A stretch of 64,000 bases of DNA from an uncultured delta proteobacterium (GCA_963816145.1 CAWFJP010000031.1:416001-480000); one strand, 5' to 3'; positions 1 through 64,000 are shown, counted from the stretch's first letter. Translations and numbers: made by a program. Notes: generated by a model from the sequence alone, not told the origin.

Positions 1-2
1 GC

Positions 3-377
3 GAGGCGGACACCGGCGCCGCCCCTGCGCCGGTTGAAGAGGTCGGGAAACCCGCCGAGCCGCTGGCGATTAAGCAATCCGGCTTGGCGGCTTTCTACCA
101 CGCGACCTTTCAGGGACGCCGCACCGCTAGCGGCGAATCCTTCGATCACAACGAACTCACCGCGGCGCATAAAACTCTGCCGTTCGGCACCCTGGTGAGG
201 GTTATCAATTTGCGTAACAATCAAAGCATAATCGTGCGCGTCAATGATCGCGGGCCGATGCAGCCCGACCGGATCATCGATGTCACGCGCCGTGCCGCCG
301 GCCTTCTCGGTTTCCTCCAACAAGGCATGACTCGAGTCGCTCTAGAAATTATTCCGTTCGATGCGGCGGGTAAATAG
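3..377 (+). CDS. rlpA: Septal ring lytic transglycosylase RlpA family (5' partial)
   Basis: GRRTASGE..LTAAHKTLPFGT..VRVNDRGP..IIDV motifs; frame is open to the window edge. Confidence 0.9.
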   Translation, partial: EADTGAAPAPVEEVGKPAEPLAIKQSGLAAFYHATFQGRRTASGESFDHNELTAAHKTLPFGTLVRVINLRNNQSIIVRVNDRGPMQPDRIIDVTRRAAGLLGFLQQGMTRVALEIIPFDAAGK

Positions 378-415
378 TTTGCGTTTATTCGCCGACGCTC
401 CTGCCGATCGTGCGG

Positions 416-1429
416 CTACCTGAACGCCGGCATTACTTCCTTGGCGAACAATCGCATGGATTTTAAGATTTCTTGATGCGGAATGCCGCCGTAGTTGAAG
501 GTCGTCGTCAGCGTATCGAAGTAATAGTTCTTGGCGGCATTCCGAATGCCCTGGATCACCTCGCCGGGGTCGCCGTAATTATTTCTCCCGGTAGCCAACA
601 TCATGTCCCAATCGTAGTCCGCCGGCGCGGCGGTTAACGAACGCCGACCGATGCGCGAAATCGCGTCGTAGCGTTGCACCGCTGCCATGCCGATCTCTCT
701 GCCGCGTGCCGCGCTCGCGTTGACATGGGTGCGCACGTGAAATTGGCAATGGCGATTACTGGGATCGATGCCGGCTTCGATCAATCCTTGCTTCCACGCC
801 TCGACACCGGGGCGCACGCGCTCCGGCGCATGGGGGTGGCCGACTGTCATGATGTGGTAACCTTGGCGGCCGGCCCAGCCGAGTCCCTGGGCTGAGGTTC
901 CCGCGACCCAGATCGGCGGGTGCGGTTGCTGCACCGGCCGCGGATACAGCGTCAGTTCTTCGAATTGCCAAAATTTGCCCTGATGGCTGGAACGTTCATT
1001 GGACCAAACTTTCAAGATGACGTCGAGCGCCTCCGCGGCGCGCTCGCGATCATTTTCCCTAGTCACGCCGAAGACTCGGTAGTCCATCTCGGTGTTGCCC
1101 GAGCCGATGCCGAATTCCAACCGTCCGCCGGAAATCGCGTCGACCATGGCGTAATCCTCGGCGGTGTGGAGCGGATGGCGCAACGGCAAAATAGCGATGC
1201 AGGGGCCGAGCCGCATTTTCTTGGTGCGCGCCGCCGCGGTGGCGAGTAGCACTGCGGGGTTCGCCACTAGGCCGCCGTAGCCGAGGAAGTGATGTTCATT
1301 GAACATGAAACATTCCCAGCCGAGTTCCTCGGCGAGTTCGATCTGCTCGAGAATCTGCTGGTAGTAAACATCGTAGGGCGGATCAAGGTCCGGGAAGTAG
1401 GTCGTCAGAATGTTGATGTAAAAGTGCAC
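416..1429 (-). CDS. LLM-class flavin-dependent oxidoreductase
   Basis: EHHF, RLG, SGGRLEFGIG, PRPVQQPHPPIW; GTG start after AGGAG. Confidence 0.9.
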   Translation of the reverse strand: MHFYINILTTYFPDLDPPYDVYYQQILEQIELAEELGWECFMFNEHHFLGYGGLVANPAVLLATAAARTKKMRLGPCIAILPLRHPLHTAEDYAMVDAISGGRLEFGIGSGNTEMDYRVFGVTRENDRERAAEALDVILKVWSNERSSHQGKFWQFEELTLYPRPVQQPHPPIWVAGTSAQGLGWAGRQGYHIMTVGHPHAPERVRPGVEAWKQGLIEAGIDPSNRHCQFHVRTHVNASAARGREIGMAAVQRYDAISRIGRRSLTAAPADYDWDMMLATGRNNYGDPGEVIQGIRNAAKNYYFDTLTTTFNYGGIPHQEILKSMRLFAKEVMPAFR

Positions 1430-1498
1430 GGCGTTCTCCTGTTTGTGCTTACGGCTGTAGCACAATCGACTGGAAGGGGTAAAGCGCGATTAAGATTT

Positions 1499-1575
1499 TC
1501 ACCACGAAGGCACGAAGAGCACGAAGTTCGGAAGTATTTGTTCTTACCTTCGTGTCCTTCGTGTCTTCGTGGTGA
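1499..1575. repeat. Palindrome with 9-bp tandem arms (CACGAAGRG family)
   Basis: tcaccacgaaggcacgaagagcacgaag ... cttcgtgtccttcgtgtcttcgtggtga. Confidence 0.85.
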
Positions 1576-1599
1576 CAGCGGATTTTCTTTTCAAGCGCG

Positions 1600-2574
1600 T
1601 CACCGGGTCACAGCCAGATCGCGGCGGGCTCTTTCGACAAAACTATAATCAACCACTTGGGAAAGCGTGAAAGGCTGGGTGACTTTGGAATCTTCGCGCA
1701 CCAGGTCGATCATCAGCTGCATGCCTTCGGCTTTCGCCATCAGGTCGCGGGCCATGCCGCGGTTAAACTGCCGGAGCATTTCGGTGGCGATACGCCGGTC
1801 GGTGAGTTTCCACTGCTTCATGATGATGTTGATGACTTCATCGCGGTTGCGTGGTTCCAAAGCGAAATAGAGCGCGCGCAATGCGCCGCGCACCATACCG
1901 TAGACTTCGTCTGGATTTTCTTGAATTCGCTTCGTCGAAACACCGATGGCGTTCTGGGGAAAATTGACGATGTCGCCGACGAACAATAGCTCGTTGTAAC
2001 CGCGGTCGACGGCGAGAATATTTTCCGGCACGCCGAGCAGCGCCGCGTCGACCGCCGCCGAGTCCAGGGCGGCCAGGCGATTCTCGCGCAGCGGCACGAT
2101 GGTCACGTCGCGGCCGGCTTGAAAGCCCAGATGTTTGAGCGCGGTGTCGGCCATCAAAGTCGCAGTGCCGCCGGGCGTGCTGCCGCCAATCTTTTTGCCT
2201 TTAAGGTCCTGCGCCGTGCGGATCTCTTTGCGCGCGATGAGTGAAATCAAAGGCCGGTCGACGGCGACGGCGAGTATCCTCGCTGAATTGCCGCGCACGA
2301 TGGTCTGGATGACGCCATTGATCGCGGCGCTGTAGTCGATATCGCCGCGCACAAACGCGGCGTTGACCGCCTGGGTCGACATGAAAATGGTTTCCAGGTC
2401 GATGCCCTGGTCGCGGTAGTAACCTTTATGGTAGGCGAGATGAAACGGCAGAAAGCCGATGTTGTTGGACTGGATGCCGAGGCGGACTCTTTTCGCCGCC
2501 GGTTGGGCTGCCGAATCGCGCGGCGCGGCGAGACAGACAAAAATTAACAAGAGGTGAAAAACGACGCGGCTCAT
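1600..2574 (-). CDS. ABC substrate-binding protein, NMT1/SsuA family
   Basis: Signal peptide, KGYY.DQGIDLE, DLKGKKIG. Confidence 0.85.
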   Translation of the reverse strand: MSRVVFHLLLIFVCLAAPRDSAAQPAAKRVRLGIQSNNIGFLPFHLAYHKGYYRDQGIDLETIFMSTQAVNAAFVRGDIDYSAAINGVIQTIVRGNSARILAVAVDRPLISLIARKEIRTAQDLKGKKIGGSTPGGTATLMADTALKHLGFQAGRDVTIVPLRENRLAALDSAAVDAALLGVPENILAVDRGYNELLFVGDIVNFPQNAIGVSTKRIQENPDEVYGMVRGALRALYFALEPRNRDEVINIIMKQWKLTDRRIATEMLRQFNRGMARDLMAKAEGMQLMIDLVREDSKVTQPFTLSQVVDYSFVERARRDLAVTR

Positions 2575-2602
2575 CGTTTCCCCTTTCGTTGTGCAGTCGT
2601 TG

Positions 2603-3703
2603 TCACAGCGCGTAAAGCGCGCGGGAGTTGTCGCTCAAAATTTTCTGCTTGACCGCCGGCGATAAATCGTTCCGCTCGCGAAAGATCCTGATCGCGTCGA
2701 CATCGCTCGAGATGTCGGTGTGGCCGTAGTCGGTGCCGATGACCAGATTGTCCTCGCCGGCTTCGCGCACCACATACGGGATGTCGTCGGAATTTTCGCA
2801 GGTGACGAACATGCCGTACTCTTTGAGCAAGTTTCTCGGCCATGGGCGGCCAAGGGTTTTGAAGCGGTTCTTCGCTTCGTGCATGACCCAGGGCACCCAC
2901 TGGGCGCTGGCTTCGATGAAGCCGAAGCGCAGTTTGGGAAACTGCTCGTGTATGTCGCTCAGCAAGATATCGTTGAAGGATGCCACTGTCGGTACGCGGA
3001 AACGGTGAAACGTCGAAGCGATGCGCGTCGGATGGTTGTACAGGTCGCTCAACCAGGCATTGCCATTGGCGATATGAATCGCGATCGCCAGGTCGAGCTG
3101 CTGCGCTTGGTCGTAGATCGGATAAAAGTACGGATCGGCGAGCAAACGATTGCCTTCCACCGGCCGTAGACAGACGGCCACTGCGCCGTTCTCTTTGGAC
3201 CAGCGGATTTGATCCAGCGCATCGGGCATGTTGAGCAACGGAGGCATGCAGGACCAGCGCAGGCGGTTGTCGCTCTGTTTCCAAATGTCGCCGAGCCAGC
3301 GATTCCAGCTCTTGCACAGCGCGACGTCGACCGCGGGCCGCTCGGCGCAGGATTCGATAAACATCGTGTTGTGCAGCACTTGGACATCGACGCCGGTTTT
3401 GTCCATGTATTCCAAGCGCAGATTGACGTTGCCCAACTCGCGGGATTCCTGTTGGTCGGCGAACTTGCGGCCGACTTGTTGCTGGCGTTTGGCCAATTCC
3501 TCATCGGAGAAAGCCGGGAAGCGGAAACCGCGCACCTTGCCGTCGATCACCCAGAACTGTTGGCGCACACCGGCTTCTTCGCGGGTCTCAAGCGGCACCG
3601 GCCGATGTTGTCGCTCCGACTTTTCCATGAAATCCCAAGTGCGCGCGCACTCGACGACGTGAGCGTCGGCATCGATCACCGGATACTTATTCGGGCTATC
3701 CAT
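2603..3703 (-). CDS. Amidohydrolase_2 family protein
   Basis: IDADAHVVE, GTDYGH, KILSDN. Confidence 0.88.
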   Translation of the reverse strand: MDSPNKYPVIDADAHVVECARTWDFMEKSERQHRPVPLETREEAGVRQQFWVIDGKVRGFRFPAFSDEELAKRQQQVGRKFADQQESRELGNVNLRLEYMDKTGVDVQVLHNTMFIESCAERPAVDVALCKSWNRWLGDIWKQSDNRLRWSCMPPLLNMPDALDQIRWSKENGAVAVCLRPVEGNRLLADPYFYPIYDQAQQLDLAIAIHIANGNAWLSDLYNHPTRIASTFHRFRVPTVASFNDILLSDIHEQFPKLRFGFIEASAQWVPWVMHEAKNRFKTLGRPWPRNLLKEYGMFVTCENSDDIPYVVREAGEDNLVIGTDYGHTDISSDVDAIRIFRERNDLSPAVKQKILSDNSRALYAL

Positions 3704-3858
3704 GTTGGCCTCCGAGAGGAACTCGATGGCCTCACCCTAATGGACGGAACGAGTAGCTGTCAATCGCCGTGACTGTTGGGTGAGGCCGCGCTCTTGCGCT
3801 CGCTGCCAGCGGGCTATTGATTTGCTTCTGCCTATGAAATTAATGGCACAAATTCGCA

Positions 3859-3931
3859 TTCACCACGAAGGCACGAGGGACAACAAGATTTTGAAGATCA
3901 ACTTCGTGATCTTCGTGTCCTTCGTGGTGAA
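3859..3931. repeat. Palindrome with 9-bp tandem arms
   Basis: ttcaccacgaaggcacgagg ... cttcgtgtccttcgtggtgaa. Confidence 0.8.
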
Positions 3932-3965
3932 AGGTTCCTTCGCGATTACTAGCGGCCGTAAAAAT

Positions 3966-4781
3966 TCAAAAGTACATTCCGGCGTCGCCGCCTTGTCGAG
4001 ACACCGGGGAAAGAAAACCGAACAATGACCTCATCGCCCAGTTGGCCAGCGAGGCGAAAATGAATATGAACAACAGCAGCGCGTACATGTCCGCGATGCG
4101 GAACTGGCCATAGTACTCGACGATCATGAAGCCCAAGCCGGCTTTGGCGATCTTGGTTTCCGCCAGCAGCGCGCCGGTGACCGCAGCGCCGAGACCGATT
4201 CTAATACCGGTGAAGACTTGGCCGGCGATGGCCGGGAGGTAGACATTTTTGGCGATCTGCACCGGGCTGGCGCCGATGGTGCGCGCCACGTCTACGTAGA
4301 CTTTTTTCACCTCGCGCATGCCGGCGATGGTCAGCAGCGAAATCGGAAAGAACGCGGCAATGGCGCCGACCGCGAGTTTGGATTGAACGTCGATGCCGAG
4401 AAACAAAATAAACACCGGGAAGATCACGATCTTGGGCACCACGGCGGCGTAGAGAATCAGTGGCTCGACGATCTCCAACCAGCTGCGCTTGCTGCCCCAT
4501 AGGATGCCCAGCGGAATGCCGCTGAGGGCGGCGACGGCGATCGCTCCGCCCACTTCATAGAGGCTGGCCTTTAGATGTGGCAGCATGACCGGTGTGGTGA
4601 TGTAGATCCAGAGCGATTGGAGGATTTCCACGATCGACGGAAAGAGTTCGGGGAACAATAAGCCGCTGCGACCGATGAACTCCCAGATGCCGACCAGCCC
4701 GAGAAGCGTGAGCGCCTGAACGCCAAAGGCCGTGTGAATTGTCGCCGCGAGGGCCGAGCGGATGGGTTGTGCGTGGGCCAT
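3966..4781 (-). CDS. ABC transporter permease (SsuC/TauC-like)
   Basis: Hydrophobic, EAA-like loop DVARTIGAS; start chosen at MAHAQP. Confidence 0.85.
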   Translation of the reverse strand: MAHAQPIRSALAATIHTAFGVQALTLLGLVGIWEFIGRSGLLFPELFPSIVEILQSLWIYITTPVMLPHLKASLYEVGGAIAVAALSGIPLGILWGSKRSWLEIVEPLILYAAVVPKIVIFPVFILFLGIDVQSKLAVGAIAAFFPISLLTIAGMREVKKVYVDVARTIGASPVQIAKNVYLPAIAGQVFTGIRIGLGAAVTGALLAETKIAKAGLGFMIVEYYGQFRIADMYALLLFIFIFASLANWAMRSLFGFLSPVSRQGGDAGMYF

Positions 4782-4783
4782 GG

Positions 4784-5530
4784 TTACTTCCGGAACCAAC
4801 GTTCGCTGCGGTTGATCAAATACAGAAACAAAATCGATAGCGAGATGGTGCCGAACAGGCCGGCGTAGACTTCTTCGATTTCGAACTTGTACGACGCGTC
4901 GGACAGCCACATGCCGACGCCACCGACTTGGGCGACATATTCCAAGCCGAGAACCGATTTTAAAATGTACGTGAGCGCCAAACGAAAGCCGCTGAAGATC
5001 GTCGGCGCGACGGCAGGGATTAAGATGTGGCGGAAGAGCTGCTGGCGCGTGAGATTCATGCTGGCGCCGACTTGCAAAAGGATCGGGTTGACGTTCTGAA
5101 AGGCGCCTTTAGTGTTCATGATGATCGGGATTAAGCCAAAAATCGACGACAGCGCGATCACCGCCGCGCTGGTACGGCCAAAGGTGACGAGAAAGATCGG
5201 GTAAGCAAGTATGATCGGCGAGGAGAAGAGCGCGGCGAGCGGCATCTCGTAGCTGGTCCCGATGAGCTTGTAGCGCCAGAGCAAGAAGCCGGCAAGGACG
5301 CCGAAGATAGTGGAGATCACCAGACAGGCGGCGATCTCGACAAGCGTGATGCCGGTTAGCGAGAGCGCATTGCCATGCAACAGTTGTTGCCAGAGCACGA
5401 TCACCGCGCGCGTCGGCGCAGCGAGAAAGAACGTGCTAATCCAGCCGCCGCGCACCGCGGTTTCGACGATCAAGAGCGCGCCGAAGATGATGCCTAGCCG
5501 CCAGGCGGTGACTCGAGTGCTTTCAGACAT
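4784..5530 (-). CDS. ABC transporter permease (SsuC/TauC-like)
   Basis: Hydrophobic, PTIFSGFRLA. Confidence 0.85.
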   Translation of the reverse strand: MSESTRVTAWRLGIIFGALLIVETAVRGGWISTFFLAAPTRAVIVLWQQLLHGNALSLTGITLVEIAACLVISTIFGVLAGFLLWRYKLIGTSYEMPLAALFSSPIILAYPIFLVTFGRTSAAVIALSSIFGLIPIIMNTKGAFQNVNPILLQVGASMNLTRQQLFRHILIPAVAPTIFSGFRLALTYILKSVLGLEYVAQVGGVGMWLSDASYKFEIEEVYAGLFGTISLSILFLYLINRSERWFRK

Positions 5531-5546
5531 GAGCGGAACTCATAAA

Positions 5547-5630
5547 CTCACGACGAAGATCACGAAGGACACGAAGCTCTCGGAGGATTAAATCTCCGAA
5601 CTTCGTGCTCTTCGTGTCCTTCGTGGTGAG
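5547..5630. repeat. Palindrome with 9-bp tandem arms
   Basis: ctcacgacgaagatcacgaaggacacgaag ... cttcgtgtccttcgtggtgag. Confidence 0.85.
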
Positions 5631-5663
5631 CATGGGTATTACGTCCTTGGCTGCTTGTCGACA

Positions 5664-6668
5664 CTACGGCAAAAAGCTCAGGTCGACTAACGTGTTTAGC
5701 TCGGCTTGAGTAAGCGGCGCGTTGAGGAATTTATTCTTGATGCCGTCATCGATAATCGCTTGCAGGCCGCGGATCGGTTTCAAATTCATCGCCGCGCGAT
5801 TGTAGAAGTCCCAGGTGCCGAGCACGGCGGATTCCGGGAATTTTAATTCGGCGCGGCGAATCCAGATTTTCGCTGTATCCTCTTTGTTGGCGAACATATA
5901 GTCGAGGGCGCGCTGCTGGGCGCGGAAAAAGCCGCGCACGGCGTCGGGATTTTTGGCGGCGAAGTTGTTGTTGGTGAAATGGACTCGAGCCGTCTGGTCG
6001 CGCATCGACACGATCTCGTCGCCCTTGACGATGACGCGTAGCTCGCCTTTCTCGACGCGGTCCAACTGAAACGGCGCCACCGACCAGCCGGCGTCGGTTT
6101 GGCCGGTGCGCAGCGCGGTGTAAACTTCCGGGATGCCGCCCAACGAGACCGGTTCGGCGGGTTTCAATCCCTTCGCCTTGATCTGATCCGCGATTCCTAA
6201 TACTGCCATGTGGCTCGACGCGCCGGGACGGCTGTAAGCGACTTTTTTACCCGCGAGATCTTCGAGCTTACGCATCGGCGTGCTCGCCTGTACATACCAA
6301 AATGCGTCCATGCCGGTAATCTCAGCGCCAGCGATTTTGATCGGCGCCTTTTTGACGAATGCGCTGATAACGGCGAGCGTGCCGGTGCCGAGGCCGATCT
6401 GAGCGTCGCCGGAGACGACCGCTTGGACATTTTCACCGCCGCCGCGGGTGAATACGGCGTCGACGTCGATGTTGGCATCTCGGTAAAAGCCTTTTTCCTG
6501 GGCGATGTAGACCGGCAGGGCGACAGTGAACAGAATCCGATGGGGCACGACGACGATGATTTTCGTGCGCGCGGCCGCCGCCCAGGCGGAGGACGTGGCG
6601 GCGACGACGAAGAAAGCCACCCCCGCCGAGCCGAGGCACTTGCTGAACTGTGATAAATATTTGTTCAT
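5664..6668 (-). CDS. ABC substrate-binding protein, NMT1/SsuA family
   Basis: Signal peptide, YIAQEKGFY, DLAGKKV. Confidence 0.87.
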   Translation of the reverse strand: MNKYLSQFSKCLGSAGVAFFVVAATSSAWAAAARTKIIVVVPHRILFTVALPVYIAQEKGFYRDANIDVDAVFTRGGGENVQAVVSGDAQIGLGTGTLAVISAFVKKAPIKIAGAEITGMDAFWYVQASTPMRKLEDLAGKKVAYSRPGASSHMAVLGIADQIKAKGLKPAEPVSLGGIPEVYTALRTGQTDAGWSVAPFQLDRVEKGELRVIVKGDEIVSMRDQTARVHFTNNNFAAKNPDAVRGFFRAQQRALDYMFANKEDTAKIWIRRAELKFPESAVLGTWDFYNRAAMNLKPIRGLQAIIDDGIKNKFLNAPLTQAELNTLVDLSFLP

Positions 6669-6680
6669 GGCTGATTCTCC

Positions 6681-7475
6681 TTAAATGTTTTGTTGTTTAA
6701 AACTCTTGATCGATTCTTCTCTTAGCGCGTTCCAGACCTGCGCGACCAATTTACCGAAGCGGTCCGAAGCGATGATCGATGAGTCGCGCGGCTGCGGCAG
6801 GTCGATAGCGACGATTTCTTTGACGCGCCCCGGACGCGCGGTCATGACCATGACGCGGTCGGATAGCTGCACTGACTCGTTGATGTTGTGGGTGACCAAA
6901 ATGATGGTTTGCTTCAACTGATCGCGAATGCGCATCAACTCTTCGCCGAGAATGATGCGCGTCTGCTCGTCGAGGGCGCCGAACGGCTCGTCCATCAGCA
7001 AAATCTTGGGTTCCAAAACCAGAGCGCGGGCGATGGCGACGCGCTGCTTCATGCCACCGGAAAGTTCCGACGGATAACGATTCTCGAATCCCGACAAGCC
7101 GACCAGGCCGATCATTTTCTTGGCCTTCTTGCGCCGTTCATCCTGTGCCACGCCGCGCATCTCCAGACCGAACTCGACGTTGCCCAAGGTCGTGCGCCAG
7201 GGAAATGTCGACTCTTCCTGGAACACCATGCCGACCCAGGGATGGGGCCCGGTGACTCTTTCGGTTCCGACAATCAATTCTCCCGAGGTGGCCGGAATCA
7301 AACCGCCGATGATTCTCAGCAGTGTCGATTTGCCGCACCCCGAAGGCCCGATGATCGAAAAGAACTCGCCGGCTTGAACGTCAAGAGAAACATTGTCCAC
7401 CGCCGGCACCAACGCCGCGCCGTTGTCAGGATCGCCGAAGACTTTGTTGACATTGCGCAGCGTTAAGATGGACAT
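6681..7475 (-). CDS. ABC transporter ATP-binding protein (SsuB/TauB-like)
   Basis: GPSGCGKST, LSGGMKQR, MDEPF. Confidence 0.93.
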   Translation of the reverse strand: MSILTLRNVNKVFGDPDNGAALVPAVDNVSLDVQAGEFFSIIGPSGCGKSTLLRIIGGLIPATSGELIVGTERVTGPHPWVGMVFQEESTFPWRTTLGNVEFGLEMRGVAQDERRKKAKKMIGLVGLSGFENRYPSELSGGMKQRVAIARALVLEPKILLMDEPFGALDEQTRIILGEELMRIRDQLKQTIILVTHNINESVQLSDRVMVMTARPGRVKEIVAIDLPQPRDSSIIASDRFGKLVAQVWNALREESIKSFKQQNI

Positions 7476-7792
7476 CTAACCGTTTCAAACCAGCCCGTAA
7501 AAGGTGGCTTAAAATAGGGGGAAATAACGGGTCCGTCAAGGCGAATTAAGCGGGAAAAAGCACCAGCTAATTCGGAGATTTTTGTCCATGAATTCTGGCG
7601 TGGCAGCGTTTTGCGGTCATACAAACTTCGTTCGGAAAGTAACTTTCAATTTTGTGTACCTGCTGATCGAGCAAGCAATTTGTCAGGCTATCTCTCGTCC
7701 GCCTAACCCCGGCTTGAATACGAATACGATATTATAGAGTCTGTCATCTGCTAGAATTCTGCTGGAGGCGGATCGACAGGGGAACACGCAAA

Positions 7793-8068
7793 ATGGACGA
7801 GACCAACTACAACATCACCCAGCCGGAAAAGGGCGTGCCCATCAAAGCCTGGACCAGGGGCGTTGCCGTTGAGGCGGTCGCCGAGAAGCAGTTGCGCAAC
7901 GTTGCTTCGATGCCGTTCATTTATAAGTGGGTGGCGGCGACGCCGGATGTGCATTGGGGGATCGGCGCAACGGTGGGGAGCATGATTCCAACCATGGGGG
8001 CGATCATTCCCGCCGCGGTCGGTGTCGCCATCGGTTGCGGCATGATGGCGGTGCAAACGGATTTGAAC
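7793..8068 (+). pseudogene. rtcB: RtcB RNA ligase N-terminal fragment (~92 aa)
   Basis: PDVHWGIGATVGS..IIPAAVGVAIGCGM (canonical VGVDIGCG); similarity ends just before a repeat. Confidence 0.85.
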
Positions 8069-8079
8069 ACCATCCGGAT

Positions 8080-8173
8080 AAGGTTGAAGGATGAAGGCGG
8101 AAGGATGAAATAGGATTGGGTATCCGCGAAGTTTTGGTTTTACTTCATCGCTCATCCATCCTACTTCATCCTT
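8080..8173. repeat. Gene-less inverted heptamer-arm element (GGATGAA family)
   Basis: aaggttgaaggatgaaggcggaaggatgaa ... ttcatcgctcatccatcctacttcatcctt. Confidence 0.8.
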
Positions 8174-8179
8174 GATTTT

Positions 8180-9196
8180 ATGTTGACCATCGACGGTTCT
8201 TACCATGAAGGCGGCGGGCAGATTTTGCGCACGGCGCTGACGCTCAGTCTGGCGACGCGAACGCCGTTCCGTATCGAAAAGATTCGCGCGGGGCGCAAGC
8301 GGCCAGGGTTGTTGCGCCAACATTTGACCGCGGTGCTCGCCGCGGCGCGAATCTCCAACGCGGCAGTGCGCGGTGCGGAGATCAATTCCACGGAACTTAC
8401 CTTTGTGCCGCAGGAAGTGGTGCCGGGCGATTACCGGTTTTCCGTCGGCAGCGCGGGCAGCACGATGTTGGTGTTGCAGACCGTTTTGCCGGTGCTGATG
8501 CTTGCCAAGAAGCCGACTACGCTTACGCTCGAAGGCGGAACTCATAACCCGGCCGCGCCGCCTTATGATTATGTCGAGCGGGTTTACCTGCCGCTGATCC
8601 AGCGCATGGGCGCGCGCGTGCGTTCGGAACTGATCAGGGCGGGATTTCTCCCGGCCGGTGGCGGTGTCGTTAAGATAAGCATCGATACCCCATTCGAAAT
8701 GCGCGCCCTCGATCTGCGCCAGCGCGGTCGGTTTGTCCGGCGTTCGGCGCGCGGGATCGTCTCCAACCTTCCCCTTAGTATCGCCGAGCGGGAGCTTGCC
8801 ATGGTTGAGAAAAATCTTGGCTGGGGACAGAACGACTTGATTGCTGAGTCAGTAGCATCGCGCGGTCCCGGTAACATTCTTTTCCTCGAAGTCGAGAGTG
8901 AACAGCTCACCGAAATCTTTACCGGTTTCGGCCAACGCAAGGTTCGCGCAGAAACGGTGGCAGACCGAGCCATAAGTGAGGCCAAACGCTATCTCGCCGC
9001 CGATGTCGCGGTTGGTGAACATCTGGCCGATCAACTGCTCTTGCCGATGGCGCTGATGAAGGGCGGGGTGTTTACTACGTTGCCGCTCTCGACGCACTCA
9101 CTGACGAACATCGATACAATCGGCAAGTTTCTGCCGGTGAAGATTCACGTGCGCCATGATGACAGCCAGCGGTGTGCGGTGGAGGTGGACAAATAG
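8180..9196 (+). CDS. rtcA: RNA 3'-terminal phosphate cyclase
   Basis: IDGSYHEGGGQILR, GLLRQHL, GGTHNP, GEHLADQLL. Confidence 0.95.
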   Translation: MLTIDGSYHEGGGQILRTALTLSLATRTPFRIEKIRAGRKRPGLLRQHLTAVLAAARISNAAVRGAEINSTELTFVPQEVVPGDYRFSVGSAGSTMLVLQTVLPVLMLAKKPTTLTLEGGTHNPAAPPYDYVERVYLPLIQRMGARVRSELIRAGFLPAGGGVVKISIDTPFEMRALDLRQRGRFVRRSARGIVSNLPLSIAERELAMVEKNLGWGQNDLIAESVASRGPGNILFLEVESEQLTEIFTGFGQRKVRAETVADRAISEAKRYLAADVAVGEHLADQLLLPMALMKGGVFTTLPLSTHSLTNIDTIGKFLPVKIHVRHDDSQRCAVEVDK

Positions 9197-9258
9197 AGAC
9201 ACAGAGTTGAGACAGAGACCCGGGGAGAGGTGGTCTTTAACTCAAGTCTCTATCTTCT

Positions 9259-10506
9259 TCATTTCTCCAGCCCCGGGTTTTGCATGAACACCGATGGCGC
9301 GAGCTTTTGCTTGGTTTCGGGATGGCGCATGGTGCGTTTCAGGACAAAATCGAACAGCAACGGGTTGAAGTCGTAGATTTCGTTGAGCGCGCTGCGTTCC
9401 TCGCTGGTGATGAAGCCATCGCTGACCAATGACCTTGTCCGGATCAACGCGTTGATTGCCGGCAGCGGATAGTCGCTGCCGTTGACCAGTCGCGGGTGCA
9501 GGTCTTGGCGTTTGAGCAGCGTCGAGAAAGGCACCGGCATGCGGTTGAATTGCAGCATCGCCGAGACCTCGCCGAAGACCAGGCCGCGATACTTCGCATC
9601 ATCCATTAGACGCAGGAATAGATCGAAACAGCTGGCTTTCTTGCCGCCGCCATCGTCGAGGTCTTTGCAGCTGCCGAGGCTGGCGGCGTGGGCGACGATC
9701 ACGCGGATGCCCATGTCGAGCGGTTTGCGCAAACGGAGCGGGTTGCCGAGTTCTTGATCTTCCTCCGCTGCCACCGCCTGTTCTTCGCCGCTGTGCGACA
9801 GCAAAATCATATTGTGATCTTTCATCTTTCGGTAAAACGGCTCGATGGCGCGATCCGCCGGGTCCATGCCCATGGCGTTGGGCAGCCATTTGACATATTT
9901 CACTCCGGCTTTAGCCCACTTGTCGAGTTCTTCGACGGCATCGCGGCGATACGGGTGGAGCGAAATCACTGGCAAGAAAATATCGCGATACTGGCGCGCC
10001 AGCTCGACGATATAATCGTTCGGCACATACATGTATGTTTTGGATAAGTCCACCGTGCCGTCGGGCTGGTAGTGCTTGTCGAAAGCGAGGATGCGGTATT
10101 TGCCGTGGCGTTTATTCCCTCGCGCCAGACGGACCAGCCGGTTCACGTATTCTTGATCGGCGTTGTCGTTATTTTTGACAGCCGCGGCGCTGTTATAGAT
10201 GAGAAACTTGAGGCGCTCGAGATTGATGCCCTCGCGCATCTTGGGATTCACGAAGGCGTCATTGACGCTGGTGCCAATAGCGAGCACATGGGTGTGGAAA
10301 TCGATGAGCCGGGCCGGGTCGATATCTTCGAAAGCATGGTCGATGAGTTGTTTGGTTGTTATCGCGGCTTTTTGGTCGAGCTCCTCCGGCTGCTGCGTGA
10401 ACGCGCCGCCGATTTGATCGATGAGACAGCCGGAAAATAACAGGAACGCTGATAGAGCTATCCATTGGCGCCAAGGGTAGGTTAAGCAGAGCCAGAGGTT
10501 TTTCAT
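9259..10506 (-). CDS. Amidohydrolase family protein, probable lipoprotein
   Basis: DFHTH, HPYR, AHAAS, NGSDYP; LFSGC lipobox-like. Confidence 0.8.
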   Translation of the reverse strand: MKNLWLCLTYPWRQWIALSAFLLFSGCLIDQIGGAFTQQPEELDQKAAITTKQLIDHAFEDIDPARLIDFHTHVLAIGTSVNDAFVNPKMREGINLERLKFLIYNSAAAVKNNDNADQEYVNRLVRLARGNKRHGKYRILAFDKHYQPDGTVDLSKTYMYVPNDYIVELARQYRDIFLPVISLHPYRRDAVEELDKWAKAGVKYVKWLPNAMGMDPADRAIEPFYRKMKDHNMILLSHSGEEQAVAAEEDQELGNPLRLRKPLDMGIRVIVAHAASLGSCKDLDDGGGKKASCFDLFLRLMDDAKYRGLVFGEVSAMLQFNRMPVPFSTLLKRQDLHPRLVNGSDYPLPAINALIRTRSLVSDGFITSEERSALNEIYDFNPLLFDFVLKRTMRHPETKQKLAPSVFMQNPGLEK

Positions 10507-10721
10507 GGTTGGCATCAGTTTCCATACTCGGCCCAAGCTGTCAAACCGGCGAGAGCCCCTGGTAAGAAAAATGAACTGTCAGGAGCCTGCGCGGAACAAT
10601 TTTCGTCCGCGCGAATTGCCAGGATTTACGCTGGAATGCGTTAAACGATCAAGACAACCGCTGGTATGGAGATTGCGCTTCAACCTTATCATTCCTGGTC
10701 ATAACCGTCAGGAGAGTTCGC

Positions 10722-11099
10722 GTGGAGTTCGACCAGAGCCTTATCAGCAATACCCTTGAGCACCGCGGCTGCGGCATCCGCGCCGCGTCCTATGAGGTCG
10801 AGCCAACACGCTGGCTCCCCGAAGCTTGCGTGTGGGTGCGCATGGAGACCGGCGCGCGCAAAATTTGGGTTCACAGCTTTGCGCATTGCTTCGCCGCGGA
10901 GCAGTTGACGTTCGCCAACAAGCTCGACGCCGACAACTGGGCGCTGGTGGCCGCGAAGTCGATTATCGATCGCACTTTCGAGCAGATAGATACATACAGC
11001 CCAACTCAAACCGGAAGGCGGGTTACTTTTCTGTCTCGCCTCTGGAGCGTGACCCGCCGTTCGCTCTCCGGGCGAAATCGCTCGACGCTAAATCGCTAA
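10722..11099 (+). CDS. Hypothetical protein
   Basis: 125-aa ORF, GTG start after AGGAG. Confidence 0.5.
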   Translation: MEFDQSLISNTLEHRGCGIRAASYEVEPTRWLPEACVWVRMETGARKIWVHSFAHCFAAEQLTFANKLDADNWALVAAKSIIDRTFEQIDTYSPTQTGRRVTFLSRLWSVTRRSLSGRNRSTLNR

Positions 11100-11406
11100 G
11101 TTTTCTGCCTGCGCGGCGCTGAGGGTTTCGTCGTAACTCAGTTAGGGTACGATAGCGCGAACTCGGATGGGCAACCACAGGGGGTGCCCCAACAATATTG
11201 TGTTCACTGCGTTCTTTGCGGCAAACTCTCCGACTCCGAATCTTCTGTCTATCTAATCCTTGTGCCCTTTGTGGTTAAGACTCTGATTTCTTCATGGGTT
11301 GTGGCATCGCCCCGCTGGTAGATGATCGTCTTGACTTGACAGACCGGCGCACCATTTGTATTGAACAAGCTCCGGCGCAACGCTTGGTCGGCAAGGGAGG
11401 AGAGCT

Positions 11407-12396
11407 ATGGATCTGCAAGAACTCAGTCAATGGATGAAGGAACGAAATCTCAAAGGCCACTGGGAGCACTCGGAATGGTCGCAGACGGTGAAACCCTGTC
11501 TGTGGAACGGCGACGAGATCATGAAGGCGCTCAATTGGTCCGGCGAGCTGATCACGACGGGAGAAGCGGGGCGACGGACGATCCAGATGCGCAATCCCGG
11601 GCTATCCGCCGGCATGACCAACACCGTGCATATCTCGGTGCAGCTGGTGAAGCCCGGCGAGATCGCATCAGCGCACCGTCATACCGCGGCGGCGATCCGC
11701 TTCGTCGTCAAAGGCACGCCGAACGCCTACACCGTCGTCGAGGGCGAGCGTTTCCCGATGTTCGAAGGGGACTTCATCACCACGCCCAATTGGACTTGGC
11801 ACGATCACTTCAACAACTCTACCGAGCCGGTGATGTGGCTCGACGGATTGGATGTTCGTCTGGTGACCCATTTCGGCGCGATGATCCAGGAGAATTTCAA
11901 AAAAGATCAGCAGCCGGTGGAGAAACCTGACAACATGTCGTCGAAGGTGTTTTCCCATACCCGGCCGAGCTGGATGAAAAATAGTTTCGAAGCACCGCCG
12001 TACCGTTATCCCTGGGAAGAAACCAACACGGCGCTGCAAGCTCTCAAAGAGAGCGCCGGCGATCCCTACGATGGCGTTTTGTTGGAATACACCAATCCGG
12101 TCGACGGCGGCCATACACTGCCGACCTGTTCGTGCTCGATTCAACTCTTGCGGCCCAAGGAAAAAACCAAGTCGCACCGCCACACCAGCACGACGGTCTA
12201 TTATGCTTTCCGCGGTCAAGGCATGGCCAAAGTGTCGGCCAACGAATTCCATTGGAAACAGGGTGACATTTTTGTTGTGCCATCGTGGATGTGGCATTCG
12301 CATGAGAACACCATGAGCGAGGACGCGATCCTGTTCTCGATCAGCGACCGGCCGTCGACCGAAGCGTTGGCGTTGTATCGGGAAGAAGGGGAGTGA
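11407..12396 (+). CDS. Bicupin, gentisate 1,2-dioxygenase-like
   Basis: HRHTAAAIRF, PNWTWHDH, WLDGLD, second HRHT..WMWHSH. Confidence 0.88.
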   Translation: MDLQELSQWMKERNLKGHWEHSEWSQTVKPCLWNGDEIMKALNWSGELITTGEAGRRTIQMRNPGLSAGMTNTVHISVQLVKPGEIASAHRHTAAAIRFVVKGTPNAYTVVEGERFPMFEGDFITTPNWTWHDHFNNSTEPVMWLDGLDVRLVTHFGAMIQENFKKDQQPVEKPDNMSSKVFSHTRPSWMKNSFEAPPYRYPWEETNTALQALKESAGDPYDGVLLEYTNPVDGGHTLPTCSCSIQLLRPKEKTKSHRHTSTTVYYAFRGQGMAKVSANEFHWKQGDIFVVPSWMWHSHENTMSEDAILFSISDRPSTEALALYREEGE

Positions 12397-12496
12397 AAAC
12401 AACCTGCGAGTGAGTCACCCTACGCCATAGACCAAGCCGCACAATCCGAATTGTCACGCCTCTACCGCTAATCTTCCACGGTTGCCAATGGACGCT

Positions 12497-12528
12497 AAAG
12501 GGATGCAGGCAAACTGCATCCCTTTTTT
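12497..12528 (+). terminator. Rho-independent terminator
   Basis: gggatgcag-gcaaa-ctgcatccc followed by T6. Confidence 0.75.
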
Positions 12529-12676
12529 ATTGCAATAGAATCGCGGCCTTGCCCGGTGGAGCACCATGGTTAGACCGATTCATGGCTGCCGTGTAAACAT
12601 TTCCTTCCATCGGCGTCTAACTAAGCAAGAGGAGTAGAGGCGGATGGCAGTAACAACTGACAAAAGGAGATTGACG

Positions 12677-12974
12677 ATGAGCCGTATGAAGGCCCTGGTA
12701 TTTGGCACGCTGTTTACGAGCGTTGATGGCCTCATCCGGGTGTGTGGTGGCTGATAGAGCCTGGTATCATGACGGCGGCGACTATGCGCGCTTGGAAGCT
12801 GCCAGAGCGAGGCTCGCTTATGATCTGCGCCGTAACGGTAGCACATATCGTATAACTCGCGACCGGGCGGAAATTCAGGCGATCTTGGATGAGATGGAAC
12901 GTGACCGGCACTATTCATGGAATAGCAATCGCGGCTGGGATCGCGACAGGTGGGACCGCCAGGACCGCGATTAA
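12677..12974 (+). CDS. Small lipoprotein (frameshift near 12715)
   Basis: RBS AAGGAG; MKALVFGTL joins ALMASSGC lipobox in another frame; R/D/W-rich tail. Confidence 0.5.
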
Positions 12975-13023
12975 CACTACCTGGGAACTCGCTTGGGCCG
13001 CCGAATTGCGAGTTTGATGGGCG

Positions 13024-13117
13024 AAGTGTTTGGCTGTTCGGCGATGCATCCAATGGCCCAAGTTTGGCGATGAATCATTGAATCTTATAACCCAGTTCTT
13101 TGGCGACTTCGCGCGCC
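13024..13117. repeat. Direct repeat copy 1 (94 bp): duplicated 3' end of SBP gene
   Basis: 90/94 identical to 21108..21201 by manual alignment. Confidence 0.95.
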
Positions 13118-13276
13118 GACCTGCTCACCGGCGTTAACTGGAGTGGAGAGGTCTCCGGCGCAACGGCGCACAACTACAACAATGATCTCCGCGTGACAAC
13201 AGAAAGCGTCAATGGCGCCAATACCGTGAACTTCGCCTATGATGCCGACGGCTTGCTCACAACCGCGGAAGTTTAG
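13118..13276 (+). pseudogene. RHS/YD-repeat protein fragment
   Basis: DLLTGVNWSGEVSGATAHNYNNDLRVTTESVNGANTVNFAYDADGLLTT; no start codon. Confidence 0.7.
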
Positions 13277-13341
13277 CCTTGACCCCCTAGCGGCTATTAT
13301 TCTCGTTTTGGTTTGTCTTGTTGTTGGTTTAATCCTTGGAA

Positions 13342-14103
13342 TTATTGGTTGAGATGCTGCAGTGCGTTCCGCAACGGGGCGTTGGAGAGTTTGATGAAGC
13401 CCTCCAAGGGTTTGCTCAGCTCGAGGACAAGGAAGATGGCTGCAGATATGGCGCAAGCGCCTACAAATAGGACCGTGAGCGAAGTCGCATTCGTCGGAGC
13501 GAACAAACCAAAGCTGACGAAGAGAAGTGTAAGCCAGAAAACCAGTATGACGAGAAGCGGGAGCGGGAGCTGGTTTTGCTCCTGCTCAATCAACATCCAG
13601 CGGGTTTGACTGAGATCGCCGACGATTTGTTGCGCCTGGGCGAGAGTCTGTCGCTGGACGTCCTTTTGCGGCGTTAGTTCACTCAGCTTGTCCTGAACGA
13701 GTTCCATGGCGTTGGCGCGCTCGAAGGCGGTCAGTGCGAGCACACCGGTTTTCTCCGTGGGCCAAACCGTTTCGACGCTAGCCGCGATGCTGCGCTTTAA
13801 TTGCTCGCGGGCGGCTTTTGTCTCCGGTCCGTAGCGGGCCAAGGCGCGGTCCAACAGGATGATTTTGGCGCTACCCTGCACAATCCCGTTATTCATGGTA
13901 TCGAAGGTGCTCTTGGCGGAGCTAACCAGCAGACCGAGCACCAGCGCAGTCAGCGTGGCGATCGTGCCAGCGCCCAGTTTCACGACATCCTGCGTTTCCT
14001 TACTAAGATGATGGCCGGGCAAGAGTCTTTGGAGACCGAGGCCGATCAGAGAGCCCGAAAAGATGCATCCAGCGCTCGCTAGAGCGATGACTGTGGAATT
14101 CAT
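13342..14103 (-). CDS. DUF4239 / bestrophin-like membrane protein
   Basis: IATLTALVLGLLVSSAK..FD, LFVSFGLFAP, LELSKPLEG. Confidence 0.75.
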   Translation of the reverse strand: MNSTVIALASAGCIFSGSLIGLGLQRLLPGHHLSKETQDVVKLGAGTIATLTALVLGLLVSSAKSTFDTMNNGIVQGSAKIILLDRALARYGPETKAAREQLKRSIAASVETVWPTEKTGVLALTAFERANAMELVQDKLSELTPQKDVQRQTLAQAQQIVGDLSQTRWMLIEQEQNQLPLPLLVILVFWLTLLFVSFGLFAPTNATSLTVLFVGACAISAAIFLVLELSKPLEGFIKLSNAPLRNALQHLNQ

Positions 14104-14131
14104 TCTTTAGTTTTTAACATGTTCGTATGGC

Positions 14132-14695
14132 TCAGACTTCTGTGCCATGCAAGCTGCTCGCAACCGGCGTCCTTCGCTTCCAGAAAAGCCCTCGAAGTTT
14201 TTCCGGGCCCATCACCCGTTCCAATTCCTTGAACGAGAAGAAGGGAATGAAGGCCACAAGAATCACGACGCATCGCGAGAGCAATTCGTACCAGCCCCTG
14301 CTCGATATCTCGTCAATGCCGCCCATCAGTCCGTTCCCATGGAACAATCCCTTGACCGTCGCCTCTAACACGTTAAAAATCGCCACCCATATACTGAACA
14401 TCACTGTCCGGTAAAGCGCTGGCAGGATCAGCGGCTTTTGCTCAAGGCCGTGACTCACGCGAAACAAGTCTCCTATCATGATCACTTTGGCCAAGACCGC
14501 CGCTTCGATCAGCGGGACCCAGTAATCCGTGTACTGGACTTGATACTCAGCCAGGATCAACCGGCGATACCACATAAACGCGACCAGGAAAAATGCCAGA
14601 TAGCCGAAATTGATCCAATACTCAATTAGTTCGTGGACGACCTTCTTCTTCCAACCCGCGTGTGCCGTTTGCATTTCATTCATCGCTGCACTCAT
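14132..14695 (-). CDS. Hypothetical membrane protein
   Basis: Several TM segments, AAVLAKVI, FIPFFSFKEL. Confidence 0.7.
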   Translation of the reverse strand: MSAAMNEMQTAHAGWKKKVVHELIEYWINFGYLAFFLVAFMWYRRLILAEYQVQYTDYWVPLIEAAVLAKVIMIGDLFRVSHGLEQKPLILPALYRTVMFSIWVAIFNVLEATVKGLFHGNGLMGGIDEISSRGWYELLSRCVVILVAFIPFFSFKELERVMGPEKLRGLFWKRRTPVASSLHGTEV

Positions 14696-14708
14696 CGTCG
14701 TTCGACGG

Positions 14709-15023
14709 TCATGAGACCGCGACTTGGATTTTGCCATCCACGACCTTGACCGGATAACACCCGAGGCTCATGCCTGGCGCGAGCGGCATATTACCCGTCG
14801 TCACATCGTATTTCCAACCATGCAGGCGACAGGTAACCACCTTGCCTTCCAGTTTGCCGCCCCAACCGAGCGAACCGCCGGCGTGCAGCCATTTGTCGTC
14901 CGTCGCGTACACGGTGCCGTCGGCGTTGAAGAGAGCCAATTGCTTTCCCGCGACGATGACGGTTGTACGGGTTTTCGGCGGGATTCTTTCCTGCGGAGCG
15001 ACTTCGATGAATTCAGCCATCAT
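14709..15023 (-). CDS. Rieske-type ferredoxin (first Cys replaced by Trp)
   Basis: DDKWLHAG..VTCRLHGWKYDVTTG. Confidence 0.8.
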   Translation of the reverse strand: MMAEFIEVAPQERIPPKTRTTVIVAGKQLALFNADGTVYATDDKWLHAGGSLGWGGKLEGKVVTCRLHGWKYDVTTGNMPLAPGMSLGCYPVKVVDGKIQVAVS

Positions 15024-15746
15024 CTATTTCCTCACCAGTTCCTCGGCCAAAATTGGCACGGCTAAATTGCACGCCTGCACGCCTTGCGCGACACACAGCT
15101 TCAATACTTCCATGATCTCTTCCATCGTCGCTCCGGCCTGCAGAGCGTTGTGAATGTGCCGGCGCGTGCCGGGCGCGTACATGTGCGTGTACGATGCGTC
15201 AAACGCAATACTCAGAAGCTCGGTTTCCTTAGCGGGCATCACCCCGCTGCCGTAAATTCCCGCCCCGGTCGCCATAAATTGATCCGTCCAAACCGGATCG
15301 AGTTGATAAAACGGGTCCCACGCCGAGTTCCATTGGCCGATCGCTTTCATCTTGTCGCAGGCGGGAGTCGACACCGCAGGTTTGGAGGCCGGCTGATTCC
15401 CTGCGGCTTTCGCTTCCTCGAGCAGAATCGGCGCGCCGAGGCTGCACGAATGAATGGACATGACCGAGGCGCACTTGACGACGAAGAGAATCTCCTCACG
15501 TGTGGCACCGGCATCGAGTGCGGCGCGTATATGGCGGCGGGTGCCGTCGGGGTTGAGGTTCGTGCACGCGGCGTTCAACCCGACACTGACCAGTTCGATG
15601 AATTTACGCGATAAAACTCCGTTGGTCCACGGGTTCGTAGACATCTGCACGCACGCTTCGGCCCATTTCGCATCCCATTCCCGCAGTTTGTCCAAGACTG
15701 GATCCCACGGACCCATTGTTGTCGCACTACCGTCATTAGCAGCCAT
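15024..15746 (-). CDS. Tandem carboxymuconolactone decarboxylase (CMD) family protein
   Basis: Two GTRRHI..AL.AGAT.EEI repeats. Confidence 0.85.
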   Translation of the reverse strand: MAANDGSATTMGPWDPVLDKLREWDAKWAEACVQMSTNPWTNGVLSRKFIELVSVGLNAACTNLNPDGTRRHIRAALDAGATREEILFVVKCASVMSIHSCSLGAPILLEEAKAAGNQPASKPAVSTPACDKMKAIGQWNSAWDPFYQLDPVWTDQFMATGAGIYGSGVMPAKETELLSIAFDASYTHMYAPGTRRHIHNALQAGATMEEIMEVLKLCVAQGVQACNLAVPILAEELVRK

Positions 15747-15857
15747 TTTTTCCTGCCTTTCGAATTCTCGGCCATCCAACTCTGATTTCAACGCCGAGAG
15801 CCCAACCCCTTTGAAACTGTGTCGCAATTGTCCTAGTGATCAGTAGGCGCGAAAGAT

Positions 15858-15933
15858 ATCCCCCTGCGATCCCCCTTTTTCAAAGGGGGAAACTCCGATC
15901 CCCCTCTTTGTCAAAGAGGGGTTAGGGGAGATT
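15858..15933. repeat. REP-like CCCCCTTT-AAAGGGGG palindrome pair
   Basis: Same family as 62703..62790. Confidence 0.75.
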
Positions 15934-16022
15934 TTCTTGGTTGCGCCCCTACCACCACATTGCGGCACAGTTTCTGTCGGGGCCGGACTCTCATCACTTG
16001 TAATGCCAGAGCGAAAGGCTCT

Positions 16023-17138
16023 TTACAGGATGCTGGTCGGACTTGCCTTCGCGGCGTCTTCGGCCTTCGGCAGCCGGCCATCGGTGTCATGGACCAAAAA
16101 TCCCTTCTGGCCTTCAGCGCGATTCGGCGGAAGGCCGAGGTTGCTCAATGTTTCCTCCACGCTGTCGTACCAGACGCCTACCTTCATGATCTGGCGCGCT
16201 TCGTCCGCCGTGGCTACCTTGCGGCCGAACTGCTCGCTCTGTTTCACCGCCCACTCGACCTGCTTCACCGTCGGCCAGCGCTTCTTGTTCATGTCCCAGA
16301 TGTTATCCTCGTTGCCGACGCGCACGTGGGCGCCGAGAATCGTGCTCAGGGTTTGGATCGCGATGTTGCCGCGCATGCTGCTCCAGAACGTCACGCTCGA
16401 CGCTCCGTGCGGCGTGCGGCGCAGCATCTCCATCCAGTCAAACGGATTGCGGCCCATCGAACCACCGCCGTAACCGCACAGAGCTACGTTCAGCGGCCCC
16501 ATATATATGCCGCCGCGGACCAGCCGTTCGATGATCTCGAGCTGATGGACGTGGCCAGGCACAAAGTAGGGTTGGATGCCGTTCTTGCGCAGCCGCTTGA
16601 GGTGCTCCTCGTAGAACGCCGGCGTCGAATCCACGACCATGCCTCTCCAGGCTGCCAGAACCTTAGGGTTATCGAGATGCGTCCCCTTGATGTCCTCGGC
16701 GGTCATCGCCATCGTAACGTCCCAGAGCGTCGTGCCGGTCGTCACCGTGACGAATTCCGGCTTCGGGTCCAGCTCCGTCAGCATGTGGCGGGTGTCATAG
16801 TCGAGCCATTTGGCCTTGGCATCTTCGGTGTGCGGTGCGAACGAGATCGAGCCGCCTACCTGGATGATCATCTTCGGCACCGCCTGCCGGACGCGCGCGA
16901 GGAGTTCCTTGTACTGATCGAAGTTGCTGGAGCCCTGGCCGGTCTTGGGATCGCGAACGTGGAAGTGCAGCATCGTGGCGCCGGCGTTGTAGCAGTCGAC
17001 CGCCGCCTGCACCTGCTGGTCGAACGTGACAGGAAGCTCCTCGACATCGCCGGGGAGCCATTCAGGCCCGTAGGGCGCCGCCGTGATGATCGTGGGCTGC
17101 ATATTCTCGGGAAATAGCGAGTCTTCGGTAAAATACAT
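16023..17138 (-). CDS. 3-keto-5-aminohexanoate cleavage (BKACE, DUF849) family protein
   Basis: AVDCYNAGATMLHFHVRD, HVRVGNED, ATADEARQ. Confidence 0.88.
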   Translation of the reverse strand: MYFTEDSLFPENMQPTIITAAPYGPEWLPGDVEELPVTFDQQVQAAVDCYNAGATMLHFHVRDPKTGQGSSNFDQYKELLARVRQAVPKMIIQVGGSISFAPHTEDAKAKWLDYDTRHMLTELDPKPEFVTVTTGTTLWDVTMAMTAEDIKGTHLDNPKVLAAWRGMVVDSTPAFYEEHLKRLRKNGIQPYFVPGHVHQLEIIERLVRGGIYMGPLNVALCGYGGGSMGRNPFDWMEMLRRTPHGASSVTFWSSMRGNIAIQTLSTILGAHVRVGNEDNIWDMNKKRWPTVKQVEWAVKQSEQFGRKVATADEARQIMKVGVWYDSVEETLSNLGLPPNRAEGQKGFLVHDTDGRLPKAEDAAKASPTSIL

Positions 17139-17266
17139 TTCGTTCTCCTTCGTTAGTTATTTCAGAACACTGGCAAACCCAATGCTCCAAAGGTTGATAT
17201 TCGACAGCGTTGCCCATTGATGTCATTTGTCTAATGCCTTGCTTCGCTACCTCCTTCCTCCGGTGC

Positions 17267-17644
17267 TCAATCCAAGTTCACGGCTTTGCGGATAGCTTCG
17301 AGCACAACTTCGCCAGGATCGTTTTTTCGCAAGTAAGCGCTACAGCAAGTTTGCCGTGCTTGCTCACGGATTTCCGGATCGTCGTGGGAGGTTATAAAAA
17401 TTATCGGGATGGTGGAGCCGGAACTAGCAAGTCTGTTCTGTAGCTCGAATCCGGATATTCCGCCCAATTGAATATCCAACAAGATGCAGTGCGGCGCTCG
17501 ACGTTCCTGATCTTCAAGAAAAGCTTCCGCAGAGGGATATGTGATCGGCCTAAAGCCGGCCGCGCGAAGTAGGCGATCCATCGCTTGGCACAAGCTCGCG
17601 TCATCATCGATAATTGCAATCCTAATTGTTTCTGTACTGCTCAT
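17267..17644 (-). CDS. Single-domain response regulator
   Basis: IIDDD, LLDIQLGGISG, IFITSH. Confidence 0.88.
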   Translation of the reverse strand: MSSTETIRIAIIDDDASLCQAMDRLLRAAGFRPITYPSAEAFLEDQERRAPHCILLDIQLGGISGFELQNRLASSGSTIPIIFITSHDDPEIREQARQTCCSAYLRKNDPGEVVLEAIRKAVNLD

Positions 17645-17826
17645 CGCAATTCAGTTCGCGTAAAAAACCAACGCGAATGAACGCAAATTAGCAGCGACTC
17701 AAATCGTCTGTCTATTTCCCTTTGGGGAAGTATCCGGAGGACAGGGGTCGAGGTTTGGGGATCGCGTCAGGACTGATCAGTAGTCAGTGAGTTGAAAGGG
17801 ATCGAGGGAGGAGGGATTGAACATCG

Positions 17827-17908
17827 AGGTTTCAGGTGTCGGGTTTCAGGATCGGCGGATGCGAACCTGCTGTGGCTCTCCGAAACTGAAACCTGAACAC
17901 TGAAACCT
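17827..17908. repeat. Gene-less inverted heptamer-arm element (GGTTTCA family)
   Basis: aggtttcaggtgtcgggtttcagg ... ccgaaactgaaacctgaacactgaaacct. Confidence 0.8.
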
Positions 17909-17952
17909 GGTATCTTCCCTCAGTACCCTACACTCAACACTCGTAAAAAGAA

Positions 17953-18588
17953 TTACAGCACTAGCTGACCGTCTTTGAACAGGCCGGCTTCTTGAACGAG
18001 TCGTGTCAGCTCGGCCACAGACTGAACACCGAGCTTGCTCATCATGCTGCCGCGGTGCACCTTGACCGTGCGGTCGGTAATACCCAGATCGTAAGCGGTT
18101 TGCTTATTCAGTTTTCCCTGTAAGACATACGCGAGCACCTCGCGCTCCCGCATTGTTAGCGTGTCAAAGCGTGCGCGCAGCTCGCTTTGACGCGCGCGAG
18201 CATGTCGTGCCTCGTCATCGCGCGCCAGCGCTCGTCTCACCGCGTCCAAAAGATTTTCTTTAGGTGCGCGTTTGGTGAGAAAGTCTTCGGCTCCATCTCT
18301 CATGGCGCGCACTGAAGTGGGAATATCGCCGTGGCCGGTGAGAAAGACCACCGGCATCGGATTGCTACTTTTGCTCAAGGCCGTTTGTAAATCGAGGCCG
18401 GAAACACCCGGCATTTTCAAATCCGCAATGACGCACCCCCGAGCCTCCGGTGTAAGAGATGCGAAAAATTCCGCCGCGGAAGCGAAAGTCTTCACGTCGA
18501 AGCTGGAAGCCTGGAGCAAACGCGATACTGCCTTGAGAAAAGAAGCGTCGTCATCCACTACATGAACAGCCGGAGAAGACGAGGACAT
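17953..18588 (-). CDS. FixJ/NodW-family response regulator (REC + LuxR HTH)
   Basis: VDDD, LTGHGDIP, LT.REREVL, TVKVHR. Confidence 0.92.
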   Translation of the reverse strand: MSSSSPAVHVVDDDASFLKAVSRLLQASSFDVKTFASAAEFFASLTPEARGCVIADLKMPGVSGLDLQTALSKSSNPMPVVFLTGHGDIPTSVRAMRDGAEDFLTKRAPKENLLDAVRRALARDDEARHARARQSELRARFDTLTMREREVLAYVLQGKLNKQTAYDLGITDRTVKVHRGSMMSKLGVQSVAELTRLVQEAGLFKDGQLVL

Positions 18589-18590
18589 AC

Positions 18591-18639
18591 GGGTTTCGGG
18601 TGTCGGGCTTTGGGTTTTGGGGTTCGGGTTTCAGGTGTC
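18591..18639. repeat. Left heptamer arm of four-helix-bundle cassette
   Basis: gggtttc gggtgtc gggcttt gggtttt ggggttc gggtttc aggtgtc. Confidence 0.85.
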
Positions 18640-19096
18640 AGCTCGGAGGCCAGCCGGCGTCGGTAAGCTCAGTGCTGTTACCGTAGGAGTTTGGACTTTC
18701 TTCCACGATCCACCGTCGCTCTCGCTCTGGTAGTTTTCGCTCAAGCGTTTTCTCCAAACCGTTCAGCATCCGGATGCATTCCTTGTACTTGGCGCGAAAC
18801 GACTGGTAAACGTCTGCAGTGATGTAAGCCTTTTCTTTCGCCATGAACAAGTGATGTATTGTCTCCGCGGCCTCACCTCGACTACGATTCACCCCCTCAA
18901 TCTTATTACGGACATGACGATCGTCGTTTTTCTCGGCAAGTTGCGCGGGCGAACTATTCGAAGAGCGGCGAATTTGCGATCCGATTTCGTATTTTTCCTC
19001 CGCCGGCCATGTGTGACTCAAATTACAGGCTTCAATATGTAGCCGACAAAGCTTCTGGTAAACTTGTAAATCCTCGACGTCCATATAACTGCTCAT
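18638..19096 (-). CDS. Four helix bundle protein (23S rRNA IVP / Avd-like family)
   Basis: EDLQVYQ, P.EEKYEIGSQIRRSSNS, SRGEAAET, RMLNGL. Confidence 0.88.
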   Translation of the reverse strand: MSSYMDVEDLQVYQKLCRLHIEACNLSHTWPAEEKYEIGSQIRRSSNSSPAQLAEKNDDRHVRNKIEGVNRSRGEAAETIHHLFMAKEKAYITADVYQSFRAKYKECIRMLNGLEKTLERKLPERERRWIVEESPNSYGNSTELTDAGWPPS

Positions 19097-19112
19097 GTTC
19101 GCCTCCCGCTGT

Positions 19113-19143
19113 CCTGAAACCCGAAACCCGACACCTGAAACCT
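19113..19143. repeat. Right heptamer arm of four-helix-bundle cassette
   Basis: cctgaaa cccgaaa cccgaca cctgaaa cct, inverse of the left arm. Confidence 0.85.
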
Positions 19144-21047
19144 CAAATTGCGCCTCGACCCTCGTCCCTTGTCTTCAGCGTCACGGTGAACGTAGCGCCC
19201 CCGTCTGAATTGTTTTCCGCCGTGATGCTTCCGCCATGCACTCCGATAATCGTTTGCGAAATCGCGAGGCCCATGCCCATGCCGCTCGGCTTCGTGGTAA
19301 AGAACGGCTCAAACAGACGCTTGAGATTTTCTTTCGGGATGCCGTGACCGAGATCGCTTACGGCAACTTGCGCTCTCCCGTCATCCAAACAGGTGCGAAT
19401 GGAGACGCGGCGCTCCGCGCCCGCGCTGCCGTTCATCGCATCCATCGCGTTGAGGACGAGGTTCAGGAGCACCTGCTGAAGCTGGACGCGGTCACCGGCA
19501 ATCGCTAGCTGCGCAGGAGCCAAATCCATCACTAGCTTTACCTTGCGTCTTTCGGCATCGGACCGGACCAGGCGAACGACCTCTTCTGCAAGCTGGTTCA
19601 AATCAATCCGGCTCCATTGGGATTCCTGCCGTTTGAGCAGAGCTCGCATGCGATCGATCACCTCTCCGGCGCGCTGATCGTCTTTGCGAATGTCGCTGAG
19701 AATTTCGCGTATCTCCTTGAGATCGGGAGGATTCGCTTGTGCGAAAAGTTCGCCGGCTTCGGCATTGCGGAGGATCGCGCCGAGCGGTTGGTTCAACTCG
19801 TGCGCCAGCGCCGTCGCTAACTGTCCCATCATTGAGACACGACCCGCGTGCGCCAATTCCTGGCGCTGCCGGTCCACTTCTCTCTCGGCCCGACGGCGCC
19901 GCGTCCTTTGCAGCATTAAGCCAAATATCAGCATGGCTTGGATCGCAATAATCGTGAGCGTCCCCGCGATATACCAACGATACTGGTCCCACATGGACAG
20001 CGGGCGGTATTTGACCACGCTCCCCGTGGGTAGACGGGTTTCACTGATGCCCCAACGCTTCAAAGCGCGCCAATCCAACACCGGTGCCGAATCCGTGCGA
20101 ATTTCGAAAGGCAACGAAGCCGGCGGAGTGCCGGTTAGAATCTGGCCTGCTAGTTCCCCGGCACGCTTTCCAAGCGAGTCGATAGTCACGAGCGATCCAC
20201 CGACGGCGCCCGTTCCCAAAATCGAATCAGCCATGACATACACGGGCGCGTTAGACCACTGAGCAATCCACTTGCCCACCTGTGAGGAAACATAGGCATG
20301 ACCGGCGCCATCGCGAAACATCCGGGAAAACAAAATCGCTGTTTTCGCCGGCAGCGTGCTTACAGCTTGGTGCAATTCGGCCACCGCACGGTTGTCCCAG
20401 AAATCGAATTCAACCCGTCCGGCGAAAGAGCTCGCAGCCTCTTTCACGCGCTCGATGACACTACGATCGACTTCGGCGGTGCCGCCGATGACGACAATAC
20501 GCCGCGTCTCGGGTTGCAAGCGGAGAATCAATTCTATCGAGGCGCGTGGGTCTAATCGCTGCGCGATGCCGCTGATACGGCGGCCAAATTCATTGGGCCG
20601 GACTTCTTCTTCGGTAAGACCGGCAACAATGACCGGGGTTTCGGGGAACAGGTACTGCAGCAAGTTCCCTGCAGCCGCCAGATTCCCGACGTAAAGCAAC
20701 ATGACAAGGTCGGGGCGCTGGTCGGCATATTTTTCTTGGAGATACTCGCCAAAAAGTCTCTGAAAGCGCGCCGTCGGGAAACGAATGATATCGAGATCCT
20801 CGCCATAGGTTTCGAGTCGCACTGCCGAAATCTTCCCCAGCGCTTCGAGTACGCGCTCATGCGCGGCGGCGAACCCTGCCGAGAATCGACTGCCGGTGGA
20901 AATAATCAATACACGCTTGGCAGACCCGGTTTCAGCAGCCTGGGCCGAGCTGAGCGCGGCGAGAGAGACGATCAGGCACAGCTCGGCAAGCCGCTGTGCG
21001 AAGCGGAAAGTTGCCATGTCCTTCTTGTCCGCTTGGTGCCTAGTCAC
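19143..21047 (-). CDS. Sensor histidine kinase with ABC-SBP-like periplasmic domain
   Basis: AHELNQPL, QVLLNLVLNA, FFTTKPSGMGMGL. Confidence 0.92.
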   Translation of the reverse strand: MTRHQADKKDMATFRFAQRLAELCLIVSLAALSSAQAAETGSAKRVLIISTGSRFSAGFAAAHERVLEALGKISAVRLETYGEDLDIIRFPTARFQRLFGEYLQEKYADQRPDLVMLLYVGNLAAAGNLLQYLFPETPVIVAGLTEEEVRPNEFGRRISGIAQRLDPRASIELILRLQPETRRIVVIGGTAEVDRSVIERVKEAASSFAGRVEFDFWDNRAVAELHQAVSTLPAKTAILFSRMFRDGAGHAYVSSQVGKWIAQWSNAPVYVMADSILGTGAVGGSLVTIDSLGKRAGELAGQILTGTPPASLPFEIRTDSAPVLDWRALKRWGISETRLPTGSVVKYRPLSMWDQYRWYIAGTLTIIAIQAMLIFGLMLQRTRRRRAEREVDRQRQELAHAGRVSMMGQLATALAHELNQPLGAILRNAEAGELFAQANPPDLKEIREILSDIRKDDQRAGEVIDRMRALLKRQESQWSRIDLNQLAEEVVRLVRSDAERRKVKLVMDLAPAQLAIAGDRVQLQQVLLNLVLNAMDAMNGSAGAERRVSIRTCLDDGRAQVAVSDLGHGIPKENLKRLFEPFFTTKPSGMGMGLAISQTIIGVHGGSITAENNSDGGATFTVTLKTRDEGRGAI

Positions 21048-21107
21048 GGCGGCGAGGATAGCAAACCCCGATGTCGAGAAACAACCAGCCTATCCGAAAA
21101 ATGGCCT

Positions 21108-21201
21108 AAGTGTTTGGCTGTTCGGCGATGCACCCAATGGCCCAAGTTTGGCGATGAATCATTGAATCTTATAACCCAGTTCCTTCGCGACTTCGCGTGC
21201 C
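21108..21201. repeat. Direct repeat copy 2 (94 bp)
   Basis: Matches 13024..13117; includes SBP C-terminus and ~50 bp downstream. Confidence 0.95.
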
Positions 21202-22151
21202 AAACGGTCGTCGGCCAACTCGGCGAAGGCGGGTTTCTTGTCGACGAAGCGGCCTTGGGCCTGGATCGACTTCACTAAATTTTCCATGCCGGCGCGGGAG
21301 GGCACGCCGTCGGGGCTTAGGGTCTTGAGAAAAACCTCGTAAGTTGCCGCAGCGGATTCGGCGTCCATCTTCAAGATCCGCGTCATCAACTCGACGCTTC
21401 TGTCTTTGGATTTCTTCATCGCGTCTTTCGCGGATTGCATGGCGCGGATCACGCGCTTGACTTCGTCGGGCTTGGCTTTGATGTCTTTGGCTAGGACCGT
21501 GAGTCCGCCGCCGGGCATTTCGACCAGCGGACCAATGTCGAGAATAGTCGGAAAGCCCTTCTTCTGCGCCATGAACAGCGAGGGCGGATTGAGCGAGGCG
21601 GCGTCGAGAAAGCCGCTTTCCAGCGAGCGCACCATTTCCTGGGGCGGAAGGGCTAAAATATTAAAATCCTTTGGCGACATGCCGAGTTTCTCCAGGGCGA
21701 TGACCAACGACACATGATTGGTTGCGCCCAAACTACCGGTGACGCCTATTTTTTTGCCTTTCAGTTCTTGGAGAGTCTTGAACTTCGGACTGGCTACTAG
21801 CGAGTATGACACCCGGTCGGAGGAAACCCAGACGGCACGAAACGGCAAGCCTCCGAGACTCGCGCTGACCACGCCAGGACCGACGCCGGCAAAGTAATCG
21901 ATGTCGCCGGAGATCATCGCCGGCACCGTGAGCGCCGGCGACATCAAGATAATTTCCACGTTCAGGCCGCGTTCCTGAAACAGCTTCCAATCGCGCGCCG
22001 CCAGCAAGGGCAGGGAGGTGACGCTCAATGCCGAATTGGAGATTCTTATTTTAGTTCTGGATTCCTGGGCTTGGAGCGGTTCGAGGGCAAATTCGAGAGT
22101 GACGCAGAGAAACAACAGAACGAAGATTCTTACAATTGCTTTAAGCATCAT
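21159..22151 (-). CDS. ABC substrate-binding protein, NMT1/SsuA family
   Basis: Signal peptide, LKGKKIG; paralog of 23856 and 24961 genes. Confidence 0.87.
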   Translation of the reverse strand: MMLKAIVRIFVLLFLCVTLEFALEPLQAQESRTKIRISNSALSVTSLPLLAARDWKLFQERGLNVEIILMSPALTVPAMISGDIDYFAGVGPGVVSASLGGLPFRAVWVSSDRVSYSLVASPKFKTLQELKGKKIGVTGSLGATNHVSLVIALEKLGMSPKDFNILALPPQEMVRSLESGFLDAASLNPPSLFMAQKKGFPTILDIGPLVEMPGGGLTVLAKDIKAKPDEVKRVIRAMQSAKDAMKKSKDRSVELMTRILKMDAESAAATYEVFLKTLSPDGVPSRAGMENLVKSIQAQGRFVDKKPAFAELADDRLAREVAKELGYKIQ

Positions 22152-22196
22152 TTGTTTGTTTTTCCGCTTCTTCCGACTTTCGTGTGAAGAATTTTT

Positions 22197-22272
22197 CACC
22201 ACAGAGGTCGCAGAGTTCGGAGTAATGCTTATCAAAACCTCTCGGCTCTGCGTCCTCAGCGTCTTTGCGGTG
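22197..22272. repeat. Palindrome with 9-bp tandem arms (variant)
   Basis: caccacagaggtcgcagag ... ctctgcgtcctcagcgtctttgcggtg. Confidence 0.7.
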
Positions 22273-22319
22273 CAATCCTGATCCATGATTCACAGGGAAA
22301 CCTGAATTGCCGTATTTCT

Positions 22320-23711
22320 TTATCGGTTACCGGCGTTTTCGCCAGCCAATATTCCCGTGACGATCGCTTGCATGAGGCCGCCGGTATAGCCGCCGCGGAA
22401 GCCCCCCATCAAGCCGCCGATGGCATCGCCGGCGGCGTAGAGGCCGGGTATGGGCTTTTCGTTTTGATCGAGCACCTGACCTTTGCCGTCGATCAGGATT
22501 CCGCCCATGGTGAAGGTGATGCCGGGGACCACGCGCAGGCCGTAATAGGGCGCGCGCAAAACTTTCGGTTTACCGGTGCGCGTTACCGCCAATGACTTTG
22601 CATCGTTCGAGCTCACGGCGCGATTGTATGCCTCGATGGTTTGGCTAAGGTTGGCCGCATCGACGCCGAGTTTCTTTGCTAAGCCTTCCACACTGTCATC
22701 GCAGAACAGTTCGGCGCCGTTGTCGAGCATCCACGGATTCGGAGCGGGAATAGCCAGCGATGTCGAGGACGGCGAACTTTTCGACGCGTCCCAGGATTCA
22801 CCGTCGAAGATCAAAGTCGCGGCGGTGGGATCGTTGGTGCGGGACAACTCGTTGGCGACGGCGACATCGCCGCGGCCTTCGTCGACGAAGCGCCGCCCGT
22901 TCTGATCGACCAGCACGCCTTCATCGACGAATGAGTCCAAGCGCGGATAGGGCCAAAAGCGATCGTCGGTGAGTGCATTGCGCGCGATCAGGTGGCCGTA
23001 GAAGTATTTCAAATTTACCGCTTGGGCGCCGACCGCCATCGCCATGCGCAGGCCGTCGCCGGTGTCCTGCCTGGAGCCGCGCAGTTTGCAGCGATCGGCG
23101 TAGGCACCGATGTATTTCTTGACGAGCTCCTGGTTGGCGGCGAAACCGCCGGTGGTGAGAATCGTCGCGCGGGCGCGCAGATCGATCGATTCGCTGTCGC
23201 GTTTGCCGATCAGACCGACGACTCGGTTATTTTCAACGATCAGACGGACGCCTTCGATGCTGTTGAGAAAACCGCCGCCAAGACTCACGAATCTCTGTTT
23301 GAGACTCGCGATAGCGCGCGGGCCGACGTCCTTTTTGTAGACCGGGCCGTAGGAGATTTCGCTCTTTTGCTTGAGCCAAATCCTTCCCGGTGCGCTCTCT
23401 TCGATCTCGACGCCGACGGTCTGCAACCAATCGATGGCGCGGCCGCAGGTCCGCGACCAGGAATTTACCAGGTCGGGAAAGCCGATGCCTTCGGCCATGA
23501 CGAAGTCGTAGAGTTCCTTGGCATCGGTCTTGGGGCTCTTGCCGCCGGCGCGCAGGCTGCCCGACGCCATCAAAACGTTGCCGTCGCCGAGTTCGCCCGT
23601 GCTCTTGTCGATGAGCACTACTTTCGCGCCTTGCTCCGACGCGCGCACGGCGGCGGTGAAGCCTGCCAAGCCCGCGCCAACGATGAGTACATCAGTGTCA
23701 ATTCTATCCAT
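22320..23711 (-). CDS. FAD-binding oxidoreductase (fumarate reductase flavoprotein/TcuA-like)
   Basis: GAGLAG, TGGF, GDG, ITFTMGG, PGLYAAGD. Confidence 0.85.
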   Translation of the reverse strand: MDRIDTDVLIVGAGLAGFTAAVRASEQGAKVVLIDKSTGELGDGNVLMASGSLRAGGKSPKTDAKELYDFVMAEGIGFPDLVNSWSRTCGRAIDWLQTVGVEIEESAPGRIWLKQKSEISYGPVYKKDVGPRAIASLKQRFVSLGGGFLNSIEGVRLIVENNRVVGLIGKRDSESIDLRARATILTTGGFAANQELVKKYIGAYADRCKLRGSRQDTGDGLRMAMAVGAQAVNLKYFYGHLIARNALTDDRFWPYPRLDSFVDEGVLVDQNGRRFVDEGRGDVAVANELSRTNDPTAATLIFDGESWDASKSSPSSTSLAIPAPNPWMLDNGAELFCDDSVEGLAKKLGVDAANLSQTIEAYNRAVSSNDAKSLAVTRTGKPKVLRAPYYGLRVVPGITFTMGGILIDGKGQVLDQNEKPIPGLYAAGDAIGGLMGGFRGGYTGGLMQAIVTGILAGENAGNR

Positions 23712-23741
23712 GGTTATCTCATAACTGCGGATACTTTTTTA

Positions 23742-23819
23742 CACCACGAAGGCACGAAGGGCACGAAGTTCGGAACTTATTTTATCCGGAACCTTCGTGT
23801 CCTTCGTGCCTTCGTGGTG
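23742..23819. repeat. Palindrome with 9-bp tandem arms
   Basis: caccacgaaggcacgaagggcacgaag ... cttcgtgtccttcgtgccttcgtggtg. Confidence 0.88.
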
Positions 23820-23855
23820 AGATTCCTTGATTCATTTCACGATAGCATTTCACAT

Positions 23856-24869
23856 CTACGGCAATTTGTAGCCCAATTCTTTTGCGACTTCCGTTGCCGG
23901 ACGGTCGTCGGCGACTTCGGCGAAACTTACTTTGCGGTCGGTGAAGCGGCCCTGCGCTTGGAGCGAGCGCACCAGGTTGTCGATGCCGGCGCGATTGGGA
24001 ATCCCGGTCGGATTCAACGTCGTCTGGAAAGCGTCGTAGGTGTCGGCGGCGCCCTGACTGTCCATTTTCAAAAGCCGCATAATTAACTCGACGGTCTTGG
24101 GTTTGGACTTGCGCACTTCGTCTTTGGCGACCTGCAGCGCGCGAATGACACGCCGGACTTCTGCGGGCCGCTCTTGCACGGTTTTTACCATCGCCGTCAG
24201 ACCTCCGCCGGGCATCTCGACCATGGCGCCGACATCCATGAGTTTGTTAAAGCCCTTTTTGGCCGCGGCGAAAATATGCGGCGGCGACATCAGCGCGGCT
24301 TCGACGAAGCCGGATTCGAGAGAATAGAGAATCTGCAATTGCTGGCCGGGGATGGCGACCATCGTATAATCTCTCGGGTTGGCGCCCGACTTCTCCAGCG
24401 CGATCATCAAGGCGACATGGTTGGTGCCGCCGACGCCGCCGGAGAGGGCGATCTTTTTGCCTTTGAGATCTTGCAGCGTCTTGTACTGCGGCGCGGCCTG
24501 AATCCAGTAGGAGATCCGATCCGACGAAAACCAGATCGCTCGCGACTGCAACCCCGTGAGGGTGGCGGCCACCGATGCCGGGCCGACGCCGGCAACGTAA
24601 TCGATATCGCCCTGAGCCATCGCCGCGGCGCCGATGGGCGGGCTCATGACGATGATTTCGACATCGAGACCATTGGCACTGAAAGTTCCCCAGTCGCGGG
24701 CGGCTAGGAGCGGCAGGGCGGTGATCGTCAGGCCGGCGTTGGAGATTCTTACCTTGGCGCGCTTTTCCTGACTCGATGCGATGGACGCACCGAGAAAGAT
24801 TAGTAATAGTGCGGCGCAAATTGGCCAAACCGATCGGCGGGGCGTTGTGGATTTATAAAATTGACTCAT
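23856..24869 (-). CDS. ABC substrate-binding protein, NMT1/SsuA family
   Basis: Signal peptide, VEMPGGGLT shared with paralogs. Confidence 0.87.
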   Translation of the reverse strand: MSQFYKSTTPRRSVWPICAALLLIFLGASIASSQEKRAKVRISNAGLTITALPLLAARDWGTFSANGLDVEIIVMSPPIGAAAMAQGDIDYVAGVGPASVAATLTGLQSRAIWFSSDRISYWIQAAPQYKTLQDLKGKKIALSGGVGGTNHVALMIALEKSGANPRDYTMVAIPGQQLQILYSLESGFVEAALMSPPHIFAAAKKGFNKLMDVGAMVEMPGGGLTAMVKTVQERPAEVRRVIRALQVAKDEVRKSKPKTVELIMRLLKMDSQGAADTYDAFQTTLNPTGIPNRAGIDNLVRSLQAQGRFTDRKVSFAEVADDRPATEVAKELGYKLP

Positions 24870-24902
24870 TGAATGTCCTTCGCGCTCCGCCCTCGATGTT
24901 TG

Positions 24903-24940
24903 CCCTCACCCTAGCCCTCTCCCACTTCCTGGGCGAGGGA
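24903..24940. repeat. REP-like CCCTCACCCTAGCCCTCTCC hairpin
   Basis: Related to 44153, 34316 and 49854 elements. Confidence 0.7.
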
Positions 24941-24960
24941 AAAGATTTCGGGCGTTTGAA

Positions 24961-25953
24961 TCATGGGATTTTGTAGCCCATCTCTTTGGCTACTTCGATC
25001 GCGAGGCGGTCGTCGGCGATGTCTGTGAACGCCACTTTCTTGTCGAGGTGTCGTCCTTGGGATTGCACCGACTTCACCAAGATATCCATGCCGATGCGCG
25101 TGGGTATGCCAGTGGGGCTCAACGTCGTGAGAAACTGATCGTAAGTGTCGCTGGCAGCTTCCCGATCCATGCGCAACAGCTTGACGATCAAGTCCAAGCT
25201 TTTCTGTTTGGATTTGCGAATCTCGTCCTTGGCCGTCTGCAGCGAGCGAATCACCCGTTTGGTGTCTGTCGGCCGCTCTTGAATGGTCTTGGCCAAAGTG
25301 GTGAGACCGCCGCCGGGCATTTCCACCAGGGCGCCGACGTCAAGGACTTTACTAAAACCTTTTTTCTGCGCGCCCAAAGTCACCGGCGGCGACAACACCG
25401 CGGCATCGACATAGCCGGACTCCAGGGAAATCAGTTGTTGAATCTGTTGGCCGGCGATGGAGACCAATACATAGTCCTTGGGATTGGCGCCGACTTTTTC
25501 CAACGCCATGTTAAAGGCGACATGCACTGTGCCGCCAAGACCCGTAACCGCAACCTTTTTCCCCTTGAGACTTTCGACGGTTTTGAACTGCGGCTTGGCC
25601 ATCAGCCAGTAGGAGATGCGCTCGGTGGAAAACCAGATGGCGCGGGTGGCGAAGCCGCTCATGGTCGCGTTGACCGACGCCGGGCCGACACCGGCTTGAT
25701 AGTCGATGTCGCCCTGGGTGAGCGCGGCCGGCACCAATGCCGACTGCATCAATATGACTTCCATATCCAGGTTGTTGGCGTTGAAGATGCCCCACTCCTT
25801 CGCGGCCAACAGCGGCAGTGCCGTGATCGTAAAGCCGGCGTTGGTGATGCGCAATTTACGCCGCTCCTGGCTCGCTCCATTACTCGCTAGGAGTACCGTT
25901 ACGCAGAGACTTATGGTCAGCTGTAAAATTGGCTTTCGCATGGTGATTTTCAT
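24961..25953 (-). CDS. ABC substrate-binding protein, NMT1/SsuA family
   Basis: Signal peptide, VEMPGGGLT. Confidence 0.87.
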   Translation of the reverse strand: MKITMRKPILQLTISLCVTVLLASNGASQERRKLRITNAGFTITALPLLAAKEWGIFNANNLDMEVILMQSALVPAALTQGDIDYQAGVGPASVNATMSGFATRAIWFSTERISYWLMAKPQFKTVESLKGKKVAVTGLGGTVHVAFNMALEKVGANPKDYVLVSIAGQQIQQLISLESGYVDAAVLSPPVTLGAQKKGFSKVLDVGALVEMPGGGLTTLAKTIQERPTDTKRVIRSLQTAKDEIRKSKQKSLDLIVKLLRMDREAASDTYDQFLTTLSPTGIPTRIGMDILVKSVQSQGRHLDKKVAFTDIADDRLAIEVAKEMGYKIP

Positions 25954-25978
25954 ATGGCGAGATGCGCTGAATTGCAAA

Positions 25979-27729
25979 TCACAGGGCGCGCGGGCCGATG
26001 CCGGAACGGTGAGCGACGTACCAATACAAGGCGATGATCGGCACGAGGATGCAGAGCATGACCGTCGTCAAGGCCGCGGCCTGGCCAAAGCCGCCGCTCA
26101 GCCAAATACTCCAAACGACAACCGGCAGCGTGGTGTTCTCGGCGCGCGACAGTAAGACGGCGAGGGTCAATTCGCGGTAGGTCAGCAGCGCGATCCACAA
26201 CCAGCCGTAAAGAATCGGCGGCGTCAGGATCGGCACCAAGATGCGCCAGACCACGCTCCAAGTGCTGCCGCCGGCGACATAGGCGGCTTCTTCGAGCTCG
26301 CGATGGATTTGAATCAGCGAGCTGTTCATCATGCGCGTGCCGTAGCTGATGCGCACGATGATGTAGAGCAGGAGCAAAAGCCAAATGGTGCCGTAGAGCG
26401 GAATGAAGCCGCGCAGGACGAACAGCGCAAGCAAGACCGCGCCGATGGCGAAAATGATATTGGGCACGGCGTGGGGCAGAAAGGCGAAGAAGTCGAAGAG
26501 GAAACGGCCGCGGATCCGCGAGCGCAACACCACCCAGGCAAAGACCAGACTGACGATCATGGTGATCGTCGGCGTCAAAAACATCAGGATCGAGGTGTTG
26601 CTGGCACCGCGCAGAGACCAGTTCCCAGGGCAGACCGACGTAATTTTGCAGCGACGTGCGGGCGAAGGCTTCCACCGATGGCATCTCGAAGTATTTGAGC
26701 AACGACGCCCAGAGCAGCATCGACAGCGGGATGAGCTTGCTCAAAACCAGATAGAGACCGACGAAGAGCCAGGCGAGCACAGCTCGGCTGCCGAGTTTGA
26801 CGAATTTAGGCTGATAACCCTTACCGGTGATGACTTCATATTGATGGCTGCGCCGCTGCACGCGCGAGTACCACCAGCCGAAAAACGCCGCCAGGATGAT
26901 GCCGATGATGCTGAAGGTCGCACTGGCGCCGTATTTCGGCAGCCCTTCCTGCGGGCTCACCATCAGGTACATATAGGTGCTGAAGGTGAAAATCCGATTG
27001 GACCAGCCGATGATCGCCGGCACGTCGAAGGCGGACAGCCCGACGGTAAATATATAGATCGCCGCCGCCAACACGCCCGGGCCAGATGAGCGGAATGGTC
27101 ACGGTTAAAATCATGCGCGCGGTGCCGGCGCCGCTGGCTTCGGCGGCTTCTTCGAGCTTCGGATCCATGGCGCGAAACGCGCCGGCGGTCATGATGAATG
27201 CCACCGGTGTGAGATTCAGTCCTTGCACCCAACCCATGCCGGTAATCGTGGTGATGCTGAGCGGCGCATCGATCAATCCGAAAGTGTCTTGTAAAAATTG
27301 ATTGACCACGCCGATCCGTGGATGAAGCAGAAACAGCCAACCCATCGCCACCGCGAACCCGGGGATGAGCAGCCCGATGGTCATGAAGGTCAGCAGGACT
27401 GTCTTGCCGGGGAAGTCGGTGCGCTCCACCAGCCACGCCGTCGGTAGGCCGAAGAAAAAGGAAATCACGAGGGCGACGAACGAAAAGCCGGCGGTGTTCC
27501 ACAGGACTTTATAGGTAAAAAGTTCGCCGAAGACGGTCGTGTAATTCTTCAGCGAGAAACGATTGACGGTGTCGAGCAGCGAGCCTTCGAAGAAACTTAG
27601 ATAAAAAACCACTGCCAACGGCGCGAGGATCAGCAGGCTGAAGAAGGTCGCGATGGCGACCATTACGATGGCCCAGGGGTCGGTCGCGCCGCGGTCGCTA
27701 CGCAAAAATGGGCAAGTGCGATTGAACAC
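25979..27729 (-). CDS. Fe3+/thiamine-type ABC permease (FbpB-like), frameshifts near 27080 and 26615
   Basis: Two EEAA loops (LEEAAEASGA, LEEAAYVAGG) across three frames; start uncertain. Confidence 0.8.
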
Positions 27730-27747
27730 GATCTGTTTCTTACAGGG

Positions 27748-27774
27748 GTAGGGGCGATTCATGAATCGCCCCTA
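27748..27774. repeat. GTAG-type REP palindrome
   Basis: gtaggggcgattcatgaatcgccccta. Confidence 0.8.
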
Positions 27775-27798
27775 TGATGAATGCGGAAATAAAATGAC

Positions 27799-27825
27799 GA
27801 GATCCCTCGCGGTGCTCGGGATGAC
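27799..27825. repeat. REP-like GAGATCCCTCG..CGGGATGAC element
   Basis: Near-identical to 28987..29013. Confidence 0.75.
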
Positions 27826-27839
27826 CACGCTTTGCGTGG

Positions 27840-28919
27840 TCACTTTTGACTGACGATCTTGACCATTTCCTCGGAGATTTTTTCGATCTCGGGATTGTTG
27901 GCGACCCATTCCAATGTTGGCACGAAGAATTTCACACCGCGTTTTTCCAGGGCTCTGACTTTTTCACCGAGATGCGACTCGGGGAAGTGATACAAGTCCG
28001 AGAAATCGCTTTCCCAGAGCAGCTTCTGCGCTTCCTTGGTCATCATGAACGTGGTGAACAATTTGGCGGCGTTGGGATGCTCGGCGTTCTTGGGGATGCT
28101 CAAATAGAAATGACGCACCATGGCGGCGTCGCTGGGAATCACATGCTCGAGGGGCGCGCCCTGGGCTTGCAGTTCGAAGGTCCGGGCGCCGTTGCAGTCC
28201 ATGACTAGCGAGAGAAACTCGCCGGTGACGACTCGTTCCATCTCGTTGCAACGGATCAGGCCGGCGATCTGTTTGGAAAACTGCTTGACGTAGTCGAGTG
28301 CCGCTTCACGGCCCCAAAGCTCCTTGGCCGCCAGCAAGTTCAAGCCGGTGACGTAAGGCGTCGACGCGATCTTGCCTTTCCAGAAGGGTTTCAAGAAATC
28401 TTTTAAAGTCTTGGGTATTTCGTTCTTCGGCACGCGAGTTTTATTGTACGGCGTGCCCGGCAAGCCGGAGTAGACCCGCAGACTCTGACTATCGCCTTCG
28501 ACCATCTGCGCGGTGATGCGGCCAGGCAGCAGCTTGGTCCACTCGACCTCTTGGAAAATTTTGCGCTTGACCAGCGGGACGAGATAACTTTCCGAGCCGA
28601 TGTAGATATCGGTAACGGCGGTCTGCCCGGCAGCAAGCTCGGTGGCGATTTGGCTGCCCATCGCCGGCATCGACGGTCCCGGTGTAAAACCAATTTTTAC
28701 ATTGGTGCCGAACATCTTGTTCAGCGCCTGCTCGTAGAGCGCCATGCGCTTGGTACCGCCCAAAGTGCCTTCGCCCCAGCTGAACTTGAGTTTACCCTCT
28801 TTGTTGGCTTCTTGAATGACAGACTGGAGTGGCGGCGACCAAGGCGACTGGGCCGCGTGACCGGATGAATGCCATAGGACCGATAGGACGAATAGGACGG
28901 ATAGAGCAATTCTTTTCAT
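27840..28919 (-). CDS. Extracellular solute-binding protein (Fe3+/thiamine-type)
   Basis: KEGKL, WKGKI, PKNAEHPNAAKLF. Confidence 0.85.
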   Translation of the reverse strand: MKRIALSVLFVLSVLWHSSGHAAQSPWSPPLQSVIQEANKEGKLKFSWGEGTLGGTKRMALYEQALNKMFGTNVKIGFTPGPSMPAMGSQIATELAAGQTAVTDIYIGSESYLVPLVKRKIFQEVEWTKLLPGRITAQMVEGDSQSLRVYSGLPGTPYNKTRVPKNEIPKTLKDFLKPFWKGKIASTPYVTGLNLLAAKELWGREAALDYVKQFSKQIAGLIRCNEMERVVTGEFLSLVMDCNGARTFELQAQGAPLEHVIPSDAAMVRHFYLSIPKNAEHPNAAKLFTTFMMTKEAQKLLWESDFSDLYHFPESHLGEKVRALEKRGVKFFVPTLEWVANNPEIEKISEEMVKIVSQK

Positions 28920-28934
28920 ACTAGCTCCTGGACT

Positions 28935-29013
28935 GTTATTTCGAGCCAAAGGCGAGAAATCTTTGCGTGCCAGTTAGTTGTCAGGCGAGATCCCTCGTTT
29001 CGCTCGGGATGAC
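28935..29013. repeat. Paired REP-like element
   Basis: tgttatttcgagccaaaggcgagaaatct ... gagatccctcgtttcgctcgggatgac; another left arm near 30234. Confidence 0.7.
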
Positions 29014-29036
29014 CGCGTGCCTGCGCACGCACGCGG

Positions 29037-30113
29037 TCACTTTTGCGTCATGATCTTGACCATCTCTTCGGAAATCGTGTCGATCTCCGGATTGGCCGCG
29101 ACCCACTCCAGCGTCGGCACAAAAAACTTGACGCCTTGTTTCTGCGCGGCGCGGACTCTCTGTCCGATGCGCGATTCGGGAAATAAATACATGTCCGAGT
29201 AATCGCTGTCCCAGAGGTATTGCTGCGCTTCTTTGGTCAGCATAAAGGTCGTGAATAGCTTGGCGGCGTTGGGATGCTCGGCATTCTTCGGGATCGCCAG
29301 CATGCGATGGCGAAGCATGGCGCCGTCGGCCGCGATGACATGCTCCACCGGCGCGCCATGGGCTTGGGCTTCAAAAGTCTGCGATCCGGAACAATCCATG
29401 ACGAAGGCGAGAAATTCGCCGGAGGCGACGCGATCGATCTCGTTGCAGCGGATGAGTCCGGTGACTTGCTTGGACAGTTGCCGGACGTAGTCGAGCGCCG
29501 CTTCCTTGCCCCACATCTCTTTGGCCGCGAGTATGTTCAAGCTGGTCACGTAGGGGGTCGAAGCGATTTTGCCTTTCCAATACGGCTTGAGCATGTCTTT
29601 GAGGCTTTTCGGCACTTCATTCTTCGGTATGCGCTTGGTGTTGTAGGGAATCCCGGGAATGCCGGTGTAGACGCGCAGACTGGTGCGTTCACCCTCGACC
29701 ATTTCGGTGGTGATGCGACCGGGCAAATATTTGGGCCACTCGACTTCATGAAAGATCTTGCGTTTGACCAGCGGCGTCAGGTAACTGTCGGCGCCGATGT
29801 AAACGTCCGAAGCGGAGGATTGACCGGCGGCAAATTCAGCGGCGATCTGGCTGCCGACTTGCGGCATGGCGGCGCCGGGAGTGAAGCTGATTTTGATGTC
29901 GGTGCCGAACATCTTGTTCATCATCTGCTCGAACTTGGCGGCGCCTTTGGTGCCACCCAAGGTGCCTTCGCCCCAAAGCAGTTTGAGCTTGCCTTCTTTG
30001 CTCGCGTCCTTGATCACGCCGGACATGGCCGGCGACCATTGCGCCGCGGGTAAGCTCGATGATGTCCCTATCAATAGCGCGCAGCAAATTAGAATTTCCC
30101 AAAATCGCTTCAT
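29037..30113 (-). CDS. Extracellular solute-binding protein, tandem paralog of 27840
   Basis: Shared WGEGTLGGTK and FFVPTLEWVA. Confidence 0.85.
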   Translation of the reverse strand: MKRFWEILICCALLIGTSSSLPAAQWSPAMSGVIKDASKEGKLKLLWGEGTLGGTKGAAKFEQMMNKMFGTDIKISFTPGAAMPQVGSQIAAEFAAGQSSASDVYIGADSYLTPLVKRKIFHEVEWPKYLPGRITTEMVEGERTSLRVYTGIPGIPYNTKRIPKNEVPKSLKDMLKPYWKGKIASTPYVTSLNILAAKEMWGKEAALDYVRQLSKQVTGLIRCNEIDRVASGEFLAFVMDCSGSQTFEAQAHGAPVEHVIAADGAMLRHRMLAIPKNAEHPNAAKLFTTFMLTKEAQQYLWDSDYSDMYLFPESRIGQRVRAAQKQGVKFFVPTLEWVAANPEIDTISEEMVKIMTQK

Positions 30114-30371
30114 ATTTGCTCCTGATAAAACCAAGGTGGTCTATACCTGCCGGGCTTACCGTATGTCAATCAAAAGAAACCAGAAGGGCGCAGGTCGCAC
30201 GCATCCTCGGTAGATCGGATAGGCCGGCCATTTTGTCATTTCGAGCGGAGCGAGAAATCTTTCCGACATCGAACGAGCGCGCAAGAATCCGCTGCCGAAT
30301 GGATGGTTAGCTTGACAACTTTTTGGTTAATTGAAAGGATCGCAGAATTGCCGGGAGTAATACCGGCCGAC

Positions 30372-32133
30372 ATGAGCGAATTGGTTGTAATGAACGATTC
30401 CATCAAAGCTAAAATCGACCCGATCACTCTGGAAGTCATCCGCCATGGCATCATTTCGATCTGCGATCAGATCGACGCCAACATGACGCGCACGGCTTTC
30501 AGCCCCTATATTTACGAATACAAAGACTACGCCGTTGGCTTCGTCAGCGCCACCGGCGAACTCTTGGCCCAATCGACCGGCGGCATGCCGGTGTTTGTCG
30601 CCGACTCGGTCGGAATGGCTGTGCGTGACGGCTTGGAAGTCTACGGCCGGGAAAATATCCACAACGGGGATGTCATCGTCTGCAACCACGCCGCGGTGCA
30701 GGGGCAGCACCTGAACAACACCGTAATGTACACGCCGGTGTTCGCTGGCCACAAGGGCGACGATTTGATCGGCTTCTTTGCGGTCAACTGTCACTGGATC
30801 GATATCGGTGGCTCGGCCATCGGTTCGGTCTCCTATTCATTCGACGGATATTTTCATGGAAGGCTTGCAACTGCGCTCGATCAAGATCTGGTCCAGGGGC
30901 GAACCCATCGAAGAAGTTTTCCGCATCATCGAGAACAACACGCGCTTTCCCTTGGAACTCTTGGGCGATATCGAGGCCCAGCTCGGAGGCTGTCTCCTGG
31001 GCCGCGATCTGACCCAAGCAATGGGCGACAAATATGGCCCGGAAGTTTTTCTCGGCGGGCTGGCGGTGATCCTCGATCAATGCGAAGCGGCTACACGGGA
31101 AAAGATTCGCGCCATCCCTGACGGCATCTACCGGCACGATGCGTTTCTCGACAACGACGGAGTGCGCGACGAGAAGATCCCGATCCGCGTCAAAGTGCTC
31201 GTTGCGGGCGACGAAATGACCGTGGACTTTTCCGAGATGTCGGAGCAGGTGAAAGGCTGCGTCAACTCCGGTTTTTACGGCGGCGGCCGCACCTGCGTGC
31301 GGGTCGCGTTCAAATACTTGATCGCCACCGATGAACCGGCCAATGAAGGCACCTTTCGGCCGGTCAAAATGATTTTGCCTGAAGGCAAGCTGATCAGCGC
31401 CGAAGCGACGGCGGCGATGGGGCTGTACAGCATTCCTTTTCCCACCGTGATCGATTGCATCATCAAAGCCCTGGAGCCGGCGCTCCCCGAGCGCGTCACC
31501 GGCGCCCATTTCGGCACGTTTTCGTCGCTGAGCTTCGGCGGCCGGCGCATCGACACCGGAGCGTTTTTCAAGGCTAACGACAGCGGCCATGGCGGCTGGG
31601 GCGCCTGCGCCACCCACGACGGCGCCGGACCGTTTCGCACCATGGCCCATGGCGACACACGGCTGATTCCCATCGAGCTGCAGGAGTCTATGTATCCGAT
31701 TCGGGTCGAAGAGTTTCGTCTGCGCCAAGACTCCGGCGGCGCGGGCCGCTGGCGCGGCGGCTTGGGTTTCGAAAAGCAATATTTTCTGCTCGCGCCCTGC
31801 GAACTGTGGGCAAACTTCGATCGCATCGGGTGCCCGCCATGGGGCGTGCAAGGCGCGAAGGCGGGCAAATCTGGCCAAGTGCTGATCATCAAGAACGGTC
31901 AGCAAGAAGCCGAGCTGCTCTACAAAACCGAAAATTGTCCGGTGCAGGTCGGCGACCGCGTGCGCATGTCCACCGGCGGCGGCGGCGGTTACGGCGATCC
32001 GAAAACAAGACCCGCGGAACTCGTCGCGCGGGATGTCGTTCGCGGCTTCGTTTCAATTGAAAGCGCGCGCGACGATTACGGTGTTGTCATTGACGCTAAT
32101 GGGAAAGCATCTAGAAGAAAGGATGAAGGATGA
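30372..32133 (+). CDS. Hydantoinase B/oxoprolinase family (frameshift near 30838)
   Basis: DPITLEVI, RTAFSP.I.E.KD, HLN, HWIDIGG, GGGGYGDP. Confidence 0.88.
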
Positions 32134-32206
32134 AGGCGGATGGATGAATTCGGGAAGGTTTCCGAGACCTGATTTTTTCCGCCTTCATCCCTCATCCTTC
32201 AGCCTT
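32119..32206. repeat. Gene-less inverted heptamer-arm element (GGATGAA family)
   Basis: aaggatgaaggatgaaggcggatggatgaa ... ttccgccttcatccctcatccttcagcctt; overlaps upstream stop codon. Confidence 0.82.
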
Positions 32207-32219
32207 TTTTGATACATAA

Positions 32220-34271
32220 ATGTCCTACGCCATCGCCGTCGATATCGGCGGCACCTTTACCGACCTGGTTGCTTTCGACCACGAAACGCAAAAAGTTCTT
32301 TACGCCAAGAGCCCGACGACCTATGACAATCTCGTAGAGGGGATTCTCGATTGCTTCAACAAGGCCAAGATCACTCCGGCGCAGGCGTCGCTGGTCAATC
32401 ACGGCACGACGCTGGTGATCAATTCTTTGATCCAGCGCAAGGGTTCGAAGACCGCGCTGGTCACCACCCAAGGGTTTCGCGACATATTGGAAATCGCCCG
32501 CGGCAACCGGCCCGATCCCTTCGATCTGCACTATCAGCGTGACGAGCCGCTGATTCCACGCGAACTGCGGCTCGAAGTGCCCGAGCGCATGGGGAGCAAG
32601 GGCGAAGTGGTCACGCCGCTGGATATGTCGGCGCTGGAAAAGCTCGCCGGTGAAATCAAGACTCTCGGCGCCGAGTCGGTGGCGATTTTTTTCATGAACT
32701 CATACATCAATCCAGCCCATGAAGAAGCTGCCTGTGCGACGTTGAAAAAACTGCTGCCCGACGTCTACGTCACTTACAGCACCGATCTGACGCGCGAGTG
32801 GTACGAATACGAGCGCTGCTCCACCGCAGCCGCCAACGCTTACGTCGGGCCGCAGGTGAGCACCTACATTCGCCGCCTCGATAGCGATCTCAAAAAGCAG
32901 GGCTTCCCAGGAACGCTGTTCATGATGGGTTCCAATGGGGGCTTATTATCCGCCGAACGCACCTGCCGCCAGCCAATCGGCTTGGTCGAGTCCGGTCCCA
33001 TTGGCGGCTGCATCGGTGCCGGCGCCTACGCCGAAAAGCTCGGTTTCAAAAATGTCGTGGCCTTCGACATGGGCGGCACGACGGCGAAGTGCGCGCTGGT
33101 CGAAAACGGCCGCTACTCGGTCAACTCGCTTTACTACGCCAACGGCTATGTCAAAGGCTTTCCGATCAAATCGGCGGTTATCGATATCGTCGAGGTTGGC
33201 TCCGGCGGTGGATCCATCGCTTGGCTCGATTCCCAGAAGCGCTTGCACGTTGGACCGCAAAGCGCCGGTTCGACGCCCGGCCCGGTTTGCTACGGCCGCG
33301 GCGGCGCGGAACCTACCGTCACCGACGCCAATCTGGTTCTGGGACGGCTCAACCCTGCTAATTTTCTCGGCGGCGAGATGCAACTCGATATCGCGGCGGC
33401 GAAGCGCGCCGTCAGCGAGCGCATTGCTATGCCGCTCGGTTACGGCGGCGACGACGGCACAACGCAGATGGCCGATGGAATTATTTCCATCGCCACTGTG
33501 ATTATGGCCGGGGCGATTCGTAAAATTTCCGTTGAGCATGGCCTCGACCCGCGAGATTTCATTCTGTTCAGTTACGGCGGCGGCGGGCCCCTGCACTCTT
33601 GCGCGCTCGCCCATGAATTGTCGATTCCCATCGTCGTCATACCGCCCGAGCCGGGCAATTTTTCCGCCATCGGCATGCTGCTCGCCGACGCGCGCATCGA
33701 CACCTCGAAGACTTTCGTTGGAATTTTAAACGACAATTCGGTGCCGGAGATGGCGCAGCTTTATAAAACCATGGAGCAGGAGGCAGCCCACGCCTTGGCG
33801 AAAGAATTCGGCACTGGCGAAGTGTTTTTCGAGCACCACGCCGAGATGCGCTACCGCGGCCAGCGCCATAACATCAAAGTGCCGGTGTCAGGATTGAAGA
33901 ACGCCGAGCAAATTCGCGCCGCTTTCGAGCGCGACTACAAGCGGCGCTACGGTCATGCCGATGCCAAAGCGCCGGCGGAATTTCAAGCGCTTCACTTGTC
34001 GGCCTTCGCCAAACTCAAACAACCCGATGTCGCGAGATTGCCGCGCGCCGCCGCGCTAGCGCCGGCCAAACAGACGAGAAAAATCTACATCGGCAACGCC
34101 GGCGGTTGGCTTGACGCGCCGATTTATCATCGCGACGCCTTGGCGCCTGGATTCAAAGCGGCGGGGCCGGCGGTGATCGAAGAATATGGCTCGACGACGA
34201 TCGTTTGGCTGGGCGATAGGTTCGAAGTTGGCGAGTTGCATGAGATTAGGATTTATTGCGCGGGAAATTGA
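32220..34271 (+). CDS. Hydantoinase A/oxoprolinase family
   Basis: VDIGGTFTD, HGTT, DMGGTT, GPQSAGSTPGPVCY. Confidence 0.92.
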   Translation: MSYAIAVDIGGTFTDLVAFDHETQKVLYAKSPTTYDNLVEGILDCFNKAKITPAQASLVNHGTTLVINSLIQRKGSKTALVTTQGFRDILEIARGNRPDPFDLHYQRDEPLIPRELRLEVPERMGSKGEVVTPLDMSALEKLAGEIKTLGAESVAIFFMNSYINPAHEEAACATLKKLLPDVYVTYSTDLTREWYEYERCSTAAANAYVGPQVSTYIRRLDSDLKKQGFPGTLFMMGSNGGLLSAERTCRQPIGLVESGPIGGCIGAGAYAEKLGFKNVVAFDMGGTTAKCALVENGRYSVNSLYYANGYVKGFPIKSAVIDIVEVGSGGGSIAWLDSQKRLHVGPQSAGSTPGPVCYGRGGAEPTVTDANLVLGRLNPANFLGGEMQLDIAAAKRAVSERIAMPLGYGGDDGTTQMADGIISIATVIMAGAIRKISVEHGLDPRDFILFSYGGGGPLHSCALAHELSIPIVVIPPEPGNFSAIGMLLADARIDTSKTFVGILNDNSVPEMAQLYKTMEQEAAHALAKEFGTGEVFFEHHAEMRYRGQRHNIKVPVSGLKNAEQIRAAFERDYKRRYGHADAKAPAEFQALHLSAFAKLKQPDVARLPRAAALAPAKQTRKIYIGNAGGWLDAPIYHRDALAPGFKAAGPAVIEEYGSTTIVWLGDRFEVGELHEIRIYCAGN

Positions 34272-34315
34272 TAATTAAAATGTTGGCGTCGAGAGTTTCC
34301 AAGCGATTCCGAGTT

Positions 34316-34414
34316 CCTTTCACCTTGATGGGGAAAGGTTAGGATAGGGGTGCTGCGCACGTCATTGAATTAGCGGGCACCCCCACCTTCATCCTCCCCC
34401 GTCGAGGGGGAGGA
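34316..34414. repeat. Paired REP-like hairpins
   Basis: ccccaccttcatcctccccc..gggggagga, also at 49854..49943. Confidence 0.72.
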
Positions 34415-34460
34415 AAAAGAATTCGGAAGAATCGAACAACTCCAACACATTGAGCCAAAT

Positions 34461-36155
34461 ATGAAGTCTACGTCTGACGTACCGTCGATCGATCGCTCCG
34501 TCGACCCCATCACCCTCGAAGTGATCCGCCATGGACTGGTGTCGATCACGGACCAGATCGACGCCAATATCACGCGCACGGCGTTCAGCCCGTATATCTA
34601 CGAGTACAAGGATTTTGCCGTTGGCCTTGCCGGTCCGGACGGCGAGTTGATCGCCCAGAGCACCGGCGGCATGCCTGTCTTTGTCGCCGATTCGGTGGGC
34701 ATGGCGGTACGCGACGGACTGGCTGTCTACGGGCGCGACCGCTTGCACCGCGGCGACGTAGTGGTGTGCAATCATGCGGCGATCCAAGGCCAGCATCTAA
34801 ACAACACGGTGATGTACACGCCGATCTACGCCGGGCCGGGCTTTCGCACACTGATCGGCTTCTTCGCCATCAATGTGCACTGGATCGACATCGGTGGCAT
34901 TACGCCGCGCTCCAGCGATATTTTCATGGAGGGGTTGCAGCTGCGCTCGATCAAGCTTTGGTCCAAGGGCGAGCCGATTCAGGAAGTTTATCGGATCATC
35001 GAAAACAACACGCGCTTTCCGATCGAGCTGCTCGGCGACATCGCGGCGCAGCATGCGGGCTGTTTTCTGGGGCGGGATCTCACGCAGGCGCTGGCCGACA
35101 AATACGGCATCGAGATCTTTCTTGCCGCGTTGAAAACCATGCTCGATCAGAGCGAGGCGGCGGCGCGCGCCAAAATCCGCGCCATTCCCGACGGCGAGTA
35201 CCGCCATGACACGTTCTTCGACAACGACGGCGAATCCGACGAGCCTTTGCCGATCCGCGTGAAAGTGATCGTCGCCGGCGACGAATTGACGATTGATTAC
35301 TCCGAGATCGCCGCGCAGGTGCGCGGCTGCATCAACTCGGGTTACTACGGCGGCGGGCGCACTACGGCGCGGGTGGCGTTCAAGTATTTAGTCGCCTTCG
35401 ATGAGCCGGCCAACGAAGGCACGTTCCGGCCGCTGAAAATGATTCTCCCCGAAGGCAAGATCCTGAGCGCCCATCCGACCGCGCCGATGGGCAACTATTC
35501 GCAGCCCTTCCCGACGGTAATCGACGCGATCATCAAGGCGTTGGAGAAAGCGCTTCCCGAGCGCGTCACCGGCGCCCACTTCGGAACTTTTTCGGGCGTG
35601 CGTTTCCGCGGCAGGCGCGCCAACGGCACGCTGTTCGATTGCCACGACAGCGGCCACGGCGGTTGGGGCGGTTGCGCGACCCACGACGGCGCCGGACCGT
35701 TCCGCACCATGGCGCATGGCGACACGCGCATCATTCCCGTCGAGCTGCAAGAGTCGATGTATCCCTATCGCGTCATCGAGTTCGGCCTGCGCGAAGATTC
35801 CGCAGGCGCCGGAAAATTCCGCGGCGGCTTGGGATTCCGCAAAAAATATCAATTGCTCGGCGACGCCGATTTGCAGGCGATGTTCGATCGCGTCAAATAT
35901 CCGCCCTGGGGGGTCTACGGCGGCAAGGAAGGCAAGTCGGGGCAAATCATCGTCGAAAAAATTTCCGGCGAAAAAGAAGTCATCTACAAAGCAAAGGCCT
36001 ATCCGCTCAACGCCGGCGATCAGATCACCGTCGAAACCGGCGGCGGCGGTGGTTACGGATTGCCAACCGAACGGCCGCGGGAATCCGTCGAGCGCGACGT
36101 CATGCGCGGCTATGTTTCAGCCGAAGCGGCAGCCAAGGATTACGGCGCGAGATAG
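34461..36155 (+). CDS. Hydantoinase B/oxoprolinase family, second paralog
   Basis: Same motifs as the 30372 gene. Confidence 0.92.
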   Translation: MKSTSDVPSIDRSVDPITLEVIRHGLVSITDQIDANITRTAFSPYIYEYKDFAVGLAGPDGELIAQSTGGMPVFVADSVGMAVRDGLAVYGRDRLHRGDVVVCNHAAIQGQHLNNTVMYTPIYAGPGFRTLIGFFAINVHWIDIGGITPRSSDIFMEGLQLRSIKLWSKGEPIQEVYRIIENNTRFPIELLGDIAAQHAGCFLGRDLTQALADKYGIEIFLAALKTMLDQSEAAARAKIRAIPDGEYRHDTFFDNDGESDEPLPIRVKVIVAGDELTIDYSEIAAQVRGCINSGYYGGGRTTARVAFKYLVAFDEPANEGTFRPLKMILPEGKILSAHPTAPMGNYSQPFPTVIDAIIKALEKALPERVTGAHFGTFSGVRFRGRRANGTLFDCHDSGHGGWGGCATHDGAGPFRTMAHGDTRIIPVELQESMYPYRVIEFGLREDSAGAGKFRGGLGFRKKYQLLGDADLQAMFDRVKYPPWGVYGGKEGKSGQIIVEKISGEKEVIYKAKAYPLNAGDQITVETGGGGGYGLPTERPRESVERDVMRGYVSAEAAAKDYGAR

Positions 36156-36240
36156 AGCCGAACCACCCGTTTCTTCGCTATCTTCTCAATGTCCCTTTGG
36201 GGGACGGCTGGATTCCTTGCCGTCAGGTGAAGAAACGATC

Positions 36241-36326
36241 CGTCATGCCGGCGTAGGCCGGCATCCATCTTCGTTTGCGCTGCAAAACCGAAGAAATTGT
36301 GGATTCCGGCCTGCGCCGGAATGACG
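36241..36326. repeat. Paired GTCATKCCGGC REP-like element
   Basis: cgtcatgccggcgtaggccggcatcca ... tggattccggcctgcgccggaatgacg. Confidence 0.8.
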
Positions 36327-36424
36327 CAAGGCGGAGTCGACTGAATTCACAACCCCTCGACTTAAATCCAAGCGGCATACAGGGTAGTCGATTCGGTGTC
36401 GATGACCCCGAAATGACTCAGCCA

Positions 36425-36860
36425 TCACGATGCGACAATTTCTTCGAAAGGTCGGTTCCGGCATGCCTTTCTGCCAAGTTGCATCGCGAATTTCCAGGCG
36501 GTTGCCGCTCGGATCGTGAATGTAAAGCTCGCGCCCGGTAAAATGGCCTTTGGCGCGGTATTCGAGTTCGACGATGGGAACTTTCTTTTCGTGAAATGTC
36601 TTGCAAGCCGCGACAAATCCTTCCGGGCTGACATTGAACGAGTGATGCACGCGCTCTTCGACGATGGTCTCGTCCTGCGGCTTTTGCCGCTCGCATAAAA
36701 GAATGTTGTGATCGCCGATGTTGAAGCAGGTCATCACGCCGTTGCTCAGCCGCCCCAAGAGCTCGAGACCGAGCACACCGCCGTAAAACTCTTCGGATTC
36801 TTTCAAATTGTTGACCGGTATCGACCAGTGGGTCACGCCTTCAATTTTGAATGTTCCCAT
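36425..36860 (-). CDS. VOC/glyoxalase family protein (frameshift near 36447)
   Basis: THWSIPV..SEEFYGGVLGL, HHSF, DPSGNRLEI. Confidence 0.82.
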
Positions 36861-36995
36861 AGAGCCTCCTTTATGCCGATTGGAACTGCTAATCTTTACA
36901 ACCTTCAATGCCCTTTAGGCAAGATGATGAGCGCGCGACTAGAATGCTCCAAAGACGTCATGGTCTACAGTCGGATTGGAAGGCGGAGTCGCGTT

Positions 36996-37382
36996 CTAAA
37001 ATTCGATGGTACCCTTCGCCACTAATATCCTTGCTTTCATTCGGCATAGGAGATCCATACCCAAGAGTCCATCGATGTTACCGCCAAAAGGCAGGGTATG
37101 TGCGACGGTTATGACCCGGCGAAATTGACGACCTAAAGTGTCGAGTTTCTCGACGATTACTTTTGGCGCCATAATATAGCCGCTGCCGGTCGCGATACGT
37201 TCATGCTGCTTGCTTTGGGTGGGACTCAATCCGACGGACTCGAGAACTTCTACAGGCAAGATGGTGTATGTTGAACCCGTATCTACCAGCAGATTGATTA
37301 CTTTGGTTCCTTCTGGCCCGCTGACAGCAGCTCGTGTGACGAGGAGGTTTCCGACTCGGGTTAGCGTATACGATGATGGCAA
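36996..37382 (-). CDS. Retropepsin-like (clan AA) aspartyl protease
   Basis: LVDTGST and GLLGMDLL. Confidence 0.85.
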   Translation of the reverse strand: MPSSYTLTRVGNLLVTRAAVSGPEGTKVINLLVDTGSTYTILPVEVLESVGLSPTQSKQHERIATGSGYIMAPKVIVEKLDTLGRQFRRVITVAHTLPFGGNIDGLLGMDLLCRMKARILVAKGTIEF

Positions 37383-37594
37383 AACATCACCGCCGCGTCT
37401 TCATCAATCTTTCCGAAGAATTCGAGGGAAACATTCTTGCCGCGGGTGCCGAGCAGGGCTTTGTAAATGTCGTCTTTAGTCGCTGCATGAGCAATCACCC
37501 GCCCAGCCTTCGGACGCAATTGCTTATCCAACTTAGTGTACTCGATGAGCACCCACTGATTTTGGTATTGTTTCTTGATCTTCGCGATATCCAT
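37361..37594 (-). CDS. Small DUF5678-like protein
   Basis: KKQYQNQWVLI..GRVIAH; overlaps the protease start. Confidence 0.65.
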   Translation of the reverse strand: MDIAKIKKQYQNQWVLIEYTKLDKQLRPKAGRVIAHAATKDDIYKALLGTRGKNVSLEFFGKIDEDAAVMFCHHRIR

Positions 37595-37696
37595 AATCAC
37601 GACTCCCAGCCAATGCAAGGTCCACTACAATCTAGCAAGAAGTGTATTCAATCCAGTAGTTTCGTACAAGTCAGACAAACTAGGATTCACGCAGGG

Positions 37697-38668
37697 CTAC
37701 CGTCCAATCGATCCTTCTCTAATGATATCATCCAAAATCGTTTCGTCGATAAACTGCGCCGCGCTGATCGGACGGTCGATCTTCTGCCCGGCGCGGGCGA
37801 AGTCGACAAGCAGTTGATAGCCTTCGACGCGATTTCTGCCGTCGGGGCTAAGGAGTTCGAGCAACACTTTGTACGCTAGGCCGGCGATCTCCTGATCCAT
37901 GCCGAACTCGCGCATGATCATTTGCGTGGTGTCGGCGCGGTTGTCGCGGATGTAGTTCATGGCGCGTAGCGCGGCGCGCATGAAGCGCTTGATCATGTTC
38001 GGTTGCTTCTTGATTTTATCGGCGTGGGTGACGAACGCCGTGCCCGGAACGTCGACATAGTCACGGGTGGCGGCAATCTTGATAAATCCGTCTTTCTCGG
38101 CGCGCAGGCTGTGCGGCGCGCTCAACATCGATGCGGCGAGGGTTCCCGACTTCAACGCCGCGTACCGTTCCGGTGTGCCGCCCATGTTCAACAAAATAAA
38201 ATCGCGCTCGGGTGAGAAGCCTTCCTTGACGATAATCCTGCGCAGCAGCGTGTCGACCAGCCCCCCGGGGTTGAGCGAACCTATGGATTGGCCTTTGAGT
38301 TGGGCCAGGTTGCGATATTTCGTCTGAGCGTAGAGCGCCTGATCGACGAAGGCGTTCATACTCATGACCACCCGCAGCGGCGCGCCGGCGACGAACGCTG
38401 TGACCGCCGTAGTGCTGCCGGTGCCGAAGTCGGCATCGCCGGTGATGATCGCCTTGATATCGATGCCGCCGCGCATGTAGACCATGCTGACGCTCAAGTT
38501 TTCTTTTTGAAAAAAGCCGCGCCGCTGCGCGGTTTCCAGGATTGGAAAGTTGGTGATCGACTTGCTCGGATAGCTGACAACGACGCGGTCGACGGATGTT
38601 TGCGCTTCGGCGCGATGCGCGATTAGCAACGTCAATGAAAAAAGCGCGAGAAAGATTCCCTTCAGCAT
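37697..38668 (-). CDS. ABC substrate-binding protein, NMT1/SsuA family
   Basis: Signal peptide, RGFFQKENL, ERYAALKSG. Confidence 0.87.
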   Translation of the reverse strand: MLKGIFLALFSLTLLIAHRAEAQTSVDRVVVSYPSKSITNFPILETAQRRGFFQKENLSVSMVYMRGGIDIKAIITGDADFGTGSTTAVTAFVAGAPLRVVMSMNAFVDQALYAQTKYRNLAQLKGQSIGSLNPGGLVDTLLRRIIVKEGFSPERDFILLNMGGTPERYAALKSGTLAASMLSAPHSLRAEKDGFIKIAATRDYVDVPGTAFVTHADKIKKQPNMIKRFMRAALRAMNYIRDNRADTTQMIMREFGMDQEIAGLAYKVLLELLSPDGRNRVEGYQLLVDFARAGQKIDRPISAAQFIDETILDDIIREGSIGR

Positions 38669-38682
38669 GGCGGCTCTCCTTT

Positions 38683-38712
38683 AAGGATGAAGGCGGAAGG
38701 ATGAAGGATGAA
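38683..38712. repeat. Left heptamer arm (GGATGAA family) beside truncated four-helix gene
   Basis: aaggatgaaggcggaaggatgaaggatgaa. Confidence 0.82.
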
Positions 38713-38733
38713 ATTCGGAATGAATACCGAGCT

Positions 38734-38919
38734 TTACGATTTCAAAGATTTGCCTCGGGACTTTGTCTTGTTGACTATACTCACAAAGATTCTGATCAAT
38801 TCTGTAGTTTCTTGTTGCAGCGACTCTAGTTTCTCCCGGTCGCCCATATCCAAGTCGGACAGGAGTTCGAGCCAGTATCCGGTCTCTTCAAGTTCCTGAA
38901 GTCCCCCTTCAATTTTCAA
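38734..38919 (-). pseudogene. Four helix bundle protein, C-terminal half
   Basis: KIEGGLQELEETGYWLELL..ETTELIRIFVSIV. Confidence 0.8.
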
Positions 38920-38920
38920 A

Positions 38921-39094
38921 GACCTCTACAATGCCGTAACCGGAAGCGAAATCCAGAAGCAACCCTTCTGGCAACAATTTAAGGAGTCGGCGACTCGTAG
39001 AAACAAGGCGGTCCATGCCGGAGAGATTGCGACTAAGGAGGAGGCGGAGGATTCATTCAAAGCCGCGAGCAGTCTAATCGCATACCTAAAATGA
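38921..39094 (+). pseudogene. HEPN-like protein C-terminal fragment
   Basis: FWQQFKESATRRNKAVHAG (Rx4H) then a helix and TGA; no start codon. Confidence 0.6.
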
Positions 39095-39201
39095 TGCAAA
39101 GTTTGCGCGCCGAACCCGCCACTGGAGCCGATATCAACTACGCTCTTTTTTGTCCCTTTCGTGCTGACGGTTTGGCGATGCAACGCTATCCTTAAAAAGA
39201 T

Positions 39202-39765
39202 ATGTCACTAGTTCAATTACACGCACAAAAAACGATCGAATACCTTGAGGAAGACTTGATTTCATACGAAGCCGTGTTCAACGAAAGAAAGCTTCCCGGC
39301 AAGCTGGGTGTCGGCATGATCACTAACGCCATGGCAGCGCTCGATTCGTTCGCATGGCTGCTATATCAAACTCTAGACCAGAAACTCTCAACCCGTGATC
39401 TGTTCAAAAAACTGATCACCGACTCACGCTTTTTTACAACCACAGATTTCAAAAATGAAAAGCTTCTTTACGGCATAGTGCGCTGCGGCGTAGTTCATCA
39501 GTACTACGCAAAAAATATCGACATTGTTGCACGAGACAATCACCATGTTTTCATGCAGATTGGTGGAAAACGGGCGGCCATCAATGCGTTAGGGCTTTAC
39601 CGAAAAACACTCGAAGGACTTACGAAAGTTCGCGATCACATTCTTACACTTTCTGGGAAAGACCTTGATGCGATGGATTTTAAGTTGGAACTACGATTTC
39701 GCCTGGATGAGGAACAACTTGAAGGAGCAAGTTTGGATATCGGCACACTACCACAGGTGAAGTAG
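39202..39765 (+). CDS. Hypothetical protein, HEPN-like
   Basis: LYGIVRCGVVHQY (Rx4H); lower GC. Confidence 0.6.
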   Translation: MSLVQLHAQKTIEYLEEDLISYEAVFNERKLPGKLGVGMITNAMAALDSFAWLLYQTLDQKLSTRDLFKKLITDSRFFTTTDFKNEKLLYGIVRCGVVHQYYAKNIDIVARDNHHVFMQIGGKRAAINALGLYRKTLEGLTKVRDHILTLSGKDLDAMDFKLELRFRLDEEQLEGASLDIGTLPQVK

Positions 39766-39825
39766 TAACTCTGGAAAGCTGAGCGGCGCTGGCGACCGTT
39801 TCATTGAAGCTTAATACGGATCAGT

Positions 39826-39900
39826 ACACCGCTAGCGAGACGCCGTTGACTACGACGGGAACGAACGGTAAAGCGGAATCTGGGAGCACAAACAGATTTC
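39826..39900 (+). repeat. 75-bp intergenic repeat, copy A
   Basis: 57/75 identical to 40514..40587 by manual alignment. Confidence 0.75.
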
Positions 39901-39957
39901 ACTGCCCTTGAGTTCTTAAACTGAACGCCACGACGCTAGGTGGTAGAGCAACAGAAA

Positions 39958-40514
39958 ATGCCACAAGACAGTTGGTACTATTTTCTCGCGATAGAGTCTG
40001 ATCTAGAGACGACGGCTCGTTTCGTCGAGCCCACCGTTGCCAACGACTCTTGCTACTCTATTGAGTTTGCAAGGTTACTTATGGGTGCAGCTGCTGAGGT
40101 TGAAGTGGTGGCGATACAGCTTGCCGGCCGGTCGCGGCATTGCCCAAGAAGCCGAACATCGACGACCTTAGGATTGCCTTTCAAAAGCATTATCCGAAGT
40201 TTCACACCATGGAAATCCTTGTCCCTCGCGCATCACGAACGCTCAACCCGTGGCGCGACTGGGCTGGCGCCAACACTCCCGGATGGTGGACGGCACACAA
40301 TCGCGTGAAGCATGACCGGCATAATTCCTTTGCAGACGCTTCGCTCATAAATTCGCTGGAAGCTGTCGCCGGTCTACTTTGTCTTCAGCTTTATCTTCAT
40401 CGAGACGAATACAAGATTGCCTCCCTGGAGCCATGGTGTCGATTTCTCAGCGTTCAAGGGCATTACCAAGGAGTCGTCGGTGGTCCAGGAGGATCGCTCC
40501 CGGACTTTGCGTGA
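39958..40514 (+). CDS. Hypothetical protein, possible HEPN variant (frameshift near 40130)
   Basis: YFLAIESDL..RFVEP..YSIEFARLL joins WWTAHNRVKHDR. Confidence 0.6.
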
Positions 40515-40587
40515 CAGCGTTAGACAAACGCCGCGTATCACGACGGAACGATGGGTTAAGCGGATTCTGGGACCACAAACGGATCTC
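40514..40587 (+). repeat. 75-bp intergenic repeat, copy B
   Basis: Starts at the stop codon of the upstream gene. Confidence 0.75.
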
Positions 40588-40613
40588 GACCTTATTCTTG
40601 CGGGAGGTCATTG

Positions 40614-40622
40614 TGGTATAAT
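40614..40622 (+). promoter_or_regulatory. Candidate extended -10 promoter
   Basis: TGgTATAAT about 30 bp before the next ORF. Confidence 0.4.
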
Positions 40623-40652
40623 GCCTGCAAAGCCGGTATCACCAGTTGAACC

Positions 40653-41066
40653 GTGATGGAATCAAATTTCACTATTATAAAATGTGCAAATTGTTTGGCC
40701 GTCCTTGGCGAAGAACCAAACATTCCTGTCGAACAACGAATACCCTGTCGGAGGTGCGGTTCGATGGCGCGGGCGTTTGAGGTGGAAATTGCTGAGACGG
40801 TGACGTTTCGAGATGCCCTCGGAATGAAAGCACGGCATGGTACCGGTGGGCGACCGTTTTACGAAACTAAGTCGGGCGCGGACTTTCATCGCGCTACTGG
40901 CCAATGGATGCAGCGCGATTTGGTAGTCGATCGCGAAAACGACCGGTACGTCGAACGTGTTGTCGATCCCGAAACTGGAGAAATCATACACGTCTGCGAA
41001 GAGCCATTAAGCAAACATCGGGGTCATGGAACGGCCAAGACGAAGTCGTCTGACAAGGACGGCTAG
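40653..41066 (+). CDS. Zn-ribbon hypothetical protein
   Basis: CANC..CRRCGS; C-terminal EEPLSKHRGHG. Confidence 0.65.
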   Translation: MMESNFTIIKCANCLAVLGEEPNIPVEQRIPCRRCGSMARAFEVEIAETVTFRDALGMKARHGTGGRPFYETKSGADFHRATGQWMQRDLVVDRENDRYVERVVDPETGEIIHVCEEPLSKHRGHGTAKTKSSDKDG

Positions 41067-41079
41067 GAGGCACGTGTAA

Positions 41080-41487
41080 ATGGCGCAGGACAAAATAATC
41101 ACGCAATATGCGCGGATGTGGCCGCGAGAGCTCTTTCAACAGCCGAAACGGTCACCCGAAACGCTCGAAGTCCGGAAGCATCTCGATCAACCAGGTGTGT
41201 ACGTTCTGTACCGCGATGAACACCCCTACTATGTGGGACGGACGGATAAACGCCTGTTTAGCCGAATCTGGAATCACGCGAATCGGCCACAGTGGAGCCA
41301 CTTCAACTTCTGGAATTACGCTTCCGCTTTCGTTGTTCCGAATCCGCGACATGTGGGACAAATCGAGGGTTTACTGATCACAACAATGACCACGGCGAAC
41401 AAGGCTACCCCGAAGATCCAACGCATCCCGTATCCCCTAAAGGTGTGGAAGACAATTCACAAAGGTCAAAAAAATAGTCTCCCTTGA
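41080..41487 (+). CDS. GIY-YIG nuclease family protein
   Basis: PGVYVLY..YYVGRT..RI..H..IEGLLI. Confidence 0.75.
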   Translation: MAQDKIITQYARMWPRELFQQPKRSPETLEVRKHLDQPGVYVLYRDEHPYYVGRTDKRLFSRIWNHANRPQWSHFNFWNYASAFVVPNPRHVGQIEGLLITTMTTANKATPKIQRIPYPLKVWKTIHKGQKNSLP

Positions 41488-41790
41488 AGATAGAGAGCAG
41501 AGGATTATGCCTCCGCGTTTGCCGCCTTCGCCTTGCGCCCGCGCTTCGCCTTAGCTTTTTTGCTCGCCGTCTCGCCGAACGTTTGACCACCGATTTTAAC
41601 CAGTCGTTTTCGTGCGGCAGCCCGAAGCATCAATCCAGCAACCATTCCAAATCTTCCCGTGGCGCCGTGACGTTCCATGTCCACCTTCGGCACCGCGCAA
41701 TCGTTGACTTTCAAGCAAGCTGTCAAGCGGTCCACGTCGAGACCGTCCAGCATACGGAAGCATAACACCGCAGTCCTCTTGATCTTACTC

Positions 41791-41818
41791 TTGCCTGTTG
41801 CCTAATGCCTGCTGCCTA
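41791..41818. repeat. Solo heptamer arm (TGCCTRN family)
   Basis: ttgcctgttgcctaatgcctgctgccta. Confidence 0.65.
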
Positions 41819-44133
41819 GTTCCTCCCCTCCGCCTTGCGGATCAGCTCCCACAGCTTGGGCGCGGTGTAGGGCATGTCGACATGATCGATGCCGAGGGGT
41901 TTGAGCGCGTCCATAAGCGCGTTGGCCACCGACGGCGGCGCGCCGTTGGTGCCGCATTCGCCGACGCCTTTGACCCCCAAGGGATTGAACGGATTGGGCG
42001 TGATGGTTTCACCGAGGATCATCGGCGGCATATCGCCGGCGCGCATGATGGCGTAGTTCATGAACGTGCCGGTTTCCACTTGTCCATCGGCACTGTAGAG
42101 CATCTGTTCGCGCATCGCTTCGCCCAGACCTTGGGCGACGCCGCCGTGGATCTGCCCTTCGACGATCATCGGGTTGATGACGACGCCGCAGTCGTCGACC
42201 ATGATCAGTTTTTCCAAGTTGAACTTACCGGTGTCGCGGTCGATGCTGACCAGCGAGATGTGGGTGCCGAAGCCCCAAGCTTCGCGTTTGGGATCGAAGA
42301 ATGAGGTTTCCTGCAGGCCGATCTCCATGCCTGTCGGCACGCGGCCACCGTAGGCGGCGGCGGCGACTTGGCGCCAGCTGATTTTCTTCTCGGGCACGCC
42401 CTTGACGGTGAAGCCACCGTTGGTCTGAACAATGTCCTCCGGTGCTGCTTCGACCAGGAAGGCGGCGATGCGTTTGCCTTTGTCGATGACGCGCTCGGTT
42501 GCAGTGGCGAGCGCGCCGCCGCCGACCACGGCGCTGCGGCTGCCGAAGGTGCCGGTGCCTTGCTGGCTCACATGGGTGTCGCCGTGCAGCACGGTGACGT
42601 GATCCATGCTGGTCTGCATTAGATCTCAGCGGCGATCTGCGCCCAGGAGGTTTCATGGCCTTGTCCGTGGGAGCTCGACCCGGTGAGCACGGTGATCTCG
42701 CCGGTGCGCTCGACGCGCACGCTGCCGCTTTCAAAACCGGCGCCGCCGCTCGGTTCGACGAAGGTGGAAAAGCCGACGCCGACCAGCTCGCCGTTTTTGC
42801 GCCGGGCATCGCGCTGGCGCAACAGCTCTTCGTAGTTGGATAGTTTCAATGCCTCGCGCAGGGGCTTCTCGTAATCGCCGGAATCGTATTCGACGCCGGT
42901 GCCGGTGGTGTAGGGGAATTGCTCGGGCCGAATGAAATTCTTCCGGCGGATTTCCAGGCGGTCCATGCCAAGCACGTCCGCGGCTTTGTCGAGCAGCCGC
43001 TCGATGTTCAACACCGACTCGGGCCGGCCGGCGCCGCGATAGGGACCGGTGGGGCAAGTGTTGGTGAACACGCTGACGATCTCGACGCGGCAGTCTTTGA
43101 TCTGATAGCTGCCGCAGGCCATGCCCATCATGCGTTGCGGCGGTCCGGCGGTGCTCGAGTGCAGATAGGCGCCAAGGTTGGCGACGACTTTTACTTTCAA
43201 TCCTAAAATCTTGCCATCTTTTCTGAGCGCCATCTCGGAAGTCATTGCCTGATCGCGGCCTTGGATCGTCGTCAAAAAATCTTCGCTGCGAGTGGCGATC
43301 CATTTGACCGGCTTGCGCAGTTTGAGCGCGAGATGGCAGGCGACGATATCTTCACGGTAGACTGGACCTTTGCTGCCGAAGCCGCCGCCGACATCGGGAG
43401 CGATCAAATGAATTCTATGCTCGGGAAAACCGGTCACACCGGCGATCTCGGCGCGAGCGCGGTGCGGTCCTTGGGTCGACAGCCAAACGGTCAGGTTTTT
43501 GCCAAATGGATCGGGGCTGGCGACGATGCCGCGCGGTTCCATAGCCAGCGCCACCTGGCGCGGACTGGCGATATGCATGGTGAAGACATGGTCCGCGGCG
43601 GCAAACGCTTTGTCGACATCGCCGCCGTTTTTGGTCAACGTGTAACAGATGTTGCTGTCGAGATCCTGATGCGCCAGCGGTGCGCCGGGTTTGAGCGCGT
43701 CTTCGGCGTTGGACACGCCGGGCAAGGCATCGTATTCGACGACGATTTCATGCGCGGCGTCTTCGGCCTGCGCGCGCGTCTTGGCGACCACGGCCGCCAC
43801 CGGCACGCCGACACAGTGCACCGCGCCGCGGGCGAGCACGGGATGCGCGGGAATTTTCATGTTCGGCAGCACCTGCGACGGCGCGAGATTCAACTTCGCA
43901 TCGAGATCGTTGCCGGTGACGACCAGTTCGACGCCAGCCATGGTTTTGGCCTTGCTAGTGTCGATGGAAATTATCTTGGCGTGCGGGTAAGGACTGCGTT
44001 GAAATGCCAGATAAAGCATCCCCGGCAGATGAATATCGTCGGTGTAGCAGCCCTTGCCGGTGATCAGCGGCGGATCTTCGACCCGTTTGGGCGAAGCGCC
44101 TATGAGTCCGGTTACTTCATGTTCGGTTGCCAT
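41816..44133 (-). CDS. Xanthine dehydrogenase-family molybdopterin subunit (CoxL-like), frameshift near 42620
   Basis: PDVGGGFGSK, PYRGAGRPE, HGQGHET, GVKGVGE. Confidence 0.88.
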
Positions 44134-44152
44134 TTAATTTCTCCCTCTTACT

Positions 44153-44231
44153 TCCTCTCCCTCTGGGAGAGGATTGAGGTGAGGGCATTTATCACCCCTC
44201 ACCCTAGCCCTCGTCCCCATGGGGAGAGGGG
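44153..44231. repeat. Paired REP-like hairpins
   Basis: cctctccctctgggagaggattgaggtgaggg ... ccctcaccctagccctc. Confidence 0.72.
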
Positions 44232-44240
44232 ATAGAAACT

Positions 44241-45112
44241 CTACCGTCTTGCCGCGCGTTCCACTGCGGCTTCGATCGCCTTACGCGCGTAAACGGTCGC
44301 GACATGGCGTTTGTACTCGGCGCCGGCGTAGGAATCTTCCACCGGGTCGGTTTCTTCGGCGGCTTTGGCTGCCGCCGCCGCGATCGTCTGCGTCGTCAGC
44401 GGCTTGCCTTGCAGCTCCAATTCCGTCGCGATGGCGCGGATCGGGCCGCTGCCCAAGCCGCCGATGGCCACACGTGAGGCCGTGCAGGTGCCGGATGCTT
44501 GGCGCGTGATCACCGCCGCCGCGCTGACGACGACATAGCCGGAGGCCGGGTGCGGCAGCTTGGCGTACGCCGTGCCGGTGCCGGCAGCCGGGATCGGCAC
44601 GCGAATTTCGACGAGAATTTCATTGGCGTTTAACGCGGTGGTGTAAAAATCGGTGAAAAAATCGTCGACAGCGATCGTCCGTTTGCCCGATACGGATTGA
44701 GCGACAAGACTGGCATTGAGCGCCGTCAGAACGACCGGCAAATCCGCCGCCGGGTCGGCGTGGGCGACGCTGCCGCCGATGGTGCCGCGATTGCGCACCT
44801 GCACGTCGCCGATCACCGCCGCGGCATCGGCCAAGGCGGGAACATGCTTGCGGACCAGCTCGGACGAAGCGATATCGGCATGTACTGTCAGCGCGCCGAT
44901 AACCAGGCTGTTGCCGTCCATGCTTATGCCGCGTAGGCCAGGCACGGTGCCGAGATCGATCAAGGTTTGCGGCGATTGCAACCTGAGCTTCATCGCCGGA
45001 ATCAAGCTATGGCCGCCGGCGAGCAGTTTACCGTCCTCGCCGTGCTGGCCATCAGTTGCAAAGCTTCTTCGACCGAACGGGCCGCGACATAGCCGAAATT
45101 AGCGGGAAACAT
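44241..45112 (-). CDS. FAD-binding subunit (CoxM-like), frameshift near 45050
   Basis: MFPANFGY.., AGGHSLIP, VRNRGTIGGS. Confidence 0.88.
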
Positions 45113-45130
45113 GGGAGCCTCCCTTCGGGA

Positions 45131-45157
45131 GCAGGCATGAGGCATGAGGCATGAGGC
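45131..45157. repeat. Solo heptamer arm (AGGCATG)n
   Basis: gcaggcatgaggcatgaggcatgaggc. Confidence 0.7.
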
Positions 45158-45184
45158 TTGAGTTCGGATTGTCGAAAAATTTCA

Positions 45185-45685
<501 letters not shown>

Positions 45686-45961
45686 GCTTGTCTACCCTCC
45701 GTTGGTATGTTGGTGAACTGATTCCTAACCAGGCTCTGCAAGCAGAGAAATTCAGTCTGGCCAGTCATATAACGAGAACGGCGTCGGCTCAAGAGAGGGC
45801 GCCGGCAATTCGCAAGTTAATCCCGCCTATAAAACCGATATATACAGCTGGCCGATTGCTTTGGATTCAGGTTAGTATTGTGACAAAGTTCCACTTGGAG
45901 AAAATTTGTGAAACTCGTCGATCGTTAATATGGAAACTCTGCGAATGCAGCAAAACTTCCA

Positions 45962-46963
45962 ATGCTAAAACATATCGCCAGCGCGGTGTTAGTACTGCTC
46001 TTCTCAAGTTACGCCGCAGCGGCGCCTGCCTTGCAAAAGGCCAACTTTGCGCATGCGACGCTTTCGGCGCGCTTGGCGCCGCTTTGGCTGGCGCAGGAGC
46101 AGGGCATCTTTGCCAAGTACGGCATCGGCGCGGAAGTTATATTGGTGCGCAGCGGAGCGGCATTGATTGCCGGGATCGCATCCGGCGACATTCAAATGGG
46201 TTCGATCGGCGCCGGCACAGCGTTGGGCGCGGCGGCGAGCGGCGCCGACATCGCGATTGTCGCCAACTTCGCTAGCCGCGCGTCGGTGGAATTGGTCGCG
46301 CGACCGGGGATCAAGAGCGCCGAGGATTTGAAGGGCAAACGCTTCGGCATTCAAAGTTTTGGCGGCACCCTGTGGTTGTACACCATGATGGCGCTGGACC
46401 ATCTGGGTTTGGAGCCGGCACGGGACAAAATTCAGCTTCAAGTGGTCGGCGATGTCTCGGTGTTGGCGCGCGCGCTCGAGAGCGGCACCATCGACGCTGC
46501 GACGCTGAGTTCCGCGGCTTATAGCCGGCCGTTGCGCGAGAAGGGATTTTCGATTTTGGCCGATCTCAAGCTGCCGATCGCCGGGCAGACGATCATTGTG
46601 CGCAAGGCGCTGGCGCGCCAAGCGCCTGAACTGATTGACGGCTTGCTCAGAGCCCAGATCGAAGGGGTGGCATTTGCCGTTAGCCCGCGCAACAAGGCGG
46701 TGGTTTATGACACCATGCGCCGGCGCTTGCGAATCACTAATCCGACGGGTTTGGAGGAAAGTTATTCAGACATGATGGCCGAAGTGGATCGCAAGCCCTA
46801 TCCTTCCACCGAGGGCTTGGCAAACATCCAACGCTTTATGAAGGCGGTCAGTCCGAAGCTGGCGGAGCTCAAAATTGACGACGTGGCGGATCGCAGCTGG
46901 GTGCGCCGGCTCGATGAAAGCGGATTTATCGACCGCGTTTACGCGGCGCAGGGGGTGAAATAG
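45962..46963 (+). CDS. ABC substrate-binding protein, NMT1/SsuA family
   Basis: Signal peptide, QGIFAKYG, DLKGKRFG. Confidence 0.87.
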   Translation: MLKHIASAVLVLLFSSYAAAAPALQKANFAHATLSARLAPLWLAQEQGIFAKYGIGAEVILVRSGAALIAGIASGDIQMGSIGAGTALGAAASGADIAIVANFASRASVELVARPGIKSAEDLKGKRFGIQSFGGTLWLYTMMALDHLGLEPARDKIQLQVVGDVSVLARALESGTIDAATLSSAAYSRPLREKGFSILADLKLPIAGQTIIVRKALARQAPELIDGLLRAQIEGVAFAVSPRNKAVVYDTMRRRLRITNPTGLEESYSDMMAEVDRKPYPSTEGLANIQRFMKAVSPKLAELKIDDVADRSWVRRLDESGFIDRVYAAQGVK

Positions 46964-46998
46964 TTGCGATTGCCGCAGCGAAAGGGGATCGGAATGAT

Positions 46999-47126
46999 TC
47001 ACCACAGAGACCACAGAGCCACAGAGATCACAGAGGTCAAGACTCGGATTCGGAATATTTAACCGCAAAGAGCGCAAAGAACGCAAAAAAAAATTGAAAT
47101 GTAGGGGCGGGTTTCAAACCCGCCCT
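46999..47126. repeat. Repeat cluster: two solo 9-bp tandem arms plus GTAG REP
   Basis: accacagag x4, cgcaaagag x3, gtaggggcgggtttcaaacccgccct. Confidence 0.72.
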
Positions 47127-47132
47127 CTTCGA

Positions 47133-48416
47133 TTATTGTTTCTCGTTCGACTGCAAAGCGTCGAGCGCCTGCTGGACCAGTTTTCTACGCAGTTCTTTTT
47201 CATCCTTCAGCGGCAGCTTGGCGTCGCCAGTGACATGGACGATGCCGGTGCCTAAGACGACGCGGTTAGAGCCGACCATTTTGGCGATCGGTCGCGCCGA
47301 GGTAATTTGCACCACTGGGATGCCGGCTTTTTCAAGTTCGGTGGTGATCGCAGCGCCGCTGCGAGTGCTGGTGCCTCACGTGGACGTGAGAATCACCGCG
47401 TCGACGCCGTCACGTTTGATCTTCTGGGCCATTTCCCGGCCCAAACGGCGCGTGTTTGACAGCGGATTGGAGCGGCCGCAGGTGGAGAGAAACTCCTCGT
47501 GCAGTTTGCCGATCACGCCGCTTTTTTCCAGCTCGCGCAGGGCGTCGAGGGGCACCAAGCGGTCGGGATCGTCCTGGACAAACCTGGTGTCGTAACCGCC
47601 GTGCGAGACTTCATAGTCTTCACTGCGTAGATCGTCGCTGCCTTCGATGTTGTATGCGCCCCAGCGAGTCGCGGCGGTGCCTTCGATCTTGTCGGGATTG
47701 CCCTTGGGCACCAAGCCGCCGTCGGTGATGATCATCAGCTTGGCTTTCGATAGGTCTTTGATCGCGGCGGGCAACGGCACCGGCGCGAATGCGGTAGGCA
47801 GCATTTCCGATTCGAACTTTTCGCCTTTCAATTTGGCGACGAGCATGTCGACCATACGTGTGGCGGCGGTCTTTTCGACCAGCTGGTCGCGCAACAAGCC
47901 ACGGCTGATATAGCCTTCCAGAGCGGGCAATCCGATGGGTTGCTTGGCCACTAGTTTCTTGCCGAGTTTCGCCATGGTCGCGACGATATCGCGCATCTTG
48001 CTGATGTTGGTTCCCGAGTCGACGATGTGGAGCGTTTCGCGGTACAGATCGACGCCGGGATTTTCCACGTGCATCGCCGTGATTGCCGGAATAGCCAACT
48101 CGGACTGGATGGCCGTGCAGATCGCCCCGGCAGCCATGCCATAGCGTCCGGCATCGAAACAGGGACCGGCCGCAAAGAGATCGGCACCGATGATCCGCAC
48201 TTTATCGAGAACAGCCGCGATGACTTCGTCTTGATGTTCGACGGCGTAATTATCGCCGCAGACTATGCTCAGTGTTACAATCGCTTCATCGCCCATGAGC
48301 TGTTCGAATAGTTTTGCCGGCCCGAGCGCGCCGTCGCGAAATTCCACTGGCGCGCCGGCATGTTCTTCCGCGCCGATGCCGCCGAAAAATTGATTGACGT
48401 AGTAGACGATCTTCAT
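47133..48416 (-). CDS. grdB: Glycine/sarcosine/betaine reductase selenoprotein B family (427 aa, Sec at UGA 47376..47378)
   Basis: NQFFGGIG.EE, GGLVPKGNPD, HGGYD, LTST-UGA-GTSTRSG, continuing in frame to TAA. Confidence 0.88.
47348..47364 (-). promoter_or_regulatory. Candidate bacterial SECIS hairpin
   Basis: UCGCAGC-GGC-GCUGCGA, 17 nt, starting after an 11-nt spacer from the UGA. Confidence 0.65.
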
Positions 48417-48426
48417 GATTAGCTCC

Positions 48427-48513
48427 TAGGCAATAGGCAATAGGCACTAGGCAACAGTAAGAACGGATTTTTCGGAGCTCTTACTATTGCCTGTTGCCTC
48501 ATGCCTATTGCCT
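48427..48513. repeat. Gene-less inverted heptamer-arm element (AGGCAAT family)
   Basis: taggcaataggcaataggcactaggcaaca ... tattgcctgttgcctcatgcctattgcct. Confidence 0.82.
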
Positions 48514-48516
48514 TCT

Positions 48517-49794
48517 TCAATACACTAACGATCTCATCCTCGACGCGCCCTGTTGGTTGGTGACGCCGATGATGTTGTTGGCGTCGATGCTCATGGGTCC
48601 GACCAGCAGCTCGGCCAATTCCGGTTTCGCGGCAATCACCCGGGCGGCTTTTGGAATTTGATATTGCGTGCCGTTGCCGCCGTTGTAGACGATGGCGTTG
48701 ACTTCCGGGACGTTGAACAAGAGAGCCGACTCGACCCGGCGATCGCGCGATACGTCGGAGACCATCACCGCGGTTTTGATGCCGGATTGTTCCAACAGGC
48801 GCGCGGTTTCCGACAGGTCCGCGTGGGGCAGGCCGCCGCCGTACTTGGTCATCACGGCCCCGTCGGCGCGCAGCGTCCACTTAACCAGGTTTGCCGCGGC
48901 GTGGCACTGCCGTTCGCGGTCGACGTTGTCGTTGCCGGCGACGGTGCCGACGGTGCCGACAAAATTTATCTCGCGCGCTTGATGGCGTCGGTAGAGATCG
49001 AGGATCACCGGATGATTTTGATAAAAATAGGTCTCGGTGCCGCCAAACCAGGAATTGAGCGACGGCACCAGGGCGCCGTCGAGCCACTCGTCGGGATGCA
49101 ATATCACCGGCAACATGCCGTCGGTATTCGTGCCATAAAGAATCGGCTCGTCGACCGCCGGCTTGCGCTGGCGCGAAAAAATCTGGCCGATATAGACCAC
49201 GCGGGACAATCCTTCGCGGCTCGCGTCATTGGCGCCGATGGGCTCGAAGGTTTGTCTGGACGCGGGTTTTTGGTTTAGCGCTACACGGGCGAGATGCACA
49301 GCAACTTTGACACCGGCGACGCGATACGCTTTCAACACCGCCGAGCGCGGCAACCCCGGCTTGGTCTGCGGGACAATCAACAGGTGGCGTAGTTTCGAAT
49401 AAGCGCTGCCGGCAGTAGCATTGCCATTCATCTCCAACACGCGTCCAGTAGCGCTGCGCGATGGGTCGGGGCTCATTTCGGCGAGGACCGAAACCGCGGC
49501 GCCGGCAAGCACATGGGTTGTGCCCATCCCTGCGGTGGTCGGCGGCCCGATGATGCCCGGAAAGTCGCTGCCGCCGTCGGCTTTGGCGCGCGGTTCGACG
49601 ACATCGAATATCGGTCCGGCGCGGCAGCTCTCGCCCGGGCGAACGATCTCGAAAGCGACATTTTCAATCGCTTCATCTTGCAGCACCAAACTGCAAAGCG
49701 CTTCGCGATCGACTGTGAGCGCGCTGCCGTCGAGCGCGAGCCGCGCGCCGAATTGAATGTCGGTGATTAAATGGCTGGCGAGCGTGAGTTGCAT
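48517..49794 (-). CDS. Glycine/sarcosine/betaine reductase component B alpha/beta subunit (GrdE/GrdI-like)
   Basis: PGESCR..DVVEPRAK, FPG, G.THVLAG, HPDEWLDGA, YQNHP, INFVG. Confidence 0.85.
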   Translation of the reverse strand: MQLTLASHLITDIQFGARLALDGSALTVDREALCSLVLQDEAIENVAFEIVRPGESCRAGPIFDVVEPRAKADGGSDFPGIIGPPTTAGMGTTHVLAGAAVSVLAEMSPDPSRSATGRVLEMNGNATAGSAYSKLRHLLIVPQTKPGLPRSAVLKAYRVAGVKVAVHLARVALNQKPASRQTFEPIGANDASREGLSRVVYIGQIFSRQRKPAVDEPILYGTNTDGMLPVILHPDEWLDGALVPSLNSWFGGTETYFYQNHPVILDLYRRHQAREINFVGTVGTVAGNDNVDRERQCHAAANLVKWTLRADGAVMTKYGGGLPHADLSETARLLEQSGIKTAVMVSDVSRDRRVESALLFNVPEVNAIVYNGGNGTQYQIPKAARVIAAKPELAELLVGPMSIDANNIIGVTNQQGASRMRSLVY

Positions 49795-49853
49795 AAGATA
49801 TCTACCTCAGGGCACTCTAATTCCGCACGAAGGACATTGTCAACGTAATGGTT

Positions 49854-49943
49854 CCTTCCCCCGTTTCGGGGGAAGGCAAGGATGGGGGGAGTAACGGCTG
49901 AAATGCATGCCCCCACCTTCATCCTCCCCCGAGACGGGGGAGG
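49854..49943. repeat. Paired REP-like hairpins
   Basis: Family of 34316..34414. Confidence 0.72.
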
Positions 49944-50012
49944 AAATAAGAAGTAAATGTACGTCTTCGATCACGACTTGTAGCTGTTACAAATTCCGTT
50001 CACAATCGCGCC

Positions 50013-51505
50013 ATGATCCGTTTCTCGCCGCTACCAAACAACGCCCACATTATCCCCTGGCGGGAATGGGGCGACGAGGCGTTTTCTGCGCCCGCGCCGA
50101 GGATAGACCGGTGATGCTATTCTTAGGCGCGTTTTGGTGCCGGTACTGTCAGCGCATGGATGAGCAAGCCTTCTCCGACACCGAAGTGATCGCCCTGCTC
50201 AACGCCTACTTTGTTCCGCTGCGGGTCGATTATATGCAGCGTCCTGACGTGGACGCGCGTTACAACTTGAACGGCTGGCCGACCATCGCGTTTATGGCGC
50301 CCAACGGGCAGTTGCTCGGCGCCGTCAATTATTTGCCGGCCGATCAGTTCAAGGAATTGCTCATTGACGTTTACATGAGCTACGAGCAGCGCAAAGAAGA
50401 GCTTCGCGCGGCGGCGCAAAACGCGGACGAGTCATCGGCGCAGCCAGTGCGACAGCTGGATGAGTCGCAGCTGGCAGCGAATCTGACGCAGATCACCGAG
50501 GCGATCATGGCGCTGGCGGACCGGACCCACGGCGGTTACGACCCCGGTCAGAAATTCATCCATCCCCAGGTTAACGATTTTTTGCTCGAACGTTATCAAG
50601 CGACCAACGACCGGCAATATCTCGATCAGGTGTGTCTGACGCTTGAGCGCATGCGCGCCGGGGAGCTTTACGATCATGAAGGCGGCGCCTACTTTCGCAC
50701 CTCGTCCAATCCGGACTGGAGCCATCCGCACCGGGAAAAATTGTTGTTGGAAGAGGCCGGGCTACTGGCCAATTGCCTGGCAGTATTTCGCTTGACTCAG
50801 CGGGCCGATTACCGGCGCATGGCCGAGGAGATAATTGAGTACCTGGATGCCAAACTCTACGATACCGCCGTCGGAGTGTTCCATGGTTGCGAAGATTGGC
50901 TGCGCCATGAACCGCCGATTCCCGGCGGCGATGAATTTTTCACGATCATCGACCGCTGCATTTACACTGACGCCAATGCGGTTGCCAGCGCCGCGTATCT
51001 CGATGCCGCGGTGTTACTAGACAAGCCGCAGTATGGCGAACGAGCGCTCGCCATGCTGGAGTTTCTCTGGCAGAACTGCCACAGCGACAGCTTGGGGATG
51101 TTTCACTATTTTGACGGCGCGGCGCATGTGGCGGGGTTGCTGCAGGATCAAGCGCAGGTGGGTATCGCGCTGTTGCGAGCGTACGAAGTCACCGGACGCG
51201 CAGTTTGTTTGGATCGGGCGCGGCAGTTGGCTGAATTCATCTTGACGGAGTTAAGCAGTCCCGCCGGCGGCTTCCACGACATACGCGCACAGGATTCAGC
51301 GGTGCTCAGGCTTCGTTTGACTTTGATCGAACAGAACGGCGCCGCGGCGAGTTTCTTTCTGGCTTTGGTCCAGGCGGCGAATGATGCCAAGTATCGCGCC
51401 GCCGCGCGCCACGCGTTCAGTGCAGTCTTCGGTGAATTTGCCCAGTACGGCGTCCATGCGGCGCCCTTCGGCCGGGCGCTGGCGGTTTACCTTAAATTGG
51501 GGTGA
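50013..51505 (+). CDS. YyaL/DUF255 thioredoxin-domain protein (frameshift near 50085)
   Basis: IPWREWGDEAF joins RAEDRPV..WCRYC..M, RPDVDARY, GWPT, HREKLL. Confidence 0.82.
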
Positions 51506-51573
51506 TGGAGTAATGGATTAGTGGTGGAACTGTTCAACCCACCATTCCAACACTCCACTACTCCATCATTCCA
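51506..51573. repeat. Inverted 8-bp tandem-arm element
   Basis: tggagtaa tggattag ... acactcca ctactcca tcattcca. Confidence 0.7.
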
Positions 51574-51578
51574 GTCTC

Positions 51579-53111
51579 TTATCCCCTGATCCTCATCTCC
51601 GCCGCCAGGATGCGGTTGTCGGGCGTGCCTTTCCAAATCACGTTGCGCGCCACGCCGTAGATTTCCGAGAGCGTATAGAGCGGCACGAAGGGGGCGTCGT
51701 CCATGAGCAGGCGCCCGGCTTGCTGCAAGATGGTCACGCGTTTTTTCTGATCGGCGGTGCGCTGCTGCTCTTCGATGAGTTTGTCGACCTCCGGGTTGCT
51801 GTAGCCAATGCGTTTGGTGATGCCGGTGTGAAAGTATTGATCGTAGAACGTGTCGGCGTCGGCCGCGGTGCGGCCGGCATAGTAAAACGGCAGCTTGCCG
51901 CCGTTGACACCGTCTTTGCCCCAATACACGGCGTACTCCTGGCCGACCAATTCGATCTTGATGCCGACTTTGGCCAACTGAGCGCCGATCACCTCGCACA
52001 CTTCCCGGCCCTTGAGGTGTCGGTCGGGTGAAAAATAAAGCTTGGTTTCGAAGCCATTTGGATAGCCTGCTTTGGCGAGCAGGTCGCGGGCTTTTTTCGG
52101 ATCGAAGGCATAGCGTTTCATCGCCGGATCGAAGCCGGTCATGTTGGCCGCCAGCGGGCCGTTGAGCACTTCGCCGTTGCCGGAAAAGATATGTTTCATC
52201 ATCGCCGCCGGATCGATGGCGTGATTGATCGCTTGTCGCACGAGCTTGTTGTCGAAGGGTTTGAAGTTGACGTTCATCGCGACAAAATACATGCGAAAGC
52301 CGGGAACCTTTTCAACCCGGGCGCGCGGATGCTTGGCGACTCGATCGATTTCCTCGATGGGCAGATTGCTGACCACGTCGGCCTGGCCCGAAAGCAAACC
52401 GGCGACCCGCGCCGCTTCTTCTTTAACGCCTTTTAAAATGACTTCCTTGATCTCCGCCTTAGCGCCCCAGTAGTCGTCGTTGCGCGCCAGAACCAGATTG
52501 CCGCCGCGTTGCCAGCTGACAAACTTATAGGGACCGGTGCCAATGGCATAGTTGTCAGCCTGGTCGCCGTATTTCTCGGCGGCGGCCTTGCTGATGATGT
52601 AACGGGTATCCAGGCGGTCGAGCAGCAATGACAGCGGCTGCTTGGTGTTGAAGACGACGGTGAAGTCGTCGGGAGTTTCGACCTCCAGCTCCTGGATGTC
52701 ACCCCCCTGCAGGCTGCGCTTGTCGGTTTTCATGCGCTCGATCGAGTAGGCAATGTCTTTCGACGTCAGTGGCGCACCGTTGTGGAAACGAATGTTACGC
52801 CTGAGCTGAAAGATCCATCTTCGCCCCTGAAACTCCCACGAGTCGGCGAGCATGCCGACATATTTTTGTCGCGTGTAGTCCATGACGATCAATGGCTCGA
52901 TCAGGTGCAGCCAGATGCCGTTGATGCCGCCGCCGCTGTAACCGTAAGGATGGAGCGAGTCAAGACTGACGCCTTGATAGATCACGGCGCGGTCTTTCGA
53001 TGCAGCAAATGCGTTGTGCGCCAGTGCGGGTGCGACCAGTGCGCTGACGCCGAGCGTCGTCGTGTGTTGCAGAAATCGCCGGCGGCTAAGGCTCGTTTCA
53101 TAGCTAGCCAT
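51579..53111 (-). CDS. ABC peptide/nickel-type substrate-binding protein with Tat signal
   Basis: SRRRFLQ, FHNG, IGTGPYK, VRQAINHAID. Confidence 0.9.
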   Translation of the reverse strand: MASYETSLSRRRFLQHTTTLGVSALVAPALAHNAFAASKDRAVIYQGVSLDSLHPYGYSGGGINGIWLHLIEPLIVMDYTRQKYVGMLADSWEFQGRRWIFQLRRNIRFHNGAPLTSKDIAYSIERMKTDKRSLQGGDIQELEVETPDDFTVVFNTKQPLSLLLDRLDTRYIISKAAAEKYGDQADNYAIGTGPYKFVSWQRGGNLVLARNDDYWGAKAEIKEVILKGVKEEAARVAGLLSGQADVVSNLPIEEIDRVAKHPRARVEKVPGFRMYFVAMNVNFKPFDNKLVRQAINHAIDPAAMMKHIFSGNGEVLNGPLAANMTGFDPAMKRYAFDPKKARDLLAKAGYPNGFETKLYFSPDRHLKGREVCEVIGAQLAKVGIKIELVGQEYAVYWGKDGVNGGKLPFYYAGRTAADADTFYDQYFHTGITKRIGYSNPEVDKLIEEQQRTADQKKRVTILQQAGRLLMDDAPFVPLYTLSEIYGVARNVIWKGTPDNRILAAEMRIRG

Positions 53112-53145
53112 AGACCTCTCCTTTCGTGACTGGAATTCGGAATAT

Positions 53146-53223
53146 CTCGCGCAAAGTACGCCAAGGACGCAAAGCAAATCAATCAAATTATGAACTTGGC
53201 GAGCTTTGCGTGCTTGGCGCGAG
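53146..53223. repeat. Palindrome with 9-bp tandem arms (variant)
   Basis: ctcgcgcaaagtacgccaaggacgcaaag ... ttggcgagctttgcgtgcttggcgcgag. Confidence 0.75.
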
Positions 53224-53376
53224 GAATATCCCATTTCGAGACAATTTGCTTATAGCATTGGCGAGATCCTGTGGCACAACTATTTTTAGGCTATCGGCTT
53301 GGTAAATCGCCGCCAGCTTGACACAATGGCGTGAGAGTTATTATGACCCAAGGGGCGCACTCGAGCTAAGCGAGGT

Positions 53377-54666
53377 GTGGAAATGGATATCAAATCACTA
53401 GTCGATCCGGAAGGCGGTCTCATCGACCGGCGCATCTTCGCCGACCGGGAGATCTACGACTTGGAACGGGAGCGCATCTTCGCGCGCTGCTGGCTCTATC
53501 TGGGCCACGAGTGTGAGATTCCCAACCCCGGCGATTTTGTCACTCGCTATATGGGCGAGGATCCGGTGATCCTGGCGCGGGATTTAAACGGCCAGTTGCG
53601 CGCGCACTTGAACATGTGCCGCCATCGCGGCAATCGCGTCTGCCGCGCCGACCGCGGCAACACTAAATTGTTTCAATGCTCGTATCACGGCTGGTCGTAC
53701 ACCACCGACGGCAAACTCGCGTTGGTGCCAATGGTCGATGCCTTTGGCAATCTCGACCGCTCGCAGTGGGGTTTGGTTCCGGTAGCCCAAGTCGACAGTT
53801 ACAAGGGGCTCGTCTTCGCGACCTTCGACAAGGACGCGCCGCCATTGCGCGATTATCTCGGCGACATGGCCTGGTATTTGGATATTCTCCTCGATCGTCG
53901 GGAAGGGGGTACGGAAGTGAGCGGGCCGCAGCGCTGGGTCGTCGACGCCAACTGGAAGACCGCCGCAGAAAATTTCGGCGGCGACGGCTACCATATCGCT
54001 TCGACTCACGGGTCGGCGCGCGAGCTGGGCATCGATACCACCACCAACCAGACCCGACAATGGAACAAAGGCTGTCAGATCGCCTGCGGCAACGGCCATA
54101 TTCTGGTTTCCTGGCTGACCCCGCCGGACGGCGGACCTTGGTTTGCTCAACCGGACGACCAGCTGGTCGATTATATGAAAGAGCATGAAGTCGAAATCGA
54201 AAACCGCCTGGGAACCAAGCGGGCGCGGCAAATTTCGCCGTCGGCTGGAACGGTATTCCCTAATTTATCGGTGCACTGGCTGACCCGGACGATTCGCGTC
54301 TGGCAGCCGCGCGGGCCGGACAAGATGGAGATCTGGAGCTGGGCGATCGTCGACAAGGCCGCCTCGCCGAAAATCAAAGACGTCATGCGTTTCGTGTCGC
54401 AGTATCGCTTCAGTCCGTCGGGAGTCTTCGAACAAGACGACATGGACAACTGGATCCAAGTGACCGGCGCGGCAAGAAGTTTGATCGGCCGGCGATTTCC
54501 AGCCAATTATCAGATGAGCGGCAACGAGCCGCCGGTGGAATTAGATCTACCGGGACGCGTCAAAAGCCGCTTCAGTGACAACAATCAGCTGAGCCTGTAC
54601 CTGCACTGGGCGAAGATGCTGCAGGCGAATAATTGGCGCGAGCTCGCGAGCGGAACAAATGGATAG
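53377..54666 (+). CDS. Aromatic ring-hydroxylating dioxygenase alpha subunit
   Basis: CRHRG, CSYHGW, ENF..DGYH...TH, FEQDD. Confidence 0.93.
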   Translation: MEMDIKSLVDPEGGLIDRRIFADREIYDLERERIFARCWLYLGHECEIPNPGDFVTRYMGEDPVILARDLNGQLRAHLNMCRHRGNRVCRADRGNTKLFQCSYHGWSYTTDGKLALVPMVDAFGNLDRSQWGLVPVAQVDSYKGLVFATFDKDAPPLRDYLGDMAWYLDILLDRREGGTEVSGPQRWVVDANWKTAAENFGGDGYHIASTHGSARELGIDTTTNQTRQWNKGCQIACGNGHILVSWLTPPDGGPWFAQPDDQLVDYMKEHEVEIENRLGTKRARQISPSAGTVFPNLSVHWLTRTIRVWQPRGPDKMEIWSWAIVDKAASPKIKDVMRFVSQYRFSPSGVFEQDDMDNWIQVTGAARSLIGRRFPANYQMSGNEPPVELDLPGRVKSRFSDNNQLSLYLHWAKMLQANNWRELASGTNG

Positions 54667-55168
54667 CCAACTACGCCATCAGGTCGAAGACTTCTACTAT
54701 CTCGAAGCCGAGCTGCTCGACGAGCGCAAGCTGCGCGAGTGGTTCGAGCTATTGACCGAAGATATTCGCTACTGGATGCCGCTACGGCACAACCCGCTGG
54801 AGCGGCCCGAAAGCGTCAGCGAAGAACTGTCCCGACCCGGTGAAGCCTATTACTTCGACGACGATTGGAAAAGTTTGAAAATCCGCGTCGAGCGCGCTTA
54901 TTCGAAGATCGCCTGGGCGGAAGTGCCGCCGTCGCGCACGCGCCACTTGATTACCAACATTCGTATCAAAAAAGACGACGGCAGCGAAGTCGTAGCCCAC
55001 TCCAACTTTCTCGTCTACCGTACGCGCATGGAAAGCGACAAAGATATTTTTGTCGGGGCGCGCCAGGACATCCTGCGGCGCGAGGGTGAAAGCTTCAAGA
55101 TAGCCAGTCGGACGATCATCCTCGATCAGGCCGTGCTGGATGCGAAGAATATCAGTGTGTTTTTGTAA
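54659..55168 (+). CDS. Aromatic ring-hydroxylating dioxygenase beta subunit
   Basis: EAELLDER, WAEVPPSRTRH, KNISVFL. Confidence 0.92.
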   Translation: MDSQLRHQVEDFYYLEAELLDERKLREWFELLTEDIRYWMPLRHNPLERPESVSEELSRPGEAYYFDDDWKSLKIRVERAYSKIAWAEVPPSRTRHLITNIRIKKDDGSEVVAHSNFLVYRTRMESDKDIFVGARQDILRREGESFKIASRTIILDQAVLDAKNISVFL

Positions 55169-55276
55169 CCTCGGGCGCGCGCGATTTAGCCGCGAGCTGA
55201 CCAAACGGAACAGCGGGAAGCGATCCTTCGACCAGTGCATCGATTCTTATTCGCTGCGGATCTGATTGACGGCTTG

Positions 55277-56062
55277 ATGAATTCCGAATTACTTCCAGGT
55301 CAAGATCGAGCCGGCGCGACAATCCGTTGCGCGGCGGTGTCGCGCAGTTTTACCGGCACAGGATTGGTGCTCGACAAGATTTCATTTCAAATTGAGCCCG
55401 GCGAATTCGTTGCCTTGCTCGGGCCGTCCGGTTCGGGCAAATCTTCGCTGCTGCGCCTCACCGCTGGGCTCGACCACCCCGATAGTGGGCAATTAGTGAT
55501 CGAAGCAGCAAACCGCATGTTGTCGCGAGGTTTTGTTTTTCAAGATGCGACGCTGATGCCTTGGCGCACCTTGCTCCGTAACACAACATTGCCGCTTGAA
55601 TTGGCCGGCTGGTCCAGGACGGACGCGGAAAGCCGCGCGACCGAAGAGCTGCGCCGGGTGCGCTTGGCCGAGTTTTGCGCGCGCTACCCGCATGAACTTT
55701 CCGGCGGCATGAAGATGCGCGCCTCGGTGGCGCGCGCCTTGACGACGCGGCCCAACTTGCTGCTGCTCGACGAACCCTTTGCCGCCCTCGATGAGCCGAC
55801 GCGGCATACTTTGCAAATTCAGCTGCGTGAAATTTGGCTGGCCCTTGGCATGACCGTATTGTTTGTTACCCATTCGGTCAACGAAGCGGTGTTTCTCGCC
55901 GACCGGATAATCGTCTTGTCGCACCGTCCGGCGCGGCTGCTTCTCGATCAAAAGGTTCTGTTGCCCGAGAAGCGTGAAGCCGAGCTGCGCACCTCCCCGG
56001 AGTACATCGACCAGGTCCGGTGCATTGCCGCCGCCATGCCGGTTAGCGGAGATGCCTCGTGA
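55277..56062 (+). CDS. ABC transporter ATP-binding protein
   Basis: GPSGSGKS, LSGGMKMR, LDEPF. Confidence 0.92.
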   Translation: MNSELLPGQDRAGATIRCAAVSRSFTGTGLVLDKISFQIEPGEFVALLGPSGSGKSSLLRLTAGLDHPDSGQLVIEAANRMLSRGFVFQDATLMPWRTLLRNTTLPLELAGWSRTDAESRATEELRRVRLAEFCARYPHELSGGMKMRASVARALTTRPNLLLLDEPFAALDEPTRHTLQIQLREIWLALGMTVLFVTHSVNEAVFLADRIIVLSHRPARLLLDQKVLLPEKREAELRTSPEYIDQVRCIAAAMPVSGDAS

Positions 56063-56829
56063 CGTTAAGATCTCGGCAGGCGTCCTGGTTGCCGCCCTTG
56101 CTGCCATTGGTTCTTTCCGTCGGCGCGGCGGAATTGGCCGTGCGCATGGCCTGGGTGCCATCGTATTTAATCCCGGCCCCCAGCGAAGTGTTGCAGTCGC
56201 TGCTCGATGATCGGGTAGAATTAACTCTGGCCGCTTGGTCGACGCTGAGCTCCGCTTTGGCGGGACTGCTCCTGAGTTTTGTCACGGGAACTCTTTTCGC
56301 CATCGCCCTGTCGTCCTCCGATTTGGCGCGCCGGGCGTTTTATCCGTACGCGGTGTTTTTTCAAACCGTGCCGATTATTTCGATCGCGCCGCTCTTAGTG
56401 ATCTGGTTCGGTTTTGGCCAGCCTACGGTGATTGCGTCGGCGGCGATCGTTTCGGTTTTTCCGATCATCGCCAGCACTCTGTTAGGACTGAAATCGACGG
56501 AACCGTCGCTGCTCGATCTTTTCAAACTGTATACGGCGTCGAACCGGCAAACTCTCTGGATGCTAAAAATTCCGTTTGCTCTGCCGCAAATTTTCTCCGG
56601 CTTGCGGATCGCGTCGGGGCTGGCGGTGGTGGGAGCCATCGTCGGTGAATTCATCGGCGGCGGCGGGTTAGGCAGCGTCGTCGATGCGGCACGCACGCAG
56701 CAAAGAATCGATCGAGTGTTTGCCGCGGTGCTGATCTCTTCGCTGCTCGGCATTGTTTTGGTCGGTACGGTTAATATAATCTCAGCGCTATCACTGGGCT
56801 CATGGCATAGCTCCGAAAGGAATTCTTAA
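56059..56829 (+). CDS. ABC transporter permease
   Basis: QTVPIISIAPL, FSGLRIASGLAVVGAIVGE. Confidence 0.9.
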   Translation: MTLRSRQASWLPPLLPLVLSVGAAELAVRMAWVPSYLIPAPSEVLQSLLDDRVELTLAAWSTLSSALAGLLLSFVTGTLFAIALSSSDLARRAFYPYAVFFQTVPIISIAPLLVIWFGFGQPTVIASAAIVSVFPIIASTLLGLKSTEPSLLDLFKLYTASNRQTLWMLKIPFALPQIFSGLRIASGLAVVGAIVGEFIGGGGLGSVVDAARTQQRIDRVFAAVLISSLLGIVLVGTVNIISALSLGSWHSSERNS

Positions 56830-57779
56830 TGAACGTCGTGCTGCTATTACTATCCTTGACTGTTTTTCCGCACGCGGCTCAAGCTGGAGAGGCTGTTAAA
56901 TTGACGGCTCTCAAATTCGCGCTCAACTGGAAGGCGGAGCCGGAGTTCGGCGGCTTTTATGCCGCTAAGCTCGCCGGTAGTTTCGAAAAACGCGGTCTTA
57001 ACGTCGAGATCGTCGAGGGCGGCGCCGGCACACCGGTGGTGCAGATGGTTGCCAATTCCAAGGTCCCGTTCGGCATCGCCGCTGCGGATGAAGTGGTGCT
57101 GTCGCAGGCGCGCGGCACCGACGTGGTCGCGCTGTTTGCCGTCTATCAAACCAATCCGCAGGGGGTTATGGTGCATCCGGAGCGCGGCTTCAAAGCGCTC
57201 GGCGATGTCTTTGCCGCACCGGGCACGTTAGCGATTCAGAGCGGCGCACCTTACACATTGTTTCTGCAAGCCAAATTCGCCAACGCCAAGGTTAAACTGG
57301 TGCCCTACGCCGGCGGGATCGCGCAATTTCTTACCGACGCCAATTATTCACAACAGTGCTTTGTCACCGCGGAACCTTTGCTCGCCAAGAAAAAGAACAA
57401 ACCGGCGGCGAGCTTTCTGATCGCCGATGCCGGGTTCAATCCTTACGGCACGGTAGTGATCGCCCGGCGCCAGTATATCGAGAAGAATCCAAAGCAAGTG
57501 CGCGACTTGATCGATGCGATACGCGATGGCTGGAGCGATTACCTGCGCGCGCCCGAGAGCGCTAATGGCTGGATGGTTAAATTGAACCCGGCGATGGATA
57601 GCGAGACCATGAAAGACTCGGCCGACGTGCAGAAACCGTTTATCCTCGCCGCCAATATGTCTAATAAAGAACTGGGGAAGATGAGCAGGGAGCGCTGGGC
57701 GACTTTGGTCGATCAACTCTCCGGTATGAAGCTGATCAAGAACAAGCCGGCGGCGGAACGGCTCTATCAGAATTTCTAG
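56829..57779 (+). CDS. ABC substrate-binding protein, NMT1/THI5 family
   Basis: LNWKAEPEFGGFY, FNPY. Confidence 0.88.
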   Translation: MNVVLLLLSLTVFPHAAQAGEAVKLTALKFALNWKAEPEFGGFYAAKLAGSFEKRGLNVEIVEGGAGTPVVQMVANSKVPFGIAAADEVVLSQARGTDVVALFAVYQTNPQGVMVHPERGFKALGDVFAAPGTLAIQSGAPYTLFLQAKFANAKVKLVPYAGGIAQFLTDANYSQQCFVTAEPLLAKKKNKPAASFLIADAGFNPYGTVVIARRQYIEKNPKQVRDLIDAIRDGWSDYLRAPESANGWMVKLNPAMDSETMKDSADVQKPFILAANMSNKELGKMSRERWATLVDQLSGMKLIKNKPAAERLYQNF

Positions 57780-57790
57780 GCAATGGGCAT

Positions 57791-57910
57791 TCAACCTTTG
57801 GTGCCGCTCGGCAAGCCGCCGACGAGGTTGCCTATGCGCCAGTAGAGTATTTTCACCGGCAGCATGAACAGGATCAGGGTCAAGTTCATCATGGAAAGCC
57901 GCGCCGTTAA
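57791..57910 (-). pseudogene. Possible ABC permease C-terminal remnant
   Basis: LTARLSMMNLTLILFMLPVKILYWRIG resembles the last TM helix of the 25979 permease. Confidence 0.35.
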
Positions 57911-57954
57911 TTGGATGCACGATGACAGAGTAATGAATCGAGTCGATTGAAAGG

Positions 57955-59042
57955 AACAATATGATGTTTTCCTGTTCCTTGGCGTATTTCAAAACCGGGA
58001 AACTCATCACATAGTCTACCGATACGTCGAGCGGCTTGACGCCGGCGGCTTGGAGTTGTTTCATCTGGCGATTATATCGCGTTCCAGGGAACTTCTCGCT
58101 GTCCTGGCGATCGACGGTCCACTGAAACTCTTGTCCCGACTTGGTCATCAGGAACGCGCAAAATAATTTGGCTGCGGCTTTCGCCTTGCCGTTCTTGGGA
58201 ACGGCGCAGTAGCGATGAGTGACCATCGCCGCGTCGCTGGGTATCACATAAGCCAGCGGCGCGCCTTTTTCGATAAACGGCAGGACGCCGCCCTCGCCGC
58301 AGGCGAGCACATGGATGGGAAATTCGCCGCTGACGACGCGCTCGTACTCGCCGCAACGCATCAGGCCAGAGACCTGGCCGGATAGTTTTTTGACGTAGTC
58401 GGCGGTCCGTTCCGGCCCCCATTGTTTAGGTCCGGCCAGGATGTCGAAGTAAGAGAGGTAGGGTTGGGTCGAAACTTTGCCCTTGTACTTGGGCTGTAAC
58501 AGTTCACTCAAACTCTTCGGCACGTCGTTCTTGGCGATCAACTTGGTGTTGTAAACGATGCCGGGAAAACGGCCGCTGATCTCCAAGGCGGCGCCTTTGA
58601 GCGACACGGCGGCCGGATCGATCTGCGGAAAGGTCGAGGCCCAGTCGAACTGCTCGAGCACCATCAGCGGCGTCGAGAGTGTGGCGATATAGGTTTCCGA
58701 ACCGCCGATATAGACGTCGGAAGTCGCCGGCACACCGGCGGCGAACTCCTGGGCGATCTTCGCTGCCATTTGCGGCTGGCTCGGTCCGGGCGTCCAGTTG
58801 GCGATGATACTGGTGCCGAAGTGTTTGTTCATACCCGATACCAGATCACGCACACCTTGGAGGCCGCGAAATGTATTCTCGCCCCACACTAAATTGAGCA
58901 TTCCTTCGGTTTGAGCGGCTTTTTTCAGCGCGGCGAGTTTTTCGTTGGCACCCGATGCGGCTGCCGCCCAAGTTGAATCTGCGCCGCAAAGCAAAGGCGC
59001 GATCGTTAGAATGGTCGCAAGCAATGCCGAGATTAGCTTCAT
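57955..59042 (-). CDS. Extracellular solute-binding protein (third paralog); native stop missing
   Basis: EGML, WGENT, TSDVYIG, MRCGE, AAKLF; ORF runs on to 57348, true end approximate. Confidence 0.78.
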
Positions 59043-59080
59043 GACTGGTGATCTCCAAGAAATAATTTGGCGGTTTAAAC

Positions 59081-59926
59081 TCATTCCGAGCCTTCGACTT
59101 GCAGCTGCAATGGGTTGCCGTCGTAGTCGGTGAAGTACAGTCCATGGGCCGTGGCGCTGCGCACCTGCGTCTGTTCCAACGCGTCGACTTTGCCGCCTTC
59201 GCGCGTCACCGCCCCGCGAAATTGCTTTAAGGTGTCCGCCGTCGGCGTGAAGAAAGCGTAGTGCTGTCCTTCGAAGCGGTAGTGGGCGCTGCTACGCTCG
59301 TTAAGCGCTTTGACTTTGTGGAGTACCAGCCACTGCCCGCTATGTAGCTGCAAACAAGAGGTCTCGTGGCCGAGTGTGTCTTGCTCACGGCCCAACACTT
59401 TCAAACCGAACACGTTGCGATAAAAAGCCTCGGATCGATCCAAGTCGGTGACTTCCAATTCTAACTGGCTCAAACCCAGATAGGCGGAGCCGTTGTTTGC
59501 GGCAGAACCGGCCTTCTCGATGAGTTCAAGATGATTGCCGAAGGGATCTTGCAACAGGATGGATTTTGCCCTGGGGCCGAGCCGTTCGCGTAAGCGCGGA
59601 CCGTCGAACTTCACCGTTGGCTTTTCTTCCAGCCGCTGCTGAATGCGCCTGAAACCCTCGCCGGTGACTTCGATGCCCACCACCGGCGCGCCGTGCAATT
59701 CTTTATCCTCGGGCAGCGGCTCGCGGCCGAGAAACAGACCGACGCGGCTTCCCGCCACATTTAAAAAAGTCCGGGGCAACGTGCCGGCGCGCACGTCGAC
59801 GACGCGAAGACCGCGCCGTTCGAAGATCGGCACTTCCAGCATGCCGGTGTAAAAGTCCTCGGCTTTGACGAGATCGTCAACCGGATAAGCGAAATGATCG
59901 AAGCGAATAGAGGCTTGGGTGTCCAT
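59081..59926 (-). CDS. Two-domain VOC family protein
   Basis: DHFAYPV..FY, DPFGNHLE, DYDGNPLQ. Confidence 0.82.
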   Translation of the reverse strand: MDTQASIRFDHFAYPVDDLVKAEDFYTGMLEVPIFERRGLRVVDVRAGTLPRTFLNVAGSRVGLFLGREPLPEDKELHGAPVVGIEVTGEGFRRIQQRLEEKPTVKFDGPRLRERLGPRAKSILLQDPFGNHLELIEKAGSAANNGSAYLGLSQLELEVTDLDRSEAFYRNVFGLKVLGREQDTLGHETSCLQLHSGQWLVLHKVKALNERSSAHYRFEGQHYAFFTPTADTLKQFRGAVTREGGKVDALEQTQVRSATAHGLYFTDYDGNPLQLQVEGSE

Positions 59927-60164
59927 TGAAAGTCCTCCTCGAAAGCCTGGTAACGTCGGGCAGACTATTAGTACAAGGCGTGCCGGCGCATTGTCAACTT
60001 TAGCACTTGCCGTCTAACAACTTTATTGCTTAAGATCGCTGATCGTATTGTGAGGATAAATCAACGCAACGGTCCTGGAGCGTATTGAACCGCGTTTCTG
60101 AGCATTCATAGAAAACTGGTCATCGCACAACGATTATTTTGCGGCACTGAAAGGGGGAAAGACA

Positions 60165-60584
60165 ATGTCTATCGATGGTCTTCGTTTTGGCCATGTGGCC
60201 TTTAAAGTCGCGGATGTGGAGAAGAGCATTCGCTGGTACGGCGACGCCTTTGGCGCCAAGGTGATCTATCGCGTCGCGCCGAGCGGGGACCGGCCGGAGC
60301 TGATGTTCTTGGAGTTTGCCAAAGGCCAGTGTGTCGAGCTTTTCCCCGGTGGCAAGAATGTTCTAGCTTCGCCGCCGGATCCGATCGGCTATATACATTT
60401 CTGCCTGGTGCTCGACAATTTGGAGCAGGCACTGGAGCATCTGGCGAAGATGGGTGTCAAACCGGATCGCAAATTCATTGGCCGCGCCAAGCAGCGCATT
60501 GCGTTCGTCTCCGATCCCGATGGCAACAGCATCGAACTGATGGAAATTCCGCCGGAGTCGGAAATCTACCGGACCTACCCATGA
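60165..60584 (+). CDS. VOC/glyoxalase family protein
   Basis: GHVAFKV, HFCL, DPDGNSIELM. Confidence 0.88.
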   Translation: MSIDGLRFGHVAFKVADVEKSIRWYGDAFGAKVIYRVAPSGDRPELMFLEFAKGQCVELFPGGKNVLASPPDPIGYIHFCLVLDNLEQALEHLAKMGVKPDRKFIGRAKQRIAFVSDPDGNSIELMEIPPESEIYRTYP

Positions 60585-61561
60585 TGCGAAGGATTTACCG
60601 ATTCGGCGTGCTAATGGCGCTGCTGCTGGTTTGCATCGGTGAATCCCGAGCGCAGACCTCCGGCGCGCGCAAGGCACCCATTCGAATCATCTACAGCGCG
60701 CTTACGGCGTCCAACGGGCCGGTTTGGGTTGCGGCGGATCAGGGGCTTTTCGAGAAGTACGGTCTCGATGTCCAGATCGTCCATGGCCGCGGCGCATCGC
60801 CGATTCAAGCGCTGGCCGGCGGTACCGTCGAGTTGGGCCACTTTGCCGGTGCTTCAGTGGTCCAAGCTAATCTTAGCGGCAGCGATCTGGTTTTTGTCGC
60901 GGCGCAGACCAACTACGTCGTGCTATCGATTTGGACGCGCAAGGATTCACCGATTAGAACTCTCGCGGACTTGGCCGGCAAAAGCATCGGCGTGAGCGCG
61001 CCGGGCTCGGCGACACACACGACAACGCGCGCGGCTCTGCGCAGGGCCGGGGTGGCGGACAAGGATATGAAATTTGTCCACCATGGCGCGCTGCCGGAAA
61101 TCTTCGTTTCGTTGGACAAAGGTTTGGTCGATGCCGGCGTCGCTTCGGCGCCGCGGCCGGCTTTCCGTGAACTCGTCGATCTGGCGACACAACGGATTCC
61201 GTTTCTCCAAGGCGCGATCATTGTCAACCGCGGTTATTTGCAGCGCGAACGACCGGTGGTGGTGAATTTCTTGAAAGGGTTCGTTGAAGCGATGAAGCTA
61301 GTGCGGGAAAAGCCGGAGGTGGTGACCGCTTCGCTAGCGAAGCATCTGCGCATCCCGGCGGATATTGCGCGCGGCGCCTATCGGTCGTTTGTCAATGTCT
61401 GGGAGGAAGTGCCTTACGTCAGGGCGGAGTCGGTGCAGGCGATCTTGGATTTTCTGCCGAAGGAACAGGTTAAAGACATCACGCCGGAAAAGTATATCGA
61501 CAACAGTTTGATCAAAGAGTTGGAAGCTTCGGGTTTTGTCAAGAATCTCTCTCGCAGGTAA
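60581..61561 (+). CDS. ABC substrate-binding protein, NMT1/SsuA family
   Basis: Signal peptide from MMRRIY, GLFEKYGLDV, DLAGKSIG. Confidence 0.87.
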   Translation: MMRRIYRFGVLMALLLVCIGESRAQTSGARKAPIRIIYSALTASNGPVWVAADQGLFEKYGLDVQIVHGRGASPIQALAGGTVELGHFAGASVVQANLSGSDLVFVAAQTNYVVLSIWTRKDSPIRTLADLAGKSIGVSAPGSATHTTTRAALRRAGVADKDMKFVHHGALPEIFVSLDKGLVDAGVASAPRPAFRELVDLATQRIPFLQGAIIVNRGYLQRERPVVVNFLKGFVEAMKLVREKPEVVTASLAKHLRIPADIARGAYRSFVNVWEEVPYVRAESVQAILDFLPKEQVKDITPEKYIDNSLIKELEASGFVKNLSRR

Positions 61562-61569
61562 TTCTTCGT

Positions 61570-62649
61570 TCAGTACGGTTCGAAGTTGCGCAACACTGGC
61601 AGGACTTCGCTGCCGAACAGCTTGATCGAGCGTATTAAATCTTCTTCGACGATGGCGCCGATGTTGAACTCGGCCATGACGGTGTTGAACACGCCCTCGC
61701 TGGCGGCTTGCTTGATCTGTTCGATGACAGTTTTGGGCGAGCCGACAAAGGCTAAGTTGTGTTCGCGCAAATATTCGACGTCGATCGAGTGGCGCGCGAT
61801 TTCGGCGCCGCGGGGGTTGCCGCGTTTCTCATGGTTCTCGGCAAGCCGCTGGTAGCCGATGCCACCCTCGGCCCGGGTGCCAAAGACGTTGGTGAAGCAA
61901 TGTTCGAAATAGGGTTTTGCTTTAGCCACCGCTTTGGCGTCGGTCTCGTCGACGTAAACTAACACCCAGTAACCGATATTCGGCTTGCCCGTGTGGCCGG
62001 CGTCACGCCATAAACGCAAATATTCGCGATAGCGCGGCGCAACCTCGTCGCGCGGCACCAAAAAAAGATACCCCGTATGGACTCCTTCGCGGGCGAGGAG
62101 CGCCAGGGTGTCAGCGTCGCGCGAATGAATCCAAATCGGCGGATGGGGCTGCTGGAGCGGCTTAACGCCGAGCGTGACACTTTGATAATGATGAAATTCC
62201 CCGTTGAAGCTGAACGGCCCTTGGCTCGACAGCGCTTGTTTGATGCAGAGCAGCGCTTCGTGAGTGAGCGCGCGGCGATTGTTAAAATCAGCGCCGTAGG
62301 GTCCGAAGAAATCCGGGACGATGCCTGAAACTAAGCCGAGTTCGAAGCGGCCGTTGGCGAGGTTGTCCAACACTGCCGCATCCTCGACGATTCGCAACGG
62401 ATCGTAGAGCGGCACGACATTACCCATGGTACCGACGCGCAGCCGTCGGGTATGGGCGGCCGCCGCGGCGCAGTAAATCGACGGCGACGGCATCCAGCTT
62501 TCGCGCGGATTGAAGTGATGCTCGACGCAAAATCCAAAGTCAAAGCCCAAGTCGTCGCATGCCGTCAGTTCGCGCCAGAGTTGCTCATAGCGATCCGCGA
62601 CGGTGATGCCGGGCTTATTCCAAACATGGGAGAAATGAGCAAATTTCAT
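61570..62649 (-). CDS. LLM-class flavin-dependent oxidoreductase
   Basis: EHHF, NGRFELG, PLQQPHPPIW. Confidence 0.9.
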   Translation of the reverse strand: MKFAHFSHVWNKPGITVADRYEQLWRELTACDDLGFDFGFCVEHHFNPRESWMPSPSIYCAAAAAHTRRLRVGTMGNVVPLYDPLRIVEDAAVLDNLANGRFELGLVSGIVPDFFGPYGADFNNRRALTHEALLCIKQALSSQGPFSFNGEFHHYQSVTLGVKPLQQPHPPIWIHSRDADTLALLAREGVHTGYLFLVPRDEVAPRYREYLRLWRDAGHTGKPNIGYWVLVYVDETDAKAVAKAKPYFEHCFTNVFGTRAEGGIGYQRLAENHEKRGNPRGAEIARHSIDVEYLREHNLAFVGSPKTVIEQIKQAASEGVFNTVMAEFNIGAIVEEDLIRSIKLFGSEVLPVLRNFEPY

Positions 62650-62702
62650 GGCACTCGCTGGTGTCCTGGCCCAGAAATACGTTTACTAAAAAGCTCAGAG
62701 CC

Positions 62703-62790
62703 TCCCCCTTTGAAAAAGGGGGACAGAGGGGGATTTGTAGTGTGTGCGCGCAAGAAAATCCCCCCTTGCCCCCCTTTTCTAAAGGGGGGA
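62703..62790. repeat. REP-like CCCCCTTT-AAAGGGGG palindrome pair
   Basis: Family of 15858..15933. Confidence 0.75.
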
Positions 62791-62873
62791 TCGTCTGAAC
62801 CGATACGGTTTTTCTCAACCAACTTCCGGGCCATGATAATAGGATATCTGTGGCGTTGCCTTGGGAAATTCGC

Positions 62874-63878
62874 TCAACGTTTCTTATAGAGGCCATCCGT
62901 ATAGCCGCTCAGATCCAATTCCTTCACGAAGCTTGCGTCGAAATAGTCCTCGGGATTGTGCGATTTGGCTTTCGGTTCAGAGGCGAGGATAGTTTTCAGA
63001 CCTTCGACCGACGGATACTGCTTTCTCGGCAGTACCGATTCACTGATCAAATTTTCCCAGGTCTTTTCTAAGACATCGCGATCGACCGTACGGCCAATGA
63101 ATCGCCCCAACGCCCGGATGGCGCTTTCTTTGTCGGTGTAAATGCGATGGACAGCCTCGATCTGTGATTTCACATAGCGCCTAACGATATCGCGATTTTC
63201 TCGAATATATTTTTTGGTCGTGGCGACAGCGGTGTGTTGGTAGACTAGTCCAAGCTTGGGCAGATCGGCGAGAGTGTTCATGCCGCGCTTTTGCGCGATA
63301 ATACTGGCCGGCGGATTTACCACGGTTGCTTGCACGCGTCCGGCGAGCACCGCGTCGACGCGCGCCGTGGTGCTGCCGATTTGCACGATGGTAACGTCCT
63401 TGCCGGGCGTCAAGCCAATCTTCGTCAGCGCGTAACGGGCGATAAAGTCAGATGACGAGCCGAACCGGCTGATCGCGACCGAGCCGCCCTTTAACTGCTC
63501 GGGAGTTTTTATTTCCGGCCGGCTTAACAGGTAGTAGTTCAACGAAATTACGCCGCCGGCGACGATTGTCGCATCCGAACCCGCCATGACTGAGTTCACG
63601 ACCGCCGGCCCGGCCAACTGCGCGATCGGCGTGTCGGCTGAGACCAGCGCCATGATCGCCGTCGTGCCGCCGGTGAAGAAAACCGGCTGAACGTCGAGGC
63701 CGTTCTTTTCGAAGATGCCGGCGTCCTTGGCGAGCCACGCCGGCAAAGCGTCACCGCTAATGGCGCTGTAGCCGACATTGAGTTTCGTCAGCTGCGCCCG
63801 CGCCGATTGCGATGAAACGACGAGCAGCACGACGTTAAGAATTATTCCGGCAAAGTGTTTCGTTTTTAGCATAAACAA
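62874..63878 (-). CDS. ABC substrate-binding protein, NMT1/SsuA family
   Basis: Signal peptide, GIFEKNGLDV, QLKG. Confidence 0.87.
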   Translation of the reverse strand: MFMLKTKHFAGIILNVVLLVVSSQSARAQLTKLNVGYSAISGDALPAWLAKDAGIFEKNGLDVQPVFFTGGTTAIMALVSADTPIAQLAGPAVVNSVMAGSDATIVAGGVISLNYYLLSRPEIKTPEQLKGGSVAISRFGSSSDFIARYALTKIGLTPGKDVTIVQIGSTTARVDAVLAGRVQATVVNPPASIIAQKRGMNTLADLPKLGLVYQHTAVATTKKYIRENRDIVRRYVKSQIEAVHRIYTDKESAIRALGRFIGRTVDRDVLEKTWENLISESVLPRKQYPSVEGLKTILASEPKAKSHNPEDYFDASFVKELDLSGYTDGLYKKR

Positions 63879-63935
63879 TCCCAGACGCTTTAGTCGCGAT
63901 TCGCCAATTCGATAGCGGTTATGAAAAGAACTTGT

Positions 63936-64000
63936 TTAATAGCCGTATTTCTTTTCCAGCTCTTTGAGCTCGGCGTTACCCATGTTCGCGTACCATTTGC
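63936..64000 (-). CDS. C-terminus of a gene extending beyond the window
   Basis: QMVREHGNAELKELEKKYGY then TAA. Confidence 0.4.
   Translation of the reverse strand, partial: KWYANMGNAELKELEKKYGY

Follow-up and report, generated by a model that had tools for sequence, protein, structure and literature searches.

A clade of predicted GrdB-family selenoproteins with UxxSxxS in place of UxxCxxC, encoded with a GrdE-like subunit and often near a DUF255 thioredoxin-fold gene

We found that two neighbouring genes in a 64-kb stretch of DNA (hereafter the window), grdE' and grdB', encode a non-canonical pair of glycine reductase-type proteins. We consider it somewhat better than an even bet, at a probability of about 0.55, that the pair is the substrate-specific 'protein B' of a selenoenzyme of this type, belonging to a distinct clade, acting on a substrate that is neither glycine nor sarcosine and using no Schiff base. 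grdB' (positions 47133..48416, minus strand; defined by its ORF, its translation and Pfam GRDB) encodes a GrdB-family selenoprotein of 427 amino acids when an in-frame TGA is read as selenocysteine (Sec). grdE' (48517..49794, minus strand; translation and Pfam Gly_reductase) encodes an alpha-type subunit of the GrdE/GrdG/GrdI/FarE family, with 425 amino acids. The readthrough product of grdB' contains VILTSTUGTSTRSG, in which Ser350 (codon 47367..47369) and Ser353 (codon 47358..47360; both within 47358..47369, minus strand) stand where classical GrdB has the two cysteines of UxxCxxC. UxxCxxC after Sec is described as the motif of the classical protein B selenoproteins GrdB, GrdF and GrdH (PMC6778437, PMC13188914), and GrdB' does not carry it. 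The original prediction, made from the sequence alone, had read this segment as LTST-U-GTSTRSG with both downstream cysteines replaced by serine, and the translation agrees.

The UxxSxxS motif is the mark of one well-supported clade and not a single-genome oddity, and its recurrence is beyond chance. Our sample comprised the window and the best 80 related genome loci, whose alignment rows fell into 53 of the UxxSxxS clade, 6 with UxxSxxC and 21 classical, Clostridia-type rows. UGTSTRSG was found in 54 of the 80 loci in addition to the window. At the columns of Ser350 and Ser353, serine occupied both positions in 53/53 clade rows and cysteine in 21/21 classical rows; the classical loci read TSTUGTCTRCG (21/21), the clostridial motif given in the original prediction. 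The clade forms one side of a branch with an SH-aLRT of 100 and a length of 0.73, and the subclade that holds the window's GrdB' has 18 rows. Judged by these sequences, it is a large, previously uncharacterised branch of the GrdB family, hosted mostly by Binatia-type MAGs. Textbooks present GrdB-type selenoproteins as enzymes with which strict anaerobes ferment amino acids, and UxxCxxC is treated as required. The clade described here is large and evolves under strong purifying selection; it has lost the two cysteines as well as the site of pyruvoyl formation and has kept Sec and the SECIS hairpin. It occurs mainly in Binatia-type and other soil and groundwater MAGs, near oxygenase genes and with a thioredoxin-fold partner of its own, and it therefore marks a reductive reaction, perhaps one that is widespread in soil.

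A precedent that the original prediction missed is the FarB/FarE pair of fluoroacetate reductase, which makes the same two departures as GrdB'/GrdE'. According to PMC10838667, FarB of Cloacibacillus porcorum is without CxxC after Sec, FarE is without processing cysteines and, like GrdI, is no proprotein, and the selenoether is thought to pass to GrdA and GrdC encoded elsewhere. The resemblance has limits: GrdE' scores 143.9 bits against the FarE equivalog NF053623 (cut-off 675), the MFS antiporter and radical-SAM genes of the far operon are absent here, and the hosts are Binatia-type MAGs, whereas those of FarB/FarE are Synergistota. In betaine reductase (GrdH/GrdI), likewise, the alpha-type subunit is left unprocessed and the substrate is unable to form a Schiff base (for GrdI, as described in PMC10838667). 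Compared by profile and description, GrdB' differs from GrdH in that it scores 434.3 bits against NF040795 (cut-off 775) and in that GrdH is reported to carry UxxCxxC (PMC6778437).

By analogy with GrdH/GrdI and FarB/FarE, the substrate of the pair would be an acid whose alpha substituent is by nature a good leaving group, and it would be bound without a Schiff base, as in betaine reductase and fluoroacetate reductase. UGA347 is very probably decoded as selenocysteine with the aid of a downstream hairpin, and on the same analogy the Sec347 selenolate would attack the alpha carbon and expel the leaving group, giving a selenoether. Gene order suggests that a DUF255 protein with a WCxxCQ motif may supply the thiols lost from the enzyme itself; its gene would take the place in the cluster that trxB-trxA hold in clostridial operons. 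From there, much as in classical glycine reductase, selenoprotein A and protein C would take over the selenoether. We lean towards this transfer as the likelier route, with the genes for proteins A and C lying beside the module in some relatives and elsewhere in this genome.

The DUF255 (Thioredox_DsbH) gene lies at 49907..51505 on the plus strand, divergent from grdE', and its product matches Pfam PF03190 at 2.3e-21 (76.9 bits; cut-off 27), with the N-terminal thioredoxin domain and CxxC that are found in YyaL and SPATA20-like proteins. Translation gives the redox motif W-C-R-Y-C-Q at residues 77-82 (50138..50149, plus strand). The annotated start of this ORF is probably too far upstream, to judge from the sequence: the alignment with relatives begins near residue 62, and Met54 is at 50066. 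Its closest solved chain is PDB 7tkv_A (5e-27, over residues 53-315). The original prediction was right that no thioredoxin reductase gene is adjacent, as tblastn also indicated, but it overlooked this adjoining thioredoxin-fold gene. Among 38 clade loci with enough flank, 29 have a DUF255 gene within 4 kb upstream of grdB' (13 divergent from grdE' and 16 co-directional), compared with 0 of 16 classical grdB loci; it is absent within 4 kb in 9/38 and from the entire locus in 7/38. WCxxCQ is kept in all 31 loci in which the DUF255 N-terminus is visible. We know of no established function for the DUF255/YyaL/SPATA20 family, and none of the papers listed in a literature search links DUF255, YyaL or SPATA20 to these reductases. 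The gene order thus gives a DUF255 protein a concrete candidate function.

The alternative that survives best, possible in our view and rather unlikely, is that the DUF255 protein, GrdE' and GrdB' make up a self-contained reductase that does not depend on GrdA or GrdC. Sec347 would again form a selenoether, and its selenium would be attacked either by one of the cysteines in WCxxCQ of DUF255 or by a clade-specific cysteine of GrdB' or GrdE', which would free the reduced product. This explanation adds a concrete partner to the 'stand-alone' enzyme of the original prediction and resembles D-proline reductase (PrdA/PrdB), in which a GRDB-family Sec subunit works without proteins A and C and no acetyl phosphate is made. 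The module is distant from that enzyme: GrdB' scores 93.9 bits against PrdB (TIGR04483; cut-off 300) and GrdE' 22.5 bits against PrdA (TIGR04480; cut-off 700), and PrdA is described as a pyruvoyl proprotein (PMC9908766). Self-containment would fit the window itself, in which tblastn across all 64 kb found no relatives of grdA, grdC, grdD, grdX, thioredoxin or thioredoxin reductase. Pfam scans of 55 further ORFs in the window found no grdA/C/D/X or thioredoxin (reductase) either, which matches the original prediction that selenoprotein A and GrdC/D are not encoded nearby. The co-location of grdA, grdC, grdD and trxA/trxB that is expected of a glycine reductase operon is thus not seen in the 64-kb window, whereas 14/14 classical loci with enough flank have a grdX-trxB-trxA-...-grdA-...-grdC-grdD operon. 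The flanks of the relatives point the same way, as grdA and grdC are missing from 30 of the 34 clade loci whose flanks both reach 4 kb or more, and neither gene was found within the fetched flanks of the window's 18-row subclade. The DUF255 gene is also the sole neighbour conserved across the subclades, which again favours a self-contained enzyme. No grdD was found in any UxxSxxS or UxxSxxC locus.

Against self-containment stands a group of five among the 54 clade loci (L009, L010, L024, L029 and L035) that have grdC-grdA directly upstream of grdE'-grdB'. Their GrdA is intact and Sec-containing, with HCFVUTA kept, and their GrdC is of equivalog grade; the GrdC of L009 scores 615 bits (equivalog cut-off 450); and L010 and L035 each have two protein-B pairs beside a single grdC-grdA. 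The 'stand-alone' claim, for which the search covered the 64 kb of the window, is therefore not established. They have DUF255 in the same cluster as grdC-grdA, and so DUF255 is no simple replacement for protein A. GrdC relatives of the same, 483-aa type are also very common (at least 6913 at E<=0.001, from 8000 that were scored), which tells against an enzyme without protein C. GrdA-family matches in the protein collection, by comparison, numbered 566, as fragments, against at least 5428 for the GrdB family (7999 scored); this roughly tenfold difference weakly favours self-containment, with the provisos that GrdA fragments under 84 aa were left out, that the counts carry no genome linkage and that several protein Bs can share a single protein A. 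Because the GrdB and GrdC counts are lower bounds, GrdA is counted as fragments and genome linkage is lacking, such abundances cannot settle whether proteins A and C are present in these genomes. We also considered 'full-length' GrdA matches as possible Cys forms and rejected them; they have W or G where Sec would stand, which suggests that their contigs were called with a different genetic code. A still more specific proposal, to which we give slightly less credence again, is that the three proteins form a self-sufficient selenoenzyme in soil bacteria exposed to oxygen (Binatia and others), one whose selenocysteine would cleave C-X bonds reductively without a pyruvoyl group or proteins A and C and whose thiols would be carried on DUF255. 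If it were true, the resolving and reducing thiols would have moved from UxxCxxC onto a dedicated DUF255 partner, the DUF255/YyaL/SPATA20 family would gain its first biochemical role, and a new, abundant reductive reaction would exist outside Stickland fermentation.

Other features of the window concern the setting of the module. Neither Sec machinery nor tRNA-Sec was found in the 64 kb; Rfam at gathering thresholds and ARAGORN returned nothing there, hence no selC. The oxygenases that had been noticed among the neighbours are represented by three loci identified by Pfam, a Rieske dioxygenase alpha/beta (53377..55168), a glyoxalase-type dioxygenase (59081..59926) and a luciferase-like monooxygenase (61570..62649).

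The preferred reading, a protein B that uses no Schiff base, also depends on GrdE'. Pfam Gly_reductase (PF09338) matches this protein at 4e-74, and its best NCBIfam matches, GrdG (NF040793, 191.4 bits; cut-off 780) and FarE, are both below cut-off. In classical GrdE the site GNCVSAC is invariant across 19/19 Clostridia-type loci, in keeping with the statement in the original prediction that GrdE has a cysteine where the pyruvoyl group forms. GrdE' contains DGALVPSLNSWFGG, of which L246-N247-S248 (49051..49059, minus strand) aligns with the classical G-N-C, and the predicted absence of cysteine at the canonical column holds. Over 37 sequences of the clade, the stretch reads [PT]-S-[LYF]-[NHYSQ]-[STNA]-[WS]; cysteine has a frequency of 0 at the canonical column (0/37), and the second cysteine of GNCVSAC is gone as well. 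With no conserved Asn-Cys (G-N-C) site of the kind found in GrdE/PrdA-type pyruvoyl proproteins, GrdE' is most likely uncleaved and free of a pyruvoyl group.

It is conceivable, and in our estimate improbable, that GrdE' is still a proprotein in which a serine-derived pyruvoyl, formed at N247-S248 or at [PT]-S, makes a Schiff base with a primary or secondary amine. Other pyruvoyl enzymes are described as usually deriving the pyruvoyl group from serine (PMC9908766), the window's own GrdE' reads N-S, and the serine of [PT]-S, which precedes the site by two or three residues, is invariant (37/37), which makes such a reaction formally possible. However, MAFFT places the canonical cysteine opposite N247, not S248, and the pair at the site varies within the clade in either register (N/H/Y/S/Q, then S/T/N/A), relatives reading H-S, Y-T, H-N, H-A, S-S or Q-S. 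Self-cleavage at N-S, which the original prediction had raised, is therefore not supported, and the loss of the second classical cysteine also argues against a proprotein. As for the invariant serine, we know of no Pro-Ser or Thr-Ser cleavage pair in this enzyme class. The wider family gives little encouragement to this idea: among the 110 full-length GrdE-family representatives nearest GrdE', G-N-C occurs in only 3, and most have no Cys/Ser pattern there at all. None of the 110 reaches a curated family cut-off, and thus a large share of the wider family is uncharacterised. Cysteines are present elsewhere in the two subunits, namely C57 and C297 in GrdE' (37/37) and, in GrdB', C53, which is kept, and the clade-specific C86 (53/53) and C100 (50/53). 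One of these five could be a resolving thiol, in which case the DUF255 role would be unnecessary.

Family membership by itself might suggest that GrdB' is the protein B of an ordinary reductase of glycine, sarcosine or betaine and that its substitutions are harmless, a reading that we regard as very improbable. GrdB' matches Pfam GRDB (PF07355) at 1e-130 (436.6 bits; cut-off 22) and TIGR01918, the glycine/betaine/sarcosine/D-proline family reductase selenoprotein B, at 467.6 bits (cut-off 65.45), which places it within the GRDB superfamily, and its relatives are annotated as 'glycine reductase' or 'betaine reductase' in their sources. With protein B of clostridial and Peptostreptococcaceae glycine reductase (GrdB and the GrdE proprotein), the module has in common the families PF07355 and PF09338, the gene order grdE then grdB, the position of Sec at the same codon in a TSTUGT context and the same SECIS-like hairpin at the same distance. 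Unlike that system, it has UxxSxxS for UxxCxxC, no G-N-C site and no classical operon around it. GrdB' is 44-48% identical to classical GrdB and lies in a separate clade. The glycine-GrdB motif given in PMC9751293 matches 0/53 clade rows and 0/6 UxxSxxC rows but 20/21 classical rows, and the published GrdF motif matches 0/80. Scores for the equivalog and exception models are below every NCBIfam cut-off, including those of GrdB (TIGR01917, 425 bits; cut-off 602) and GrdF (NF040794, 471.6 bits; cut-off 800) besides that of GrdH, and the pyruvoyl site needed for glycine and sarcosine is missing. These results uphold the original prediction that this is not an ordinary glycine reductase, and they caution against labelling such genes 'glycine reductase'.

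The assignment of GrdB' as a selenoprotein rests on the in-frame UGA at 47376..47378 (minus strand), corresponding to Sec347. Under translation table 11 the gene is cut at this TGA to give 346 aa; as originally predicted from the split ORF track, the frame continues to 427 aa. All 81 sequences (the window and the best 80 related loci) keep TGA at the same codon, and in 79 of the 80 loci the frame runs on without a stop for another 78-104 codons, the contig ending first in the other one. Among the top 120 database relatives, each of which shares 74% identity or more with the window's GrdB', every protein stops at the TGA with a length of 346-356 aa; this is a gene-calling artefact, because the frame remains open in the DNA, and homologues that end at the UGA, an outcome that would have undermined the original prediction, are not what the loci contain. 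In the grdB' family, diversity at the three codon positions was 0.119/0.051/0.452 after the TGA, 0.151/0.084/0.500 upstream of it and 0.75/0.75/0.75 past the true stop. The 70 codons 3' of the TGA thus show coding-type evolution, with purifying selection on the tail as strong as on the body, and conservation of the tail consensus exceeds 90% at most of 76 positions (54 sequences). Ordinary genes of the window also end in TGA more often than in either other stop codon (21/44 Pfam-supported ORFs), which argues against genome-wide recoding, and a scan of the window for other TGA-interrupted genes gave no second convincing case.

A SECIS-like hairpin with a 7-bp stem and a GGC loop (47348..47364, minus strand) starts 14 nt after the U of the UGA. 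In the 81-sequence alignment 96.6% of cells are paired, and 0/500 shuffles reached its pairing value or covariation score. Both sides switch between clades at pairs 18-28 (CG in 42, UA in 25) and 19-27 (AU in 41, UA in 25), and the Ser353 codon AGC falls within the stem. With UGA at TST-U-G and this hairpin downstream, GrdB' is predicted to be a GRDB-superfamily selenoprotein; taken together, the conserved TGA, the coding-like tail and the compensatory changes in the hairpin strongly indicate a genuine one. That the TGA is a real stop in a truncated or decaying GrdB, as the database proteins might suggest and as a B component without UxxCxxC was judged likely to be a pseudogene in one genome (PMC6778437), is scarcely credible and is contradicted by the open frame, the selection on the tail and the covariation of the hairpin. 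The AlphaFold model of GrdB' has a mean pLDDT of 86.9; Foldseek against the PDB returned generic alpha/beta matches only (TM at most 0.24), and PDB sequence searches with GrdB' and with GrdE' found nothing at E<=0.01.

Several elements lie between and around the genes. The 100-nt spacer between grdE' and grdB' is filled by an inverted repeat with 35-nt arms of TAGGCAA-type heptamers (48428..48513; repeat search and fold) and folds at -56.7 kcal/mol. A G+C-rich 10-bp inverted repeat just past the grdB' stop (47105..47125, minus strand; inverted-repeat search) is a possible terminator, which the terminator scan did not call because the T run is too far from the stem. A promoter-like site, TTGACA-18-TAGAGT, lies upstream of grdE' (49814..49843, minus strand) as a consensus match, with 2 such matches found against 1.3 expected. 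Spacer hairpins comparable to that of the window, with different sequences, were present in 6 of the 15 relatives examined.

The grdE'-grdB' pair consists of two adjoining genes on the minus strand (47133..49794). The upstream gene, grdE' (48517..49794), encodes a 425-aa protein that includes WLDGALVPSLNSWFGGTETY; the ORF of grdB' (47133..48416) is ended under translation table 11 by a TGA at 47376..47378, readthrough of which gives 427 aa including DAVILTST-U-GTSTRSGAAITTELEKAG. GrdB' matched the Pfam family GRDB (1e-130) and GrdE' matched Gly_reductase (4e-74). Among NCBIfam models, GrdB' passed TIGR01918, which covers the selenoprotein-B subfamily broadly (467.6 bits against a cut-off of 65.45), and fell under every specific cut-off (GrdF, 472 bits of 800; GrdH, 434 of 775; GrdB, 425 of 602; PrdB, 94 of 300), and GrdE' scored low (GrdG, 191 bits, cut-off 780; FarE, 144 bits, cut-off 675). 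On the basis of these matches and the readthrough translations, the original prediction of a TGA-split grdB beside a GrdE-like gene holds.

Of 7999 candidates scored in a protein search with GrdB', 5428 were relatives at E<=0.001. The top 120 database relatives were all 346-356 aa long, ending at the TGA, and genome DNA identified these lengths as a gene-calling artefact. In the 80 genome loci that we fetched (L001-L080), the aligned codon was TGA in every case, and in 79 of them a real stop came only after 78-104 further codons; in the last, the contig ends first. Mean pairwise diversity in the group reading UGTSTRSG (UxxSxxS), taken separately for codon positions 1/2/3, was 0.119/0.051/0.452 over the 70 codons after the TGA (n=54), 0.151/0.084/0.500 over the 70 codons before it (n=55) and 0.75/0.75/0.75 after the true stop (n=53), so the tail is translated and under constraint. 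A 7-bp hairpin with a GGN loop begins 14 nt past the U of the UGA in all three motif groups that we found (UxxSxxS, UxxSxxC and the classical UGTCTRCG). It had 96.6% of cells paired across 81 sequences (67 distinct), against at most 62.5% in slid controls, and its pairing and covariation score were each reached by 0 of 500 shuffles. Two stem pairs switch on both sides between motif groups (CG in 42 and UA in 25; AU in 41 and UA in 25), representing few evolutionary events rather than many; they include the TGC-to-AGC substitution that turns Cys into Ser, a change within the stem that the 3' side compensates. The open frame, constrained tail and co-varying hairpin contradict the reading of the TGA as the true stop of grdB'. 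More of the window's 44 Pfam-supported ORFs also end in TGA (21) than in any other stop codon, which points to Sec recoding rather than a changed genetic code. Together, the sequence data argue strongly for insertion of Sec at codon 347.

The 80 loci are the best 80 of 139 matches, and their class shares are not population estimates: 21 loci, typically from Clostridia and allies, read UGTCTRCG (44-48% identity to the window GrdB'); five from mixed hosts read UGTSTRCG (46-48%), a class joined by a second L010 copy reading UGSSTRCG; and 54, with the window, read UGTSTRSG (67-94%), so that the UxxSxxS motif first noticed in the window marks a clade and not a one-off. Its typical hosts are MAGs labelled Binatia, "delta proteobacterium", Thermodesulfobacteriota, Chloroflexota, Acidobacteriota and Verrucomicrobiota. 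In a GrdB tree of 80 rows (L021 and L027, with reading frames broken upstream, were left out), which came from a quick search, is unrooted and covers the fetched loci and the window, the 53 UxxSxxS rows form one side of a branch of length 0.73 with SH-aLRT 100. The window clusters with L001-L005, and the branch to the second L010 copy (L010_b) is long. A motif specific to glycine-type GrdB, published in PMC9751293, matched 20/21 classical rows, 0/53 UxxSxxS rows and 0/6 UxxSxxC rows, and the published GrdF motif matched 0/80. Reviews and genome papers, in the portions available, give UxxC or UxxCxxC for GrdB (PMC13188914, PMC6778437), and PMC6778437 judged a B copy lacking UxxCxxC a likely pseudogene. 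"UxxSxxS" did not occur in the literature searched; related clades could appear in supplementary figures (S6 in PMC9751293, S4 in PMC6778437). "UxxS" denotes arsenate reductase in the accessible selenoproteome text. The available portions of the literature found on Binatia, Binatota or Desulfobacterota_B made no mention of glycine reductase.

In classical GrdE, G-N-C-V-S-A-C was invariant (19/19 sequences). The aligned stretch of the UxxSxxS clade is [PT]-S-[LYF]-[NHYSQ]-[STNA]-[WS] (37 sequences, each 380 aa or longer), and MAFFT placed the canonical Cys opposite window N247, not S248. Because the residue pair varies in either register, the self-cleavage at N-S raised by the original prediction is unsupported; a serine-derived pyruvoyl is formally possible through the invariant earlier Ser of [PT]-S. 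Among the GrdE-family proteins nearest GrdE' (the 110 of 370-470 aa among the best 150 cluster representatives at 50% identity), only three kept G-N-C and none reached the GrdG or FarE cut-off; loss of this site is common in the family. G-N-Y and further variants were frequent among representatives. With 961 clusters at 50% identity and E<=0.001, the family goes far beyond its named members in both size and variety. The UxxSxxS clade still has cysteines: GrdB' retains C53 and has clade-specific C86 (53/53) and C100 (50/53), and GrdE' has C57 and C297 (both 37/37).

Classical loci are ordered grdX-trxB-trxA-grdE-grdA-grdB-grdC-grdD, with grdA, grdC, grdD and trx all present in 14/14 loci flanked by at least 4 kb on each side, and UxxSxxC loci are ordered grdE-grdB-grdC-trx-grdA. 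The lack of grdA, grdC, grdD or trx near our pair extends, with grdX, to the entire 64 kb of the window, which also had no tRNA and no Rfam match; grdD was seen in none of the fetched non-classical loci. The sole neighbour common to UxxSxxS subclades is a DUF255/Thioredox_DsbH protein, encoded in the window at 49907..51505 (plus strand; matching PF03190 and the solved chain 7tkv_A). Of 38 UxxSxxS loci with enough flank, 29 had it no more than 4 kb upstream of grdB' and 31 had it somewhere in the locus, compared with 0/16 classical loci. Thirteen loci share the window's divergent arrangement of this gene and grdE', and in 16 both genes point the same way; its WCxxCQ motif was retained in 31/31 visible N-termini. 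The part of the matching literature covered did not tie DUF255, YyaL or SPATA20 to these reductases. In five clade loci (L009, L010, L024, L029 and L035), grdC and grdA immediately precede grdE', with an intact GrdA reading HCFVUTA and, in L009, a GrdC above the equivalog cut-off (615 bits versus 450). Database GrdA proteins P0274, P0276, P0281 and P0284 seem full-length with W or G at the Sec position (CFVWT, CFVGT), which evidently reflects translation of their contigs under code 4 or 25; they are an annotation trap and not GrdA with Cys or Trp.

In both L010 and L035, one grdC-grdA is accompanied by two protein-B pairs. The second GrdB of L010 (14851-16128) reads UGSSTRCG and sits on a very long branch; the second copy in L035 (11575-12696, minus strand) reads UGTSTRSG, and the GrdE paired with it has V-I-S-Y-S-W-G at the site. 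These second pairs suggest substrate diversification within the variant clades.

How might such an enzyme work? In the predicted structure of GrdB' (mean pLDDT 86.9), Sec347 lies between strand 340-345 and helix 348-363, which carries Ser350 and Ser353. With no pyruvoyl site in GrdE', there would be no Schiff-base activation, and the substrate would therefore have to bring its own leaving group, by analogy with FarE/FarB and GrdI, for which the available text of PMC10838667 makes the no-Schiff-base argument. That text also describes FarB as lacking CxxC, and CxxC as shielding Sec from oxidation. Gene order suggests that the DUF255 CxxC protein may supply thiols, as it takes the slot that trxB-trxA have in classical operons. 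The selenoether might be resolved directly, as in D-proline reductase; we lean towards its being handed to GrdA/GrdC.

An inverted repeat built of TAGGCAA-type heptamers, with arms of 35 nt, takes up the grdE'-grdB' spacer (48428-48513) and is grouped with further sites at 41792-41809 and 46989-47079; the spacer (100 nt) has a folding energy of -56.7 kcal/mol. The window has eight words like GGCAATAGGCA, where 0.73 would be expected, and a CACAGAG heptamer run sits 3' of an NMT1 gene. Equally long spacer hairpins occurred in 6/15 relatives examined (L005, L006, L017, L020, L024 and L046), built from different heptamer units (TTGAACG, GGCGAGA); other relatives had none. They look like a family of heptamer-based, REP-like intergenic palindromes, possibly setting relative expression of both subunits. 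A xanthine-dehydrogenase/CoxL-type molybdenum hydroxylase large subunit (41816-44133, minus strand) is divided between two ORFs, of 504 aa and 267 aa, overlapping by ATGA at 42619. It is a single 771-aa ORF in L006, L017, L021 and L028 and also 504 aa in L002, and is either a real split gene of this subclade or a shared frameshift. A 106-aa RtcB remnant (7793-8113, plus strand; profile positions 1-64 of 426) directly precedes an intact RNA 3'-phosphate cyclase gene (8180-9196). Genes for NMT1/SsuA-type ABC substrate-binding proteins are unusually numerous, at least ten in 64 kb (for example, 1600-2574, 5664-6668, 21159-22286, 23856-25977, 37697-38668, 45962-46963, 60329-61561 and 62874-63878), and are interspersed with luciferase-like monooxygenase, hydantoinase/oxoprolinase, amidohydrolase and dioxygenase genes; the region resembles an island for importing organic N/S compounds and degrading them oxidatively.
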